IMG/VR virus record: IMGVR_UViG_3300044960_000113
Span: 32,001 to 96,000 of that record
Reading direction: 5' to 3' (one strand)
DNA from: a virus
Length of the DNA stretch: 64,000 bases
Part shown: positions 1-64,000 of the stretch, piece by piece
How positions within the stretch are numbered: position 1 is the first letter of the stretch
Layout of the letters: every line of letters starts with the position of its first letter
Notes under the pieces: generated by a model
What the model was told of the DNA's origin: nothing
The model's input: the letters and a program-made list of their open reading frames with translations, nothing else
The model's database searches: none
Position numbers and translations under genes: made by a program

Positions 1-645
1 ATGATCATAAATAAATCCACGCGTACTTATATTTGCACTACTTACTCCTTGATGGTTTGCAATATTTCTAAATTTATTTAATAAATTTATCCAATCTAAA
101 TTTGTCATTGATGTTAGATGTGGTAAATTATTCTGACCATAACCAAATACTGTTGAACATCCAGAGCTTAGTGGTCCAGTTGGTGTTCCAGCTATTTGAT
201 TATATAAATCAACTAATGAATTATATTCTTCTAAATATGCAACTGCAACAAAATTACTACTAACCTTTTTCCATGCTGATCCATCCCATACCCACATTAT
301 TTCATCATCACTATCCCACCATAAAAGTCCTGTTACAACATTTGTTGGTGCTGTTGGAGATACAACACAAATACCACCTATTGGCTTCCAAGTATTATTT
401 GTGTCATAAATATATGGAACTCTGTCTCCAGTATTAAACCAAATTTGCCCGTGAGTTGGGTGTGGTGGTGGATTAGGAGAAGCAAAATTTTCTAGGATTT
501 TAAGAATGCCTTCTTGTTGACCTTCACCATAATTTGGTGCACCTTTACCAAATAAAGTAATACTTGTTGATGTGGTATCAACTGCTAAAGGATTTAGTAT
601 AATTGTACCTTTAACAATGTCTGACCAATTTAAAACGTATGCCAT
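1..645 (-). CDS. Virion structural protein (baseplate/tail-associated), partial; runs off the left edge
   Basis: Not in the ORF track; read manually: ATG at 645 after GAGGA RBS, MAYVLNWSDIVKG...LKILENFASPNPPPHPTHGQIWFN...FGYGQ...DWINLLNK...NHQG, open to base 1. LLENFA-x-P-x-P-x-GQ(I/L)W is typical of large myovirus structural proteins; TATAAATA at 738-745 upstream. Confidence 0.7.
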   Translation of the reverse strand, partial: MAYVLNWSDIVKGTIILNPLAVDTTSTSITLFGKGAPNYGEGQQEGILKILENFASPNPPPHPTHGQIWFNTGDRVPYIYDTNNTWKPIGGICVVSPTAPTNVVTGLLWWDSDDEIMWVWDGSAWKKVSSNFVAVAYLEEYNSLVDLYNQIAGTPTGPLSSGCSTVFGYGQNNLPHLTSMTNLDWINLLNKFRNIANHQGVSSANISTRGFIYDH

Positions 646-792
646 AATTTTATTCCTCTATTTGCGCCGGTTCACAAAAAGTTAAATAAATCCGCCGGTA
701 TTTTCAGATTTATTTAATATACTATATATAATAAATATATTTATATAAAAATACATTTTTTAATATTTTTAATTTATTTAAGAATAATAAAT

Positions 793-1509
793 TCATTTTT
801 TAGATGATTCTAAATGTGTTAGAATAGTTTCAATCAATGGATGCCGTACAACATCTTTTTTATTAAATTCATGAACTATAATATCAGAGCTAACACCTTT
901 TAATTTATTTGATATCCATATTAATCCATTATCAAATTTATTAGGTAAATCTGATTGAGAACTATCTCCATTAATAGCAAAATATGAATTAAACCCAATT
1001 CTTGTAATAAACATTTTAATCTGTTCTTTTGTTGCATTTTGTGCTTCATCTAATATTACGAAACAATTATTAAATGTTCTTCCCCTCATAAATGCTAATG
1101 GTGCTATTTCTATTTTATTGTTATCAAATAGTTTTTTCGTCATTGTAGGACCTATATGATCTTCTATGCTATCAAGCAATGGTAACAGATATGGATGAAG
1201 TTTTTCACTTAATGTACCTGGTAAATAACCTAAATGTTCACCTGCTTCTACAACAGGACGAGTTATTACTATACGATTAACTTCTTTTGATAATAATTTT
1301 TCTAATGCGATTGCTGTTACTAGATATGTTTTTCCTGATCCAGCAGGACCTAAACATATTGTGATTGGTGTTTCTCTTAAAAAATCTAAATATAATTGTT
1401 GGGCTGTATTTTTTGCATTTATTTTATGTTTTATAAATATTTCTTTTTCGATAGATGATGGATATTTTTGTTTTGAATTAGTTAAATTACCTTTTAATCT
1501 TTTTGACAT
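793..1509 (-). CDS. phoH: PhoH-family ATPase
   Basis: GPAGSGKT Walker A, TRPVVEAGEHLGYLPG, APLAFMRGRTF, ILDEAQN, GDSSQSDL motifs. Confidence 0.95.
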   Translation of the reverse strand: MSKRLKGNLTNSKQKYPSSIEKEIFIKHKINAKNTAQQLYLDFLRETPITICLGPAGSGKTYLVTAIALEKLLSKEVNRIVITRPVVEAGEHLGYLPGTLSEKLHPYLLPLLDSIEDHIGPTMTKKLFDNNKIEIAPLAFMRGRTFNNCFVILDEAQNATKEQIKMFITRIGFNSYFAINGDSSQSDLPNKFDNGLIWISNKLKGVSSDIIVHEFNKKDVVRHPLIETILTHLESSKK

Positions 1510-1749
1510 TATTTTATTACCTCTCTGTTAAATTAACAGATAAACCCATTTTATTATAATATATTAACTTAATTTTGTTATTCCTCCTTTCTTTAATAGT
1601 GTTATGAACATATTTTAAATTATTTATAACCTGTCATAATTAATTAAAATTTCATAAAAATATTTTTATTAAAAATTAAATTAAATTTGATAAACAAATA
1701 TTTTTGATATCAATAAATGATTTATCTGGTTTTGATTCAAAATTGTTAT

Positions 1750-2607
1750 TTAGTTCCATTCCCAGATAAAACCTCCACCAACATTAATAAATGAATGATC
1801 TGGCTCTGATTTAAAATTATTATTAAAACAATAAAAACCACCACCAACTTCTCTTGGTGCACCTAGTAATGATGTTAATAGATTATTTGAACAATCAAAA
1901 TTACCACCTATTTCTTTTGGTGCACCTTTTAATGAAGTTAATTTATTACTATAACATGTAAAATTGTCACCTACTTCTCTTGGTGCACCTAGTAATGATG
2001 TTAATAGATTATTTGAACAATTAAAATTGCCACTCACTTCTTTTGGTCCACCTTCTAATGATGTTAATTTATTATCTGAACAATTAAAATCACCATCTAT
2101 CTCTTTTGGCGCACCTAGTAATGATGTTAATTTATTATTTGAACAATAAAAATCACCACTTACTTCCATTGGTGCACCTTGTAAAGATGTTAAATCATTA
2201 TATGAACAATTAAAATCATTATTTACTTCTCTTGGTGCACCTTTTAATGATTTTAATTGATTATCATGACAATCAAAATCACCACCAACATATTTTGGCG
2301 CACCTTCTAATGATTTTAAAATATTAAATGAACAATCAAAATTACCACCCACTTCTCTTGGTGCACCTAGTAATGATTTTAATTGACTAAGTGAACAATT
2401 AAAATTACCATCTACTTCACCAAATTGAACTGGTATATATTCTAATTTTTTATTAGAAATATCAACATCTCCATTAACATCAACTATACCATTATCATGA
2501 ATTGTATAATTTTTAATATACATTTCTTTTAACCAATTCTCTATTTCTTGTTTATCGGTTAAAAATTTATGTTGTTCTTCTTTTAAAAATAATTCTTGTA
2601 GTTTCAT
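1750..2607 (-). CDS. 21-aa LRR-like repeat protein, 10 FxC modules
   Basis: MKLQELFLKEE N-cap, repeats FxCxxNxLxSLxGAPxEVxG, C-cap NNFKSEPDHSFINVGGGFIW. Confidence 0.9.
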   Translation of the reverse strand: MKLQELFLKEEQHKFLTDKQEIENWLKEMYIKNYTIHDNGIVDVNGDVDISNKKLEYIPVQFGEVDGNFNCSLSQLKSLLGAPREVGGNFDCSFNILKSLEGAPKYVGGDFDCHDNQLKSLKGAPREVNNDFNCSYNDLTSLQGAPMEVSGDFYCSNNKLTSLLGAPKEIDGDFNCSDNKLTSLEGGPKEVSGNFNCSNNLLTSLLGAPREVGDNFTCYSNKLTSLKGAPKEIGGNFDCSNNLLTSLLGAPREVGGGFYCFNNNFKSEPDHSFINVGGGFIWEWN

Positions 2608-3137
2608 TTCCAGATAAATTCTCCACCAATATTAATAAATGAATGATTTGGTTCTGATTTAAAATTGTTATTTTTACAAATAAAATTACGACCTACTTCT
2701 TTTGGTGCACCTTGTAATGATGTTAATTGATTATCTGAACAATTAAAATAACCACCCACTTCTCTTGGTCCACCTTGTAAAGATATTAATTGATTATCTG
2801 AACAATCAAAATTACCACCTACTTCTTTTGGTGCACCTTGCAATGATGTTAATTTATTACCATGACAATAAAAACCATCACGAACTGCTCTAGGCGCACC
2901 TTGCAATGATATTAATTGATTATGTGAACATGAAAAATAACCATCTACTTCACCAAATTGAACTCGTAGATATGTTAATCTTTTATTAGAAATACCAACA
3001 TTACCATTAACATCAACTATACCATTATCATGAATAATATAATTTTCAATATATAATTTATTTAACCAATTCTCTATTTCTTGTTTATTAGTTAAGAATT
3101 GTTGTTCTTCTTTTAAAAATAGTTCTTGTAGTTTCAT
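2604..3137 (-). CDS. 21-aa LRR-like repeat protein, 5 modules
   Basis: Same caps and repeat; start placed at MKLQE (3137) by paralog alignment and ATGA overlap (ORF track starts at 3143). Confidence 0.9.
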   Translation of the reverse strand: MKLQELFLKEEQQFLTNKQEIENWLNKLYIENYIIHDNGIVDVNGNVGISNKRLTYLRVQFGEVDGYFSCSHNQLISLQGAPRAVRDGFYCHGNKLTSLQGAPKEVGGNFDCSDNQLISLQGGPREVGGYFNCSDNQLTSLQGAPKEVGRNFICKNNNFKSEPNHSFINIGGEFIWK

Positions 3138-3922
3138 TTCCAAATAAATTTTCCGTTAATATCAATAAATGAATGATCTGGTTCTGATTTAAAATTGTTA
3201 TATTTACAAAAAAAATTACCACCTACTTCTTTTGGTGCACCTTCTAATGATGTTAATTTATTATTTGAACAATCAAAAAAACTACCAACATATATTGGTG
3301 CACCTTTTAATGATGTTAATTTATTATGCGAACAATGAAAACCACCACTAACTTCTCTTGGTCCACCGTGTAATGTTATTAATTCATTATTATTACACAT
3401 GAAATCTCCACCTACTTCTCTTGGTGCGCCTTCTAGTGATGTTAATTTATTTATATGACAATCAAAATTACCACCTACTTCTTTTGGCGCACCTAGTAAT
3501 GATGTTAATAGATTATTAAAACAATAAAAACCAATGTTAATTTCTCTTGGTGCACCTTGTAATGATATTAATTGATTATATGAACAATCAAAAACACCAT
3601 CAACTTCTATTGGTCCACCTTCTAATGATTTTAATTGATTATTATAACACTCAAAATTACCACCTACTTTTCTTGGCGATCCTTTTAATGATGTTAATTT
3701 ATTAAATGAACAATTAAAATAACCATTCACATTACCAAATTGAACTGGTATATATGTTAATTTTTTAAAATGAATATCAACATCTCCATTAACATCAACT
3801 ATACCATTATCATGAATGTTATAGTTTTTAATTTTCATTTTTTTTAACCAATTTTCTATTTCTTGTTTATTGGTTAATAATTTATGTTCTTCTTCTTTTA
3901 AAAATAATTCTTGTAGTTTCAT
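3134..3922 (-). CDS. 21-aa LRR-like repeat protein, 9 modules
   Basis: Same caps and repeat consensus. Confidence 0.9.
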   Translation of the reverse strand: MKLQELFLKEEEHKLLTNKQEIENWLKKMKIKNYNIHDNGIVDVNGDVDIHFKKLTYIPVQFGNVNGYFNCSFNKLTSLKGSPRKVGGNFECYNNQLKSLEGGPIEVDGVFDCSYNQLISLQGAPREINIGFYCFNNLLTSLLGAPKEVGGNFDCHINKLTSLEGAPREVGGDFMCNNNELITLHGGPREVSGGFHCSHNKLTSLKGAPIYVGSFFDCSNNKLTSLEGAPKEVGGNFFCKYNNFKSEPDHSFIDINGKFIWK

Positions 3923-4833
3923 TTCCAGATAAATTCTCCACTAATATCAATAAATGAATGATCAGGTTCTGATTTAAAATTGTTATATGAACAATTAAAA
4001 TCACCACCCACTTCTTTTGGTGCACCTTCTAATGATACCAATTTATTGCCATAACAATAAAAATTATTACCAACATATTTTGGTCCACCTTTTAATGATG
4101 TTAATTTATTATAATAACAGATAAAATTATCACTTACTTCTCTTGGTGCACCTTCTAATGTTGTTAATTTATTATATGAACAATCAAAAAAGCCACCAAC
4201 TTCTTTTGGTCCACCCTGTAATGATGTTAATTGATTATGTGAACATATAAAATCACTATCTATTTCTCTTGGTGCACCGCGTAATGATGTTAATTGATTA
4301 TATGAACAATTAAAAACACCATCAATTTCTATTGGTCCACCTTCTAATGATTTTAATTGATTATTATAACAATCAAAATTACCACCTACTTTTATTGGCG
4401 ACCCTTTTAATGATGTTAATTTATTAAATGAACAATCAAAATTACCATTTATTTCTCTTGGTGCATCCTGTAATGTTGTTAATTTATTATCTGAACAATT
4501 AAAATTACCACTTACTTCTCTTGGTGCACCTTGTAATGATGTTAATTGATTATTTGAACAATAAAAATCATCACCTACTTCCTTTGGTCCACCTTTTAAT
4601 GACGTTAATTGATTATATGAACAATCAAAAACACCATCTACTTCACCAAATTGAACTGGTATATATTCTAATTTTTTATTAGAAATATTAACATCACCAT
4701 TAACATCAACGATACCATTATCATGAATGGTATAATTTTCATTAATGTTCATCTTTTTTAACCAATTCTCTATTTCTTGTTTATCGGTTAAGAATTGTTG
4801 TTCTTCTTTTAAAAATAGTTCTTGTAGTTTCAT
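3919..4833 (-). CDS. 21-aa LRR-like repeat protein, 11 modules
   Basis: Same caps and repeat consensus. Confidence 0.9.
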   Translation of the reverse strand: MKLQELFLKEEQQFLTDKQEIENWLKKMNINENYTIHDNGIVDVNGDVNISNKKLEYIPVQFGEVDGVFDCSYNQLTSLKGGPKEVGDDFYCSNNQLTSLQGAPREVSGNFNCSDNKLTTLQDAPREINGNFDCSFNKLTSLKGSPIKVGGNFDCYNNQLKSLEGGPIEIDGVFNCSYNQLTSLRGAPREIDSDFICSHNQLTSLQGGPKEVGGFFDCSYNKLTTLEGAPREVSDNFICYYNKLTSLKGGPKYVGNNFYCYGNKLVSLEGAPKEVGGDFNCSYNNFKSEPDHSFIDISGEFIWK

Positions 4834-5492
4834 TTCCAGATAAAATCTCCCCCAATATTAATAAATGAATGATCAGGTTCTGATTTAAAATTGTTATGTG
4901 AACAATCAAAATCACAACCCACTTCTCTTGGTGCATCTTTTAATGATATCAATTTATTGCTATAACAATAAAAATTACTACCAATATATTTTGGTCCACC
5001 TTGTAATGATGTTAATTGATTATCTGTACAATCAAAAAAACTACCAACATATATTGGTGCACCTTTTAATGATGTTAATTTATTATGCGAACAACGAAAA
5101 CCACCACTAACTTCTCTTGGTCCACCATGTAATGTTATTAATTCATTATTATTACACATGAAATCTCCACCTACTTCTCTTGGTGCGCCTTCTAGTGATG
5201 TTAATTTATTATTAAAACAATAAAAACTAATATTAATTTCTCTTGGTGTACCTTTTAATGATGTTAATTGATTATATGAACAATCAAAAACACCATCTAC
5301 TTCACCAAATTGGACTGGTATATGTGTTAAATTTCTATTAGAAATATTAACATCTCCATTAACATCAACTATACCATTATCATGTATGGTATAATTTTCA
5401 ATTTCCATTTCTTTTAACCAATTCTCAATATCTGATTTATTGGTTAAAAATTTATGTTGTTCTTCTTTTAAAAATAGTTCTTGTAGTTTCAT
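4830..5492 (-). CDS. 21-aa LRR-like repeat protein, 7 modules
   Basis: Same caps and repeat consensus. Confidence 0.9.
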   Translation of the reverse strand: MKLQELFLKEEQHKFLTNKSDIENWLKEMEIENYTIHDNGIVDVNGDVNISNRNLTHIPVQFGEVDGVFDCSYNQLTSLKGTPREINISFYCFNNKLTSLEGAPREVGGDFMCNNNELITLHGGPREVSGGFRCSHNKLTSLKGAPIYVGSFFDCTDNQLTSLQGGPKYIGSNFYCYSNKLISLKDAPREVGCDFDCSHNNFKSEPDHSFINIGGDFIWK

Positions 5493-6340
5493 TTCCAGAT
5501 AAATTCTCCACCAATATTAATAAATGAATGGTCTGGTTCTGATTTAAAATTGTTATACATACAATAAAAATCACCACCTACTTCTTTTGGTGCACCTTTT
5601 AATGATGTTAATTTATTATTTGAACAATAAAAATCACGACCTACTTCCCTTGGTGCACCTTCTAATGATGTTAATTGATTATCTGAACAATCAAACGTGT
5701 TAGCTACTTCTATTGGTGAACCGTGTAATGATGTTAATTTATTGTTATTACAATAAAAACCACCACCTACTTCCCTTGGTGCACCTTGTAATGATTTTAA
5801 TTGATTATTATGACAATCAAAATAACCATCTACTTCTCTTGGTCCATCTTGTAATGATATTAATTTATTACTATAACAATAAAAATTGCCATTTATTTCT
5901 CTTGGTGCACCTTTCAATGATGTTAATTTATTATTTGAACAATAAAAATCACCACCTACTTCTCTTGGTGCACCTTGTAATAATGTTAATTGATTATCTG
6001 AACAATCAAAATTACCACCTATTTCTCTTGGTGCACTTTCTAATGATGTTAATTTATTGTTATTACAATAAAAACCACCACCTACTTCCCTTGGTGCACC
6101 ATGTAATGATGTTAATTTATTATTTGAGCAACCAAAATTACCATCTACTTCACCAAATTGGATTGGTATATATGTTAATTCTTTAAAAGAAATATTAACA
6201 TCACCATTAACATCAACTATACCATTATCATGAATTGTATAATTTTTAATATACATTTCTTTTAACCAATTCTCTATTTCTTGTTTATCGGTTAAAAATT
6301 TATGTTGTTCTTCTTTTAAAAATAGTTCTTGTAGTTTCAT
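5489..6340 (-). CDS. 21-aa LRR-like repeat protein, 10 modules
   Basis: Same caps and repeat consensus. Confidence 0.9.
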   Translation of the reverse strand: MKLQELFLKEEQHKFLTDKQEIENWLKEMYIKNYTIHDNGIVDVNGDVNISFKELTYIPIQFGEVDGNFGCSNNKLTSLHGAPREVGGGFYCNNNKLTSLESAPREIGGNFDCSDNQLTLLQGAPREVGGDFYCSNNKLTSLKGAPREINGNFYCYSNKLISLQDGPREVDGYFDCHNNQLKSLQGAPREVGGGFYCNNNKLTSLHGSPIEVANTFDCSDNQLTSLEGAPREVGRDFYCSNNKLTSLKGAPKEVGGDFYCMYNNFKSEPDHSFINIGGEFIWK

Positions 6341-6999
6341 TTCCAGGTAAATTCTCCACCAATATTAATAAATGAATGATCTGGTTCTGATTTAAAATTG
6401 TTATTTTTACAAATAAAATCACGACCTACTTCCATTGGTCCACCTTCTAATGATGTTAATTGATTATTTGAACAATTAAAATAACCACCAACTTTTCTTG
6501 GTCCACCTTCTAATGATGTTAATTGATTATTTGAACAATTAAAATAACCACCAACTTCTCTTGGTCCACCATGTAATGATGTTAATTGATTACGTGAACA
6601 ATAAAAATCACCACCTACTTCTCTTGGTCCACCTTGTAAAGATGTTAATTGATTATCTGAACAATTAAAATAACCACCTACTTCTCTTGGTGCACCTTCT
6701 AATGATGTTAATTTATTGTTATTACAATAAAAACCACCACCTACTTCCCTTGGTGTACCTTTTAATGATGTTAATTGATTATATGAACAATCAAAAATAC
6801 CATCTACTTCACCAAATTGAACTGGTATATATTCTAATTTTTTATTAGAAATATCAACATCTCCATTAACATCAACGATACCATTATCATGAATGGTATA
6901 ATTTTCAATTTCCATTTCTTTTAACCAATTCTCAATATCTGATTTATTGGTTAAAAATTTATGTTGTTCTTCTTTTAAAAATAGTTCTTGTAATTTCAT
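6337..6999 (-). CDS. 21-aa LRR-like repeat protein, 7 modules
   Basis: Same caps and repeat consensus. Confidence 0.9.
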   Translation of the reverse strand: MKLQELFLKEEQHKFLTNKSDIENWLKEMEIENYTIHDNGIVDVNGDVDISNKKLEYIPVQFGEVDGIFDCSYNQLTSLKGTPREVGGGFYCNNNKLTSLEGAPREVGGYFNCSDNQLTSLQGGPREVGGDFYCSRNQLTSLHGGPREVGGYFNCSNNQLTSLEGGPRKVGGYFNCSNNQLTSLEGGPMEVGRDFICKNNNFKSEPDHSFINIGGEFTWK

Positions 7000-7529
7000 T
7001 TCCAGATAAATTCTCCACCAATATTAATAAATGAATAATCAGGTTCTGATTTAAAATTGTTATTTGAACAATCAAAATCACCACCCACTTCTTTTGGTGA
7101 TCCTTGTAATGATGTTAATTTATTACTATAACAATCAAAATTACCATTTATTTCTCTTGGTGCACCCCGTAATGTTGTTAATTTATTATCTGAACAATCA
7201 AAATTACGACCTACTTCTCTTGGTGCGCCTTGTAAAGATGTTAAATCATTAAATGAACAACTAAAAGTACCACCCACTTCACTTGGCCCACCTTTTAATG
7301 ATGTTAAATTATTATATGAACAGTCAAAATTACCATCTACTTCACCAAATTGAACTGGTATATATGTTAATTTTTTAAAAGAAATATTAACATTACCATT
7401 AACATCAACAATACCATTATCATGAATGGTATAATTTTTAATGTTCATCTTTTTTAACCAATTTTCTATTTCTTGTTTATCTGTTAAGAATTGTTGTTCT
7501 TCTTTTAAAAATAGTTCTTGTAGTTTCAT
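6996..7529 (-). CDS. 21-aa LRR-like repeat protein, 5 modules
   Basis: Same caps and repeat consensus. Confidence 0.9.
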   Translation of the reverse strand: MKLQELFLKEEQQFLTDKQEIENWLKKMNIKNYTIHDNGIVDVNGNVNISFKKLTYIPVQFGEVDGNFDCSYNNLTSLKGGPSEVGGTFSCSFNDLTSLQGAPREVGRNFDCSDNKLTTLRGAPREINGNFDCYSNKLTSLQGSPKEVGGDFDCSNNNFKSEPDYSFINIGGEFIWK

Positions 7530-8566
7530 TTCCAGATAAAACCTCCCCCAATATTAATAAATGAATGATCAGGTTGTGATTTAAAATTGTTATTTTTACA
7601 AATAAAATCACGACCTACTTCCCTTGGTGCACCATATAATGATGTTAATTGATTATGTGCACAATCAAAATAACCACCAACTTCTCTTGGTCCACCTTCT
7701 AATGATGTTAATTTATTATTTGAACAATTAAAATCACCACCTATTTCTTTTGGTGCACCGTGTAATGATGTTAATTGATTATGATAACAATAAAAACCAT
7801 CACCTACTTCCATTGGCGCACCTTCTAATGATATTAATTTATTACTATAACAATAAAAATTGCCATTTATTTCTCTTGGTGCACCTTTCAATGATGTTAA
7901 TTTATTATTTGAACAATAAAAATCACGACCTACTTCCCTTGGTGCACTTTGTAAAGATGTTAAATAATTATATGAACAATCAAACGTGTTAGCTACTTCT
8001 ATTGGTGAACCGTGTAATGATGTTAATTTATTGTTATTACAATAAAAACCACCACCTACTTCTCTTGGTGCACCTTGTAATGATTTTAATTGATTATTAT
8101 GACAATCAAAATAACCACCTACTTCTTTTGGTCCACCTTCTAATGATGTTAATTGATTACGCGAACAAATAAAATAGCCACCTACTTCCCTTGGTGCACC
8201 TTGTAACGATTTTAATTGGTTATTATGACAATCAAACGTGTTAGCTACTTCTATTGGTGCACCTTCTAATGATGTTAATTTATTGTTATTACAATAAAAA
8301 CCTCCACCTACTTCCCTTGGCGCACCATGTAATGATGTTAATTTATTATCTGAGCAACTAAAATTGCCATCTACTTCACCAAATTGGACTGGTATATATG
8401 TTAATTTTTTAAAAGAAATATTAACATCACCATTAACATCAACAATACCATTATCATGAATAGTATAATTTTTAATGTTCATCTGTTTTAACCAATTCTC
8501 AATATCTGATTTATCGGTTAAAAATTTATGTTGTTCTTCTTTTAAAAATAGTTCTTGTAGTTTCAT
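7526..8566 (-). CDS. 21-aa LRR-like repeat protein, 13 modules
   Basis: Same caps and repeat consensus; longest paralog. Confidence 0.9.
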   Translation of the reverse strand: MKLQELFLKEEQHKFLTDKSDIENWLKQMNIKNYTIHDNGIVDVNGDVNISFKKLTYIPVQFGEVDGNFSCSDNKLTSLHGAPREVGGGFYCNNNKLTSLEGAPIEVANTFDCHNNQLKSLQGAPREVGGYFICSRNQLTSLEGGPKEVGGYFDCHNNQLKSLQGAPREVGGGFYCNNNKLTSLHGSPIEVANTFDCSYNYLTSLQSAPREVGRDFYCSNNKLTSLKGAPREINGNFYCYSNKLISLEGAPMEVGDGFYCYHNQLTSLHGAPKEIGGDFNCSNNKLTSLEGGPREVGGYFDCAHNQLTSLYGAPREVGRDFICKNNNFKSQPDHSFINIGGGFIWK

Positions 8567-9411
8567 TTCCAGGTAAATTCTCCACCAATATTAATAAATG
8601 AATGATTTGGTTCTGATTTAAAATTGTTATTTTTACAAATAAAATTATGACCTACTTCTTTTGGTGCACCTTGTAATGATGTTAATTGATTATCTGAACA
8701 ATAAAAACTACCACCAACTTCTCTTGGTGCACCATATAATGATGTTAATTGATTATTTGAACAATTAAAATAACCACCAACTTCTCTTGGTCCACCATGT
8801 AATGATGTTAATTGATTACGTGAACAATAAAAATCACCACCTACTTCCCTTGGTCCACCTTGTAAAGATGTTAATTGATTACGTGAACAATAAAAATCAC
8901 CACCTACTTCCCTTGGTCCACCTTGTAAAGATGTTAATTGATTATCTGAACAATCAAAATTACCACCTACTTCTTTTGGTGCACCTTCTAATGATGTTAA
9001 ATCATTATATGAACAATTAAAATCACCATTTATTTCTATTGGTCCACCTTGTAATGATGTTAATTTATTAAACGAACAATCAAAATTACCACCTACTTCT
9101 TTTGGTGCACCTTCTAATGATGTTAATTTATTACCATGACAATAAAAACTATCACGAACTGCTCTAGGCGCACCTTGCAATGATATTAATTGATTATGTG
9201 AACATGAAAAATAACCATCTATTTCACCAAATTGAACTCGTAGATATGTTAATCTTTTATTAGAAATACCAACATTACCATTAACATCAACTATACCATT
9301 ATCATGAATTGTATAATTTTTAATATACATTTCTTTTAACCAATTCTCAATATCTGATTTATCGGTTAAGAATTGTTGTTCTTCTTTTAAAAATAATTCT
9401 TGTAGTTTCAT
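8563..9411 (-). CDS. 21-aa LRR-like repeat protein, 10 modules
   Basis: Same caps; contains a perfect internal 63-bp duplication at 8804-8944. Confidence 0.9.
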   Translation of the reverse strand: MKLQELFLKEEQQFLTDKSDIENWLKEMYIKNYTIHDNGIVDVNGNVGISNKRLTYLRVQFGEIDGYFSCSHNQLISLQGAPRAVRDSFYCHGNKLTSLEGAPKEVGGNFDCSFNKLTSLQGGPIEINGDFNCSYNDLTSLEGAPKEVGGNFDCSDNQLTSLQGGPREVGGDFYCSRNQLTSLQGGPREVGGDFYCSRNQLTSLHGGPREVGGYFNCSNNQLTSLYGAPREVGGSFYCSDNQLTSLQGAPKEVGHNFICKNNNFKSEPNHSFINIGGEFTWK

Positions 9412-10130
9412 TTCCAGATAAATTCTCCACCAATATTAATAAATGAATGGTCTGGTTCTGATTTAAAATTGTTATTTTTACAAATAAAATCATGACCTAC
9501 TTCTCTTGGTGCACCATATAATGACGTTAATTGATTATCTGAACAATAAAAACCACCAACTTCTTTTGGTCCACCTTCTAATGATGTTAATTGATTATTT
9601 GAACAATTAAAATAACCACCAACTTTTTTTGGTCCACCTTGTAATGATATTAATTTATTACTATAACAATAAAAATTGCCATTTATTTCTCTTGGTGCAC
9701 CTTGTAATGATGTTAATTGATTACGTGAACAATTAAAATAACCACCCACTTCTCTTGGTGCATTCTGTAATGATGTTAATTGATTATCTGAACAATCAAA
9801 ATTACCACCTACTTCTTTTGGTGTACCTTGTAATGATGTTAATTTATTACCATGACAATAAAAACCATCACGAACTGCTCTAGGTGCACCTTGCAATGAT
9901 ATTAATTGATTATGTGAACATGAAAAATAACCATCTACTTCACCAAATTGAACTGGTATATATGTTAATCTTTTATTAGAAATATTAACATTACCATTAA
10001 CATCAACAATACCATTATCATGAATAGTATAATTTTTAATGTTCATCTTTTTTAACCAATTCTCAATATCTGATTTATTGGTTAAAAATTTATGTTGTTC
10101 TTCTTTTAAAAATAGTTCTTGTAGTTTCAT
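9408..10130 (-). CDS. 21-aa LRR-like repeat protein, 8 modules
   Basis: Same caps; one module is 20 aa (KEVGGFYC). Confidence 0.9.
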   Translation of the reverse strand: MKLQELFLKEEQHKFLTNKSDIENWLKKMNIKNYTIHDNGIVDVNGNVNISNKRLTYIPVQFGEVDGYFSCSHNQLISLQGAPRAVRDGFYCHGNKLTSLQGTPKEVGGNFDCSDNQLTSLQNAPREVGGYFNCSRNQLTSLQGAPREINGNFYCYSNKLISLQGGPKKVGGYFNCSNNQLTSLEGGPKEVGGFYCSDNQLTSLYGAPREVGHDFICKNNNFKSEPDHSFINIGGEFIWK

Positions 10131-18129: not shown

Positions 18130-18687
18130 TTATTCTTCACCATAAATTAATGGCCAACCAGTTAAATAATTATATGATAATGGATCTTGACTTGCATACA
18201 TGTTCGCTTTATGTTCTTCCGCTTTTGCAAAAATAAGCATATCTGCTTGAGCTACAGCACTAAATATTTGTTGTGCTAATGTTGGTGTCATTAGTACAAA
18301 TGATCCATCCATTGTTTTCCAATAAATATTAGAAGGCATATTTTGTCCAAGCAATACTAAACCTATATGTTGAATTCTAGAAGTATCATCTGTATGAAAC
18401 CATTTACCGTTAACTTTAACACCACCCATTTTTCTTCTATCTCTTTCTTGTTGTATTTTTCTCCACATATCTAATCTTATTTCAGCCAATTCTCTTGCTG
18501 CTATTTCTTCAGGCGACATTGGGCTAATAATATTATTTGTGTAAACCCAATTTGCTGGACCTACTTGTTTACATGCAGCTTCATCTGAAAATACGGGGTC
18601 AATGACCCAATCTTCTGCTGGTGTAAGCAATTCTGGGTTATCTGTTGTTTCCCAAATCCAAGTTTTTTTGTTAAAGCATAATGCCAT
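18130..18687 (-). CDS. DUF4376-domain tail fibre assembly-like protein
   Basis: RDRRKMGGVKVNGKWFHTD...WKTMDGSFVLMT...GWP; start moved to MALCF (ORF track 18741). Confidence 0.7.
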   Translation of the reverse strand: MALCFNKKTWIWETTDNPELLTPAEDWVIDPVFSDEAACKQVGPANWVYTNNIISPMSPEEIAARELAEIRLDMWRKIQQERDRRKMGGVKVNGKWFHTDDTSRIQHIGLVLLGQNMPSNIYWKTMDGSFVLMTPTLAQQIFSAVAQADMLIFAKAEEHKANMYASQDPLSYNYLTGWPLIYGEE

Positions 18688-18688
18688 A

Positions 18689-20368
18689 TTATAATAACTC
18701 CAATGTATGATAATGTTTAGTCCAAGTAATACCAGCACCATTAAATGTTACAGAAACGTCTAATGTTTGATTTGTGGCACTGTTTATAGAACCATTATTT
18801 CCAACAATCATAGCATTTGATGTTATTTCATCTGTTGCAATATCACCAGTAACACCAGTTGTAACTGCACCTGTTGAACCTATCATTATAACACCTATTA
18901 ATTTTTGTGATGTGGTTGAATTATTAGCAATTAATTCAAATTCAATATTCCATCCAGTTGTACTACCAGTTGCTAAAGCAGCACTTATATCAGAATATAA
19001 TGTTGTTCCACCATATGATATAGCTATTGTAACTGTTCTATTAGCACCTGACGCATTACTCCATCTTCCTGCTGATTTAAATCTTAATATTCTATCTGTT
19101 CCCAGTGTACCACCAGGTACATTAAAACTAAACATAGAATTAGGACCAGCTGTAGTGATAACAGTATCTACAACAGATTTATCTATAATTCCAATATTTC
19201 TAACCCAATTACTTGCACTATATACTTCTTCACATTCTAATGTTGTGTTATACCTTGTCATTCCAGCAACTGGTGTTGCAGGTCTATTAGCTGTGGTACC
19301 TGAAGGTTGTTGGAAAAAGTTTGTATCAATTGATGCTATTTCAGTGCCATTTACTTTCCATGAAAATCCTGTTGTTGCACCAGCTGTAGGACCTCTACCA
19401 CCAAATGTATTGCTATATAATGGTGCTGCATATGTACCTGATCCAATCACATTAAATTGGATATATGGTGGATCATCATCTTCATCAGTTAATCTAATAT
19501 TTGGTGTTGAACCATCATAATGATATGTAATCCAACCATTAATGCCTGGTGAATTTCTTTTAAAATATACCCTTTGGCCTTCTGATATTGCATTTCCATT
19601 AACTTGAATATAAACTGCGGCAGTTGAAGGATCATCACTTCCACCAATTCTTAATCTTTGTGTTTGATCTGCTCCAAGAATATCTAATCTATTGTTTGTA
19701 TTATCCCATAATAAATTGCTTGTTCCACCAAATGCTCCAGCATTATTAAATTGAACAGAATTAACAGGTGAAGCTGGGCTACCACTACCTCCACCTGATG
19801 CACTTATTGTTAAACTACCGGCAGAAGGTGTTATTGTAATATTTGTTCCAGCAACTAATGTTTTATATTCTAATCCTGTTCCGCTAGTGTTAACACCTAA
19901 TATTTGATTAGCTGTTCCAATAGTTGTTAATCCTGTACCACCTTTTGAAGTACTAATTGTTGTGGCGTTCCATGTACCTGTAGTAATTGTGCCAAGAGTA
20001 GTTATAGATGTTTGCCCTGGATAATTATTATCAATAGAGAGTGTTATATTATTGTTTGGACCACCATCTGTTATAGATATTTGATTTGCTGTACCTGTTA
20101 AAATTCTTTCATTTGGCAAGTTACCATCTGATGATACTGTGATATATGAAGAATTTAATGGAGCAGCAGAAGAAATTAATTTTTCCCAATTTGTATCTAA
20201 AACGTTTGTTTTTATATATAAAGAACCAGTATTTTGATTTAAATATAAAGAACCTACTGGAGATTCAAATCCACTTAATGATGGATCTAAACCTCCAGTA
20301 AAAATACCAACAGAATCATCTATGCTTATGCCATCATCAACTCTAAATAATGTATCTAAATTTGCCAT
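18689..20368 (-). CDS. Tail fibre-like virion structural protein
   Basis: G/T/S-rich, PVGSLYL, TWNATTISTSKGGTG, VQFNNAGAFGG fibre motifs. Confidence 0.65.
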   Translation of the reverse strand: MANLDTLFRVDDGISIDDSVGIFTGGLDPSLSGFESPVGSLYLNQNTGSLYIKTNVLDTNWEKLISSAAPLNSSYITVSSDGNLPNERILTGTANQISITDGGPNNNITLSIDNNYPGQTSITTLGTITTGTWNATTISTSKGGTGLTTIGTANQILGVNTSGTGLEYKTLVAGTNITITPSAGSLTISASGGGSGSPASPVNSVQFNNAGAFGGTSNLLWDNTNNRLDILGADQTQRLRIGGSDDPSTAAVYIQVNGNAISEGQRVYFKRNSPGINGWITYHYDGSTPNIRLTDEDDDPPYIQFNVIGSGTYAAPLYSNTFGGRGPTAGATTGFSWKVNGTEIASIDTNFFQQPSGTTANRPATPVAGMTRYNTTLECEEVYSASNWVRNIGIIDKSVVDTVITTAGPNSMFSFNVPGGTLGTDRILRFKSAGRWSNASGANRTVTIAISYGGTTLYSDISAALATGSTTGWNIEFELIANNSTTSQKLIGVIMIGSTGAVTTGVTGDIATDEITSNAMIVGNNGSINSATNQTLDVSVTFNGAGITWTKHYHTLELL

Positions 20369-20372
20369 ATTT

Positions 20373-21704
20373 TTATGATAATGTTGTTACTCTTCTAGCA
20401 ACGACATCGACAGATGTTGTAGATTGAACTCTTAGTCGTAAATCTGTACCACCTAATAAATCAACAGTAACATTTAGTCCAGAAATATTAGGACCTAATT
20501 TAAGAATTGCAAATTTAGTGAAATCAACATTTACACCATTATGTGTAGCAAATACTTTTGCTGCATATACTTTTGTTGGATCAGCGGTTTCAACAACTCT
20601 TATATCCCATTCTGCTAATTGAGATGGTACAGTATCTATTGTTGTTATAGAAGTTATACCACCAACAGTTATTTTTTTAGATATATTTGTTAATGAAGCA
20701 TCTAAATCGCTTATTGCTACATTAACTGCAGTTTCATCAGTAACATATGTTGTTGATGTATAATTAGGTGTACTATCTCCTACAACTTTTCCTAAATATG
20801 ATATTATTGAACCAACTTCAGAATCAAGTGCAGTGATATTAGCATTTACTTTATTAGATGCTAAAATAACTGTTCCATTTGAAACGTTTGATCCAAATTC
20901 AGTATCTAATTTATCAATTGCTGTTAATAAACTATCATTATTATTAATGAAATTATTTGCTGAATATGATGGTAAATTATTTCCTATTAATGTTTTACCA
21001 ATGAAAGCATTTTGATAACCATCTTCAGCATCTAATTTTCCAATAGCTGTTTCTAAACTATCACTATTTGCAACAATATTTGTTGAGCTATATGAAGGTG
21101 TTTCAGATCCTGGGCCTGATTTACCTATAAATGTACGAATATATCCATCTTCTGTAGCATCAGCAGAATTTATCCAAACCCAATCTGTTCCATTATATTG
21201 ATATGTTTTTCCAGCATTTGTTCCACCATTAACATAAACTGTGTCACCAGCTGTTTCTGTATTACTATCTTCTGTTAATGTCCAATTACCAGAAACACCA
21301 CCAACAATAAACACATTTTTATTACCGGTAACATTAGTTGCTAGAATGCGCATTCCAACCGTAACAGTGACACCTTGAATTAAATCATCTGTATCTAAAT
21401 CAGTTTTAATATCTGCTGTTGTTGATGATGTAGTATCTACAACATCAACAGGTTCTCTCCAAGATGTTCCAGTTGTTATATAATTTTGAACATACGTATG
21501 TGTTGCAAGTTGTGACCATTTATCTGTTCCTGATCCTGATGCAATTTTTACATAAAAATTACCAGTATCAATATCAGTATAATATGAACCACGTTGTGCT
21601 ATATCTGTATCTCCACCAGTTCCTGGCACACCAGAGCCAGTCAAGAATAAAGATGCACCATCTAATTCTAGACCTTTACTTATACGAAAAAATGATTCAC
21701 TCAT
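20373..21704 (-). CDS. Virion structural protein (fibre/baseplate-like)
   Basis: GSYYTDIDTGNFYVK, WREPV, repeated AIxKLDxE segments. Confidence 0.6.
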   Translation of the reverse strand: MSESFFRISKGLELDGASLFLTGSGVPGTGGDTDIAQRGSYYTDIDTGNFYVKIASGSGTDKWSQLATHTYVQNYITTGTSWREPVDVVDTTSSTTADIKTDLDTDDLIQGVTVTVGMRILATNVTGNKNVFIVGGVSGNWTLTEDSNTETAGDTVYVNGGTNAGKTYQYNGTDWVWINSADATEDGYIRTFIGKSGPGSETPSYSSTNIVANSDSLETAIGKLDAEDGYQNAFIGKTLIGNNLPSYSANNFINNNDSLLTAIDKLDTEFGSNVSNGTVILASNKVNANITALDSEVGSIISYLGKVVGDSTPNYTSTTYVTDETAVNVAISDLDASLTNISKKITVGGITSITTIDTVPSQLAEWDIRVVETADPTKVYAAKVFATHNGVNVDFTKFAILKLGPNISGLNVTVDLLGGTDLRLRVQSTTSVDVVARRVTTLS

Positions 21705-21745
21705 AATTATCTCCTCTTTAAAAATTTTTTAATCAAAATATATTT

Positions 21746-22387
21746 TTATAAATATTCTATTCTAAGTATATTTATAGATAATGTATTTACATCATTATTT
21801 GTTATTTTTATATTAATATTATTTCCACTTTGAAATACTTCAATTGTGTAAGATATATTATCACCAATTTTTCCATAAACATTATAATATGGTGATAATA
21901 ATGGTGATCTATATGCTATTAACATTTCAAACATAGAAATGTTATTATTAACTATATCTTTAATTGTTATTAACCATTTTCCTGATCTTTTTTCTAATGT
22001 TGTTTGATACGTGTCAGCGATAACAAAATTTCCTGGTGTACATAGTAAATTTCTAGTTGTTTTTCCAGGAATTCTAAACCGTTCAAATTTATTATAACCT
22101 TCAGCAGTTTGTCTATGATCTACGAAATCGTCAGTTGTCCAGCTTTGTGGAGTTGTTCCTTCATATCCACGTTGTCCAATTGTAAATACATCTCCAACTC
22201 TATTAACTATTTTAACTATTTCTAATTTTGTAGCATTTGTATCTTCCAATGTTACTAAAAAATAATCATCAGAATTTACAATATTAGGAAAATAATTACC
22301 TGTTCCAGGTAATACGGTTAATGTCATATCTGTATCAGATATATTTTGATTTAATTTTGATATTGCATTATTTGTCCAAAGTTGCAT
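21746..22387 (-). CDS. Virion structural protein
   Basis: TNNAISKL...EIVKI...QRGYEGTT motif typical of phage tail proteins. Confidence 0.55.
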   Translation of the reverse strand: MQLWTNNAISKLNQNISDTDMTLTVLPGTGNYFPNIVNSDDYFLVTLEDTNATKLEIVKIVNRVGDVFTIGQRGYEGTTPQSWTTDDFVDHRQTAEGYNKFERFRIPGKTTRNLLCTPGNFVIADTYQTTLEKRSGKWLITIKDIVNNNISMFEMLIAYRSPLLSPYYNVYGKIGDNISYTIEVFQSGNNINIKITNNDVNTLSINILRIEYL

Positions 22388-22628
22388 TATTTTTCTCTTT
22401 TATAAAAGGTCTGATATGTTCAATATGCCCATTAAATTCTTTTAATAATGATTTTATTTTTTCAACTGTTGTTGGTTTAATTTTGTTAATTTTTTCTTCA
22501 AATAGATTAACATAATCAAATGGAATAAGTATATCAACCTGTTCCAATCCAATATCAATACTATATGATTGATATTTTATTTTTGGTTTATCATTTTCTA
22601 ACGAATTTAAAAAATTTAATGAATTCAT
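22368..22628 (-). CDS. Hypothetical protein
   Basis: ORF track; coupled to neighbours. Confidence 0.55.
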   Translation of the reverse strand: MNSLNFLNSLENDKPKIKYQSYSIDIGLEQVDILIPFDYVNLFEEKINKIKPTTVEKIKSLLKEFNGHIEHIRPFIKEKNNATLDK

Positions 22629-23119
22629 CCTTTATATCCTCTATAATCATCATATATTTTCAAAAATTTTTTTCTATCGAAAAAATCATCACCAATAGCA
22701 CGTTTAATATCTAAAATATCAGATAATCTATAGTATTTGTCATCATCTCCTTTTATTAAAAGACCTTTTCCAAGACCTTCAGCTTTATTATGAAGACTTA
22801 ATTTCTCAACTTTAACTAAATTATTTTCATCGATATCTGAATTGTCAACAACAATCAAATCGTTTGGCTGTGGCAAATGAATTTTACGTTTAATGTTTCC
22901 ATATGCAAAAAATACTTTTTGGGACGGTATATAATCAACTCTTACATCATTAATAGTTTCAATATCAAAAAAATAAATAGCAACACTTGGTTTTCTAATT
23001 CCTGTATGTACATATACTGCTGGTTTTAATTTATAATTAGTATATGAAATGACAGATAATGGTTTTCTATCACTATCTTTTATTGTAATTTTGTCCCCAG
23101 CAATAGGAACTATTAACAT
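22625..23119 (-). CDS. Hypothetical protein
   Basis: ORF track; GGAG RBS. Confidence 0.65.
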   Translation of the reverse strand: MLIVPIAGDKITIKDSDRKPLSVISYTNYKLKPAVYVHTGIRKPSVAIYFFDIETINDVRVDYIPSQKVFFAYGNIKRKIHLPQPNDLIVVDNSDIDENNLVKVEKLSLHNKAEGLGKGLLIKGDDDKYYRLSDILDIKRAIGDDFFDRKKFLKIYDDYRGYKG

Positions 23120-23131
23120 TTTTAATCTCCA

Positions 23132-23326
23132 TTATTTTATGTTTAAGTCATCAATTTCGTCTTCAAGTTCTTCTTCAAAAACATTATTAAGATATTTTTT
23201 AAAATTAATCTTTTGATGTCTTTTTGCTTGATAATCTATTGTTTCATTATATGTTTTCTTTTTATTTTTTTTAAAAGATTTACACCTAGATGTTTTCATA
23301 AATATATCTTCAATTTTTTTTGACAC
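23132..23326 (-). CDS. Hypothetical protein
   Basis: 64-aa ORF, GTG start with GAGGT RBS. Confidence 0.5.
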   Translation of the reverse strand: MSKKIEDIFMKTSRCKSFKKNKKKTYNETIDYQAKRHQKINFKKYLNNVFEEELEDEIDDLNIK

Positions 23327-23365
23327 TTGTAATTTACCTCCTTTATAAAAATTTAATTAAATTAT

Positions 23366-24304
23366 TTATATTTTTAATGCAACTCTAACATGTTCTCTTG
23401 ATATTCTATAAATATCAATATTTTTTTCATTTAATGTTAATAATTTTATTGCTTTTTTATTATTTGTATTTAGAAATAAAAATGGATGATCTACTATTTT
23501 GCTATTTAAAATATCATTTTTCCAAATATCTATAATTGTTTGAATATTTGTTATTTTATTTTTATTAAATTTTGGTTCATATGTCATACTTAATTTCTTA
23601 AGTTTTGGTAATGCATCTTTATTATTAATATTTGTTATTTTTTTATCATCTATCGATGTAAAAATATCACCTTTTCTTGTCATTTCTAATTCAATTTTTA
23701 TATCATTATTTTTATAGAGTGACTTATCATTTAAATCTATTTTTTTCCATTTTTCTAACGTCGATGATGAAATTTCACCAGGTTGATCTTCTTTATATCC
23801 AGGTGGAAAATTTCCTGTAATTTTTTTATAATTTTTAACAAAATTCATTAAATTTGTAAAAAAATGAATATTTGCTTTATTTGCTTCTGTTCCAAATTTA
23901 AAATCATTTATATAACCGTTTTTTGATATATTTTGAACACCTTTAACTTCAGCAATAGGTTTACCATTTTTTGTAATAAGATCAACTGAAGATTGTGTTC
24001 CACCTAAATATATATCATCAAATATAAAATAAAGCAATATTTCTCCGGGACCAGTTGTCCTAGAAACAGTTAAATTGAAAAGAGCATTTGTTAAATTAGG
24101 ATAATCATTTATCCAGTCATTATAATCATCTACTATATTTTTTATTGATTTTTTAAATTTTATATTAGTATCAGTATTTCCTATTTCTGTCAATATTTTT
24201 TCTCTACCTATATCTTTATTCGATTTTGGTAATAAATCAGATTCTGTTAACTTGGGCATTAAAAATTTGTTTTCTTTTTCTAATAAAAAATCACTAAATT
24301 TCAT
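23366..24304 (-). CDS. Putative PD-(D/E)XK nuclease-fold protein with MKFSDFLLE leader
   Basis: GPGE...SVDL...AEVKG; start moved to MKFSDF (ORF track 24358); TATAAATA at 24366-24373. Confidence 0.5.
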   Translation of the reverse strand: MKFSDFLLEKENKFLMPKLTESDLLPKSNKDIGREKILTEIGNTDTNIKFKKSIKNIVDDYNDWINDYPNLTNALFNLTVSRTTGPGEILLYFIFDDIYLGGTQSSVDLITKNGKPIAEVKGVQNISKNGYINDFKFGTEANKANIHFFTNLMNFVKNYKKITGNFPPGYKEDQPGEISSSTLEKWKKIDLNDKSLYKNNDIKIELEMTRKGDIFTSIDDKKITNINNKDALPKLKKLSMTYEPKFNKNKITNIQTIIDIWKNDILNSKIVDHPFLFLNTNNKKAIKLLTLNEKNIDIYRISREHVRVALKI

Positions 24305-24391
24305 TTTTATGAAATGATTTATAAAATATTCTCTATATTTAATAATTGTTGTTAACAATATATTTTATTTATAAAAAAGAGAATATTTTAT

Positions 24392-24847
24392 TTATATTTG
24401 TTCATCTTCTTTAAGAACCCAAACATAACTTTCATGCCCGTTTATTTCTTCTTCTATAATATTTTTGACTATATTCCAATCACCACCGCCTAATCCACAC
24501 CCAATTTTTGGAAAATGAATAGGAATATTATCAATTGCAGCTAAAGGATATATTTTTTCAAATGCTTTTCTAACCGCGTCATAATTAACATATCTTTTAT
24601 CTCTACCATAATTTTCTTGGGTTATTGCATTACAAATAATTTTGTTATATGAAATAAAATAGAATTGAACTTCTCCTAAATTAAATCCTGATCGTCTTTC
24701 CCATTCATCTCTATAAAGTTTATATGCTTCAGGATACTTTCGTTTTATTGATAATGCTAAACCTGCACCCCATACACCTTGATTGTTACAACCATGCACT
24801 ATAATACCATTCTCTACATTTAAAATATTACCAACTCTTTTTTCCAT
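24392..24847 (-). CDS. Macro-domain (ADP-ribose processing, T4 Tk.4-like) protein
   Basis: GNIL, VHGCN-x-QGVWGAGLA, FPKIGCGLGGGDW. Confidence 0.85.
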   Translation of the reverse strand: MEKRVGNILNVENGIIVHGCNNQGVWGAGLALSIKRKYPEAYKLYRDEWERRSGFNLGEVQFYFISYNKIICNAITQENYGRDKRYVNYDAVRKAFEKIYPLAAIDNIPIHFPKIGCGLGGGDWNIVKNIIEEEINGHESYVWVLKEDEQI

Positions 24848-24852
24848 AATTT

Positions 24853-25215
24853 TTACCTATTATTTTTTAATATTATTTCTTTCTCTAAAATATCAAAAAT
24901 TAATTTTTCCATTTGCACAAACTTGTCCAAATTATTATCTTTTGTTAAATCATAATTTTCATAATTGACATTTATTTCAATTTCGTTTGGATCAGTTTTT
25001 CCATTCCATGTTCCAATGAAATTAAAATTTTTAAATACGCCTAATGAAACTGTTAGATTACCAGAATCGTCTTCATCTACTTCCCAACTAAATTCTGGGC
25101 AATTATATTCCATGACCATATCGTTTGTATCAAATAATGTTTTCAACATTATAGAAGTTTTTATAAATAATGCTGATACTAATTTAAATGTGAAATTATT
25201 TTGAATAGTGTACAT
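24853..25215 (-). CDS. Hypothetical protein
   Basis: ORF track. Confidence 0.6.
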   Translation of the reverse strand: MYTIQNNFTFKLVSALFIKTSIMLKTLFDTNDMVMEYNCPEFSWEVDEDDSGNLTVSLGVFKNFNFIGTWNGKTDPNEIEINVNYENYDLTKDNNLDKFVQMEKLIFDILEKEIILKNNR

Positions 25216-25249
25216 ATTTTATATTTCCCCTTATATAAAAAATATATTT

Positions 25250-26158
25250 TTATATAGCCATAGGTGCTTTAATTTGTTCATCACAAACATAATCTATCAA
25301 TTTAATATCATCAATTGAAAATGAATCTATATCTGTAATATTTTCATTCAGATATAATTTTGGTAATTTGTGTGGTTTTCTGGTCAATTGTTCATTGATT
25401 GCATCTAAATGATTATGATAAATGTGAATATCTCCACCTATCCAAATAAATTCACCAACGTTTAAATTTGTAACATGCGCAATCATATGTGTTAACAATG
25501 CATATGAAGCTATATTAAATGGTAAACCTATAAATACATCAACTGATCGTTGATACATTTGGCAAGATAGTTTATTGTTTGAAACATAAAATTGTGACAT
25601 TACATGACATGGTGGCAATGCCATTTCTTCAATTTCAGCAGGATTCCAAGCTGTTAAAATCATTCTTCTATCATATGGATCGGTTTTAATTTTATTAATT
25701 ATATTTTTAATTTGATCAATATATTCTATAGCATATGATTTATAATAATTAAAAGAATCTATCCCTAGCATTGACCACATATCATCTGGTTTAATATATT
25801 TTTTCCATTTTCTCCATTGAACTCCATAAATTCTACCAACATCTCCATCGAATTTTGCTTTTGGTTTCCAGTAATCGGCTTGTGCATTTGCAGTCCATAT
25901 TGTCGTTTTTTCTTTATCACGAGTATTATGAAGTATTTCAGCTAATCGTCTTTCATCATCTGATCCTTCTAAGAACCAAAGAAGTTCAGATACTACAGCT
26001 TTCCATGCTAATTTTTTAGTCGTAATTGCTGGAAATCCATCTTCTAAATTAAATCGCATTTGGTAACCAAATATACCACGAGTATCTATACCAGTTCTAT
26101 TTGGTCTATCCTCACCATTTTTTAAAATATACTCACAAAGATCTAAATATTGTTTCAT
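25250..26158 (-). CDS. thyA: Thymidylate synthase
   Basis: RTGIDT, LPPCH (catalytic Cys), QRSVD...PFNIASY, GDIHIY. Confidence 0.97.
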   Translation of the reverse strand: MKQYLDLCEYILKNGEDRPNRTGIDTRGIFGYQMRFNLEDGFPAITTKKLAWKAVVSELLWFLEGSDDERRLAEILHNTRDKEKTTIWTANAQADYWKPKAKFDGDVGRIYGVQWRKWKKYIKPDDMWSMLGIDSFNYYKSYAIEYIDQIKNIINKIKTDPYDRRMILTAWNPAEIEEMALPPCHVMSQFYVSNNKLSCQMYQRSVDVFIGLPFNIASYALLTHMIAHVTNLNVGEFIWIGGDIHIYHNHLDAINEQLTRKPHKLPKLYLNENITDIDSFSIDDIKLIDYVCDEQIKAPMAI

Positions 26159-26164
26159 AATTAT

Positions 26165-26623
26165 TTATGCTCCGGTTGAACCAAAACCACCACTTCCTCT
26201 GTTAGAAGCTATAGCTATTTGTGTGTATAAATCTTCTTCTGATACTTCAATTATTTGAGGTTTAACTATAGGAAATAAAATAGCTTGGGCTATTTTATCA
26301 CCGGGAACAATCCAACGACTTTCAAGTCCAACATTATGAAGATCAATATGCACTTCTCCTGAATATCCACAGTCTATTACCTGTGCACCTATTAATAATT
26401 CTTTTTTAGCTGCTATACCAGATTTATTCATAAAAATTAAAGCATATCCAAATGGAACTTCTACTTTAATTCCAGATGGTATAAGAACATTTTTACCAGA
26501 TAATAATTCAAAAGGCTTGCCTTTGTTAAAATCATCTGGTATAAAAAAATCTAATCCTGCATCAGATGGATTTGCTCTCACTGGTGTTTTTACATTTCTC
26601 ATTTTAGATATTTTTATGTACAT
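26165..26623 (-). CDS. dut: Trimeric dUTPase
   Basis: DAGLD, KSG, VIDCGYSGEV, RGSGGFGSTG. Confidence 0.95.
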   Translation of the reverse strand: MYIKISKMRNVKTPVRANPSDAGLDFFIPDDFNKGKPFELLSGKNVLIPSGIKVEVPFGYALIFMNKSGIAAKKELLIGAQVIDCGYSGEVHIDLHNVGLESRWIVPGDKIAQAILFPIVKPQIIEVSEEDLYTQIAIASNRGSGGFGSTGA

Positions 26624-27177
26624 TTTTTTATTTTCTCCTTTATTATGTAAAAAGCTTTTAATAAAATAAAAAATGATTCATGATAATGAAAACCGAATCC
26701 ATTTCTTGGTGTTTTATCTGAATTGCCAGCAACATTTAAGATAGAAATTTTATTATCTAAAACAAACTTAATTATTTTCGATATTTCGTCTTCTCTATTG
26801 TTATTTGGATCAATATTTAATGATATATCAAGATATGGTTTCTTAAACTTATTTATCGCGTCAAGAGTGCAAATTTCACCAGGAGAACTAAAATTAGATG
26901 CTAAACGAATGGTACCATCACTATCTCTAACGTTAGCATATGTTCGTTCTTTATATCCACCAGAGTGTTCAACAAGATTAAATGATTTTAAAAATTCTTC
27001 TTGTGGGCCAACACATGTTTTCCAATTTTTAGGAGCCCATCCACCAGTTAATAATCCAACATCTTTTGCTGCCTGAAGAGCTGCTTGATCTACACCACAT
27101 TGCCCACCAGAAATTATTTTTTCCAATCCTTTATAATCAAATTTTATTGTGTTCATTGTAGACTTTATCCATATCAT
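26614..27177 (-). CDS. SLOG-superfamily putative molybdenum carrier-like protein
   Basis: IISGGQCGVDQAAL, TGGWAP, RTYANVRDSDGT, LNVAGN. Confidence 0.75.
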   Translation of the reverse strand: MIWIKSTMNTIKFDYKGLEKIISGGQCGVDQAALQAAKDVGLLTGGWAPKNWKTCVGPQEEFLKSFNLVEHSGGYKERTYANVRDSDGTIRLASNFSSPGEICTLDAINKFKKPYLDISLNIDPNNNREDEISKIIKFVLDNKISILNVAGNSDKTPRNGFGFHYHESFFILLKAFYIIKEKIKKCT

Positions 27178-27424
27178 AACTTATCCAAATAGTAATTTCC
27201 TAAACCGTCTATATATCCTCTATCACCTTGAAAATCTATATCAAAACGTTTTCATTATTTTCCGGACTTTTTACAAACTCCATTGTTCTTCTATTCTTTT
27301 CGTTCACTATTAATGCCCATAACATCATTATCAAAAATTATAACATAAAAATAGAGATGATATCATCTGTAAATATAGTTATTCCTATTAATAAAAAACA
27401 CATAATTAAAAATATAAATTGCAT
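27174..27424 (-). pseudogene. Possible decayed small membrane-protein gene (one frameshift, four in-frame stops)
   Basis: GGAGG RBS plus ATG at 27424 (MQFIFLIMCFLLIGITI); shifted frame YR*YHLYF...RKE*KNNG...SGK**KRFDIDFQGDRGYIDGLGNYYLDKL*, ending in an ATGA overlap with the next gene. Confidence 0.4.
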
Positions 27425-27425
27425 A

Positions 27426-28235
27426 TTATTCCTCCAAAATTTGTTTAATTTTTCTAATTTTATCATCTGTTATTTTTGGCATTATTGGATTTATACGTAC
27501 AAGCATATCACCTCTTCCAATATCTTTTTTAGGATATCCAAGCCCTGGCATCTTTAATATTTTACCAATTTGTGTATTTTGTGGTATTTTAAGTTCAAAA
27601 TTTTTGTTGAAAATATCAGTAACTATTACTGTTCCACCACATAACATCGTCAAAAAATCTACATTTTTTATTACTAATATATCACCATTTTCTGTTAAAT
27701 TAAAATTTTCATTAGATTCAGATATTATTTGTATTTTTAAAATATAAACTACATTTTTTATATTTTTTGACGGAATTTGTATGGTTTCATTTGGGAATAT
27801 TCCACGTGGAATATAAACGTCTTCTAAAATTTCACCTATAGGAGTATCAATAGTTTTTGTAACTCCATTTGCTATTTCTTCAATTGTTAATGGTATTGTA
27901 ATAATTACAGGTTTTTTAAAATTATCGTAAAAATGGTTTCTAAAATGGAAATTCATCATTTTATATAAATCATCTATATTATTAATATCAATAGTATCAT
28001 CAAATGTAAAATGTTGACGATTGAATCCTCTATTTTGATAATGTTGATGTCTAAATTTTTCTGGTTCAGTTATTCTCTCATATGCCTCTTTTACTTCTTT
28101 AAATTTTTCTTCAGCATTTTTATCTCCAGCATTTTTATCTGGATGATATTTATTTGCAAGTTTCCTATATGCTTTTTTGACATCCTCTGGAGATGCTCCA
28201 GGAGAAAGTCCTAAAACTTCATATGGATTTTTCAT
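27426..28235 (-). CDS. dnaJ: DnaJ-family co-chaperone (no zinc finger; class B/CbpA-like)
   Basis: PYEVLG...[15 protein letters not shown]-domain; C-terminal domain with GLGYP...GDMLV. Confidence 0.85.
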
Positions 28236-28288
28236 TTTTTCCTCATGTTATAATATCTTTTTAAAATCATATCACACAACATATTTTG

Positions 28289-28525
28289 TTATTTTTTCCT
28301 TTTACGTGATGATGTCTTTTTAGTGTATTTAACACCAAAATTTATATGATCTTTACCTTTAGTGACAACAAATTTAAATAATCTACTTCTTTTACCACTA
28401 TCGTGTTCAATCAATGCATCTGGATCTAATTCATTTCGTTTTAACTTTGCTGTTTGTTTGTCACTAAATGGACCAGCAACAATTTTTTTAGAATTTGCTT
28501 CTCTCACATTAAAAAGTTCTTTCAT
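28289..28525 (-). CDS. Hypothetical basic protein
   Basis: ORF track; AAGGA RBS. Confidence 0.6.
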   Translation of the reverse strand: MKELFNVREANSKKIVAGPFSDKQTAKLKRNELDPDALIEHDSGKRSRLFKFVVTKGKDHINFGVKYTKKTSSRKRKK

Positions 28526-28574
28526 AAAATTATATTCCTTTCATTTAGTATGGTTGTATTATTTCATTTATATA

Positions 28575-29261
28575 TTATAATAAATGTTGTTCAATATAAT
28601 TTCTATCTTGTGTAAAAATTGGAATTTCATTATCTATATTAATTTTAGAGCAACAAGTTCCTCGTTTTTTCCATGTATCTAAATCATTCCAATTTATATT
28701 AAATATATTTACTAACATATCCATTATATCTTTCGTATTTTTTCCTTGTAATTGATTATGAGAAAAATAATACCGTCCTAACATATTAATACTATTCCGT
28801 GTTGCATCTTGTTGACGCCATATAAAATAATTACACACTTCTTCTTTAGGTAAATTAAATACTCTAGAATCAAATAGTGCTTTTTTATTAGATTTTTTCC
28901 ATATATTGTTAAATATCATTGTTGCTATAGATGCTGAAACTGATGCCATTTTTTGAATATTATAATCAAACCATGCATCAGTTGTTACAGTATCCCAATC
29001 TCTTAATAAAATAGAAATTTCGTCGCTTTGAGTATATGCAAAAACTGCTCCTTGTATTTCTTTTGTTAATTCAAATGTAACTTGTGTCATAGTAATATGT
29101 AAATCATCATCAAAAGGTCTATCTAGATCTTTAGTAAAATTATGAAATGCTTTACCATCTAATCTAATAATTACGGGAGTACGTCGTGATAAATGATAAC
29201 GATTAACATCTTCATATCGTTTCATTCTAGTACCCAATGAATCTTTATCAAATTTACTCAT
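28575..29261 (-). CDS. thg1: tRNA(His) guanylyltransferase, Thg1 family
   Basis: RLDGKAFH, YTQSDEISI, FDSRVF, YFIWRQQDATRNSI. Confidence 0.92.
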   Translation of the reverse strand: MSKFDKDSLGTRMKRYEDVNRYHLSRRTPVIIRLDGKAFHNFTKDLDRPFDDDLHITMTQVTFELTKEIQGAVFAYTQSDEISILLRDWDTVTTDAWFDYNIQKMASVSASIATMIFNNIWKKSNKKALFDSRVFNLPKEEVCNYFIWRQQDATRNSINMLGRYYFSHNQLQGKNTKDIMDMLVNIFNINWNDLDTWKKRGTCCSKINIDNEIPIFTQDRNYIEQHLL

Positions 29262-30570
29262 TTTTAAATTCTTCTAATTCATTTATATACATATCTTTTG
29301 CTGTTGTTGATTTAAGCTTTTTAATAAGAAGTTCTATATCAGCAATTTCTTTTTTAAGCGATTCTATTTCATCTTTAGTTAGAGAATAAATCGGAATTCT
29401 AATTAATTTATCAATATCTATAAATTTTTCCTGTTCTAAAATATCAATCATTTCTTTTTTGTTTTTATTTGAAAATTCTTTTGAATTTTTTAAATAATAA
29501 AGAATAAATCTTAATTTATTGTTTAACCATTCTAGTTCATCTGAATTTTTCTTAATAAGTGCTTGACGACGTTCTTCATATCGTTCAAGTCTCCATTTAA
29601 CAAAATCTTCAATAATTTCTTCTGGTGAAGAATATTCTCTTATTTTTCCATTAGTGTCCCAAAGTGTGAAATTTTCTGTTTCACGTGAAATAAGTTTAAG
29701 TTTTTGTTTAATAATATCTTCACTTAAAGCTGTTGTAGATCTAGGAACATTGAGGATGAATTCAAATCCATTTTCTGTTGATAGATCCTCAAAACTTTTA
29801 ATAAATCCATTATCTTCTAATTTATATAGATTATTTTTAAAATCATTTAAAAATGTACCAATTGGTAACTCTGTTACTTTAATTGTTGTACCATTGACTA
29901 TTTCTATTTGTCCTTCAATAATAGTTTGATTTCCATTTCTATAAATTTTTCCTTTAAATCCACGATACCAAGGAATCAATGGCTTAATTTTTTTACCTGA
30001 TAAAATTGAAATAACAGCATTCTTAATATCAATTGGGTTATAACCTAAAATTTTACATGCATAACCAGTTCCAACACCTTGAGCACCATTAATTAAAATT
30101 GTTGGAAGAATAGGAATATAATATTTAGGTTCAATTCTAACACCATCTTCTTCTTGATATTTAAGAATAATGTCATCTTCTTTTCTAAATAATTTTCTAA
30201 AATTTTCAGAAAATTTTGTAAAAACATAACGAGGTGATGCTGATTCTGGACTTAATCTTGACCCAAATTGTCCAGATGGTTCAAATAAATTCATGTTATT
30301 TGAACCTGGATAATTTTGAGCCATACCAATGACTGTCGTTTCAAGAGATGCAGTTCCATGATGATATACTGAAACAGCTGCAATATGTGCTGCAATTCGT
30401 TCTACTTGGATTTCAGGTGCATTTTCACCTCTATCTAAAAATCCATAAATTGATTTTCTTTGAGAAGGTTTTAAACCATCACAAACCGATGGTATAGAAC
30501 GAACACAATCATATAGTGAAAATTGTTTAAATTCATTATTAATGAAATCTTTAACTCTTAATATTTCCAT
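29254..30570 (-). CDS. gp52: DNA topoisomerase II, GyrA/ParC-like subunit (T4 gp52-like)
   Basis: DGLKPSQRK, YHHG, ASPRY catalytic Tyr, PWYRGFKG. Confidence 0.93.
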   Translation of the reverse strand: MEILRVKDFINNEFKQFSLYDCVRSIPSVCDGLKPSQRKSIYGFLDRGENAPEIQVERIAAHIAAVSVYHHGTASLETTVIGMAQNYPGSNNMNLFEPSGQFGSRLSPESASPRYVFTKFSENFRKLFRKEDDIILKYQEEDGVRIEPKYYIPILPTILINGAQGVGTGYACKILGYNPIDIKNAVISILSGKKIKPLIPWYRGFKGKIYRNGNQTIIEGQIEIVNGTTIKVTELPIGTFLNDFKNNLYKLEDNGFIKSFEDLSTENGFEFILNVPRSTTALSEDIIKQKLKLISRETENFTLWDTNGKIREYSSPEEIIEDFVKWRLERYEERRQALIKKNSDELEWLNNKLRFILYYLKNSKEFSNKNKKEMIDILEQEKFIDIDKLIRIPIYSLTKDEIESLKKEIADIELLIKKLKSTTAKDMYINELEEFKNE

Positions 30571-30610
30571 AATTAAACCTTTATTTTTTTAAGAGAATTA
30601 TATTACAAAA

Positions 30611-32521
30611 TTAAGCTATATTTAGCCATTTTTTCCTATCATCTGCTCTTTGTTTATTAAATGCTAAATCTATAGCATCTGAATCAGATTCATCATCTAT
30701 TGACATTTGAACAATATGTTTATCCATATGTTCTAAATATTCGCTAAATTCTTTTGATGTAGATGTACCTAATCCTTTATAATATTTCATTTTATGTTTA
30801 ACGTTTGAATTATTAGATAACCAATGGTGATATTCTTCTTCATTATAAAACCATTTTTCCTCTTTCTTCTTACCTTCTATCCATATTTTAATAAGCGGCG
30901 TTTTAAAAAATCCTATAACACCCATTTTAAATAATTCTGGCCAAAATGTATAAAATAAGTTTTGAAGAAGTCCTTTAATATGTGAACCATCTAAATCAGC
31001 ATCTGTTGTTGCTAAAATTTTACCAAATCGTAATTGTGCAATTGATGTAACTGGTTCACCAATTTTTAGTCCAGTAATAGTTAATATCTTCTTTATTTCT
31101 TCATTTTCTAAAATTTTTTTTATGTCTTCTTTTGACGTTAAATCACTAACATTAAGTGGTTTACCTTTAAGTGGAAATGACGCAATATATGGATTTTTAC
31201 CACGACCAGACTGAATTGCTGCTGCAGCAGAATCACCTTCACATAATAAAAGAACGCATTTATGTCTATCCCGTTTTTCTAAAGCATCAGAAAATTTTTC
31301 AATTCTTCGAGGATCTGTTTTATCAACTTCTTTATTTAATTTTCTTAACTCAGCCATTTGCTGTGCATGAGCTTTAGCATTAATCCAATCCAATACAGAT
31401 TGAATGATGTGAGATTGAGATAACTTTTTGATTAATTTTTCTGAAACTTCACATTTATCACGAAGATCCTTTGGTAATTCACTAATCAATTTTTCTTTTG
31501 TTTGTGAATCATATTTAGGATTAATGATCGTTGCGTCAACAAAAAGAATAATATGTTGTCTAATTTCTGATGGTTTAACATCTATTTTAAATTTTTTCTT
31601 AAAAAGTGTTCTAAGTTTTTCTGCTATGTCTAATGCAATAAAATCAACATGTGAACCACCAACAGTTGTTTCAGATCCATTAACGAATGATACATGTTGG
31701 AATCCATCATCAGAATGTGCTATACCTATTTTCCATCCAGACGAAAGTTCCTCATATTCATATTCATCTGAATACATTTCAATATAATCTTTAAATGAAT
31801 GTATATGTATACGTTCACCATTAAGATATACTTTAAGGTTTGGATTACATGCTGCAACATCTACAACACGTTTAAGAATTTTGGAATAATTTCCATCATC
31901 TAATGTACATCCTAAACGTTCATAGTCTGGAAGAAATGTTATTTTTGTGTGTGGTTTATCACCATCTCTTACTTTAGGATCTTTTTTTATGTGATTATTT
32001 TCAGAAAAATCTTGACGGAAAAAATGCTTACCATCACATGTTTCAACCCTAAATTCTTTAGAAAAGATATTGACTAATGATGCACCAACACCATTAGTAC
32101 CAACCCATGTGCGATCATCACTATCATCAAAATTAGAACCAGCTTTAAGCTCAGAAAACACCAAAGTTGGAACATACATATTATGTTCCTTATGTATTTC
32201 TACAGGAATTCCGCCATTATCATATACTGAAATTTTACCAGATGATTTATCAATTTCTACTTTGATAACATCAAGTTTTGAACCTTTTCTTTTGCTTTCA
32301 TCAACAGAATTAGAAATAATTTCATCAAATAATTTTTGAAGACCTGGATTCCATGTTACTTCCTTTTTTTCCATCTTCTTTGTTTTTTCGTTATAAATCC
32401 ACGTTTCTGCTGTGTGTGGCTGAGTTGAACCAATATACATTCCTGGGCGAAGTAATACGTGTTCAATATCAGTTAGTTTTTTGAATTTTTCTTCGATTGT
32501 TTTTTCTGTTTTTTTGTTCAT
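30611..32521 (-). CDS. gp39: DNA topoisomerase II, GyrB/ParE-like subunit (gp39+60-like, unsplit)
   Basis: EHVLLRPGMYIG, EIISNSVDE, GTNGVGA, EGDSA, PLKGK, TDADLDG, YYKGLGT. Confidence 0.95.
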   Translation of the reverse strand: MNKKTEKTIEEKFKKLTDIEHVLLRPGMYIGSTQPHTAETWIYNEKTKKMEKKEVTWNPGLQKLFDEIISNSVDESKRKGSKLDVIKVEIDKSSGKISVYDNGGIPVEIHKEHNMYVPTLVFSELKAGSNFDDSDDRTWVGTNGVGASLVNIFSKEFRVETCDGKHFFRQDFSENNHIKKDPKVRDGDKPHTKITFLPDYERLGCTLDDGNYSKILKRVVDVAACNPNLKVYLNGERIHIHSFKDYIEMYSDEYEYEELSSGWKIGIAHSDDGFQHVSFVNGSETTVGGSHVDFIALDIAEKLRTLFKKKFKIDVKPSEIRQHIILFVDATIINPKYDSQTKEKLISELPKDLRDKCEVSEKLIKKLSQSHIIQSVLDWINAKAHAQQMAELRKLNKEVDKTDPRRIEKFSDALEKRDRHKCVLLLCEGDSAAAAIQSGRGKNPYIASFPLKGKPLNVSDLTSKEDIKKILENEEIKKILTITGLKIGEPVTSIAQLRFGKILATTDADLDGSHIKGLLQNLFYTFWPELFKMGVIGFFKTPLIKIWIEGKKKEEKWFYNEEEYHHWLSNNSNVKHKMKYYKGLGTSTSKEFSEYLEHMDKHIVQMSIDDESDSDAIDLAFNKQRADDRKKWLNIA

Positions 32522-32612
32522 AAATTTCCTCTATATAATATGTGATGAATATTATATACTAATTTTATAGTAAATTAAATTGATAAATCCTAAATTGATT
32601 TATTAAAAGAAT

Positions 32613-33338
32613 TTAATTCATAAACATACCACCATTAACATGGATAGTAGTTCCTGTTATATATCCCGAATTTTCACTTGCTAAAAATAAAGCAGCATTT
32701 GCGACATCTTCGGGTTGGCCTATTCGTTGAATTGGAAGTTTTTTTATGTCTTCTTCATTATTTGGTAAATTTTTAGTCATGTCTGTTTCTATTAATCCTG
32801 GAGCTATACAATTAACTGTGATATTATACCGCCCTAATTCGCTTGCCAATCCATGTGTTAAACCAATTAATCCAGCCTTTGATGCCATATAATTAGAATG
32901 ACCAACTTGACTTCTAAAAGCAGATACAGATGATATATTAATTATTCTTCCATATTTTTGTTTCATCATTTCTATAGCAACAAACTTTGTTAACTTAAAA
33001 ATGCTTTTTAAATTAGTATTAATGACAGCATCCCAATCATCATCAGACATTCTAAATAATATTTTATCTCTAGTTATTCCTGCATTATTAATTAATACAG
33101 AAATTGGTGATTTTATACTATTTATGACTTCTTTATATGTATCATATTTTGTAACATCTAATGTAATACCATATCCACCATAATCTTTTAAAAATTTAGA
33201 TATATTGTTTGCTCCTTCTTCTGTTGTTGATGTCCCATAAACCGTATAATTATTTTTAGCAAAGAGAATAGCGATTGCCTTACCAATACCACGTGAAGCT
33301 CCTGTTATTAATACTGTCTTTTTTGAAATACTATCCAT
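32613..33338 (-). CDS. fabG: 3-oxoacyl-ACP reductase (SDR family)
   Basis: TGASRGIG, NNAGITRD, ISSV, YMASK, NCIAPGLIETDM, GTTIHVNGGMFM; colinear with proteobacterial FabG. Confidence 0.88.
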   Translation of the reverse strand: MDSISKKTVLITGASRGIGKAIAILFAKNNYTVYGTSTTEEGANNISKFLKDYGGYGITLDVTKYDTYKEVINSIKSPISVLINNAGITRDKILFRMSDDDWDAVINTNLKSIFKLTKFVAIEMMKQKYGRIINISSVSAFRSQVGHSNYMASKAGLIGLTHGLASELGRYNITVNCIAPGLIETDMTKNLPNNEEDIKKLPIQRIGQPEDVANAALFLASENSGYITGTTIHVNGGMFMN

Positions 33339-33419
33339 TTGATTTAAAATTCATTATTTTATCTTTTATATTTTAAATAAATAAACATACATTATTCATA
33401 TTTTTTTTCTATTTATATT

Positions 33420-35099
33420 ATGGCAAATGTTATTCTTTTAGGCGACTGCGCAGGTTTAGATTTTGTAGATAAACAATTTGAATTTAGATATTTTATAAAA
33501 AATTCTGCTTTACTTAGATTGAGTCATTTTTTAAGACGTTATGGTCATACAGTATTCCAAGTTCACCATTTTACATCATTTACATCTGACGAACTTATTA
33601 AATTATTAACACCACATTTAACAGATAATACTAAAATATTAGGGCTATCATCATCTTTTATTTCTGCTGTAAAAATACTAAATAAAAACACAATTGGACA
33701 ATATTTAGGAACAAATATTATACCACTTTTTAAGAAAAGTGATTTAGATAGAATAATAAACTTGTTGTCTTTTGTAAAATTAAATTATCCACATATAAAA
33801 ATTGTTATTGGTGGACATAATATTTTTAAGCAAAGATTTAATAAAAATAAAGAAATTGAAAGATTATCATTAGATATTTTAAACAAGTATGTTGATTATT
33901 TTATACAAGGTGAAGGTGAAGCCGCATTATTAAAAATAATAAATAATGAACATATTAATGTTTTAAACATAAATGGTTTTAATATAATAAATGGTAATTC
34001 TTTTAAGAATAATGATTTTTCTGAAATAGCAAATGCACCAATTGAAAAAATAGACGGTATATCATTTGGTGAATCATTATCGACAGAATTGGGACATGGT
34101 TGTATTTTTGATTGTGAGTTTTGTTCAGGTCGAATAACAGGGAAAAACAAAGATGATTTTATGCGGTCATATGAAAGTTTATATACCGAATTAACATACA
34201 ATTATAAAACATTTGGAACAAAATTTTATCTATTTTTAGATGATATTATTAATGATAATTCAACAAAATTAGAATGGTTAATAAAAATACGAAAAGAAAC
34301 AAATATCGATATAACATGGACATGTTATACAAGATTAGATCTAATTAAATCACCAGAAGAAGCACAGATGTTTTTAGATGCTGGATGCTTAGGAGTATAT
34401 TTTGGCATTGAATCTATAAATGAAGAGACTGGACCTTCAATTGGTAAGATTACAAATAGAGAAAAAGTAATTTCACAGTTGAAAATGTGCAGACAAGTAT
34501 GGGGTGATAATATTTTAATTAAAGCATCATTTATTGCTGGTTTACCAAAAGAAACACAAACAGATTTTGTTAATAACTTAAATTATATTATTAATACAAC
34601 TGAAGGACAATATTTGATAGACAGAATTTCCATTACACCATTATTTATTCATACATATAAAAAAGGTAAATTTACGAAACAACGAAATTATCCTTTTGCT
34701 CAATATAAATTAGACGAATATATTGACGAAAATTATATAGGAATTCAAAATTGGGTTAGTCCATGGGGTACTCGTGAACAATTTTTTAATTTAATTGGTC
34801 AGGTTTCTTCTAAAATTCCCGAACAAGTTAATATGGCTCATCCATTTTATTTTCCTATGTATGAAACATTAGGATTAAATATTAGACAGATGATTAAATC
34901 TGTTAGGAATAGAACATTTACTCATGCTATAACATCAATGCAGTTATTACCATTAATACATAATAAGATTAAAGAATATAAACAGCATATGTTTACAATC
35001 ACAAATGACGATGTTGAAAAATATCATTTAAAATTTTGGGAAACATTTCCAATAATTAAAAAAGATGATAGAAAATATTTTGAATTAATACAAATATAA
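33420..35099 (+). CDS. Cobalamin-binding-type radical SAM protein
   Basis: CIFDCEFC (CxxxCxxC), N-terminal B12-binding-like region (IVIGG, GEGE), FGIES, FIAGLPKET. Confidence 0.8.
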   Translation: MANVILLGDCAGLDFVDKQFEFRYFIKNSALLRLSHFLRRYGHTVFQVHHFTSFTSDELIKLLTPHLTDNTKILGLSSSFISAVKILNKNTIGQYLGTNIIPLFKKSDLDRIINLLSFVKLNYPHIKIVIGGHNIFKQRFNKNKEIERLSLDILNKYVDYFIQGEGEAALLKIINNEHINVLNINGFNIINGNSFKNNDFSEIANAPIEKIDGISFGESLSTELGHGCIFDCEFCSGRITGKNKDDFMRSYESLYTELTYNYKTFGTKFYLFLDDIINDNSTKLEWLIKIRKETNIDITWTCYTRLDLIKSPEEAQMFLDAGCLGVYFGIESINEETGPSIGKITNREKVISQLKMCRQVWGDNILIKASFIAGLPKETQTDFVNNLNYIINTTEGQYLIDRISITPLFIHTYKKGKFTKQRNYPFAQYKLDEYIDENYIGIQNWVSPWGTREQFFNLIGQVSSKIPEQVNMAHPFYFPMYETLGLNIRQMIKSVRNRTFTHAITSMQLLPLIHNKIKEYKQHMFTITNDDVEKYHLKFWETFPIIKKDDRKYFELIQI

Positions 35100-35102
35100 A
35101 AA

Positions 35103-35348
35103 TTATAAATTTTCTCCATTAAATATTTCATCTTGGCATCGTTGACACCAACCAGATATTTCATATTCCTTTTTTGATAATTCATCTTTAAATGTTGTTA
35201 TTGGTTGTTTACAATCAATACAAATTTCATTTTCATGCGCTTCTTGTATAGTAATTCCTAAAAAATAATTATCAAACTTATCTATAATTTCTTGTAATTC
35301 ATTATTTCTCGACGTCATTTTTATTCTCCTAAAAACATTTGTTTCCAT
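35103..35348 (-). CDS. Hypothetical protein with CxxC...CxxC
   Basis: CIDC...CQRC. Confidence 0.6.
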   Translation of the reverse strand: METNVFRRIKMTSRNNELQEIIDKFDNYFLGITIQEAHENEICIDCKQPITTFKDELSKKEYEISGWCQRCQDEIFNGENL

Positions 35349-35974
35349 TTATTATATTTAAGATCCGAATATGCTCTAAGAAGATATGCTGGATGCCATA
35401 TATTTCTATATTTAATGTTCTTTTCTCTAGAAGAAAAATAATAAACTATTCTTGAATATTCATTATATGAACCAAGAAAAATAATTTTAACATTTGGAAA
35501 TATATCAATAAAAAATTCTAATTCTGTTATTATATCTCCAAATTTCATATCATGATTTTTATAAACATTTGTGAAATATGGATATATTTTAATGTCAAAT
35601 AAAAGTTTATGTAATAATTTTGATGATGGACCTATAAGCCATGACGTTTCATATTTAGAAAGATGTTGATAAAAATGACCTGGTTTAAAACCACAAACAA
35701 TATGTGATAAATCAGAAAATAAATTACCCCTTGGCGGGGTAAATTCGTTATAATAATTTAATTTTGAATAGACGTATCTATTGTATTCTTTTACTATTTC
35801 TCTTTCGTCTGTTGTAAATCCTGGATATTGGATATATTTTTCATTTGTTGTTTCAGAAACAACAAACGTATTCTTGCACCTTGCAATCCCGTGCCATTCT
35901 TCTTCTTTGATTTTTCCGAGATTATATTCTTTTTGGTAATAAATTTGTTCATTTTTTATTTCTTTTATTTGCAT
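35321..35974 (-). CDS. Uracil-DNA glycosylase-superfamily-like protein
   Basis: YFTNVYK, IIFLG, WHPAYLLR. Confidence 0.55.
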   Translation of the reverse strand: MQIKEIKNEQIYYQKEYNLGKIKEEEWHGIARCKNTFVVSETTNEKYIQYPGFTTDEREIVKEYNRYVYSKLNYYNEFTPPRGNLFSDLSHIVCGFKPGHFYQHLSKYETSWLIGPSSKLLHKLLFDIKIYPYFTNVYKNHDMKFGDIITELEFFIDIFPNVKIIFLGSYNEYSRIVYYFSSREKNIKYRNIWHPAYLLRAYSDLKYNKWKQMFLGE

Positions 35975-36171
35975 TTTTTATCGTCGATTTGCCAATCTTT
36001 AGAAAGTTGAGTTACATTACCAGTAAAAACAGCTTCTTCTGTAAAATCTGAAATTTCAGCTAATGCCTCTTCAAGAGTATTACCAATAGCATAAACTTTT
36101 TCTTGTTGTGGTTTAGAATTCTTTTTTGCGCTTTTAATAAATGCATCAAATTCAAATAACATTTTAGTCAT
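35965..36171 (-). CDS. Hypothetical protein
   Basis: ORF track; GAGGA RBS. Confidence 0.6.
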   Translation of the reverse strand: MTKMLFEFDAFIKSAKKNSKPQQEKVYAIGNTLEEALAEISDFTEEAVFTGNVTQLSKDWQIDDKKCK

Positions 36172-36185
36172 AATGGTTTCCTCTA

Positions 36186-36779
36186 TTATTTCTCCATGTT
36201 ATCAATAATCTGTTTAATTACTGCTATAGTGTTAATAATACTTAAATTATTTTTGTTTTTCTTAAGTGCTTTATTTAACCTATCTTTTGTAATCAAATGT
36301 GGAGTTTTCTTGATAATTTCAGCAATTAAAGCATCAGCTTGACTTCCTTTTTCATTATTACATTTTACACACATAATCTGAGAATTATCAAAATGATCTG
36401 AACCACCTAATGCTCTTGGTATCTTGTGGTCCCACGTAAGAAGAACCTCTTTACCATTAGCCAATGTTGCATATGGTGCTAAGTAAAAAGCACCAGTAAT
36501 ATCATATCTTGCACGCTCAATATGAAAGTGAGAAAGTTCTGCTGAACAACATACACATTTATGCTTTCCATTTAAAATCAGTGTAAGTCGTTTTGACGAT
36601 GTCGTGATTTTTGAACCATAAACAGTATATGATTTTGAAATAATTTTTAATCCATCTTCTTTATTAATATATTCTTTTATTCTAAAATAGGATGATGTGT
36701 AACATCCGTCCCTATCCCACCATTTAGTATTATTGTACTGTTTAACGGTAGGAAAATTATTAAGATTGAGTTGATGCAT
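36186..36779 (-). CDS. HNH endonuclease
   Basis: CVCC...DHKIPRALGGSDHFDNSQIMCVKCNNEKG. Confidence 0.85.
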   Translation of the reverse strand: MHQLNLNNFPTVKQYNNTKWWDRDGCYTSSYFRIKEYINKEDGLKIISKSYTVYGSKITTSSKRLTLILNGKHKCVCCSAELSHFHIERARYDITGAFYLAPYATLANGKEVLLTWDHKIPRALGGSDHFDNSQIMCVKCNNEKGSQADALIAEIIKKTPHLITKDRLNKALKKNKNNLSIINTIAVIKQIIDNMEK

Positions 36780-37020
36780 TTTATAATTATTAATTGTTAA
36801 AGACTTTAACAGTTCAACTATTAATGTTGGGAATTTTCTTAACTATCATATGAATATTATATCAAATCTTTAGAAAAAAATACACACATTTTAATAGACA
36901 TTTAGATCAATATGTTTATACACTATGATCTGATCGGGCTATCCTGGTGCATCTGGTATGCATTTTAACCTAAGTGATTGATTTATATAAAATCTAAGTT
37001 GTTGATTTTAAATGAAAATT

Positions 37021-37043
37021 GGGTGATACTCTGAGTATCACCC
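37021..37043 (-). terminator. Intrinsic terminator-like hairpin
   Basis: GGGTGATACT-3nt-AGTATCACCC followed by a U-rich tract on the minus strand, just after 37069..37503. Confidence 0.7.
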
Positions 37044-37068
37044 CAATCAAAGTTTTACATCAACATTT

Positions 37069-37503
37069 TTACTGCATTTTGATGATTGTAACAGGGCCAG
37101 GTTTGCGATAAGCTTTCAGCTTTTTCACACCAATTAGAGGTTCATTTTTTAATTTGGCTAGTTCAGCCTTAAGAGCTTCACGTTTTGCCTTTTTTTCTGC
37201 CCTGATAGCAGCACGTTCGGCTTTTTCTTTTGCTAGAGCCTCTTTCTTTTCGGCTCGAGCTTTTGCTTTTGCTTCTTTTGCGGCTGCCCGTTCAGCTTTT
37301 TTAGCAGCACGTTCAGCAGCTTTTGCTTCTTTCTTTTCGGCTCTAGCTTTCGCTTTTGCCTCTTTTGCAATTTTTCGTTCTTCGGCTTTTTCGGCTTTAA
37401 CTGCTTCGCGGAGAGCTTTGATTTCGGCTCGTGCACGTTTCACAGTCTCAATAGCGGTTTTCATTTCAGCTTTCACTTTTTCCATTTTTTCAGTAGCTTT
37501 CAT
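37069..37503 (-). CDS. Lys/Ala/Glu/Arg-rich histone-H1-like or single-alpha-helix protein
   Basis: Low-complexity K/A/E/R sequence, internal repeat AKEAKAKARAEKKEA; own promoter, GGAG RBS and terminator. Confidence 0.75.
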   Translation of the reverse strand: MKATEKMEKVKAEMKTAIETVKRARAEIKALREAVKAEKAEERKIAKEAKAKARAEKKEAKAAERAAKKAERAAAKEAKAKARAEKKEALAKEKAERAAIRAEKKAKREALKAELAKLKNEPLIGVKKLKAYRKPGPVTIIKMQ

Positions 37504-37557
37504 CTGTAATCTCCATGTTGTTAAAAAAATTAATCTGATTTATTCAGATTATGAGAA

Positions 37558-37586
37558 ATTATAACATATTTCTATTAAAAAGTATA
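37558..37586 (-). promoter_or_regulatory. Early sigma70-type promoter
   Basis: TATACT-N17-TATAAT with extended TG. Confidence 0.6.
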
Positions 37587-37617
37587 CATTTTTAAAAAAT
37601 TATATGATTTTAATAAC

Positions 37618-37768
37618 GTATTGATTTATATAAGATATTTTATATGTTATTGATTTTATTACAAAAACCTGGGTGAACCAGAAGTTAATCATGTATAATC
37701 TATATTATAGAAACTGATCGGTTCACCCAGATGCATCCAGATAACATATTTCTATAAGTTATTGATTT
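37618..37768. repeat. About 150-bp intergenic direct repeat, copy 1, with an 11-bp stem-loop and IHF-like sites
   Basis: Near-identical to 38893-39042; stem CTGGGTGAACC (37669-37679) / GGTTCACCCAG (37720-37730). Confidence 0.95.
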
Positions 37769-37827
37769 CTTTATATTTTATTAAAATGTAAGTTATTGAT
37801 TTTATTATAAATTTTAAAAATCAATAA

Positions 37828-38793
37828 TTACATAGTAATGATATAAAGAGCAAGTTTTTCCCAATCTTTTATTGCTGCCCTAATCTTTACAACTGAGATC
37901 AACGTACGAAGATTTAGTTCTTTACATTCAGATGCATGCTTTTCTAGAAAATTTAATGCATCTTTTTTAATATTAAACGAAAATTCTTGCATAAATTCTT
38001 CACTACAAATAATTTTTTCCATTCTCTTAATCTTTTGTTTATCTGTCATATGAAGATCTACACAAATACTTCTTGATCTAATTGCCTGATCAATCTTCAT
38101 AAGAGGCTGATTACTGATAAAAATTACACTACCAGTAAACCTAAAGGAACGAGGTAACCCATCATCTTTAATAGGTTCAGCATTCCAATTGATCCATCTT
38201 TCATCATATGAATCAAGAGCGCTTTTTAAAATCATTAGAGCTGTTGTATCTTTCAATACGTTATCACAGTCATCGAAGATAACCAACTTATTACGGTTTT
38301 CAAAAAGTGTACGATACAATCCTTTTGCAGTTGAAAAACCTTTGACAACCGTATAGTCACCCTTTTTCATCCAAACTTCTTCGTCTGTTTCATCATCAGT
38401 TGTATTAGTTAAAAAGTCACGAGTATCTTTAAGACCCGAATTCTTAAGTGTTTGTATAACAGTAAACGTTTTGCCTAATCCTCCTTCACCAGTAATAATC
38501 ATGCTAGGAATGTTTTTATTAGCAATCATTGTTACAAGATTTTCAACGAAAGAAAATCTTTCATTGATATCAAAATGCTCAAAATGAGCTTCTTTAATGT
38601 TTTTATATTGAAGATCTACATTTGAAAATTCGATTGTATTTACGCCTAATTTCTTAGCTTTATTAGAACGACCACTTAGAATTGCTTCTTCAACATACTG
38701 TTTAGAAGCAGATGAAACAAGTTTTACACCTTGAAAAGTTGCAATCCATTTATTAGTTGAAGTATCAAATTCTACTTTTGCTGTCCTAGTCAT
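37828..38793 (-). CDS. AAA-family ATPase
   Basis: GEGGLGKT Walker A, VIFDDCD Walker B, FISN, AIRSR. Confidence 0.85.
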   Translation of the reverse strand: MTRTAKVEFDTSTNKWIATFQGVKLVSSASKQYVEEAILSGRSNKAKKLGVNTIEFSNVDLQYKNIKEAHFEHFDINERFSFVENLVTMIANKNIPSMIITGEGGLGKTFTVIQTLKNSGLKDTRDFLTNTTDDETDEEVWMKKGDYTVVKGFSTAKGLYRTLFENRNKLVIFDDCDNVLKDTTALMILKSALDSYDERWINWNAEPIKDDGLPRSFRFTGSVIFISNQPLMKIDQAIRSRSICVDLHMTDKQKIKRMEKIICSEEFMQEFSFNIKKDALNFLEKHASECKELNLRTLISVVKIRAAIKDWEKLALYIITM

Positions 38794-38831
38794 CTGAATT
38801 TCACCTTTGTTAATAAAAAATTATGTGTGTA

Positions 38832-38860
38832 ATTTTATAATAGTTTTTTAGAAATGTAAA
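38832..38860 (-). promoter_or_regulatory. Early sigma70-type promoter
   Basis: TTTACA-N17-TAAAAT. Confidence 0.65.
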
Positions 38861-38892
38861 TATATTGGTAAAATAAAATAGTTTCTAATAAT

Positions 38893-39042
38893 GTATTGAT
38901 TTATATAGATATTTTATATGTTATTGATTTTATTACAAAAACCCGGGTGGACCAGAAGTTAATCATGTATAAATCATATTACAGAAACTGATCGGTTCAC
39001 CCAGATGCATCCAGATAACATATTTCTATAAGTTATTGATTT
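38893..39042. repeat. About 150-bp intergenic direct repeat, copy 2
   Basis: Near-identical to 37618-37768; a degenerate third partial copy lies at 36930-36984. Confidence 0.95.
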
Positions 39043-39118
39043 AATTAATATCTATGTTATTGATAATATTATACTTTTAATTTTTCTAAATATAATCTAT
39101 ATCTCTATATAAAAACAA

Positions 39119-39143
39119 CAATAGGGTCAATTTGACCCTATTG
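39119..39143 (-). terminator. Intrinsic terminator-like hairpin
   Basis: CAATAGGGTCAA-t-TTGACCCTATTG followed by TGTTTTT on the minus strand. Confidence 0.75.
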
Positions 39144-39171
39144 CCTTTAAGTTACGAAATATGTTCACATA

Positions 39172-39741
39172 TTAAGCAACCTTTTCAGTCACCCGTTTAA
39201 CAATACGGTAACCCTGTTTGGTGCTCTCAATGTTGAGAGTTTTATCTTTACGAAGTTCAGAAATCATAACGCCAACTGAACCTGGTGTTGCACCGATTTT
39301 TTGTGCAATAACTTCTTTATTTACATAAGTATCAGAAGCTCCAGCATCATTAAGCATAGAAAGAAGCATTTCAAACTTCTCTGATTTTTTACTTTTACGT
39401 GGTTGTTGATTTACTTTAACAACTTTTGAAGTTGATTTGACTTTAGCTGAAGTGTTAATATCTGAAACATTGTTCATATTTATTTCTCCTTTTTCATAAA
39501 AAATTGGAACAGGTTTAAATTCTGGATCAATAGTAGGACGAATAGCATTCACAACAATTTGACGAAGTGCACGCTGTCCATCTTCTAATTTTGCAGCTGG
39601 CTCAAAGCCAAGTTCTTGAAGTTCTTTGTTGACATAATCGATATCGTTAAATTTTTTATTCCCACTAAAATGATACATAGCACGTATGTAAGAGTTAGTA
39701 GGAACATTCTTTTCAGCAAGTTTCTTAAGAACTTCAGTCAT
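39172..39741 (-). CDS. Putative DNA-binding protein with C-terminal winged HTH
   Basis: VNKEVIAQKIGATPGSVGVMISELRK...IESTKQGYRI. Confidence 0.65.
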   Translation of the reverse strand: MTEVLKKLAEKNVPTNSYIRAMYHFSGNKKFNDIDYVNKELQELGFEPAAKLEDGQRALRQIVVNAIRPTIDPEFKPVPIFYEKGEINMNNVSDINTSAKVKSTSKVVKVNQQPRKSKKSEKFEMLLSMLNDAGASDTYVNKEVIAQKIGATPGSVGVMISELRKDKTLNIESTKQGYRIVKRVTEKVA

Positions 39742-39776
39742 CTCTTTACTCCTTTGTGATCATCACCATAAAAAAT

Positions 39777-39805
39777 ATTATATCTAGTTTCTAGTTAAAA
39801 GTAAA
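39777..39805 (-). promoter_or_regulatory. Early sigma70-type promoter
   Basis: TTTACT-N17-TATAAT. Confidence 0.7.
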
Positions 39806-39859
39806 TAGAAATCTAAAAATATTTTTTATTAAAAATCAATAAGATAGGAAATAATTGTT

Positions 39860-40369
39860 TTATTTGACAATTTCTTTTACATTACCAGTGAAAGTTAGTG
39901 TCTTGCAAGTTTTGCAAAACCATTGTTTGGTGTTATTTGAAATTTGATTATGTTTTCGTTGACTGAGGAAAAATTTTTTCCCATGACATTTGCAACTATA
40001 TTCATAACGTCTGCAGGTGTATTTTTGTTTAACTAAAGAAACATCATACGAATGAGTACGTTTACCATCGCCACCGAGTTTGATGAAAACAGATTTGAAA
40101 TGATTACCATGACCCTTTCCAATATTACCATACAATTTGTAAGAGACCAGGTGAGCAATTTCATGTTTGATGGTATTATGAAACTTGTCAGAATTCATTT
40201 CTGCAAGAACAGCATTGAATTCGACGGAATTTTTATAGTAATATGCCCTACCACCACGAGTTCCACGATAGATAAAATTGACTTCGGGTGTAGTCATCTG
40301 AATACCAAACAGTTGATTGGCATGTTCAACCGTTTTTTTGACTTCTGAAATAATTTCACTAGGAGACAT
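39860..40369 (-). CDS. SprT-like zinc metalloprotease
   Basis: HEIAH, HGNHFK, C-terminal CKC...CKTC. Confidence 0.85.
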   Translation of the reverse strand: MSPSEIISEVKKTVEHANQLFGIQMTTPEVNFIYRGTRGGRAYYYKNSVEFNAVLAEMNSDKFHNTIKHEIAHLVSYKLYGNIGKGHGNHFKSVFIKLGGDGKRTHSYDVSLVKQKYTCRRYEYSCKCHGKKFFLSQRKHNQISNNTKQWFCKTCKTLTFTGNVKEIVK

Positions 40370-40408
40370 ATTCTAGTTGTTCCTTCTTAATTAACTGAAT
40401 ATGGTAAT

Positions 40409-40437
40409 ATTATACACTAATACCTAGGAAAAGTAAA
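40409..40437 (-). promoter_or_regulatory. Early sigma70-type promoter
   Basis: gTTTACT-N17-TATAAT. Confidence 0.7.
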
Positions 40438-40491
40438 CAGTTTAAAATAACTATATAAATCAATAACTTATATACTATATATTCTAAGTTA

Positions 40492-40701
40492 TTAATCCAT
40501 AATGATAATTTTATGAGCCCTATAGAAATGATATTCGGCAACTTTTTTGGCACCTTCTTTGGTTTCAGCTAAAACTCGCCATTCTTCCCAGCGTGGTTCG
40601 CGATGAATAACATTGTCCACTGCAGCTCGTTTTACTTTACATTTAAACATTCTAATAGGACGTTCAATTTGGGGGTTCTGAATTGTACCTGAAATTGACA
40701 T
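40492..40701 (-). CDS. Hypothetical protein
   Basis: ORF track. Confidence 0.6.
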   Translation of the reverse strand: MSISGTIQNPQIERPIRMFKCKVKRAAVDNVIHREPRWEEWRVLAETKEGAKKVAEYHFYRAHKIIIMD

Positions 40702-40707
40702 ATTTAA

Positions 40708-40941
40708 TTAACCTTCTACTTTTAGCCATTTACCATCAGGCTGTTTTTTGTATCGTTGACCATATCCTGTGCCTAGACGTCCAACACCATATTTTTTCCA
40801 AGATGCTGGTGTCATTTTAGCCCAAGACCAAGGGTTCATTTTCGTTTTCCCATCAATCATTTCATCTGTAAACATATCACCAAAATCATCGTATTCATCG
40901 AGATATCCAACCCAATATACTACTGCTTTTTCATCTGACAT
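40708..40941 (-). CDS. Hypothetical protein
   Basis: ORF track; AAGGA RBS. Confidence 0.65.
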   Translation of the reverse strand: MSDEKAVVYWVGYLDEYDDFGDMFTDEMIDGKTKMNPWSWAKMTPASWKKYGVGRLGTGYGQRYKKQPDGKWLKVEG

Positions 40942-40952
40942 AATATTATTCC

Positions 40953-41192
40953 TTATTCAAAAATCCAACCTTTTTTAGAATCATAAAACCAAGCTCCCAT
41001 GCAAATACCACTATTTTTTGTTTGTGCAACTAATCCACTAGAAACTGGAAGAACTAGTAAATCTTTTTCTTTTGCGATTTTTCCCCATTCATCCAAAGAA
41101 GTAACTTGTTTACTTCCATCCGGTCCAAAATTAATTGAGTTTTTCATACGCAAGACCTCCATCAGTTGAATAAAAAATTTCTTTGATACCAA
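40953..41192 (-). CDS. Hypothetical protein
   Basis: ORF track; likely start at MKNSIN after GAGGT. Confidence 0.55.
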   Translation of the reverse strand: MVSKKFFIQLMEVLRMKNSINFGPDGSKQVTSLDEWGKIAKEKDLLVLPVSSGLVAQTKNSGICMGAWFYDSKKGWIFE

Positions 41193-41544
41193 AATCTTTT
41201 ACTGCTTGCATACACCCCTTACACGGTCGAGCATTTCCAATCTTGCCAGTTTTTTGAAGCCGATACACAAACAATTTCGCATTGGTAAAATCTTCAATTT
41301 GGTTCTTTGCGCGTACTATAGCATCGATTTCAGCATGAATAGAATGTTTGCAAGTATCATCATTAAACCGAAATGCATTATACTTCTTTTGCAGCGGATG
41401 AGATTTGTTCTCATCATTTACACCAACAGCAACTACACTTTTGTTAACAATTATAGCTGCACCAATCTTAAACTTTGAATGGTTAGACGTTTTCGATACA
41501 GCTTTTGCAACATCAAAATATCGCAAATCTCTATCAGAGAACAT
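41131..41544 (-). CDS. Zinc-dependent CMP/dCMP-type deaminase
   Basis: HAEIDA and PCKGC motifs; start placed at MFSDRD (ORF track 41559). Confidence 0.85.
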   Translation of the reverse strand: MFSDRDLRYFDVAKAVSKTSNHSKFKIGAAIIVNKSVVAVGVNDENKSHPLQKKYNAFRFNDDTCKHSIHAEIDAIVRAKNQIEDFTNAKLFVYRLQKTGKIGNARPCKGCMQAVKDFGIKEIFYSTDGGLAYEKLN

Positions 41545-41578
41545 AGTCATCCTATTCAATCATCGATTTGATAGGATA

Positions 41579-41607
41579 ATTATAACATAGTTTTTAGAAT
41601 ATGTAAA
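41579..41607 (-). promoter_or_regulatory. Early sigma70-type promoter
   Basis: gTTTACA-N17-TATAAT with extended TG. Confidence 0.7.
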
Positions 41608-41621
41608 CTATTTGATTTTAT

Positions 41622-41666
41622 TTAATGAAATCAATAACTTGTAACCCACTGAGATTTAACTCTATT
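41622..41666. repeat. 45-bp perfect direct repeat, left copy
   Basis: ttaatgaaatcaataacttgtaacccactgagatttaactctatt, identical to 46391-46435. Confidence 0.97.
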
Positions 41667-41710
41667 TTTATCACATATTTCAAGAGTATCAGTTTTGGTC
41701 ATTTTCTAAA

Positions 41711-42742
41711 TTATATTTCTTTTAAAATTTCGTTAAGTGGTTTCATTTGAGATAGCAATTTAGGATTTGGTTTACCACCAATATATCCACCAGTATTTAT
41801 CCATGTATTAGTTTTGATAGGACCAGATTCTAAATAGTCTTTTTGTTTGATTGTTAGTAAATCGTTTCCATATTGTACGACTAATAATGCATTATCTCCC
41901 CATTTTTTGTTTGCACTTAATCGTTCACCACACCACACTAATAATTTTCCATTTACCTCTATAAATTTTTTACCTTTTATAATTGGATTAAATGGTTTAA
42001 TTATGTTAATTAAATCATCATTTGTAAAAGAGATAGTTTTTTCAACCTTAACTTTTTCAACCTTAACTTTTTCAACCTTAAGTTTTGGAAGTTTGGGCGG
42101 TTTTTCAAGAACTTCTGTAATTTCTACAGTATCTGTTATTTTTCTATTAAAGGTTTTTTCAACTACAGATTTATCACCTATTTCAGGAGTATCAGTCTTA
42201 GGCCATTCTCCAAGTTCTTTAACTGGTAATAATGGAAGATTTGATGTTGGTTGTTCAGCTCTACTAAAACTCATATCATACTCTAATGCTGAATAACAAA
42301 CATGGTTAATATGATGCAGTACTTGGTTTTTTTCTAGTCCTAGTTTATCGGCATATGGATTATAGTTGTTTAATGCTAAACCTTGTGGATGTGCTTCTGA
42401 AATTTTAAACCATTTCTCTATTTCTTCTTCACCACTCCAAAATTTTGGATTAGGCAGTCCATCTACTAGATAACCAAGTCGATGCTGAAGTACCCAATGA
42501 TTATCATCAATCAGTTCAATAGAGAATAACATATTATCAAGGATATGTTTCTCATCATGACCGGCTTGGAGTAATCTAGCTTTGATCTCAACAAGGAAAT
42601 TGCCATCACCTGCGGCAGGTTCTAGCCATGTTAGATTAGGATTGAACCAGATTTCAGGTGGAAGCTTGTCCAGCATCTCATGAATTAAAGATGCTGGAGT
42701 GAAGACTTCACCAGATTGTTTAATGCGAGATCTAGATTTCAA
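41711..42742 (-). CDS. DNA adenine methyltransferase-like protein (SAM-binding half, no NPPY)
   Basis: GEVFTP, LEPAAGDGNFL (motif I), SIEL; no motif IV seen; 15-bp repeat x3 at 42038-42081. Confidence 0.7.
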   Translation of the reverse strand: MKSRSRIKQSGEVFTPASLIHEMLDKLPPEIWFNPNLTWLEPAAGDGNFLVEIKARLLQAGHDEKHILDNMLFSIELIDDNHWVLQHRLGYLVDGLPNPKFWSGEEEIEKWFKISEAHPQGLALNNYNPYADKLGLEKNQVLHHINHVCYSALEYDMSFSRAEQPTSNLPLLPVKELGEWPKTDTPEIGDKSVVEKTFNRKITDTVEITEVLEKPPKLPKLKVEKVKVEKVKVEKTISFTNDDLINIIKPFNPIIKGKKFIEVNGKLLVWCGERLSANKKWGDNALLVVQYGNDLLTIKQKDYLESGPIKTNTWINTGGYIGGKPNPKLLSQMKPLNEILKEI

Positions 42743-45700
42743 TCTTTTATAGTACTTTCTATTAAATCAATTTCTTCTTGTGTTAAATTAAAATATTCAT
42801 ATAATTCTTGATCTGTCCATGATTTAGAAATATCAACATATGGAATATGATAACAGAAAAAATCTGTAGCAAAACCCCCTGATCTATTATTAACATTTAA
42901 AAATTTAATTAATTTAGAATTTAAATAATTTATTAAATTATTTCCCTCTTTTTCATTTTTAACTTCTATAGCATGAGAATGCCAACATGTTCCGCGTGTT
43001 CCTTCATCATAAATGGGATTAAATTCACCACAATTTGAAAATAATACTTTAGTTAAAGTTAAATCTTTAGGTTCTTTTTCAGCCCATGATAATTGTTGGG
43101 CATTAGTGTTAAATATTGGATATTTAAATTTGTCATTTTTTATTTTTGATGCATAATAAATTTTACTTTGAGAAATTTTAAAATATTTTTTATTTTCTAA
43201 TGTTTTATTTTGAATACTAAAATATTCATCTTTAATAATATTATTGTATATAGATGGAATATTTTTATTAATGTTAACATGTCTTTTAGTATTATTAATA
43301 ATAAATTCAGTATTTTTATAATTATTATTATTTTCTAACAACCACCAACATATATCAACGCCAACATTAAAAATATCTTTAGATAAAATATTAACTGATT
43401 TAAGATTTTTTGTTAAAAATAATTTTTTTGTTTTTTCACATTTTATCCATGTTGTTGGTGTTACTAAACATAAAGTTCCATCTTGTTTAAGATATGGAAG
43501 AAGTTTGTGAATAAATTTTTTCCATAAAGAATGTGTTTTATTTCCACCACTTTGATTGCCTTGATATGGAGGATTCCCAATAATAATATCAAATTTCATA
43601 TCTTTCAAATTGTCCCATTTAATAACATTAAACCCAAGTCTTTCGAGGTGGTCAATAAAAAAATTAAAATATTCTAAACATACAATTTCCGCATTAGGAA
43701 ATTCCCGTTTTAACACTATTGGTAATGCACCATTTAATGCATTTACTACACCAATGTTAATTTTACCTTTTGTATATTTATTCTTCGGAATTGCTTTAAC
43801 AATGTCTTCAGCTAAATCAAAACTCATATATACTAAACCTAATTTTTGTTTGTTTGTCGTGTTTTCAAAAATTTCTTCATATAAAATTTTTAATGATGAT
43901 AAACTTGGTTCTAATTTACCATCTTCAGGTTGTAATAGATAAGAATACGCTTCTTTTCGAACGTTTAAATATTCTGTCAGTATCGATTCAAATTTTTTAT
44001 TTTTCTTAATTTCTGTTATAACAACGTCCATAACCTCTTCTGAAAACATTTCTTTAATAGCGTTATTACTTAAAACTTTAATGACATCAAAATTATTAGT
44101 AGTAAATGATACCCATTGAGCTTCTTTCATAATCGCTTGAATAAGCTCTTCAATTTGTTCAATTCTATTAGTTTCTTGTTTATTATTTTTATTTTTTAAT
44201 AAATTGGCTAGATATATGTTTTTTACTTTCGATCCGTTTTTATTAGTTAAAGATATATTTTTAAACTTAGTTTTAAATTTAAAATTATTAATATCAATAT
44301 TTTTCCATGTATTTTTTAAATCGAATTTTGAAATGCATTCATATAGGTTATTAGATGATAATTTATTTTTTATTGAAGATTTATAATAATCTTGAACTGA
44401 AGATAATATTTCTTCAGTTGTATATGTTTTATTATTGCCATTAATATCATATTCCGTAAGTGGAATACAATCTAACATTCCGACTGTAGAACAAGATTTA
44501 TCTAATTCTGATGTTTTTTTGGACATCAGTCCCATAACAATCATAAGATCGTTGCCAGGCACCAATGAATAAAGTTTTACTTCATCTTTTCCTGGATATA
44601 GACGAATCAGTCTACCCAAAAGTTGTTCAAATCCACTAATGTCGGAAATTTTATCCATTAGCACGATATGTCCTAATGGAGGAATATCAGTTCCTACTAT
44701 AAATTTCCCGCATGTCAAGATAATAACTTGTTTATACTCTTTTAAAAGAGTTTCAACATATTCATTGATTGTTATGTTTCGTTTTTTAGCATTTTTTTCT
44801 ATTGCGTAACTATCAATAAAATGTACGCCTTTTACGTTTTCATTTAATAATTTAGCTAAAGCTGGTATATATTCACCAGCACTATCACCATTTTGACCTT
44901 GTGGTAAAACCCACATGCCACACTTTTTAGAAACTGTACTTAGTTGTGGATCATTGATAATGCTTAATGGGTTTTTCTTTTTACTCAAAGAACTTGTATA
45001 AAGTCTATTTGGAAGTTCTATTATTTCATATTGTAAAACAAAATTTAAGTTTTCTCTCGCAAATAATTTTCTAGGATCAAATCCTTCTTCTGAAGAATAA
45101 ATACTGGCGATTCTATCACTTATTGAACTAAATGGTGTATTAAATACTTCTATCCTAATTTTTGGGAGTTTAGTGTGTTCGCGATATTTTAAACCCCAAA
45201 GAAGAGATCTTGACACAATTTCATCATTATTATAATAATGATAAACTTTATATGGTGTGGCCGTTAAATCGAGTATTTTTTTTGGTTTTATTTCACTAAG
45301 TACCTTTTTAGTAAAAGGCGCTTCATATTGAGAATGCCTTTCATCTATAATCCATAGATCAATATTATTAACGAGAAATTTATATTTGCTTCGTAGTGTA
45401 ATTATTTCATTTTGAATTTCAGAATTTTCTGAATATCTAACATCTTGAACAGTTAAGACAATAAAAATTAATTCTCCTGCTAGTTTTCTTTTAATAAGCT
45501 CTTTTACATTATATTTTTTAAATTCTTTTGAGTCAATATATGTTATTTTGCGGTTTCGATTATAACCAAAGTGGTAATTTTCGATATTTTCTTCAAAACT
45601 TTTTTTAGTATCAGAAATAGGAGTAGTAACTAATACAAAACCACCTTCTTTGATGTGACGTGCTGCCACTTCTATAGCAATCATTGTTTTTCCTCTGCCA

Positions 45701-46260
45701 GTATACGCAGAAAATAAACAGCGATGTTTATTATTTAGGTACACATTAAGAATATCTGATATATCTTTTTCCTGCATCCATCGCCACTGTGGATTAATTT
45801 TAGTACAATAGTCTTTAGTTAAACCTAACATATGTTTAAAAATATTAATGAGATCGGGTAAATCTCTATCCTTATTAAATTTTAAAAGTGCTTCACCGTT
45901 AGTATTTTCTTCCTGATATTTCGTATAGTTTGCACTAAAAGAAATTAAACCTTTTTTATGTCTTTTATTAATTTCTTTTCGAAGATCATTATCATAATTT
46001 TTCTTTTTATCAGAAACATCAAAAACAATTATAGCATTAGCTACTAAATCTTCACTTAATGAAGATTTACTACCTTTATATCTCAACTCAAATGCTTTAC
46101 TGGGAGTAACTCCAGAATAAGATTCGGCAGTAAATTCGCCAAGTTTATTATTACTAGTAATATATATACAACCTTGCCCAGGAACAAGGCAACCATTATT
46201 TAATGGGGTTTTTGATAAATGAAATATTTCAGCTTTAGAACCATCAATTTTTACACTCAT
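42739..46260 (-). CDS. SF2 helicase / Eco57I-type adenine methyltransferase fusion (restriction-modification-like)
   Basis: AYTGRGKT, IDERH, LTATP, QLLGRLIR; C-terminal DIIIGNPPY and TRD-like tail. Confidence 0.8.
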   Translation of the reverse strand: MSVKIDGSKAEIFHLSKTPLNNGCLVPGQGCIYITSNNKLGEFTAESYSGVTPSKAFELRYKGSKSSLSEDLVANAIIVFDVSDKKKNYDNDLRKEINKRHKKGLISFSANYTKYQEENTNGEALLKFNKDRDLPDLINIFKHMLGLTKDYCTKINPQWRWMQEKDISDILNVYLNNKHRCLFSAYTGRGKTMIAIEVAARHIKEGGFVLVTTPISDTKKSFEENIENYHFGYNRNRKITYIDSKEFKKYNVKELIKRKLAGELIFIVLTVQDVRYSENSEIQNEIITLRSKYKFLVNNIDLWIIDERHSQYEAPFTKKVLSEIKPKKILDLTATPYKVYHYYNNDEIVSRSLLWGLKYREHTKLPKIRIEVFNTPFSSISDRIASIYSSEEGFDPRKLFARENLNFVLQYEIIELPNRLYTSSLSKKKNPLSIINDPQLSTVSKKCGMWVLPQGQNGDSAGEYIPALAKLLNENVKGVHFIDSYAIEKNAKKRNITINEYVETLLKEYKQVIILTCGKFIVGTDIPPLGHIVLMDKISDISGFEQLLGRLIRLYPGKDEVKLYSLVPGNDLMIVMGLMSKKTSELDKSCSTVGMLDCIPLTEYDINGNNKTYTTEEILSSVQDYYKSSIKNKLSSNNLYECISKFDLKNTWKNIDINNFKFKTKFKNISLTNKNGSKVKNIYLANLLKNKNNKQETNRIEQIEELIQAIMKEAQWVSFTTNNFDVIKVLSNNAIKEMFSEEVMDVVITEIKKNKKFESILTEYLNVRKEAYSYLLQPEDGKLEPSLSSLKILYEEIFENTTNKQKLGLVYMSFDLAEDIVKAIPKNKYTKGKINIGVVNALNGALPIVLKREFPNAEIVCLEYFNFFIDHLERLGFNVIKWDNLKDMKFDIIIGNPPYQGNQSGGNKTHSLWKKFIHKLLPYLKQDGTLCLVTPTTWIKCEKTKKLFLTKNLKSVNILSKDIFNVGVDICWWLLENNNNYKNTEFIINNTKRHVNINKNIPSIYNNIIKDEYFSIQNKTLENKKYFKISQSKIYYASKIKNDKFKYPIFNTNAQQLSWAEKEPKDLTLTKVLFSNCGEFNPIYDEGTRGTCWHSHAIEVKNEKEGNNLINYLNSKLIKFLNVNNRSGGFATDFFCYHIPYVDISKSWTDQELYEYFNLTQEEIDLIESTIKD

Positions 46261-46293
46261 TTTCTACTTCTCCATAATTAATTATTAAATGAT

Positions 46294-46322
46294 ATTATAC
46301 TATACTTTTATTAAAATGTATA
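46294..46322 (-). promoter_or_regulatory. Early sigma70-type promoter
   Basis: TATACA-N17-TATAAT upstream of the helicase-methylase. Confidence 0.6.
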
Positions 46323-46390
46323 TATTTTTCTAATAGATGATTAAATTATTGATTTATATAGATATTATCTAAGTTATTGATTTATATAGA

Positions 46391-46435
46391 TTAATGAAAT
46401 CAATAACTTGTAACCCACTGAGATTTAACTCTATT
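46391..46435. repeat. 45-bp perfect direct repeat, right copy
   Basis: Identical to 41622-41666. Confidence 0.97.
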
Positions 46436-46981
46436 ATTTAATAGGTTCTCAAATGTTTTGTCGTTAATCTCATAATTAAACACTTTAAGAACTTGTAAAA
46501 AATTTCTATAATTAAATCCATCATAAGAGTCGACCTGTACAATTCTATCAATGTCTGCCTAGCTGAAGAAATTAGTGTTATTTAAACTATCATCAATTGC
46601 GACCCATTCAGTCATTTCTAGATGGTCATCTAACCACAATTTAATTTCATGATATCGTTGTGATGAAAAATTTACAGGTGTTGTTCAATCTTCATGGATG
46701 TTATATTTTCCGATATTTAATCCATTTAACTTAAAAAAATTAATCATCTCATCTATATTATAATGTTTCGCCTATGATGTCGACAATACGAATTTAGGTT
46801 TAATTTTTTCTATAATATAATTAAACATAGCCACAGCACAAGGGTCAAAAAATTTATAATGACCTTGATGCATTGGATCAGATTTACATCTTAAAGCTGA
46901 TCTATTCCCAGGTAAAAATTTAGCCCTACCTGAAATAAGTGGACCATCAATATCTAAAAAGATTATTTTAGTACTTTCCAT
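46400..46981 (-). pseudogene. HAD-family (Swiss-Army-knife RNA-repair type) phosphatase interrupted by three in-frame stops
   Basis: IFLDIDGPL...FVLSTS*...IHED*...WVAIDD...FFS*...VDSYDGF; stops TAG 46772-74, TGA 46685-87, TAG 46559-61, no frameshift; final TGA 46400-02. Confidence 0.75.
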
Positions 46982-47303
46982 TTTTTAATATTTCTAATGC
47001 TTTAGAACATATTAAGTCATGTCCATATTTTTTATTATGAAAATAAGATAATGGTATTATTATGGATCTTTCAAATGATATAAATTTTCTAACAGATAGG
47101 TATAAAATTAATTTATTAAATTTTTTATCATATTTTTTACTTAAAGTGTAAATTTTACCATGATAATTTTTATTATCATCATATTTAATTTCATCAATAA
47201 CACCATATTTCATTCCAATCCATGAGCGTCTTCTAACAGGATATAATAAAATATGTCCTGGATGAATAAAATTTCCAAACATATCACGTGGCGTATTTGT
47301 CAT
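46968..47303 (-). CDS. Hypothetical protein
   Basis: ORF track. Confidence 0.6.
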   Translation of the reverse strand: MTNTPRDMFGNFIHPGHILLYPVRRRSWIGMKYGVIDEIKYDDNKNYHGKIYTLSKKYDKKFNKLILYLSVRKFISFERSIIIPLSYFHNKKYGHDLICSKALEILKNGKY

Positions 47304-47304
47304 T

Positions 47305-47556
47305 TTATAATTCCTTCAATGAAATTATATTTGATATTTTAAATGAACGCCATTCTTTTTTGTCTAAATCGTATACTGATAAAATCTCTAAATTTTCTTT
47401 CTTTTTTCTTTTATTTTCTTCATTAGAGTTATTTTTTGGTAATAAATCTGGTTTAAGAGTACAACGCATTTTTCGAATATCACCATTAATTTTTTTAAAT
47501 TCTATTTCACATTCTTTTTCTAACAATGTTTGTTTGACTATACATCTAGTGTACAT
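47305..47556 (-). CDS. WYL_2/DUF2693-like SH3 beta-barrel protein
   Basis: IEFKKINGDIRKMRCTL...VYDLDKKEWRSF. Confidence 0.75.
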   Translation of the reverse strand: MYTRCIVKQTLLEKECEIEFKKINGDIRKMRCTLKPDLLPKNNSNEENKRKKKENLEILSVYDLDKKEWRSFKISNIISLKEL

Positions 47557-47560
47557 AATT

Positions 47561-48169
47561 TTATCCTTTCATTTTAAAAATAGAATTTTTTATCATAGAC
47601 ATTGCCATATCTATATCTGTTCCAGGAACAATCAGATCATATTCATGTTCTTGGATCCATTTTATTTCTTCAGTAAATACAGATTTTAATCGATTAATTA
47701 TTTGACAAAAAACTTTATTTTTATCATCATTTTTATTTAATTCAGATATAAACCTTTCAATCAATCTGTTCATACGTATACTTTTTGGTGTATATACAAA
47801 AATTTTTAACATTTTTAATTCATTATTTTTACAATATTGTTTATATAAAGTAACTCCATTAGGTTCAACAATTATTGCACCAGGTTTATCATAACTAACT
47901 TTATTCAAAATCTCATCATTTGTTGTTCCATAATATGTTCCATTATAATTAACAACTTCAACAAAATTGTTATTATTCATTTGTGACTTAAATTGTTCTG
48001 TTGTTAAAAAGTAATAGTCTTTGCCTTCAATTTCACCAACTCTAGGTTGTCTAGTTGTATATGAAATTATTTTATTGACAACACCAAATTTTACTAATGA
48101 ATCTAGTAAATATGATTTACCAGCAGCTGACTCACCAGTTATTGTTATAAAAATCAAATTATTTTTCAT
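47561..48169 (-). CDS. gmk: Guanylate kinase-like protein
   Basis: GESAAGKS, SYTTRQPRVGEIEGKDYYF, NGTYYGT. Confidence 0.85.
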   Translation of the reverse strand: MKNNLIFITITGESAAGKSYLLDSLVKFGVVNKIISYTTRQPRVGEIEGKDYYFLTTEQFKSQMNNNNFVEVVNYNGTYYGTTNDEILNKVSYDKPGAIIVEPNGVTLYKQYCKNNELKMLKIFVYTPKSIRMNRLIERFISELNKNDDKNKVFCQIINRLKSVFTEEIKWIQEHEYDLIVPGTDIDMAMSMIKNSIFKMKG

Positions 48170-48941
48170 TTATTATTTCCTCAATAATTTTAATTTCTTC
48201 TTGTGTGTTATAACTTAATTGTGGATAATCTGTTACTATTGCACGTGCTGGAAAACCTATATTATAAAAATAATGAATAATATATAAAAATGTCATCTCT
48301 CCAGAATCTGTTATATATCGTCCATTTTTATAATATGCTGCATTTAATACATCTAATGAATTTTCTAAACATGTTTTACAACATAGAAATATACATTGGT
48401 CATGAAAACCACTCAAATGTTTTTCACCACGTTTAGAAAAATCAACACTTATACAATTCATATCATTATCAGTTAAAAATGTTACATATGGATTATCTTC
48501 TTTAACAACTGGCACTAACATAGGTTTAATATCATAAAGTTTATCAAATGAAATACATTCTTCAAAAATATAATTATTTGAAATATATGCATCACCCCAC
48601 AATATAAAAAATTTTTCAGTTAATTCTTCTTTTAAATTTTTAATTTCTTTTATTGCTTCCATCACTGCATGTCCATCACCTTTTCCAGAATCAATAGCAA
48701 TTACACGTATTTCACTATTATATTTTGGATTACAACCAATATAATTTCCAACAAATAAATCGAATTTATCAACGTTTTTCTTATTTGAAACAACATAAAT
48801 ACGTCTAAAAATACCATTAATTTTATTTAATGTATTTTCTAAATTTGGAGTTCCATTTATATTAATAAGTGCTTTAGGTATGGAAATATTACCCATTCTG
48901 GTTCCATTGCCTGCAGCAATTATAAGTAAATCATAATCCAT
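48159..48941 (-). CDS. Sugar-phosphate nucleotidyltransferase (NTP_transferase family)
   Basis: IIAAGNGTRMG...PKAL, GDGHAV, ILWGD. Confidence 0.82.
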   Translation of the reverse strand: MDYDLLIIAAGNGTRMGNISIPKALININGTPNLENTLNKINGIFRRIYVVSNKKNVDKFDLFVGNYIGCNPKYNSEIRVIAIDSGKGDGHAVMEAIKEIKNLKEELTEKFFILWGDAYISNNYIFEECISFDKLYDIKPMLVPVVKEDNPYVTFLTDNDMNCISVDFSKRGEKHLSGFHDQCIFLCCKTCLENSLDVLNAAYYKNGRYITDSGEMTFLYIIHYFYNIGFPARAIVTDYPQLSYNTQEEIKIIEEIINEK

Positions 48942-48942
48942 A

Positions 48943-50826
48943 TTAATTATTTTTATCTAATGTTAATAATAAAGTTTTTAGAAAAATTAGTGTTTCTCGT
49001 GGATTTTTTACTTGTAAAAAATCAACATTTTTACTATGTGCTATAGCATAATCATTTCCGCCAGACATACCTTCATCACCCACATAAACAATTTTTGTAT
49101 TATCATCCATATCTTTAATAATATCATTTAATGCTTTTAATTTAGCATCACTACCTTTAGAAATATCTATAGTTGTTCTACCTGTTGGTCTTACATAATA
49201 ATTTGAACCAAGTTTCATCTGAAGTAATATAGAAAGTGGCTTTCTATATTCATTTTCTATAGGTTTAATTGATATTGTTGCATTATTTCTATTTTGAATT
49301 TTATTAATTTCAAATCCTAATTCTTCTAATATTGTCAAAATATCATTAATTTCTTTTTCTGAAAATGTTGATGGTGTGTGTACACAATTAATATATTTTT
49401 TATTAACTTCATCATATTTTATTGGGATATACTCTAGTAAATATTTGTTTATTCCACCATCAGCATATAATGTAATATTGTTAAATAACACACTATAATT
49501 TTGACTTAATACTTTATTAAAAAATTGTGATGATATAATAGATTTATCAATTGTGTTTGAAGATATTTTTTTAAAAGTTAAATTTATAGATTTTTCAGAA
49601 TTTCCCGTTATAATGTTTATATTTTTATTAAATTTTGTCAATGTCCATAATAATAATTTATTTGTTTGTGATTCTATATAATATTCATTATTCCGTCCTA
49701 CTAATGTATCATCGTAATCAAATGCATATGTATGTGAATTTAAATATTTTTTATAATATGAATGCATAATTGCCCATGCTAAACTTTCTGGGTGATGTTT
49801 TTTATCGTTTTTATTTTCAGATAATGTATATACAGAATAATTAATAGATGATTTATCATCTTTTGATATATTATTGACTGACATTTCATCTGATGCATTT
49901 TTATTGAAAATAAAATGGACATTTTTAATATTAATATATTCTGAAATGATTTTTATCATTTCATATGAATTAACACCACTCATATCTTTATCTTGTATAT
50001 TATTAATAATGCAAAATATTTTATTTGATTTGAATGCATTTGATGATTCAAATGTTTTTTCAAAATCTACACTAATATATGTTGGAATTAATGAAGACCA
50101 TTGTGTTCCAGACGATAGAACAATAATGTCAGCATTCTGAATTGCATTTTTTGCACGTTGAGTTAAATGAGGTAATCTTATAATACCACCAGTATCAACA
50201 AGTCTAATATGATCTATTTTATCTTTTGGATTGTTCCAATTTACTATATCACCTTCATCTAATATGATATGACCGGATTTTGTAATTGCTTGAAGAAATA
50301 AACTTTCATCAGAACTTGGAATTACAGCATCTTCTTCAATTTTCAATAATTTTGCCATTTCTATTCCAGCTGCTTCCATAGAATAATTGTGTTTGGCAGC
50401 CAATCCAGCATAAATTATATTAGATATTGAAAAATCTGAATATGTTATTTGACGTGATTTTGGATATAAAAAATATGTTTTAATTGCGTCAAAAGCAACA
50501 TCTTTGAATTCATCATTATTTTCTAATTTATTTAATTCATGAATACAGTATTGTTCTGCATCTTCAGCTGAACAATCAAATCTAATATCCATGAATTTAT
50601 AGAGTTGCGTTTCACCATATAATAATTTATGACGTAATGTTTGATTTTTACGTAAATCAGATGGGCCTAAAATTTTACCATCCATAACTTGTCTAACTGC
50701 ACCTGTTGATTTACCATTATCATATAAGTTTGTAATTACATTAATTTCTAAATTATTAAATAAATTATTTAAACCTGTTTGAAGTGCTATAGAACCTGTT
50801 CCACCAGAAAAAATAACTAATTTCAT
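48943..50826 (-). CDS. CofD/UPF0052 (YvcK-like) domain fused to a HAD-IIB phosphatase/phosphomutase
   Basis: N-term FSGGTG, YDNGKSTG, GPSDLRK, ADIIVLSSGTQWSSLIP; C-term FDYDDTL, IITG, GRTTIDI, YVGDE...GGND. Confidence 0.82.
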   Translation of the reverse strand: MKLVIFSGGTGSIALQTGLNNLFNNLEINVITNLYDNGKSTGAVRQVMDGKILGPSDLRKNQTLRHKLLYGETQLYKFMDIRFDCSAEDAEQYCIHELNKLENNDEFKDVAFDAIKTYFLYPKSRQITYSDFSISNIIYAGLAAKHNYSMEAAGIEMAKLLKIEEDAVIPSSDESLFLQAITKSGHIILDEGDIVNWNNPKDKIDHIRLVDTGGIIRLPHLTQRAKNAIQNADIIVLSSGTQWSSLIPTYISVDFEKTFESSNAFKSNKIFCIINNIQDKDMSGVNSYEMIKIISEYINIKNVHFIFNKNASDEMSVNNISKDDKSSINYSVYTLSENKNDKKHHPESLAWAIMHSYYKKYLNSHTYAFDYDDTLVGRNNEYYIESQTNKLLLWTLTKFNKNINIITGNSEKSINLTFKKISSNTIDKSIISSQFFNKVLSQNYSVLFNNITLYADGGINKYLLEYIPIKYDEVNKKYINCVHTPSTFSEKEINDILTILEELGFEINKIQNRNNATISIKPIENEYRKPLSILLQMKLGSNYYVRPTGRTTIDISKGSDAKLKALNDIIKDMDDNTKIVYVGDEGMSGGNDYAIAHSKNVDFLQVKNPRETLIFLKTLLLTLDKNN

Positions 50827-50841
50827 ATAATTAATTCCTTT

Positions 50842-51975
50842 TTATATATTTTTAATTAATAAATTGATAAAATCAGTACAATATTTTTTAGCATCAAAAT
50901 TAATTGCTTTAAATTGCGCATCAATAATATCTTTCCTTGCACTATTATCATTTATAAGAAGTCTTAATTTATTTTCAGCATCTTCTCTAGAGCTCACATA
51001 TAAAAAATCTATTAAATCTTTATCGTTTTTATAAAATCTTTTTTCTTTATCTAGATCTGAATCGATAAATGTTATACATTGTGCAACTACTGATTCAGAT
51101 GCTCTTTGTGCCATATCAGATATTTCTTCATACCATGGATCTCCTATAACAATATGAGACATAGCACTATTCATCTTTTCTAACATTTTATCATATTTGA
51201 CGACACCTGTAAAATTTGGTGTTCTTAAATTACTTATCAAATTAGGATTAAAATCTTTAAGTTCTATTTTTCCAAACATTTCTACAATAATATCTTCAGG
51301 CCATCCAAAATAATATTTTATCATTTTTTTAATTCTTTTACCACCTCTCATTGTTCCACCATATGAAAGATGAACTGTTGGTGCTTCATTAAATGGTTTT
51401 GGTGTATTTAAAAATGGAAATAATTCAAATGGATAATGTTTTATTCCGCGAATATTAGAAACTTCATATTTACCAAATGAATTTTTAACCTTTTCTGTAT
51501 TAAATGGTTGACAAATATAAAAAATATCATCACGCGTTATTTCTATATCTTTTTTATTATATTTTTTACCCCATTCTTTTTTTTCTACAGAATGCCAAAT
51601 TTGTTTTAATGTTAATTCTGGATCACATAAAATATAAAATATTGGACCTTTAAAATTGTTTATTATATGATAATTTGCTATTTGATATTCATCTTCAGTA
51701 CCACCAAAAAAATTAACATTCCCGTTTAATATACACAATGCATCTAATGATAAATTATTAATTTTATCTTTAAATTCTAAAGTATCAACAATTAAAACGT
51801 TTTCAATCGGTTTTTCTGGCTCATTTTTAATGCGTTTAGATAATGCAATAACTTGAGCACCGCCATTGATCATCATTTTTATTAATGATATAGTTTCTCC
51901 AGTACCACCACTTGTTCCTTGATTATCAAAAGAAATACGTGCACCTAATTTAATTACACCTAATTTTATTGACAT
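50842..51975 (-). CDS. bgt: T4 beta-glucosyltransferase-like DNA glycosyltransferase
   Basis: Colinear with T4 BGT: GET (E22), NFFGG, YILCD (D100), YGGTMRGGKR (R191/R195), FTG, IGD, RASE (R269/E272). Confidence 0.85.
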   Translation of the reverse strand: MSIKLGVIKLGARISFDNQGTSGGTGETISLIKMMINGGAQVIALSKRIKNEPEKPIENVLIVDTLEFKDKINNLSLDALCILNGNVNFFGGTEDEYQIANYHIINNFKGPIFYILCDPELTLKQIWHSVEKKEWGKKYNKKDIEITRDDIFYICQPFNTEKVKNSFGKYEVSNIRGIKHYPFELFPFLNTPKPFNEAPTVHLSYGGTMRGGKRIKKMIKYYFGWPEDIIVEMFGKIELKDFNPNLISNLRTPNFTGVVKYDKMLEKMNSAMSHIVIGDPWYEEISDMAQRASESVVAQCITFIDSDLDKEKRFYKNDKDLIDFLYVSSREDAENKLRLLINDNSARKDIIDAQFKAINFDAKKYCTDFINLLIKNI

Positions 51976-52493
51976 AATGCCTCTTTCAAAATATCTTTTG
52001 GATCTTTATAATATCCATTATTGTTAATATCAATAATTTTTTTATTTTTAATTTTTGATCTGTTAAATGCAAATTTAAATAACTCTTGTTCTTCTGTTTT
52101 TCTTTTAAAATTAAAACTTTTACCATCATCTTTTAGAAATGAAAAATCTGATGTTGTTAAAAGAATAAGTTTTATATTATCTATTTTATAAATAGAATAA
52201 TCTTGTTCCATATCAAATACATAATTTCCAGAATATCCACGATATAATGGTGAATAGACACATTCACCTAAATGAAATCTATTAAAAATAATTGGAATAT
52301 TATGTTTTTCTGATAACAATTTAAATCCATATTCAAATGATGTTTTTTGATATTTAAATAAATCATTATCATAAATAGCAATTTTTTGTGGTTTCGTATA
52401 ATGTATTACAAAATGAAAACCCAAATGTTGAATTATTTGATTTATTAATGTATCTTTTCCTAATCTGTCTATTCCTTCTATTATGAATTTCAT
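51966..52493 (-). CDS. Thymidylate-kinase-like dNMP kinase
   Basis: IIEGIDRLGKDT P-loop, FNRFHLGECVYSPLYRGY. Confidence 0.78.
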   Translation of the reverse strand: MKFIIEGIDRLGKDTLINQIIQHLGFHFVIHYTKPQKIAIYDNDLFKYQKTSFEYGFKLLSEKHNIPIIFNRFHLGECVYSPLYRGYSGNYVFDMEQDYSIYKIDNIKLILLTTSDFSFLKDDGKSFNFKRKTEEQELFKFAFNRSKIKNKKIIDINNNGYYKDPKDILKEALCQ

Positions 52494-52503
52494 ATTTTTA
52501 AAA

Positions 52504-52797
52504 TTATTCCCATATTATTATATTATTTGAATTTGCCAATTCAGCTAAAATTTCACCATGACATAATTTAGGTGAACACCAACAACCAAGCTTTTTATTT
52601 TTTAATTCTGATATTTGACTTAATAATTCTTTATTTGATAATATCCAATTTTTATATTTAGCCACAACTTCTTCACGAGTTCCATCTTTTCCTATTTCAA
52701 ATGGGTTACCCCATTTAGATGGTCTACCAACATAAACATCATATTCTGATTTTTTACAATGAACAACATATTTTTTATATGGTCTTTTATTCATCAT
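52504..52797 (-). CDS. DUF4326 domain protein
   Basis: VYVGRPSKWGNPF, LGCWCSPKLCHG. Confidence 0.85.
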   Translation of the reverse strand: MMNKRPYKKYVVHCKKSEYDVYVGRPSKWGNPFEIGKDGTREEVVAKYKNWILSNKELLSQISELKNKKLGCWCSPKLCHGEILAELANSNNIIIWE

Positions 52798-54511
52798 TAT
52801 TTAAGAAACTTTTTTGCATTGTTAAAAATTCTTTTTGCCAGATATTGTTTTTAGAACGCCATAATCTAGATATATTACTATCTATCATATACGTAATTGC
52901 ATAATCTTCTTTAGATCTTACACTTCTACCAGAACCTTGAACTAATCTTTTTATTGTCATTAATTCATATATTTCTGGATAATTTTCCATAATATATTTA
53001 ATTCGTTTATCTCCTAATGATGCAAATGGTGCCTTAACAAATATTTGAAATCTAGAATGATCATCTGGTAAATCTATTCCTTCAAACATAGATGGAGATA
53101 ATAATATTGATGGACTATCATAATTTTTAAACATTTCTAAAATTTTTTCTAATTTTTCTCCTCTAATATGTTCAAATACTTTAACATTATTTTTTCTTAA
53201 AAATTTAGATAATCTTTCAGATACAACAAAACTTGGGCACAATACTATCCCTTTATCAGAACTATGAAATTTAACTATTTCTAAAACAGTTTTGTCTATT
53301 TTTGATAAAACTGTTTCATCTTTCATTGAATTATAATTTAATGATTGTGGTTTGTAAAAAACAATTTTTTTATTTTCTTTTGGAAATGTTGGTTCAACAT
53401 GTATAAATTTGGTTTTATTTTTATTTAAATTTAATGTTTTTATTAAAAAATGATCTGATATTGTTGCAGACATAAAAATATTAAAATCTGAAAATCTCAA
53501 TGTTTTTTCAAACATATCACCAACAAAAATTGGTTTAATAGAAAATTCATTTTCACCATTTTCTTTAATTAATTGTGGGACATGTTCATAACCATATTTT
53601 AATAAATCATCAATCTTACAACCTAATCCAAAATATTTTTTATGTAATCTTGAAAATTGTGTATATTTGTTAATATTTTTTATATTCATTTCCATCTCAG
53701 ATTTACACTGTTCTGCAATTAATTTATATGCATTATATAATGGTAACATATATGCCATATATGTTTTTTCATTTAAAAGGCCATCTTTTAAATCTGTTGT
53801 TATACGTTTAATTGTGTTATAAACATCTGTTTTACCAAGTTTAAGATGATTAGTAATTTCTTCGGTTATTTTATTAAAATGTTTTTCAGAAATATAAATC
53901 GCATTATGTTCTGTAAATATATCATTGATTGTATGAGCCTCATCCCACACAGTTACACATCTTTTAGATAAAACATCTGCATACATTCTATCAACAAAAT
54001 AATAACTATAATTTGTGATTAAATGTTTAACAGTATTTCGTTTATTTTTTACATCTAAATATTCACATTTATAGCATTTTTGTACAGCATTTGCCATTAC
54101 GTCATCTATAGTATTATTTTGCAGTACTCCAAACATACATTCTTCTGCTGTATAAAAATCATCAGAATTTTTTGATACAGAATTTAATGCGTCACATGGA
54201 TATTGACTTGCACCTTTCAGTTGTGCAAAATTATGATTTCCAGAAAATGTTTTATAATATTGTTTAGCTAAAGCATTATTATGTACTAGAATTATAGATG
54301 ATAAATCACTTTTTTGAATTTTTCCGATACATTCAGCAGTAACAGCACCAATTAATGATTTACCTGTTCCAGTTGGTGCACATAAAATAATATCGTTATA
54401 TCTTTCATCAAGAATGGATATTAAGATATTATTAATAGTTTCAACTTGATTATCTCGTGGAAAAAAATTTAATGATGCATATGCATCATTGATTAATTGT
54501 TCATATTTCAT
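52787..54511 (-). CDS. DinG/YoaA-like SF2 helicase
   Basis: APTGTGKS, DEAH, SAT, EGID, QGSGRSVR, D..R. Confidence 0.88.
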   Translation of the reverse strand: MKYEQLINDAYASLNFFPRDNQVETINNILISILDERYNDIILCAPTGTGKSLIGAVTAECIGKIQKSDLSSIILVHNNALAKQYYKTFSGNHNFAQLKGASQYPCDALNSVSKNSDDFYTAEECMFGVLQNNTIDDVMANAVQKCYKCEYLDVKNKRNTVKHLITNYSYYFVDRMYADVLSKRCVTVWDEAHTINDIFTEHNAIYISEKHFNKITEEITNHLKLGKTDVYNTIKRITTDLKDGLLNEKTYMAYMLPLYNAYKLIAEQCKSEMEMNIKNINKYTQFSRLHKKYFGLGCKIDDLLKYGYEHVPQLIKENGENEFSIKPIFVGDMFEKTLRFSDFNIFMSATISDHFLIKTLNLNKNKTKFIHVEPTFPKENKKIVFYKPQSLNYNSMKDETVLSKIDKTVLEIVKFHSSDKGIVLCPSFVVSERLSKFLRKNNVKVFEHIRGEKLEKILEMFKNYDSPSILLSPSMFEGIDLPDDHSRFQIFVKAPFASLGDKRIKYIMENYPEIYELMTIKRLVQGSGRSVRSKEDYAITYMIDSNISRLWRSKNNIWQKEFLTMQKSFLNNDE

Positions 54512-55173
54512 TTTATTAAATTAAAATGTCTTTCGTAAACGTGAAGTGATCCAACTGTCCAATATATATTACCCATTTTTACCAATAATTTAGAATTATT
54601 TAAATCATTTACCAATTTTTCTAAAACATATTTTTGCCATCCATAATCATTTTTATATCCAAATACGACATCTTGTGATCTCATTCTAACATGTGCATGA
54701 AGTTTATTGTCTCTAATGAAATATTGGACAGCATCAGTACACATAAAATCTGACATACCATTATAATTATAATCTATCCACATTGATGGACGAGTGTAAA
54801 TCATCTCAGCTCGTCTCGTTGATTCACCATTTTTAATGAGTTCATTTTTTACATTTTCATATTGATTATAGTTTTCTTTAGAAAAAATACACCAACCATA
54901 ATTTGAGTTTATTTTTCCTTCTTTTGAAGCAACCTGTTGCCAAACTTGTGGAGGACCACCTGGAATATCTTTAATATATAGAGATTGAGATTCGTACCAG
55001 CTTATTTCTCTTTTTAGATAATCTTCGTTAACTGTTCCAAAAATAGCTGGTTCATCTGCTATAAAACTTTCTGCTAATAATTCTACTGTTTTTACACCAG
55101 TTTTGTCTATTACAAAATCTTTATTTTTTAATTTTTCAATAAATTTTTTTCTTATATCATATACTTTTTGCAT
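54508..55173 (-). CDS. gp42: dCMP hydroxymethylase (T4 gp42-like)
   Basis: KDFVIDKTGVKTVE, WQQVAS..G.INSNYGW, DFMCT (Cys148 equivalent), RSQDVVFGYKND (Asp179 equivalent), GSLHVY. Confidence 0.93.
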   Translation of the reverse strand: MQKVYDIRKKFIEKLKNKDFVIDKTGVKTVELLAESFIADEPAIFGTVNEDYLKREISWYESQSLYIKDIPGGPPQVWQQVASKEGKINSNYGWCIFSKENYNQYENVKNELIKNGESTRRAEMIYTRPSMWIDYNYNGMSDFMCTDAVQYFIRDNKLHAHVRMRSQDVVFGYKNDYGWQKYVLEKLVNDLNNSKLLVKMGNIYWTVGSLHVYERHFNLIK

Positions 55174-55187
55174 TAAAAATATCCTTA

Positions 55188-55646
55188 TTACAAAGTATTT
55201 ACATTAATTAAATCCACTGTTAAATTTATATCTTTATTAATGAATGTTAAATTAGGAACAACATCATCAACTAAAACACAAGTTGTATTTTTAAAATTAA
55301 ATTGGCAAAAATCTAAAAATAAACGATGTTTACCCCACACACACACACATGATAATTCTTGAAGTTCCCATTTGCAACCAGTAAATTTAACAATATCTTT
55401 TAAAATTTCTTCTTGTGTTGGAATATTACCAATATTTACATCAAGTGCACGCTGTATTGGGTCTTTAAGACTAGATATAAATTCTTGTCTGTCTTTTTCA
55501 TTCCAGATAGCAAATGAAAAAATAGATATATTTTCAACAAAATTATTTTTTAATAATTTCTTGATCTTAGAAACATTGCACAATCTTTGATCATGCCAAC
55601 TATTAATAATAGTTTCTTCAAGATCTAAAAACCAATGAGAGTCCAT
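55188..55646 (-). CDS. HAD-like hypothetical protein
   Basis: WFLDLEETII and VLVDD motifs. Confidence 0.55.
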   Translation of the reverse strand: MDSHWFLDLEETIINSWHDQRLCNVSKIKKLLKNNFVENISIFSFAIWNEKDRQEFISSLKDPIQRALDVNIGNIPTQEEILKDIVKFTGCKWELQELSCVCVWGKHRLFLDFCQFNFKNTTCVLVDDVVPNLTFINKDINLTVDLINVNTL

Positions 55647-55677
55647 AATGAGACCATTTTTTATTTTAAGATAATAT

Positions 55678-55706
55678 ATTATCTCATATTTTATAAAAAA
55701 AGTAAA
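55678..55706 (-). promoter_or_regulatory. Early sigma70-type promoter heading the DNA-modification operon
   Basis: TTTACT-N17-GATAAT with extended TG. Confidence 0.6.
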
Positions 55707-55709
55707 TAC

Positions 55710-56642
55710 TTATTTTTTATGAAAAGATGAAATTTCAGGTGGTAATTTTATATTTGTTCCTTTGAATGAATCTGCTACATCTTTAAATATTTTATCTTGA
55801 ATATTTTTAGGAAATGTTTTTTTGATTAATTCTATAACTTTTTCAGCAGATGTTACATCTTTTTCCGTATAACCTTTACCAAATAAATGTTCTACTGCTT
55901 TATTTGGATCATTTATTAAATCTAATTTATCACTAAATTTAATATCTTTATATTTAGGATCAATTTTAATTAATTCTTGTTTTAATTCATTTGGTGTTAC
56001 TTCTATCATATTTTTTAATCTAGCTGTTCCTTTTTTATTCATTGGAGCTATTTTAAATACTCGTCTAATTCCACCGGTTGGATTCCATGCTCTGCTTGCT
56101 CTAGCTATAACATTTCCATTATCATCAGTTACAACTAAATCTTCATCTTTAATTTGTTTATATCGAGATGCTGCCATTAATAATTGACCACGGATTGCTC
56201 CTTTATATTTTGATTCTTTTCCTTCATCACTATAAAAATGGAATCTTGCCCAATCTACATCCGGAACAAACATTAAATCAACTTGAACTTTTTTATTATT
56301 TGATACAGGGACAGCATATGAACCAACTCTTATTCCAGGTTGTAATTGACCTTCATTATTAAATGCTTTCATCATTTTTTTATGAACTTCTTGCATAAAT
56401 TCTGGTGATTTCATATCTATAGCAATATCTATATCACCTGAATCTTTTTTATAACCTAATAAAGTTAATTCTGTTGTTCCTAAAACTTGTTTTTTTAGAT
56501 TATCTAAATCTATTTTTAATATATCTGAAACCTTTTTAAGTGCAATTTCAATATCTGATTTTGAAGCACGAGAAGTACCCCATTTTTTAGTAACTTTACC
56601 ATTTTCAAATAATATTTTTGATAAAAAAGATTTAAAGTTCAT
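55710..56642 (-). CDS. Nucleotidyltransferase-fold protein with MNFKSFLSKILFE leader
   Basis: VLGTT...SGDIDIAID, VQVDLM. Confidence 0.65.
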   Translation of the reverse strand: MNFKSFLSKILFENGKVTKKWGTSRASKSDIEIALKKVSDILKIDLDNLKKQVLGTTELTLLGYKKDSGDIDIAIDMKSPEFMQEVHKKMMKAFNNEGQLQPGIRVGSYAVPVSNNKKVQVDLMFVPDVDWARFHFYSDEGKESKYKGAIRGQLLMAASRYKQIKDEDLVVTDDNGNVIARASRAWNPTGGIRRVFKIAPMNKKGTARLKNMIEVTPNELKQELIKIDPKYKDIKFSDKLDLINDPNKAVEHLFGKGYTEKDVTSAEKVIELIKKTFPKNIQDKIFKDVADSFKGTNIKLPPEISSFHKK

Positions 56643-56684
56643 TGTTATAAAAATAAATAAAATTATATTCTATTTATTAAATTA

Positions 56685-56692
56685 TATAAATA
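56685..56692 (+). promoter_or_regulatory. T4-type late promoter
   Basis: TATAAATA 41 nt upstream of the tail module; another at 58956-58963 before the 1008-aa fibre gene. Confidence 0.5.
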
Positions 56693-56733
56693 ATATATGT
56701 ATTAAACGATAATATCATTTTAGGAAAAAATAT

Positions 56734-57264
56734 ATGAGTACCGTTAATCAATCAAAAAGATATTTAGGAAATCGTTCAGTTTATTTTGGTCCAGATCTAC
56801 CTGAAACAGATTTAGAAGATGGATTTTTATTCTATAAAACTGGAACAAACGCTGGATTGTATATTTATAAAAATTCAACATGGGAATTAACTTCAGTTAC
56901 AAATATTACTAATCTTACTGGGACAATTAACGATCTTGCTGGAGTATTAAATATATCTAAAGGTGGAACTGGTGCAACTAATGCTTCAGCAGCTTTAACA
57001 AATTTGGGCGGTGTCACATTAGCACAAGTTCAAACAGAGATTCAAACCACAAATATAAATTCTCTTGCTGGAGTATTAAATATATCTAAAGGTGGAACTG
57101 GTGCAACTAATGCTTCAGCAGCTTTAACAAATTTGGGCGGTGTCACATTAGCACAAGTTCAAGCAGAGATTCAAACCGTAAATAGAAATTCTCAAGGAAA
57201 TAAAACAGTGTCAACATCAACACCTGTTGGTGGTTCTGATGGAGATATTTGGTATCAATATTAA
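56734..57264 (+). CDS. Tail fibre protein with a 43-aa internal duplication
   Basis: LNISKGGTGATNASAALTNLG twice; C-terminal GSDGDIWYQY. Confidence 0.75.
   Translation: MSTVNQSKRYLGNRSVYFGPDLPETDLEDGFLFYKTGTNAGLYIYKNSTWELTSVTNITNLTGTINDLAGVLNISKGGTGATNASAALTNLGGVTLAQVQTEIQTTNINSLAGVLNISKGGTGATNASAALTNLGGVTLAQVQAEIQTVNRNSQGNKTVSTSTPVGGSDGDIWYQY
56934..57177. repeat. Direct repeat, 115-bp copies with 129-bp period
   Basis: 56934-57048 vs 57063-57177, one mismatch seen. Confidence 0.9.

Positions 57265-64000: not shown

Follow-up and report, generated by a model that had tools for sequence, protein, structure and literature searches.

The window, a stretch of 64,000 nucleotides, carries eight co-oriented genes on its minus strand between positions 47561 and 55173 (Table 1). 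Neighboring genes overlap by 4-11 nt or are separated by gaps of 1-15 nt. A sequence-only reading had described a tightly packed, co-oriented run at exactly these coordinates, and strand, spacing and domain content agree with that description. The source record is a 184-kb fragment, 52% complete, of an uncultured jumbo phage of roughly 350 kb.

Table 1. Genes of the cluster and one conserved neighbor. Product names are predictions from the matches listed.
Product	Position	Strand	Matches
dCMP hydroxymethylase (gp42 orthologue, 221 aa)	54508..55173	-	Thymidylat_synt/phrog_160
DinG/XPD-type helicase (574 aa)	52787..54511	-	Helicase_C_2, DEAD_2, ResIII; phrog_2488, 285 bits
DUF4326 protein (97 aa)	52504..52797	-	PF14216, 101 bits
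Thymidylate-kinase-like (TMK-like) nucleotide kinase (175 aa)	51966..52493	-	phrog_761, E 1e-8; Pfam TMK, 19 bits (weak, below the cut-off of 27)
BGT-like DNA glycosyltransferase (377 aa, GT63 family)	50842..51975	-	PF09198 (T4-Gluco-transf), 63.1 bits (cut-off 27)
YvcK/GlmR/CofD-superfamily + PMM/alpha-PGM-type HAD-IIB fusion (627 aa)	48943..50826	-	CofD Pfam profile (PF01933), 75.6 bits; C-terminal HAD
Sugar-1-phosphate nucleotidyltransferase (NTP transferase, 260 aa)	48159..48941	-	NTP_transf_3/IspD
Guanylate kinase (GK, 202 aa)	47561..48169	-	PF00625, 86.3 bits, residues 8-198; phrog_1815
Conserved neighbor upstream of gp42 (310 aa)	55710..56642	-	no Pfam or PHROG match

The TS homolog matches T4 dCMP hydroxymethylase (1B5D) with a phmmer E-value of 1e-88 and is 61% identical to T4 gp42 by tblastn. 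All four diagnostic residues of the T4 enzyme (D145, C148, D171 and D179) are kept, and the same signature is shared by all TS homologs that go with the cassette of BGT, fusion and NTP transferase genes described below, among them RsoM2USA ORF10 and LR756500. The window protein and 10 of 10 related TS homologs aligned have both the catalytic cysteine (T4 C148) and the aspartate at the ThyA N177 position (T4 D179). The latter aspartate is the residue that confers cytosine specificity. The protein is predicted to be a true dCMP hydroxymethylase making 5hm-dCMP, as had been proposed from its likeness to gp42.

In 5hoC synthases of the RB69 gp48 type, an asparagine replaces E. coli ThyA Asp169, and this D169N change is diagnostic (PMC13326640, section 28). 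The D169N signature is absent from our alignment: the window protein and all linked TS homologs have Asp at the position of T4 D171. Its absence disfavors a 5-hydroxy-dCMP synthase as the identity of the TS homolog, and with it the 5-hydroxy-C base that the sequence-only reading had kept as an alternative. The identity to gp42 and the retention of all four diagnostic residues point to 5hmC as the base rather than 5-hydroxy-C.

Glycosyltransferase, fusion protein and nucleotidyltransferase

The BGT-like protein matches T4 BGT (1BGT), an enzyme that takes UDP-glucose and modifies hmC in duplex DNA, at an E-value of 2e-25; it is 25% identical to it and falls in a separate clade, the one linked to the cassette. 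We take E22 and D100 of T4 BGT to be catalytic and R191, R195, R269 and E272 to be ligands of the UDP phosphates. The window protein retains all six, as the sequence-only reading had stated for the catalytic and UDP-binding sites. Among 23 aligned relatives the only substitution is Q at 272 in LR756500; the sequence from locus L013 is cut at position 22. The protein is predicted to be a BGT-family transferase with an intact catalytic and nucleotide-phosphate-binding site.

The fusion protein, whose AF2 model has a pLDDT of 91.5, consists of a YvcK/GlmR/CofD-superfamily domain (residues 1 to about 360) and a PMM/alpha-PGM-type HAD-IIB domain (about 362-627). Structure comparisons place the N-terminal domain close to YvcK structures (Z 25-31), the best of which superpose with Z 31 and an rmsd of 2.5-3.2 over 290-301 residues, and a sequence search with this domain finds YvcK-type chains only. 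The motifs GGTG, DNGxSTG and P(S/G)DxRN are common to it and YvcK/GlmR. Of the positions mutated in GlmR3 (D40, D41 and N198), the first corresponds to an invariant D36, the second to an Asn that S. epidermidis YvcK also has, and the third to Thr249. A true CofD identity would be in keeping with the Pfam match but is less likely: CofD and FbiA structures score a Z of about 20. Of the "CofD-HAD fusion" named in the sequence-only reading, the HAD half stands, as a PMM-type domain, while YvcK/GlmR-like describes the other half better than CofD.

The C-terminal domain resembles PMM/alpha-PGM structures at Z 16-18. Profile searches match PMMs and alpha-PGM at E-values of 1e-12 to 3e-6, and three ordinary HAD phosphatases at 2e-4 or worse. 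HAD motif I, DxDxT (D370/D372/T374), is present in every homolog aligned, and motifs I and IV (GDE..GGND) are invariant in 34 phage-type homologs; in several fusion copies from gut MAGs, motif IV reads GNE..G[NSH]E. By fold, profile and motifs the domain is a PMM/alpha-phosphoglucomutase-type HAD, a subfamily in which a cap Arg serves the distal phosphate, and mutase activity is predicted for it. HAD-IIB sugar phosphatases score nearly as high by structure (Z 14.5-16), so that a role as a phosphatase is possible. Eukaryote-type phosphomannomutase and Lactococcus alpha-phosphoglucomutase (HAD-IIB, PF03332) have in common with the domain the fold, DxDxT, the R-x-G...(S/K)-P-I cap segment and GDxxxxGGND; they differ in that the identity is only 16-21% and that the window domain, a predicted mutase, is the C-terminal half of a fusion.

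The NTP transferase has an AF2 model with a pLDDT of 95.9 and a GxGxR...PK motif in which G11, R15 and K23 are invariant. Its profile matches are IspD, GlmU, TarI and G1P-TT. The model aligns over its full length with the GlmU pyrophosphorylase domain (TMq 0.80 over 268 columns), with HddC, GalU and RmlA close behind, and no CofC match was found in profile or structure searches. The protein is predicted to be a sugar-1-phosphate nucleotidyltransferase of the GlmU/RmlA/GalU type, whose pyrophosphorylase fold has two lobes and a subdomain for sugar binding.

Conservation of the cluster

About 20 loci repeat the order gp42, DinG, TMK-like, BGT, fusion, NTP transferase, GK, and the same gene order was found again in dozens of divergent viral contigs. 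Starting from the fusion, BGT lies within 10 kb in 31 of 33 viral loci, and the NTP transferase is present in 31; starting from BGT, all three genes are together in 37 of 39 loci with a BGT that shares 36% identity or more with that of the window. These loci belong to related phages, and the counts are not independent events. The fusion occurs in none of 19 loci of a BGT clade at 31-35% identity and in none of 11 T4-type loci. A quick BGT tree gathers the cassette-linked proteins, apart from two on long branches, in a single group of 31 (SH-aLRT 88). Adjacency to BGT persists through rearrangements, among proteins down to 29-36% identity, and in the window the three genes are only 15 nt and 1 nt apart. 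Among isolates, Ralstonia phage RsoM2USA carries BGT, the fusion and, across the record ends, the NTP transferase. The data support an evolutionary locking of the fusion and NTP transferase to one BGT clade.

Fusion and NTP transferase genes also stand next to each other in bacterial metagenome bins, in 13 of 13 loci, where neither BGT nor a TS homolog is close by. Their neighbors are polysaccharide genes (sugar transferases, GT2, GT8, LicD, a Wzx flippase and an epimerase), a context drawn from two widely annotated bacterial loci and from common neighbors in the others. Polysaccharide loci are the usual place of dedicated sugar-nucleotide genes.

The remaining genes of the cluster behave differently from the cassette. 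In about 20 related loci DinG (43-47% identity) separates gp42 from the TMK-like gene; it is probably a syntenic neighbor, not a modification enzyme. No DUF4326 homolog was found in any related locus at an E-value of 1e-4, and the gene is confined to the cluster of the window genome among the loci compared. Both look like neighbors from nucleotide or DNA metabolism, not sugar enzymes. In most cassette loci the TMK-like gene, with 40-56% identity, directly precedes BGT or lies upstream of it by no more than about 1.5 kb; the ESM Atlas neighbors of its product are viral TMK/dNK-like clusters (TM 0.86-0.90), and it is a candidate hmdCMP/dNMP kinase. GK follows the NTP transferase in 16 of the 39 BGT-anchored loci, all 16 of which have the close gp42/DinG/TMK set. 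It is missing from cassette loci that lack this set and never accompanies the sugar triad alone; GK therefore looks more like an enzyme of nucleotide-precursor supply than one that works with the fusion and NTP transferase, and is probably another nucleotide or DNA-metabolism neighbor, not a sugar enzyme. The sequence-only reading had listed DinG, DUF4326 and GK in its hypermodification cluster.

Proposed donor pathway and competing readings

T4 combines gp42, the dNMP kinase gp1 and the dCTPase gp56 with a beta-glucosyltransferase fed by host UDP-glucose, and requires no phage sugar-activation genes. The window cluster is like T4 in its gp42 orthologue and in a BGT-family transferase with the same active-site residues; in both, hmC would be made before replication and the sugar then placed on DNA. 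It differs in that a PMM-type/YvcK-like fusion and a sugar-1-phosphate nucleotidyltransferase are locked to the transferase, and in the presence of TMK-like and guanylate kinases and the lack of a detected counterpart to the T4 gp56 dCTPase.

The clusters for arabinosyl-5-hydroxycytosine in RB69 and DLP3, and that of RL38J1, also group a TS homolog, a TMK-like kinase and a DNA glycosyltransferase with phage genes for NDP-sugar synthesis, including a nucleotidyltransferase and a HAD phosphatase (Lee et al., NAR 2026, PMC13326640). The sequence-only reading was right that in RB69-type phages a TMK-like gene and sugar genes lie close to a TS homolog (Table 1 of PMC13326640); that homolog is now known to be a 5hoC synthase, however, and not gp42. 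Further differences are that 5hoC is made there by the D169N enzyme, whereas the Asp here indicates hmC; that the sugar route there begins with ribulose-5-P and uses a SIS isomerase and a kinase, both missing from the window cluster; and that the transferases there are not BGT-type and no YvcK/CofD-like or PMM-type domain is present (PMC13326640).

The sequence, structure and linkage data suggest, with a probability of about 0.58, that the cluster is self-contained and serves to make glycosylated 5-hydroxymethylcytosine DNA, with a phage-encoded donor pathway feeding the DNA glycosyltransferase. The gp42 orthologue would make 5hm-dCMP, which the TMK-like kinase, perhaps with GK, would take towards the triphosphate for incorporation by the phage polymerase. 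The PMM-like domain would convert hexose-6-phosphate to hexose-1-phosphate, the nucleotidyltransferase would convert this to NDP-hexose, and the BGT-like enzyme would attach the hexose to DNA at the hydroxymethyl group of its hmC. A nucleotide-sugar step may fall to the YvcK-like domain, as a second nucleotidyltransferase, a sugar-phosphate modifier or a regulator. The cytosine-modification module claimed earlier on the strength of gp42 and BGT holds. The claim of a phage-made NDP donor is upheld by fold and motifs for the PMM-type mutase and the sugar-1-phosphate nucleotidyltransferase; a non-glucose or extended glycan is not, the odds between glucose and another or modified hexose being roughly even.

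Besides the kinship of the linked phages and the possible phosphatase role of the HAD domain, two points count against this pathway. A search for gp56 found no homolog in the 184-kb fragment, nor in any of three complete relatives; the fragment, from a 52%-complete record, also yielded no PRA-PH/MazG-type enzyme. Relatives carry a PRA-PH-type NTP pyrophosphatase directly after GK. T4-type complete replacement of C depends on a dCTPase (gp56 or an analog) to remove dCTP, and replacement in the window phage may therefore be incomplete. The other point concerns the YvcK-like domain. GlmR binds UDP-sugars and is reported to make UDP-GlcNAc; the nucleotidyltransferase (uridyltransferase) activity of Listeria GlmR is the sole one reported for the YvcK family (10.1101/2021.10.27.466214) and has been questioned in vivo (10.64898/2026.06.23.733835). 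Such a role would duplicate that of the adjacent classical nucleotidyltransferase. The YvcK/GlmR proteins (UPF0052) of Firmicutes and Actinobacteria are the best structural match of the N-terminal domain; they differ in acting in cell-wall homeostasis, whereas the fusion occurs in phages and polysaccharide loci, joined to a PMM-type domain, outside any yvcJ-glmR-whiA operon and with Thr at GlmR N198. It is a tentative suggestion that the cassette goes beyond supplementing UDP-glucose and that the domain carries out a step without precedent in DNA modification, for example transferring sugar-1-phosphate or another phospho-group to yield a phosphodiester-linked adduct, or making an unusual NDP-hexose.

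CofD, the LPPG:FO 2-phospho-L-lactate transferase, attacks the beta-phosphate of lactyl-diphospho-guanosine. By analogy, the nucleotidyltransferase could make an NDP-sugar whose beta-phosphate the YvcK/CofD-like domain attacks, moving sugar-1-phosphate or another phospho-group onto a hydroxyl of glycosyl-hmC or hmC with release of NMP; GK would recycle GMP, and the product would be a phosphodiester-linked hypermodification. This would account for the constant co-occurrence of a classical nucleotidyltransferase with a second nucleotide-handling domain. The superfamily fold, the PF01933 score and the adjacent MobA/IspD-like enzyme recall the CofC/CofD (FbiA) pair of coenzyme F420 biosynthesis, GK follows the pair in many loci, and phosphodiester-linked substituents are common in polysaccharide loci, the setting of the bacterial homologs (locus L062 includes LicD). 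The reading is nonetheless unlikely, given the greater similarity to YvcK, the GlmU/RmlA type of the partner, the distribution of GK, and the absence of any phosphodiester-linked DNA base modification from the literature searched.

It is rather improbable that the fusion and nucleotidyltransferase supply a sugar nucleotide for another target, such as glycans of the virion or host envelope, or for general metabolic takeover, while BGT draws on host UDP-glucose to give plain beta-glucosyl-hmC. T4 BGT does work without phage sugar genes, the bacterial pair sits in polysaccharide loci with neither BGT nor a TS homolog beside it, and some relatives carry further glycosyltransferases nearby (e.g., locus L004); the persistent adjacency to BGT, the close gene spacing and the absence of the cassette from two other BGT clades all speak against this reading. 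That unrelated genes of nucleotide and sugar metabolism lie together by chance, an idea for which the density of auxiliary metabolic genes in jumbo phage genomes and the unique DUF4326 gene could be cited, is contradicted by the conserved seven-gene order and triad and is hardly credible.

No published work on the BGT/fusion/NTP transferase cassette was found in the literature searched, nor any characterized cluster with a CofD-like member, in agreement with the earlier reading. Two conserved, unstudied genes, most likely for an activated sugar, stand beside the hmC and transferase genes, so the final base may be new. If the YvcK/CofD-like domain does perform an unprecedented step, a whole jumbo-phage clade, to which the isolate RsoM2USA belongs, would have a DNA base so far undescribed, and the fusion and nucleotidyltransferase would constitute an uncharacterized precursor route in bacterial polysaccharide synthesis.

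The 310-aa neighbor has ESM Atlas matches to unnamed viral clusters only. Its homologs lie upstream of gp42 in about 20 loci, at 35-50% identity.

Gene content and setting of the cluster

The parent IMG/VR record is 184,280 bp long (the window is its bases 32001-96000); the G+C content is ~27%. CheckV gives the record a completeness of 52%, which implies a genome of ~350 kb. Judged by the cluster genes, the closest public relatives are the Ralstonia jumbo phage RsoM2USA (344 kb) and the uncultured phage LR756500 (462 kb). The cluster lies exactly at the coordinates given in the sequence-only reading (47561-55173) and consists of eight genes on the minus strand, separated by gaps of 1-15 nt or overlapping by 4-11 nt. 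Pfam and PHROG scans reproduced its gene list (see table). A PDB sequence search with the thymidylate-kinase-like (TMK-like) protein gave no match, and the ORF at 55710-56642 has no Pfam or PHROG family and only unnamed viral clusters as ESM Atlas neighbors. The frequency of promoter-like sites does not exceed that in shuffled sequence; terminator-like matches number 6 against 2.2 expected, yet they do not mark the cluster ends.

Features of the cluster, its surroundings and related loci. Coordinates are those of the window unless a locus is named.
Feature	Location	Strand	Basis or description
Thymidylate-synthase (TS) homolog	in 47561-55173	-	Pfam + PHROG
DinG/XPD-type helicase	in 47561-55173	-	Pfam + PHROG
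DUF4326	in 47561-55173	-	Pfam + PHROG
TMK-like protein, weak	in 47561-55173	-	Under Pfam cut-off; phrog_761 + ESM Atlas neighbors
T4-Gluco-transf protein (BGT homolog)	50842-51975	-	Pfam + PHROG
CofD-family protein with C-terminal HAD domain (the fusion)	48943-50826	-	Pfam + PHROG
NTP transferase	48159-48941	-	Pfam + PHROG
Guanylate kinase (GK)	in 47561-55173	-	Pfam + PHROG
WYL_2 protein	47305-47556	-	83 aa; Sm-like SH3 barrel
Helicase-methyltransferase protein	42739-46260	-	1173 aa; ResIII/DEAD helicase domain (~158-337), Eco57I-like/MTS methyltransferase domain (~878-955)
Canonical thymidylate synthase	25250-26158	-	PF00303, 355 bits
Long co-oriented gene run	1750-10723	-	180-350 aa each; 4-nt overlap between successive genes (ORF list)
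Plus-strand genes	56734-63034	+	Include a 1008-aa protein without family
gp38-like tail-fibre adhesin domain	57249-58115	+	
DUF4376	58133-58930	+	
NTP pyrophosphatase of relatives	L009:13398-13826; L033:13356-13784; L014:13386-13982; RsoM2USA ORF477 (L041:3217-3663)		PRA-PH/MazG superfamily
SAM-dependent methyltransferase of a relative	L004:8970-9992 (same genome as L085:11570-12592)		340 aa; Methyltransf_23
Bacterial polysaccharide locus	L062:1967-15627		Lachnospiraceae MAG

The strand switches at ~56.7 kb. The helicase-methyltransferase protein, encoded a few genes past the downstream end of the cluster, may be a second function in DNA modification, here by methylation, or in anti-restriction.

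GK, DUF4326 and DinG are probably outside the sugar chemistry. GK is confined to loci with a close gp42/DinG/TMK set; no locus combines it with the sugar triad (BGT homolog, fusion and NTP transferase) alone. No related locus contains a counterpart of DUF4326, and DinG, syntenic in related loci, is a helicase. Directly after GK, many relatives encode an NTP pyrophosphatase that is a plausible candidate dCTPase; the window has the WYL_2 protein at this place. Searches of the 184-kb fragment with T4 gp56, a MazG profile and an HMM derived from the NTP pyrophosphatase of relatives found no dCTPase candidate.

Base precursor and glucosyltransferase homolog

The TS homolog is 61% identical to the T4 dCMP hydroxymethylase, gp42 (E 1e-88). 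It retains the catalytic Cys148, Asp145 and Asp171, and Asp179 replaces the ThyA Asn (T4 numbering). Asp in place of this Asn is the source of cytosine specificity. The base is accordingly predicted from sequence to be 5hmC. The sequence-only reading had also allowed for 5-hydroxycytosine. In the 5-hydroxy-dCMP synthases of RB69-type phages, the position equivalent to ThyA Asp169 is occupied by Asn, as Lee et al. showed (NAR 2026, PMC13326640). This position is Asp in the TS homologs of the window and of all cassette-linked loci (the cassette being the fusion and the NTP transferase), so the 5-hydroxycytosine alternative is disfavored, and with the diagnostic Asn absent this chemistry was rejected. 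The genome also encodes a canonical thymidylate synthase, as do T4 and RsoM2USA alongside their gp42-type enzymes.

The BGT homolog is only ~25% identical to T4 BGT. The expected conserved residues are nevertheless all in place (Glu22, Asp100, Arg191, Arg195, Arg269 and Glu272), and the same six are kept in relatives except LR756500, which has Q at 272, and one truncated sequence.

Fusion protein and NTP transferase

The AlphaFold model of the fusion has a mean pLDDT of 91.5 and was built from a 34-sequence alignment. Among structures superimposed on the N-terminal domain of the model (1 to ~360), those of YvcK/GlmR (UPF0052) rank first (Z 25-31, rmsd 2.5-3.3, 282-301 residues), ahead of true CofD and FbiA (Z ~20). 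Sequence searches with this domain return YvcK-type chains only. The protein had been named a CofD-HAD fusion; the HAD half of that name holds, as a PMM-type domain, but the other half is nearer to YvcK/GlmR than to CofD. On these comparisons a true CofD/F420 function was set aside as less likely.

The modeled C-terminal domain (~362-627) matches Lactococcus alpha-phosphoglucomutase and eukaryote-type phosphomannomutases with Z 16-18. In a profile search with this domain, PMM/alpha-PGM chains have E values of 1e-12 to 3e-6; apart from them only three ordinary HAD phosphatases are matched, none better than E 2e-4. All fusion homologs contain HAD motif I (DxDxT). Phage copies share a conserved PMM-like cap segment (N-R-G...K-P-I) and a PMM-type motif IV (GDE...GGND), which reads GNE...G[NSH]E in several gut-MAG copies. 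Metagenomes hold more than 600 full-length homologs, many of them on contigs of 330-370 kb.

The NTP transferase has an invariant GxGxR...PK signature in the alignment, and its model (pLDDT 95.9) matches the GlmU pyrophosphorylase domain over its whole length (TMq 0.80), closely followed by HddC, GalU and RmlA. The signature and the full-length match identify it as a predicted sugar-1-phosphate nucleotidyltransferase. A single-sequence search had pointed to IspD/TarI; a small IspD/CofC/MobA-type identity was rejected because the model's match to GlmU/RmlA-type enzymes covers the whole length.

In bacterial metagenome bins the fusion adjoins the NTP transferase in 13/13 loci, and neither a BGT nor a TS homolog is close by. 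Annotation was wide for two loci (L062, L050) and covered selected shared neighbors in four others. The annotated neighbors are initiating sugar transferases, GT2, GT8, LicD, a Wzx-type flippase, an epimerase/dehydratase, and SIS and GHMP heptose genes. This adjacency and these polysaccharide neighbors argue that the pair is a portable glycan-synthesis unit, as expected of dedicated sugar-nucleotide genes, and suggest a general, unstudied sugar-nucleotide route. In the Lachnospiraceae locus the pair lies amid GDP-heptose-type genes (SIS, GHMP kinase, NTP_transferase, 4,6-dehydratase), GT2, LicD and a Wzx flippase; this locus could provide a cellular system for finding the pair's product.

Linkage across phages and the proposed pathway

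A scan of viral contigs for the fusion with single-sequence patterns gave no match; alignment-based patterns found 33 viral loci. A BGT homolog lies within 10 kb in 31/33 of these and an NTP transferase in 31/33, and ~20 show the complete gene order gp42, DinG, TMK-like, BGT, fusion, NTP transferase, GK. A BGT-anchored survey covered 70 loci, grouped by BGT identity to the window protein. The fusion is present in 37/39 loci with a BGT at least 36% identical, in 0/19 of a second BGT clade (31-35% identity) and in 0/11 T4-type loci. No alternative sugar genes were found within 10 kb of two cassette-less BGT loci (L093, L096). A quick maximum-likelihood tree, with SH-aLRT support only, places the cassette-linked BGTs in a single group of 31 (SH-aLRT 88), with two exceptions on long branches inside it. 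This pattern fits a single origin with long retention. Such tight, clade-specific linkage suggests that this BGT depends on the cassette, which favors a donor that the host does not reliably supply; the sugar may still be glucose.

The cluster had no megablast match among 50,697 phage records, and protein searches of GenBank phages detected the fusion (50,697 records) and the TMK-like gene in RsoM2USA and LR756500 alone. In RsoM2USA, ORF1 encodes the fusion and ORF2 the BGT homolog. The NTP transferase gene is at the opposite end of the linear record, so the triad would be contiguous if the genome is circularly permuted. ORF2 is annotated as a beta-glucosyltransferase in the RsoM2USA paper, whose searched text reports no DNA modification analysis. 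Since this cultured phage carries the triad, the question is directly testable.

In the proposed pathway, the best-supported reading, gp42 would form 5hm-dCMP, which the TMK-like kinase, perhaps with GK, would take towards the triphosphate. The PMM-type domain would form a hexose-1-phosphate, the nucleotidyltransferase would convert it to an NDP-hexose, and the BGT-like enzyme would transfer the hexose onto hmC in DNA. For the gp42 and BGT-like steps the basis is orthology and conserved residues; for the PMM-type and nucleotidyltransferase steps the models show the fold, and we infer the substrates. The main rival assigns the YvcK-like domain, from a family whose biochemistry is still disputed (10.1101/2021.10.27.466214; 10.64898/2026.06.23.733835), a CofD-type phospho-group transfer with release of NMP, which would yield a phosphodiester-linked adduct.

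The observation behind the sequence-only reading is thus confirmed and its interpretation stands in part, as a gp42/BGT module with predicted phage donor-synthesis genes. The hexose-transfer pathway would be a T4-type hmC glucosylation variant in which phage enzymes also synthesize the donor. It is alike in concept to the RB69/DLP3 arabinosyl-5hoC and RL38J1 clusters (PMC13326640), which have their own donor synthesis, but differs from them in base precursor, transferase family and sugar-activation enzymes. No description of the cassette was found in full-text literature on CofD, 2-phospho-L-lactate transferase or phosphomannomutase combined with phage DNA modification. There is a fair chance that the DNA base of this phage group is new, and it would then occur across a widespread group of giant phages. 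Phages classically use glycosylated hmC to protect their DNA from restriction enzymes and CRISPR nucleases, and which host defenses work changes with every new sugar. Here the transferase is accompanied by conserved genes predicted to make its donor, including one from the YvcK/GlmR family. The phage context offers a clean handle on YvcK/GlmR activity, since the proposed pathway has three domains and its end product on DNA is defined.

One relative with a complete 345-kb genome (L004) encodes the SAM-dependent methyltransferase and a 115-aa ORF between BGT and fusion; its sole TS homolog is ~210 kb away. The methyltransferase may mean that the sugar is methylated in that lineage.

Follow-up and report, generated by a model that had tools for sequence, protein, structure and literature searches.

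A conserved phage gene set that pairs a YvcK-like/HAD-IIB fusion and a nucleotidylyltransferase with a DNA glycosyltransferase, and its putative role in NDP-hexose supply

In a large phage that is predicted to make hydroxymethylcytosine (hmC) DNA, a gene for a T4 BGT-like DNA glycosyltransferase is followed by genes for a CofD-family/HAD-IIB fusion protein and for an NTP transferase, and these three genes form a conserved core that recurs across divergent viral genomes. We consider it probable, with room for doubt, that this core is a phage-encoded NDP-hexose supply, in which a mutase and then a pyrophosphorylase feed the DNA glycosyltransferase, while the YvcK-like domain of the fusion would add a putative third catalytic step. 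What is established here comprises the identity of the domains, the conservation of their catalytic motifs, the linkage of the genes and the existence of both split and fused forms. Our literature search found no paper describing this module, a conserved enzyme set beside a DNA glucosyltransferase that has so far gone undescribed.

The DNA stems from the IMG/VR virus record IMGVR_UViG_3300044960_000113, of which positions 32,001-96,000 were analysed (64,000 nt, referred to as the window in the following). On its minus strand, genes for Gmk, the NTP transferase and the fusion form an abutting or overlapping run directly downstream of the BGT-like gene, with a gp1-like kinase and a gp42-type dCMP hydroxymethylase encoded further upstream of the latter (Table 1). 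The Gmk and NTP transferase ORFs share 11 nt, a single nucleotide separates the fusion stop codon from the NTP transferase start, and 15 nt lie between the BGT-like stop and the fusion start. The first-pass annotation had described this run, and each ORF lies exactly where it had been placed; its domain calls (CofD/UPF0052, HAD-IIB, NTP transferase and Gmk) agree with the family matches. Given the length of the ORFs and family matches well above threshold, they are not chance frames, and the same gene order is found again in dozens of distant viral contigs.

Table 1. Features of the module and its neighbourhood (window coordinates)
Feature	Position	Strand	Basis
Predicted dCMP hydroxymethylase, T4 gp42 type (supplies 5-hydroxymethyl-dCMP)	54508..55173	-	phmmer vs PDB 1b49
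Small dNMP kinase-like protein, putative gp1-like role	51966..52493	-	phrog_761, weak Thymidylate_kin P-loop
BGT-like GT-B DNA glycosyltransferase, distinct subfamily	50842..51975	-	PF09198, phrog_7922
CofD-family + HAD-IIB fusion, 627 aa	48943-50826	-	PF01933 + weak PMM match
Fusion, N-terminal YvcK/GlmR-like (CofD-family, UPF0052) domain, residues 1-~345	49792..50826	-	
Fusion, C-terminal HAD-IIB domain, phosphomannomutase/alpha-phosphoglucomutase-like type, residues ~362-627	48946..49743	-	
Putative sugar-1-phosphate nucleotidylyltransferase (NTP transferase), 260 aa	48159..48941	-	GlmU N-domain/RmlA/GalU/HddC-like
Gmk (guanylate kinase), 202 aa, accessory neighbour of the module	47561..48169	-	PF00625

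The prediction of hydroxymethylcytosine DNA is based on the hmC-pathway genes. The gp42-type enzyme matches T4 deoxycytidylate hydroxymethylase (1b49) over residues 6-220 (phmmer against PDB, E 1.1e-88) and retains both the catalytic Cys (T4 Cys148; DFMCT in either protein) and the cytosine-specifying Asp (T4 D179; KNDYGW vs RNDYAW in T4); a true thymidylate synthase is encoded separately, at 25250-26158 of the window. The kinase-like protein matches phrog_761 (9.6e-9) and, weakly, the P-loop of Thymidylate_kin, with no sequence match in PDB, and its homologues adjoin the module in 17 of the 28 non-redundant loci surveyed below. The BGT-like protein, finally, matches PF09198 (3.5e-17; 63.1 bits vs a cutoff of 27), phrog_7922 (3.5e-42) and T4 BGT itself (1bgt, E 2.1e-25). 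It retains the equivalents of T4 BGT D100, R191, R195, Y261, R269 and E272, with Thr in place of S189; Asp100 is the catalytic residue of T4 BGT, and Arg191, Arg195, Arg269 and Glu272 bind UDP. Its identity to T4 BGT is 25%, compared with 44-47% to the copies in two other fusion-carrying phage records, which sets the module-linked subfamily apart from the classical T4 enzyme.

The N-terminal domain of the fusion falls into the CofD family (PF01933, residues 4-325, 4.8e-21; 75.6 bits vs a cutoff of 30), and sequence and structure comparisons indicate that it is of the YvcK/GlmR type rather than of the CofD/FbiA type. Its top NCBIfam match is YvcK (TIGR01826, 8.7e-21), at 74.7 bits under the cutoff of 196, so that it is a distant relative of YvcK and not an orthologue. 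In Foldseek searches, the UPF0052 structures 2hzb and 2o2z reach a TMt of 0.81-0.84 vs 0.56 for FbiA (6uw1), and its PDB sequence matches are UPF0052 proteins without exception. In B. subtilis YvcK/GlmR, Y265 and R301 are UDP-sugar binding residues. Alignment to 2ppv and 2hzb places the N-terminal GGxG and D-[DN]-G-x-S-[ST]-G motifs in the phage domain, and the motifs GGxGS, D36-N37-G-x-S-T-G and G-P-S-D57 are invariant among 36 homologues, including D36 and D57, which are located in the corresponding YvcK motifs; in GlmR, D38/D39 are needed for activity (PMC13046274). All 36 homologues have an acidic N domain (median pI 4.8), as would suit an enzyme of metabolism more than a protein that binds DNA. 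Bacterial YvcK/GlmR relatives bind UDP-sugars, are reported to form UDP-GlcNAc and have a role in UDP-GlcNAc homeostasis (PMC10128056, PMC13046274), and the in-cell uridylyltransferase action of GlmR is disputed (bioRxiv 10.64898/2026.06.23.733835).

The C-terminal HAD-IIB domain, judged by profile and structural matches, resembles phosphomannomutase (PMM)/alpha-phosphoglucomutase (alpha-PGM) specifically, and not other HAD-IIB phosphatases. All four HAD motifs are conserved: D370-x-D372-x-T374 (I), T/S-G-N409 (II), K562 (III) and G-D584-E...G-N-D592 (IV). Residues D370, D372, T374, N409, K562, D584, N591 and D592 are invariant in the 36 homologues, and an alignment of 19 more divergent members leaves seven of them invariant and D584 nearly so (Asn in locus L028). 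A profile of the domain matches 17 PMM/alpha-PGM sequences in PDB (1.2e-17 to 2e-5; 15/17 at <=1.3e-7), followed by the putative uncharacterised protein 3l7y (0.0019) and trehalose-6-P phosphatase (0.009). Its Foldseek matches are 4bnd and PMMs, with 7o58 also among them, and the fusion of the window, taken as a single sequence, reaches 16.8 bits with Pfam PMM (residues 565-620) vs a cutoff of 22.4. Of the sugar-phosphate cap residues of PMM2, R123, R141, S179 and D181 have kept equivalents in R513, R528, T552 and D554. For PMM2 N128 and R134, the homologue alignments hold no conserved counterpart, and phosphatase instead of mutase chemistry is therefore possible.

The NTP transferase has Pfam matches to NTP_transf_3 (8e-10), IspD and NTP_transferase. 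Its AF2 model (pLDDT 95) aligns in Foldseek over the whole length with the GlmU uridylyltransferase domain (TMq 0.80-0.82), then with HddC, GalU-type UDP-glucose pyrophosphorylase and RmlA, and GlmU is also the best match of its profile in PDB (1.6e-16). The signature AAGxGxRM...PK, G-x-G-H-A and WGD is kept, including the metal-binding Asp, with R15, K23, G86, G88 and D117 invariant in the family alignment, and it aligns to K25 and D105 of GlmU (PMC10128056). At the uracil/thymine-binding Gln site (GlmU Q76, RmlA Q83), there is a near-invariant Ile (I83), which makes a non-uridine NTP possible. Comparisons with Pfam, NCBIfam and PDB gave no CofC match. Sequence and model together thus argue for a hexose-1-phosphate type enzyme (GlmU/RmlA/GalU-like) and not a CofC-like one. 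This result and the PMM/alpha-PGM-only profile matches favour what the first-pass annotation had offered as its alternative, a HAD mutase feeding the NTP transferase.

To follow the linkage of these genes, we surveyed non-redundant loci from IMG/VR, 28 in all, with identities of 28-42%. All but one of them (27/28) have the NTP transferase gene next to the fusion, and a BGT-like gene is adjacent in 25/28; the same three-gene linkage is found in Ralstonia phage RsoM2USA and in LR756500. Of 50,697 phage records, two encode the fusion, and these two alone also encode the NTP transferase subfamily. The suggested connection to DNA-modification genes is upheld, as bgt/gp42-like genes accompany the fusion in other phages too. 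At one locus (L021), a TET-associated glycosyltransferase (PF20691) takes the place of bgt, and the acceptor-side enzyme thus seems interchangeable. The fusion itself also varies. In a split form (L041), the CofD-like protein (338 aa) and the HAD protein have genes of their own, the HAD gene being the second; the same contig encodes a thymidylate-synthase-family protein and a T4-type glucosyltransferase. In another virus lineage, CofD, HAD and NTP transferase are joined in one 794-aa protein, whose neighbours (GT1/GT2/GT90/GT92, a sulfotransferase and a dTDP-sugar isomerase/epimerase) constitute a glycan cluster, with no DNA-modification genes called within 10 kb. Finally, one 99%-complete phage genome encodes the fusion and the NTP transferase but has neither bgt nor a gp42-like gene.

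Gmk is an accessory neighbour and not a core part of the module: it adjoins the latter in 11/28 loci, in two different gene orders, and is missing from two complete genomes that carry it. The protein matches PF00625 (2.7e-24), TIGR03263 (99.6 bits, under the equivalog cutoff of 160.45) and yeast Guk1 (1gky, E 7.5e-18); in the alignment to 1gky, the P-loop and the GMP-binding residues S34, R38, R41, Y50, E69 and Y78 are matched, and D100 is replaced by Glu.

Mutase and pyrophosphorylase constitute the textbook two-step route to NDP-hexoses, and the proteins described here could be arranged along it as follows. The gp42-type enzyme would produce 5-hm-dCMP, which the small kinase may help raise to the triphosphate for replication, and the BGT-like GT-B enzyme would place a sugar on 5-hmC in the DNA. 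For the donor, the PMM/alpha-PGM-like HAD-IIB domain would convert hexose 6-phosphate to hexose 1-phosphate, either by true mutase chemistry or as a phosphatase acting on a hexose bisphosphate, and the GlmU/RmlA-like nucleotidyltransferase would join hexose 1-phosphate and NTP to NDP-hexose. The YvcK/GlmR-like domain may be a third catalytic part of this small-molecule route, through a phosphotransfer that primes the mutase or provides its substrate, or through a second nucleotidyl transfer as reported for GlmR, with Gmk as an optional helper in guanine nucleotide supply. We infer in what order the steps proceed, which sugar and nucleotide are involved, that the BGT-like enzyme uses this donor and what the YvcK-like domain does. 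Since the cell already provides T4 BGT with UDP-glucose, the need for a private donor route is likewise presumed.

The first-pass annotation had favoured a different cycle, in which the NTP transferase makes GDP-X, the CofD domain transfers phospho-X and Gmk recycles the released GMP. In a more general form, X would be a sugar or other phospho-compound carried as NDP-X, and the CofD-family domain would transfer phospho-X or sugar-1-phosphate to a hydroxyl of glucosyl-hmC or hmC with release of NMP, yielding a phosphate-bearing DNA hypermodification, and the HAD domain would either supply the NTP transferase or remove a phosphate. CofD/FbiA enzymes attack the beta-phosphate of NDP-X with NMP leaving, so that a GDP-linked donor gives GMP, and two Asp residues (D45, D57) hold the catalytic metal of FbiA (PMC7253369). 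The phage domain shares PF01933, has the invariant D36 and D57 in motifs that may correspond to those of FbiA, and has an NTP transferase as its partner, in some cases within one polypeptide, much as CofC accompanies CofD; the adjacent Gmk in 11/28 loci and the Ile compatible with a non-uridine NTP point the same way. Several observations count against the donor-supply reading: the Pfam PMM score of the window protein lies under the cutoff, PMM2 R134 and N128 lack conserved counterparts, the in-cell activity of GlmR is disputed, the plain two-step route leaves the strongly conserved YvcK-like domain without a role, CofD-family chemistry and the strict NTP transferase pairing recall CofC/CofD, and a Gmk next door would fit GMP release. 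However, the N domain is strongly acidic and of YvcK type by both TIGR01826 and TMt, the NTP transferase is nearest to hexose-1-phosphate enzymes with no CofC match, and Gmk is lacking in two complete module-carrying genomes. Furthermore, the glycan-cluster triple fusion and the genome without bgt or gp42-like gene imply that a DNA-specific acceptor cannot be general, and they fit a diffusible donor better than DNA-specific phosphotransfer. These findings do not support the cycle as first proposed, and we regard it as rather unlikely and as less supported than NDP-hexose supply.

The YvcK-like domain might alternatively be a new kind of sugar kinase in a salvage route, a donor-supply variant with a defined first step: it would turn hexose into hexose-6-P, or hexose-6-P into the 1,6-bisphosphate, perhaps at the expense of GDP, which would be released as GMP, ahead of the HAD mutase or phosphatase and of activation by the NTP transferase. 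The 794-aa triple fusion and the split neighbours in L041 show the pattern expected of consecutive steps, PMM-type HADs bind hexose 1,6-bisphosphates, and the NTP transferase has one of its best structural matches in HddC, with which such a route ends; the heptose pathway likewise proceeds from a kinase to a HAD phosphatase and a nucleotidyltransferase. Gmk would here regenerate GDP, and the phage arabinose pathway has the same logic (PMC13326640). Yet Gmk is dispensable in complete genomes, and no member of the CofD family is known to act as a sugar kinase; we regard this route, too, as rather unlikely. Very unlikely, in our view, is a module that does not serve DNA at all but reprogrammes envelope or central sugar metabolism in the host, for instance by raising or depleting its UDP-GlcNAc or UDP-glucose like GlmR in Firmicutes, and that is adjacent to bgt only through a shared early nucleotide-metabolism operon. 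The role of YvcK/GlmR in UDP-GlcNAc homeostasis (PMC10128056, PMC13046274), the 99%-complete genome and the glycan cluster speak for such a function, but the BGT-like gene is an immediate neighbour in 25/28 loci with identities of 28-42%, another DNA glycosyltransferase family replaces it in L021, the linked BGT subfamily differs from that of T4, and the linkage of module and bgt has outlasted far more divergence than the surrounding operon order.

The NDP-hexose supply that we favour has parallels in known systems. Like T4 with its gp42/gp1/BGT pathway, this phage has a gp42-type hydroxymethylase, a small dNMP kinase-like protein and a BGT homologue that keeps the catalytic residues; unlike it, T4 draws on host UDP-glucose and lacks genes for a mutase, a pyrophosphorylase or a YvcK-like protein, and its BGT lies outside the subfamily that travels with the module. 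Closer in logic are the arabinosyl pathway of RB69/DLP3/HY126, a phage-encoded donor route for glycosylated cytosines that includes a HAD enzyme and a nucleotidyltransferase (PMC13326640), and the UDP-xylose pyrophosphorylase of phage Thanatos (PMC12838424). As may be the case here, these phages produce a sugar 1-phosphate themselves and have a nucleotidyltransferase that activates it for their DNA glycosyltransferase, and a HAD enzyme is involved. Their routes, however, employ an arabinose-5-P isomerase, a kinase-nucleotidyltransferase fusion and a GmhB-like HAD phosphatase, whereas here a PMM/alpha-PGM-type HAD is fused to a YvcK/CofD-family domain, which neither paper mentions (PMC13326640, PMC12838424).

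On the level of the individual domains, the phage protein shares with YvcK/GlmR (UPF0052) of Firmicutes and Actinobacteria the fold, the N-terminal glycine loop, the D-N/D-G-x-S-S/T-G motif with the Asp residues of GlmR activity and a link to NDP-sugar metabolism (PMC10128056, PMC13046274), but it is only ~18-21% identical, HAD-fused and phage-borne, in contrast to the yvcJ-glmR-yvcL operon. With CofC/CofD (FbiD/FbiA), it has in common the combination of a GT-A-like nucleotidyltransferase with a PF01933 protein and perhaps, in its two conserved Asp, the metal motifs of FbiA (PMC7253369); in structure, it matches FbiA far less well than YvcK, there is no CofC-family match, and the scanned window ORFs include no F420 genes or deazaflavin context. 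Eukaryotic-type PMM and Lactococcus alpha-PGM (HAD-IIB, 4bnd), together with ManC/GalU/GlmU-type pyrophosphorylases, resemble the module in their HAD motifs, including GD-x(3-4)-GGND in motif IV, in the equivalents of R123/R141/S179/D181 and in a partner with the hexose-1-phosphate nucleotidylyltransferase fold. They differ from it in PMM2 R134/N128, in the Ile at the GlmU Gln76 site and in the CofD-family domain that is fused or paired here. If the donor-supply reading is true, the module would enable the phage to make its own activated sugar to decorate its hmC DNA.

The guanylate kinase (Gmk), NTP transferase and CofD-HAD fusion genes belong to a tightly packed run of minus-strand ORFs, which extends over positions 47305-55173 of the AT-rich window (G+C ~27%) and also includes bgt, the gene for a BGT-like protein. 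The first-pass annotation had described gmk, the NTP transferase gene and the fusion as abutting or overlapping downstream of bgt, and this is correct throughout: Gmk and NTP transferase overlap by 11 nt, 1 nt separates the latter from the fusion, and 15 nt lie between the fusion and bgt. We refer to the fusion and NTP transferase, usually found beside a BGT-like gene, as the module. The WYL_2 and DUF4326 genes lie within the same string, and neither is kept beside the module at other loci. The operon structure is deduced from gene packing only, as a promoter/terminator scan of positions 46000-57000 was uninformative (107 promoter-like sites found vs 106 expected). The viral source record is 184 kb long and rated 52% complete by CheckV, so the full genome probably measures ~350 kb, that of a jumbo phage. 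It has no close sequenced relative, since a megablast search of positions 44000-56000 against 50,697 phage records gave zero matches. The wider window encodes several further proteins of recognizable families, among them a gp38-like adhesin and a DUF4376 protein on the strand opposite to the module, where G+C and GC skew shift.

Features of the window and of other viral contigs carrying the fusion or its variants (positions without a handle refer to the window)
Feature	Position	Strand	Length (aa)	Remarks
T4 RNA ligase 1 homologue	13410-14519	-		
Canonical thymidylate synthase	25250-26158	-		PF00303, 2.1e-106
Thg1-like tRNA-His guanylyltransferase adjoining type II topoisomerase subunits (GyrA-like, GyrB-like)	28575-29261, 29254-32521	-		
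FabG-like short-chain dehydrogenase	32613-33338	-		adh_short_C2, 1.9e-59
Radical SAM protein	33420-35099	+	559	divergent from FabG-like gene
ResIII/DEAD helicase + Eco57I-like N6-adenine methyltransferase	42739-46260	-	1173	just downstream of operon
WYL_2 protein	47305-47556	-	83	2.8e-15
Guanylate kinase (Gmk)	47561-48169	-	202	
NTP transferase	48159-48941	-	260	
CofD-family + HAD fusion	48943-50826	-	627	
BGT-like protein	50842-51975	-	377	
P-loop kinase	51966-52493	-	175	
DUF4326 protein	52504-52797	-	97	4.2e-29
Helicase	52787-54511	-	574	
Thymidylate-synthase-family protein, gp42 homologue	54508-55173	-	221	
gp38-like tail fibre adhesin, DUF4376 protein	57249-58115, 58133-58930	+		
NTP transferase upstream of fusion, C5-cytosine DNA methylase 3 kb away	L028:5768-6979, 9306-11773			
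TET-associated glycosyltransferase	L021:7247-8218			PF20691, 8.9e-26
SAM-dependent methyltransferase between bgt and fusion	L004:8970-9992, L017:9192-10004, L029:8781-9587			Methyltransf_23/31/12
CofD-HAD-NTP transferase triple fusion	L042:10001-12385, L043:4039-6423		794	

The first gene of the string encodes a close homologue of the T4 dCMP hydroxymethylase gp42 (1b49, E 1.1e-88), in which the catalytic Cys and the cytosine-specifying Asp are both retained. It is one of two thymidylate synthase (TS)-family genes in the window, as also found in Ralstonia phage RsoM2USA; the GyrA-like/GyrB-like topoisomerase pair, too, occurs near the module in that phage. The BGT-like protein aligns with T4 beta-glucosyltransferase (E 2.1e-25) and conserves the equivalents of its Asp100, Arg191, Arg195, Tyr261, Arg269 and Glu272. 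On the basis of these family memberships, the phage is predicted to make 5-hydroxymethylcytosine (hmC) DNA and to glycosylate it.

Among the 50,697 phage records, tblastn matches to the fusion were confined to RsoM2USA and to LR756500, an uncultured phage of 462 kb, and the NTP transferase subfamily is limited to the same two. RsoM2USA carries bgt (gene 2), the fusion (gene 1) and, across the record ends, the NTP transferase (gene 486), with a TS-like gene nearby; in LR756500, the order is Gmk, a small ORF, the fusion, three small ORFs, the NTP transferase, a kinase, a TS-like gene and bgt. A pattern scan of IMG/VR added 37 loci at 28-42% identity, and a protein collection clustered at 90% contains at least 637 relatives, many on contigs of 330-370 kb. 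Across the 28 non-redundant IMG/VR loci, the fusion neighbours an NTP transferase in 27, a BGT-like gene in 25, a small dNMP kinase in 17, a gp42-like gene in 13 and Gmk in 11. These counts bear out the expected co-occurrence of the fusion with DNA-modification genes in other phages and define bgt, fusion and NTP transferase as the conserved core. Two further contigs have gp42-like genes away from the module, and a third has a more divergent TS-family gene (39% identity). The module-linked BGT copies share 44-47% identity with each other, but only 25% with T4 BGT.

An AlphaFold model of the fusion, computed from an alignment of 36 homologues, reached a mean pLDDT of 92 and a pTM of 0.90. Its N-terminal domain (residues 1 to ~345) belongs to the YvcK/GlmR (UPF0052) branch of the CofD superfamily: TIGR01826 is its top NCBIfam match, with a score under the cutoff of that model, its CofD-family sequence matches in the PDB are all UPF0052 proteins, and in Foldseek it reaches a TMt of 0.81-0.84 to 2hzb/2o2z, compared with 0.56 to FbiA. 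A glycine loop and the motifs D36-N37-G-x-S-T-G and G-P-S-D57 are invariant in the 36 homologues. As the first of these motifs matches one whose Asp residues are required for GlmR activity (PMC13046274), the domain looks catalytically competent. It is acidic in every homologue (median pI 4.8), which we regard as weak evidence only. A fold search of the fusion against BFVD matched HAD proteins only, with no YvcK-like viral model.

The C-terminal domain (~362-627) has all four HAD motifs, including the phosphomannomutase (PMM)-like form of motif IV, and retains equivalents of PMM2 R123, R141, S179 and D181; R134 and N128 are not kept. Its profile retrieved 17 PMM or alpha-phosphoglucomutase (alpha-PGM) sequences from the PDB (1.2e-17 to 2e-5), followed by a putative uncharacterised protein (0.0019) and trehalose-6-phosphate phosphatase (0.009). 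A phosphatase of the trehalose-, sucrose- or mannosylglycerate-phosphate type, acting after a synthase, is less likely given these values.

The NTP transferase model, built from 23 aligned sequences (pLDDT 95), matches the uridylyltransferase domain of GlmU over its full length (TMq 0.80-0.82); next in rank are HddC, UDP-glucose pyrophosphorylases and RmlA. GlmU is also the top match of the family profile (1.6e-16). The invariant residues include the catalytic Arg, Lys and Asp; at the site of the uracil-binding Gln76 in GlmU (PMC10128056), the family has a nearly invariant Ile. Although the sequence matches include IspD/TarI, we reject an assignment to CofC, MobA or IspD/TarI given the whole-length fold and the top profile match, and none of the results favours CofC in particular. 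Gmk keeps the P-loop and GMP-binding residues of yeast guanylate kinase and probably functions as a genuine (d)GMP kinase. Two complete module-bearing genomes, L028 (352 kb, 99% complete) and L004 (345 kb), lack it, which rules it out as an obligatory recycling step.

The module occurs in varied settings. In L028, we found no match to the gp42-like protein of the window and no T4-type glucosyltransferase, and Pfam scans of the module's flanks detected no glycosyltransferase. In L021, a contig without bgt, a TET-associated glycosyltransferase gene precedes the module amid T4-like replication genes. A Tet_JBP search of L028, L021 and L004 gave no matches and was uninformative, its control being likewise silent. 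In L004, L017 and L029, a SAM-dependent methyltransferase gene lies between bgt and the fusion; its cluster is represented at five loci, and a tailoring role on the sugar or the donor is possible. The contig L041 has a split form, in which a 338-aa CofD-like gene overlaps a separate gene of the same HAD family, along with a TS-family gene, a T4-type glucosyltransferase, dUTPase/DCD and dCMP deaminase. Conversely, all three domains are joined in triple fusions of 791-794 aa, which over 618 columns share 31% identity with the fusion of the window; their identity to the window NTP transferase is 33-34%. Their neighbours are GT1, GT2, GT90 and GT92 glycosyltransferases, a sulfotransferase, a dTDP-sugar isomerase/epimerase and an asparagine synthase. 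The contigs concerned (L042, L043) probably stem from a giant virus; a similar 773-aa cluster labelled Nucleocytoviricota in Atlas is a lead only.

A PMM-type mutase and a hexose-1-phosphate nucleotidylyltransferase together constitute the standard two-step route to NDP-hexoses. The module would follow this route, with a mutase step preceding nucleotidylyl transfer, and its NDP-hexose would be the donor for the DNA glycosyltransferase. This pairing, the varied contexts and known phage donor routes lead us to consider a private NDP-hexose supply the probable function, with moderate confidence. A diffusible donor also fits better than an enzyme acting on DNA, because the unit is associated with glycosyltransferases and acceptors of more than one kind. 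Similar combinations of a HAD enzyme and a nucleotidyltransferase provide donors for arabinosylated cytosines (PMC13326640) and in phage Thanatos (PMC12838424). Bacterial YvcK/GlmR relatives bind UDP-sugars and reportedly form UDP-GlcNAc (PMC10128056, PMC13046274), although its cellular operation has been described as unclear (bioRxiv 10.64898/2026.06.23.733835). In a variant that we deem improbable, the YvcK-like domain would act first, in the manner of a kinase, and Gmk would regenerate GDP.

The first-pass annotation had proposed, as its main model, a cycle in which the NTP transferase makes GDP-X, the CofD domain transfers P-X and Gmk recycles the released GMP. Applied to DNA, the domain would move a sugar-1-phosphate or phospho-group from the NDP-linked product onto glycosyl-hmC. 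Such a cycle is compatible with what is known of CofD chemistry (PMC7253369), with the strictly paired occurrence of the domain and the NTP transferase, and with the frequent presence of Gmk, but the fold is of the YvcK type, the nucleotidyltransferase of the GlmU type, Gmk is dispensable and the module also occurs in non-DNA contexts, so that we judge it unlikely. If this reading is true, the DNA would bear a phosphodiester-linked hypermodification that has no described precedent on cytosine, and the YvcK branch would gain its first enzymatic role beyond cell-wall metabolism. Least likely, and in our view very improbable, is a role unrelated to DNA, given the linkage of the module to bgt.

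Our literature search returned no paper linking CofD/YvcK-family proteins or PMM-type HADs with phage DNA modification, and nothing relevant on 2-phospho-L-lactate transferase in viruses or on 'gluconeogenesis factor' with a phage hmC pathway. The RsoM2USA paper annotates only bgt and the two thymidylate synthase genes and does not report the DNA chemistry; as this phage is cultured, the chemistry is directly testable. The putative NDP-hexose module adds to the known phage donor-synthesis pathways for DNA glycosylation, a modification that governs genome cutting by restriction enzymes, CRISPR nucleases and type IV systems. In fused, split and paired forms, the three-enzyme unit occurs in phages and in a glycan cluster on probable giant-virus contigs. 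With its YvcK/GlmR-like domain, of disputed biochemistry, it offers a compact system for probing the function of this family, and its enzymes are possible tools for modified-DNA synthesis. The BGT-linked pathway spans hundreds of uncultured large phages as well as RsoM2USA. Its conservation and its tie to a separate BGT subfamily suggest that their hmC carries a sugar other than the glucose of T4, and a private donor route may make these phages independent of host UDP-glucose.
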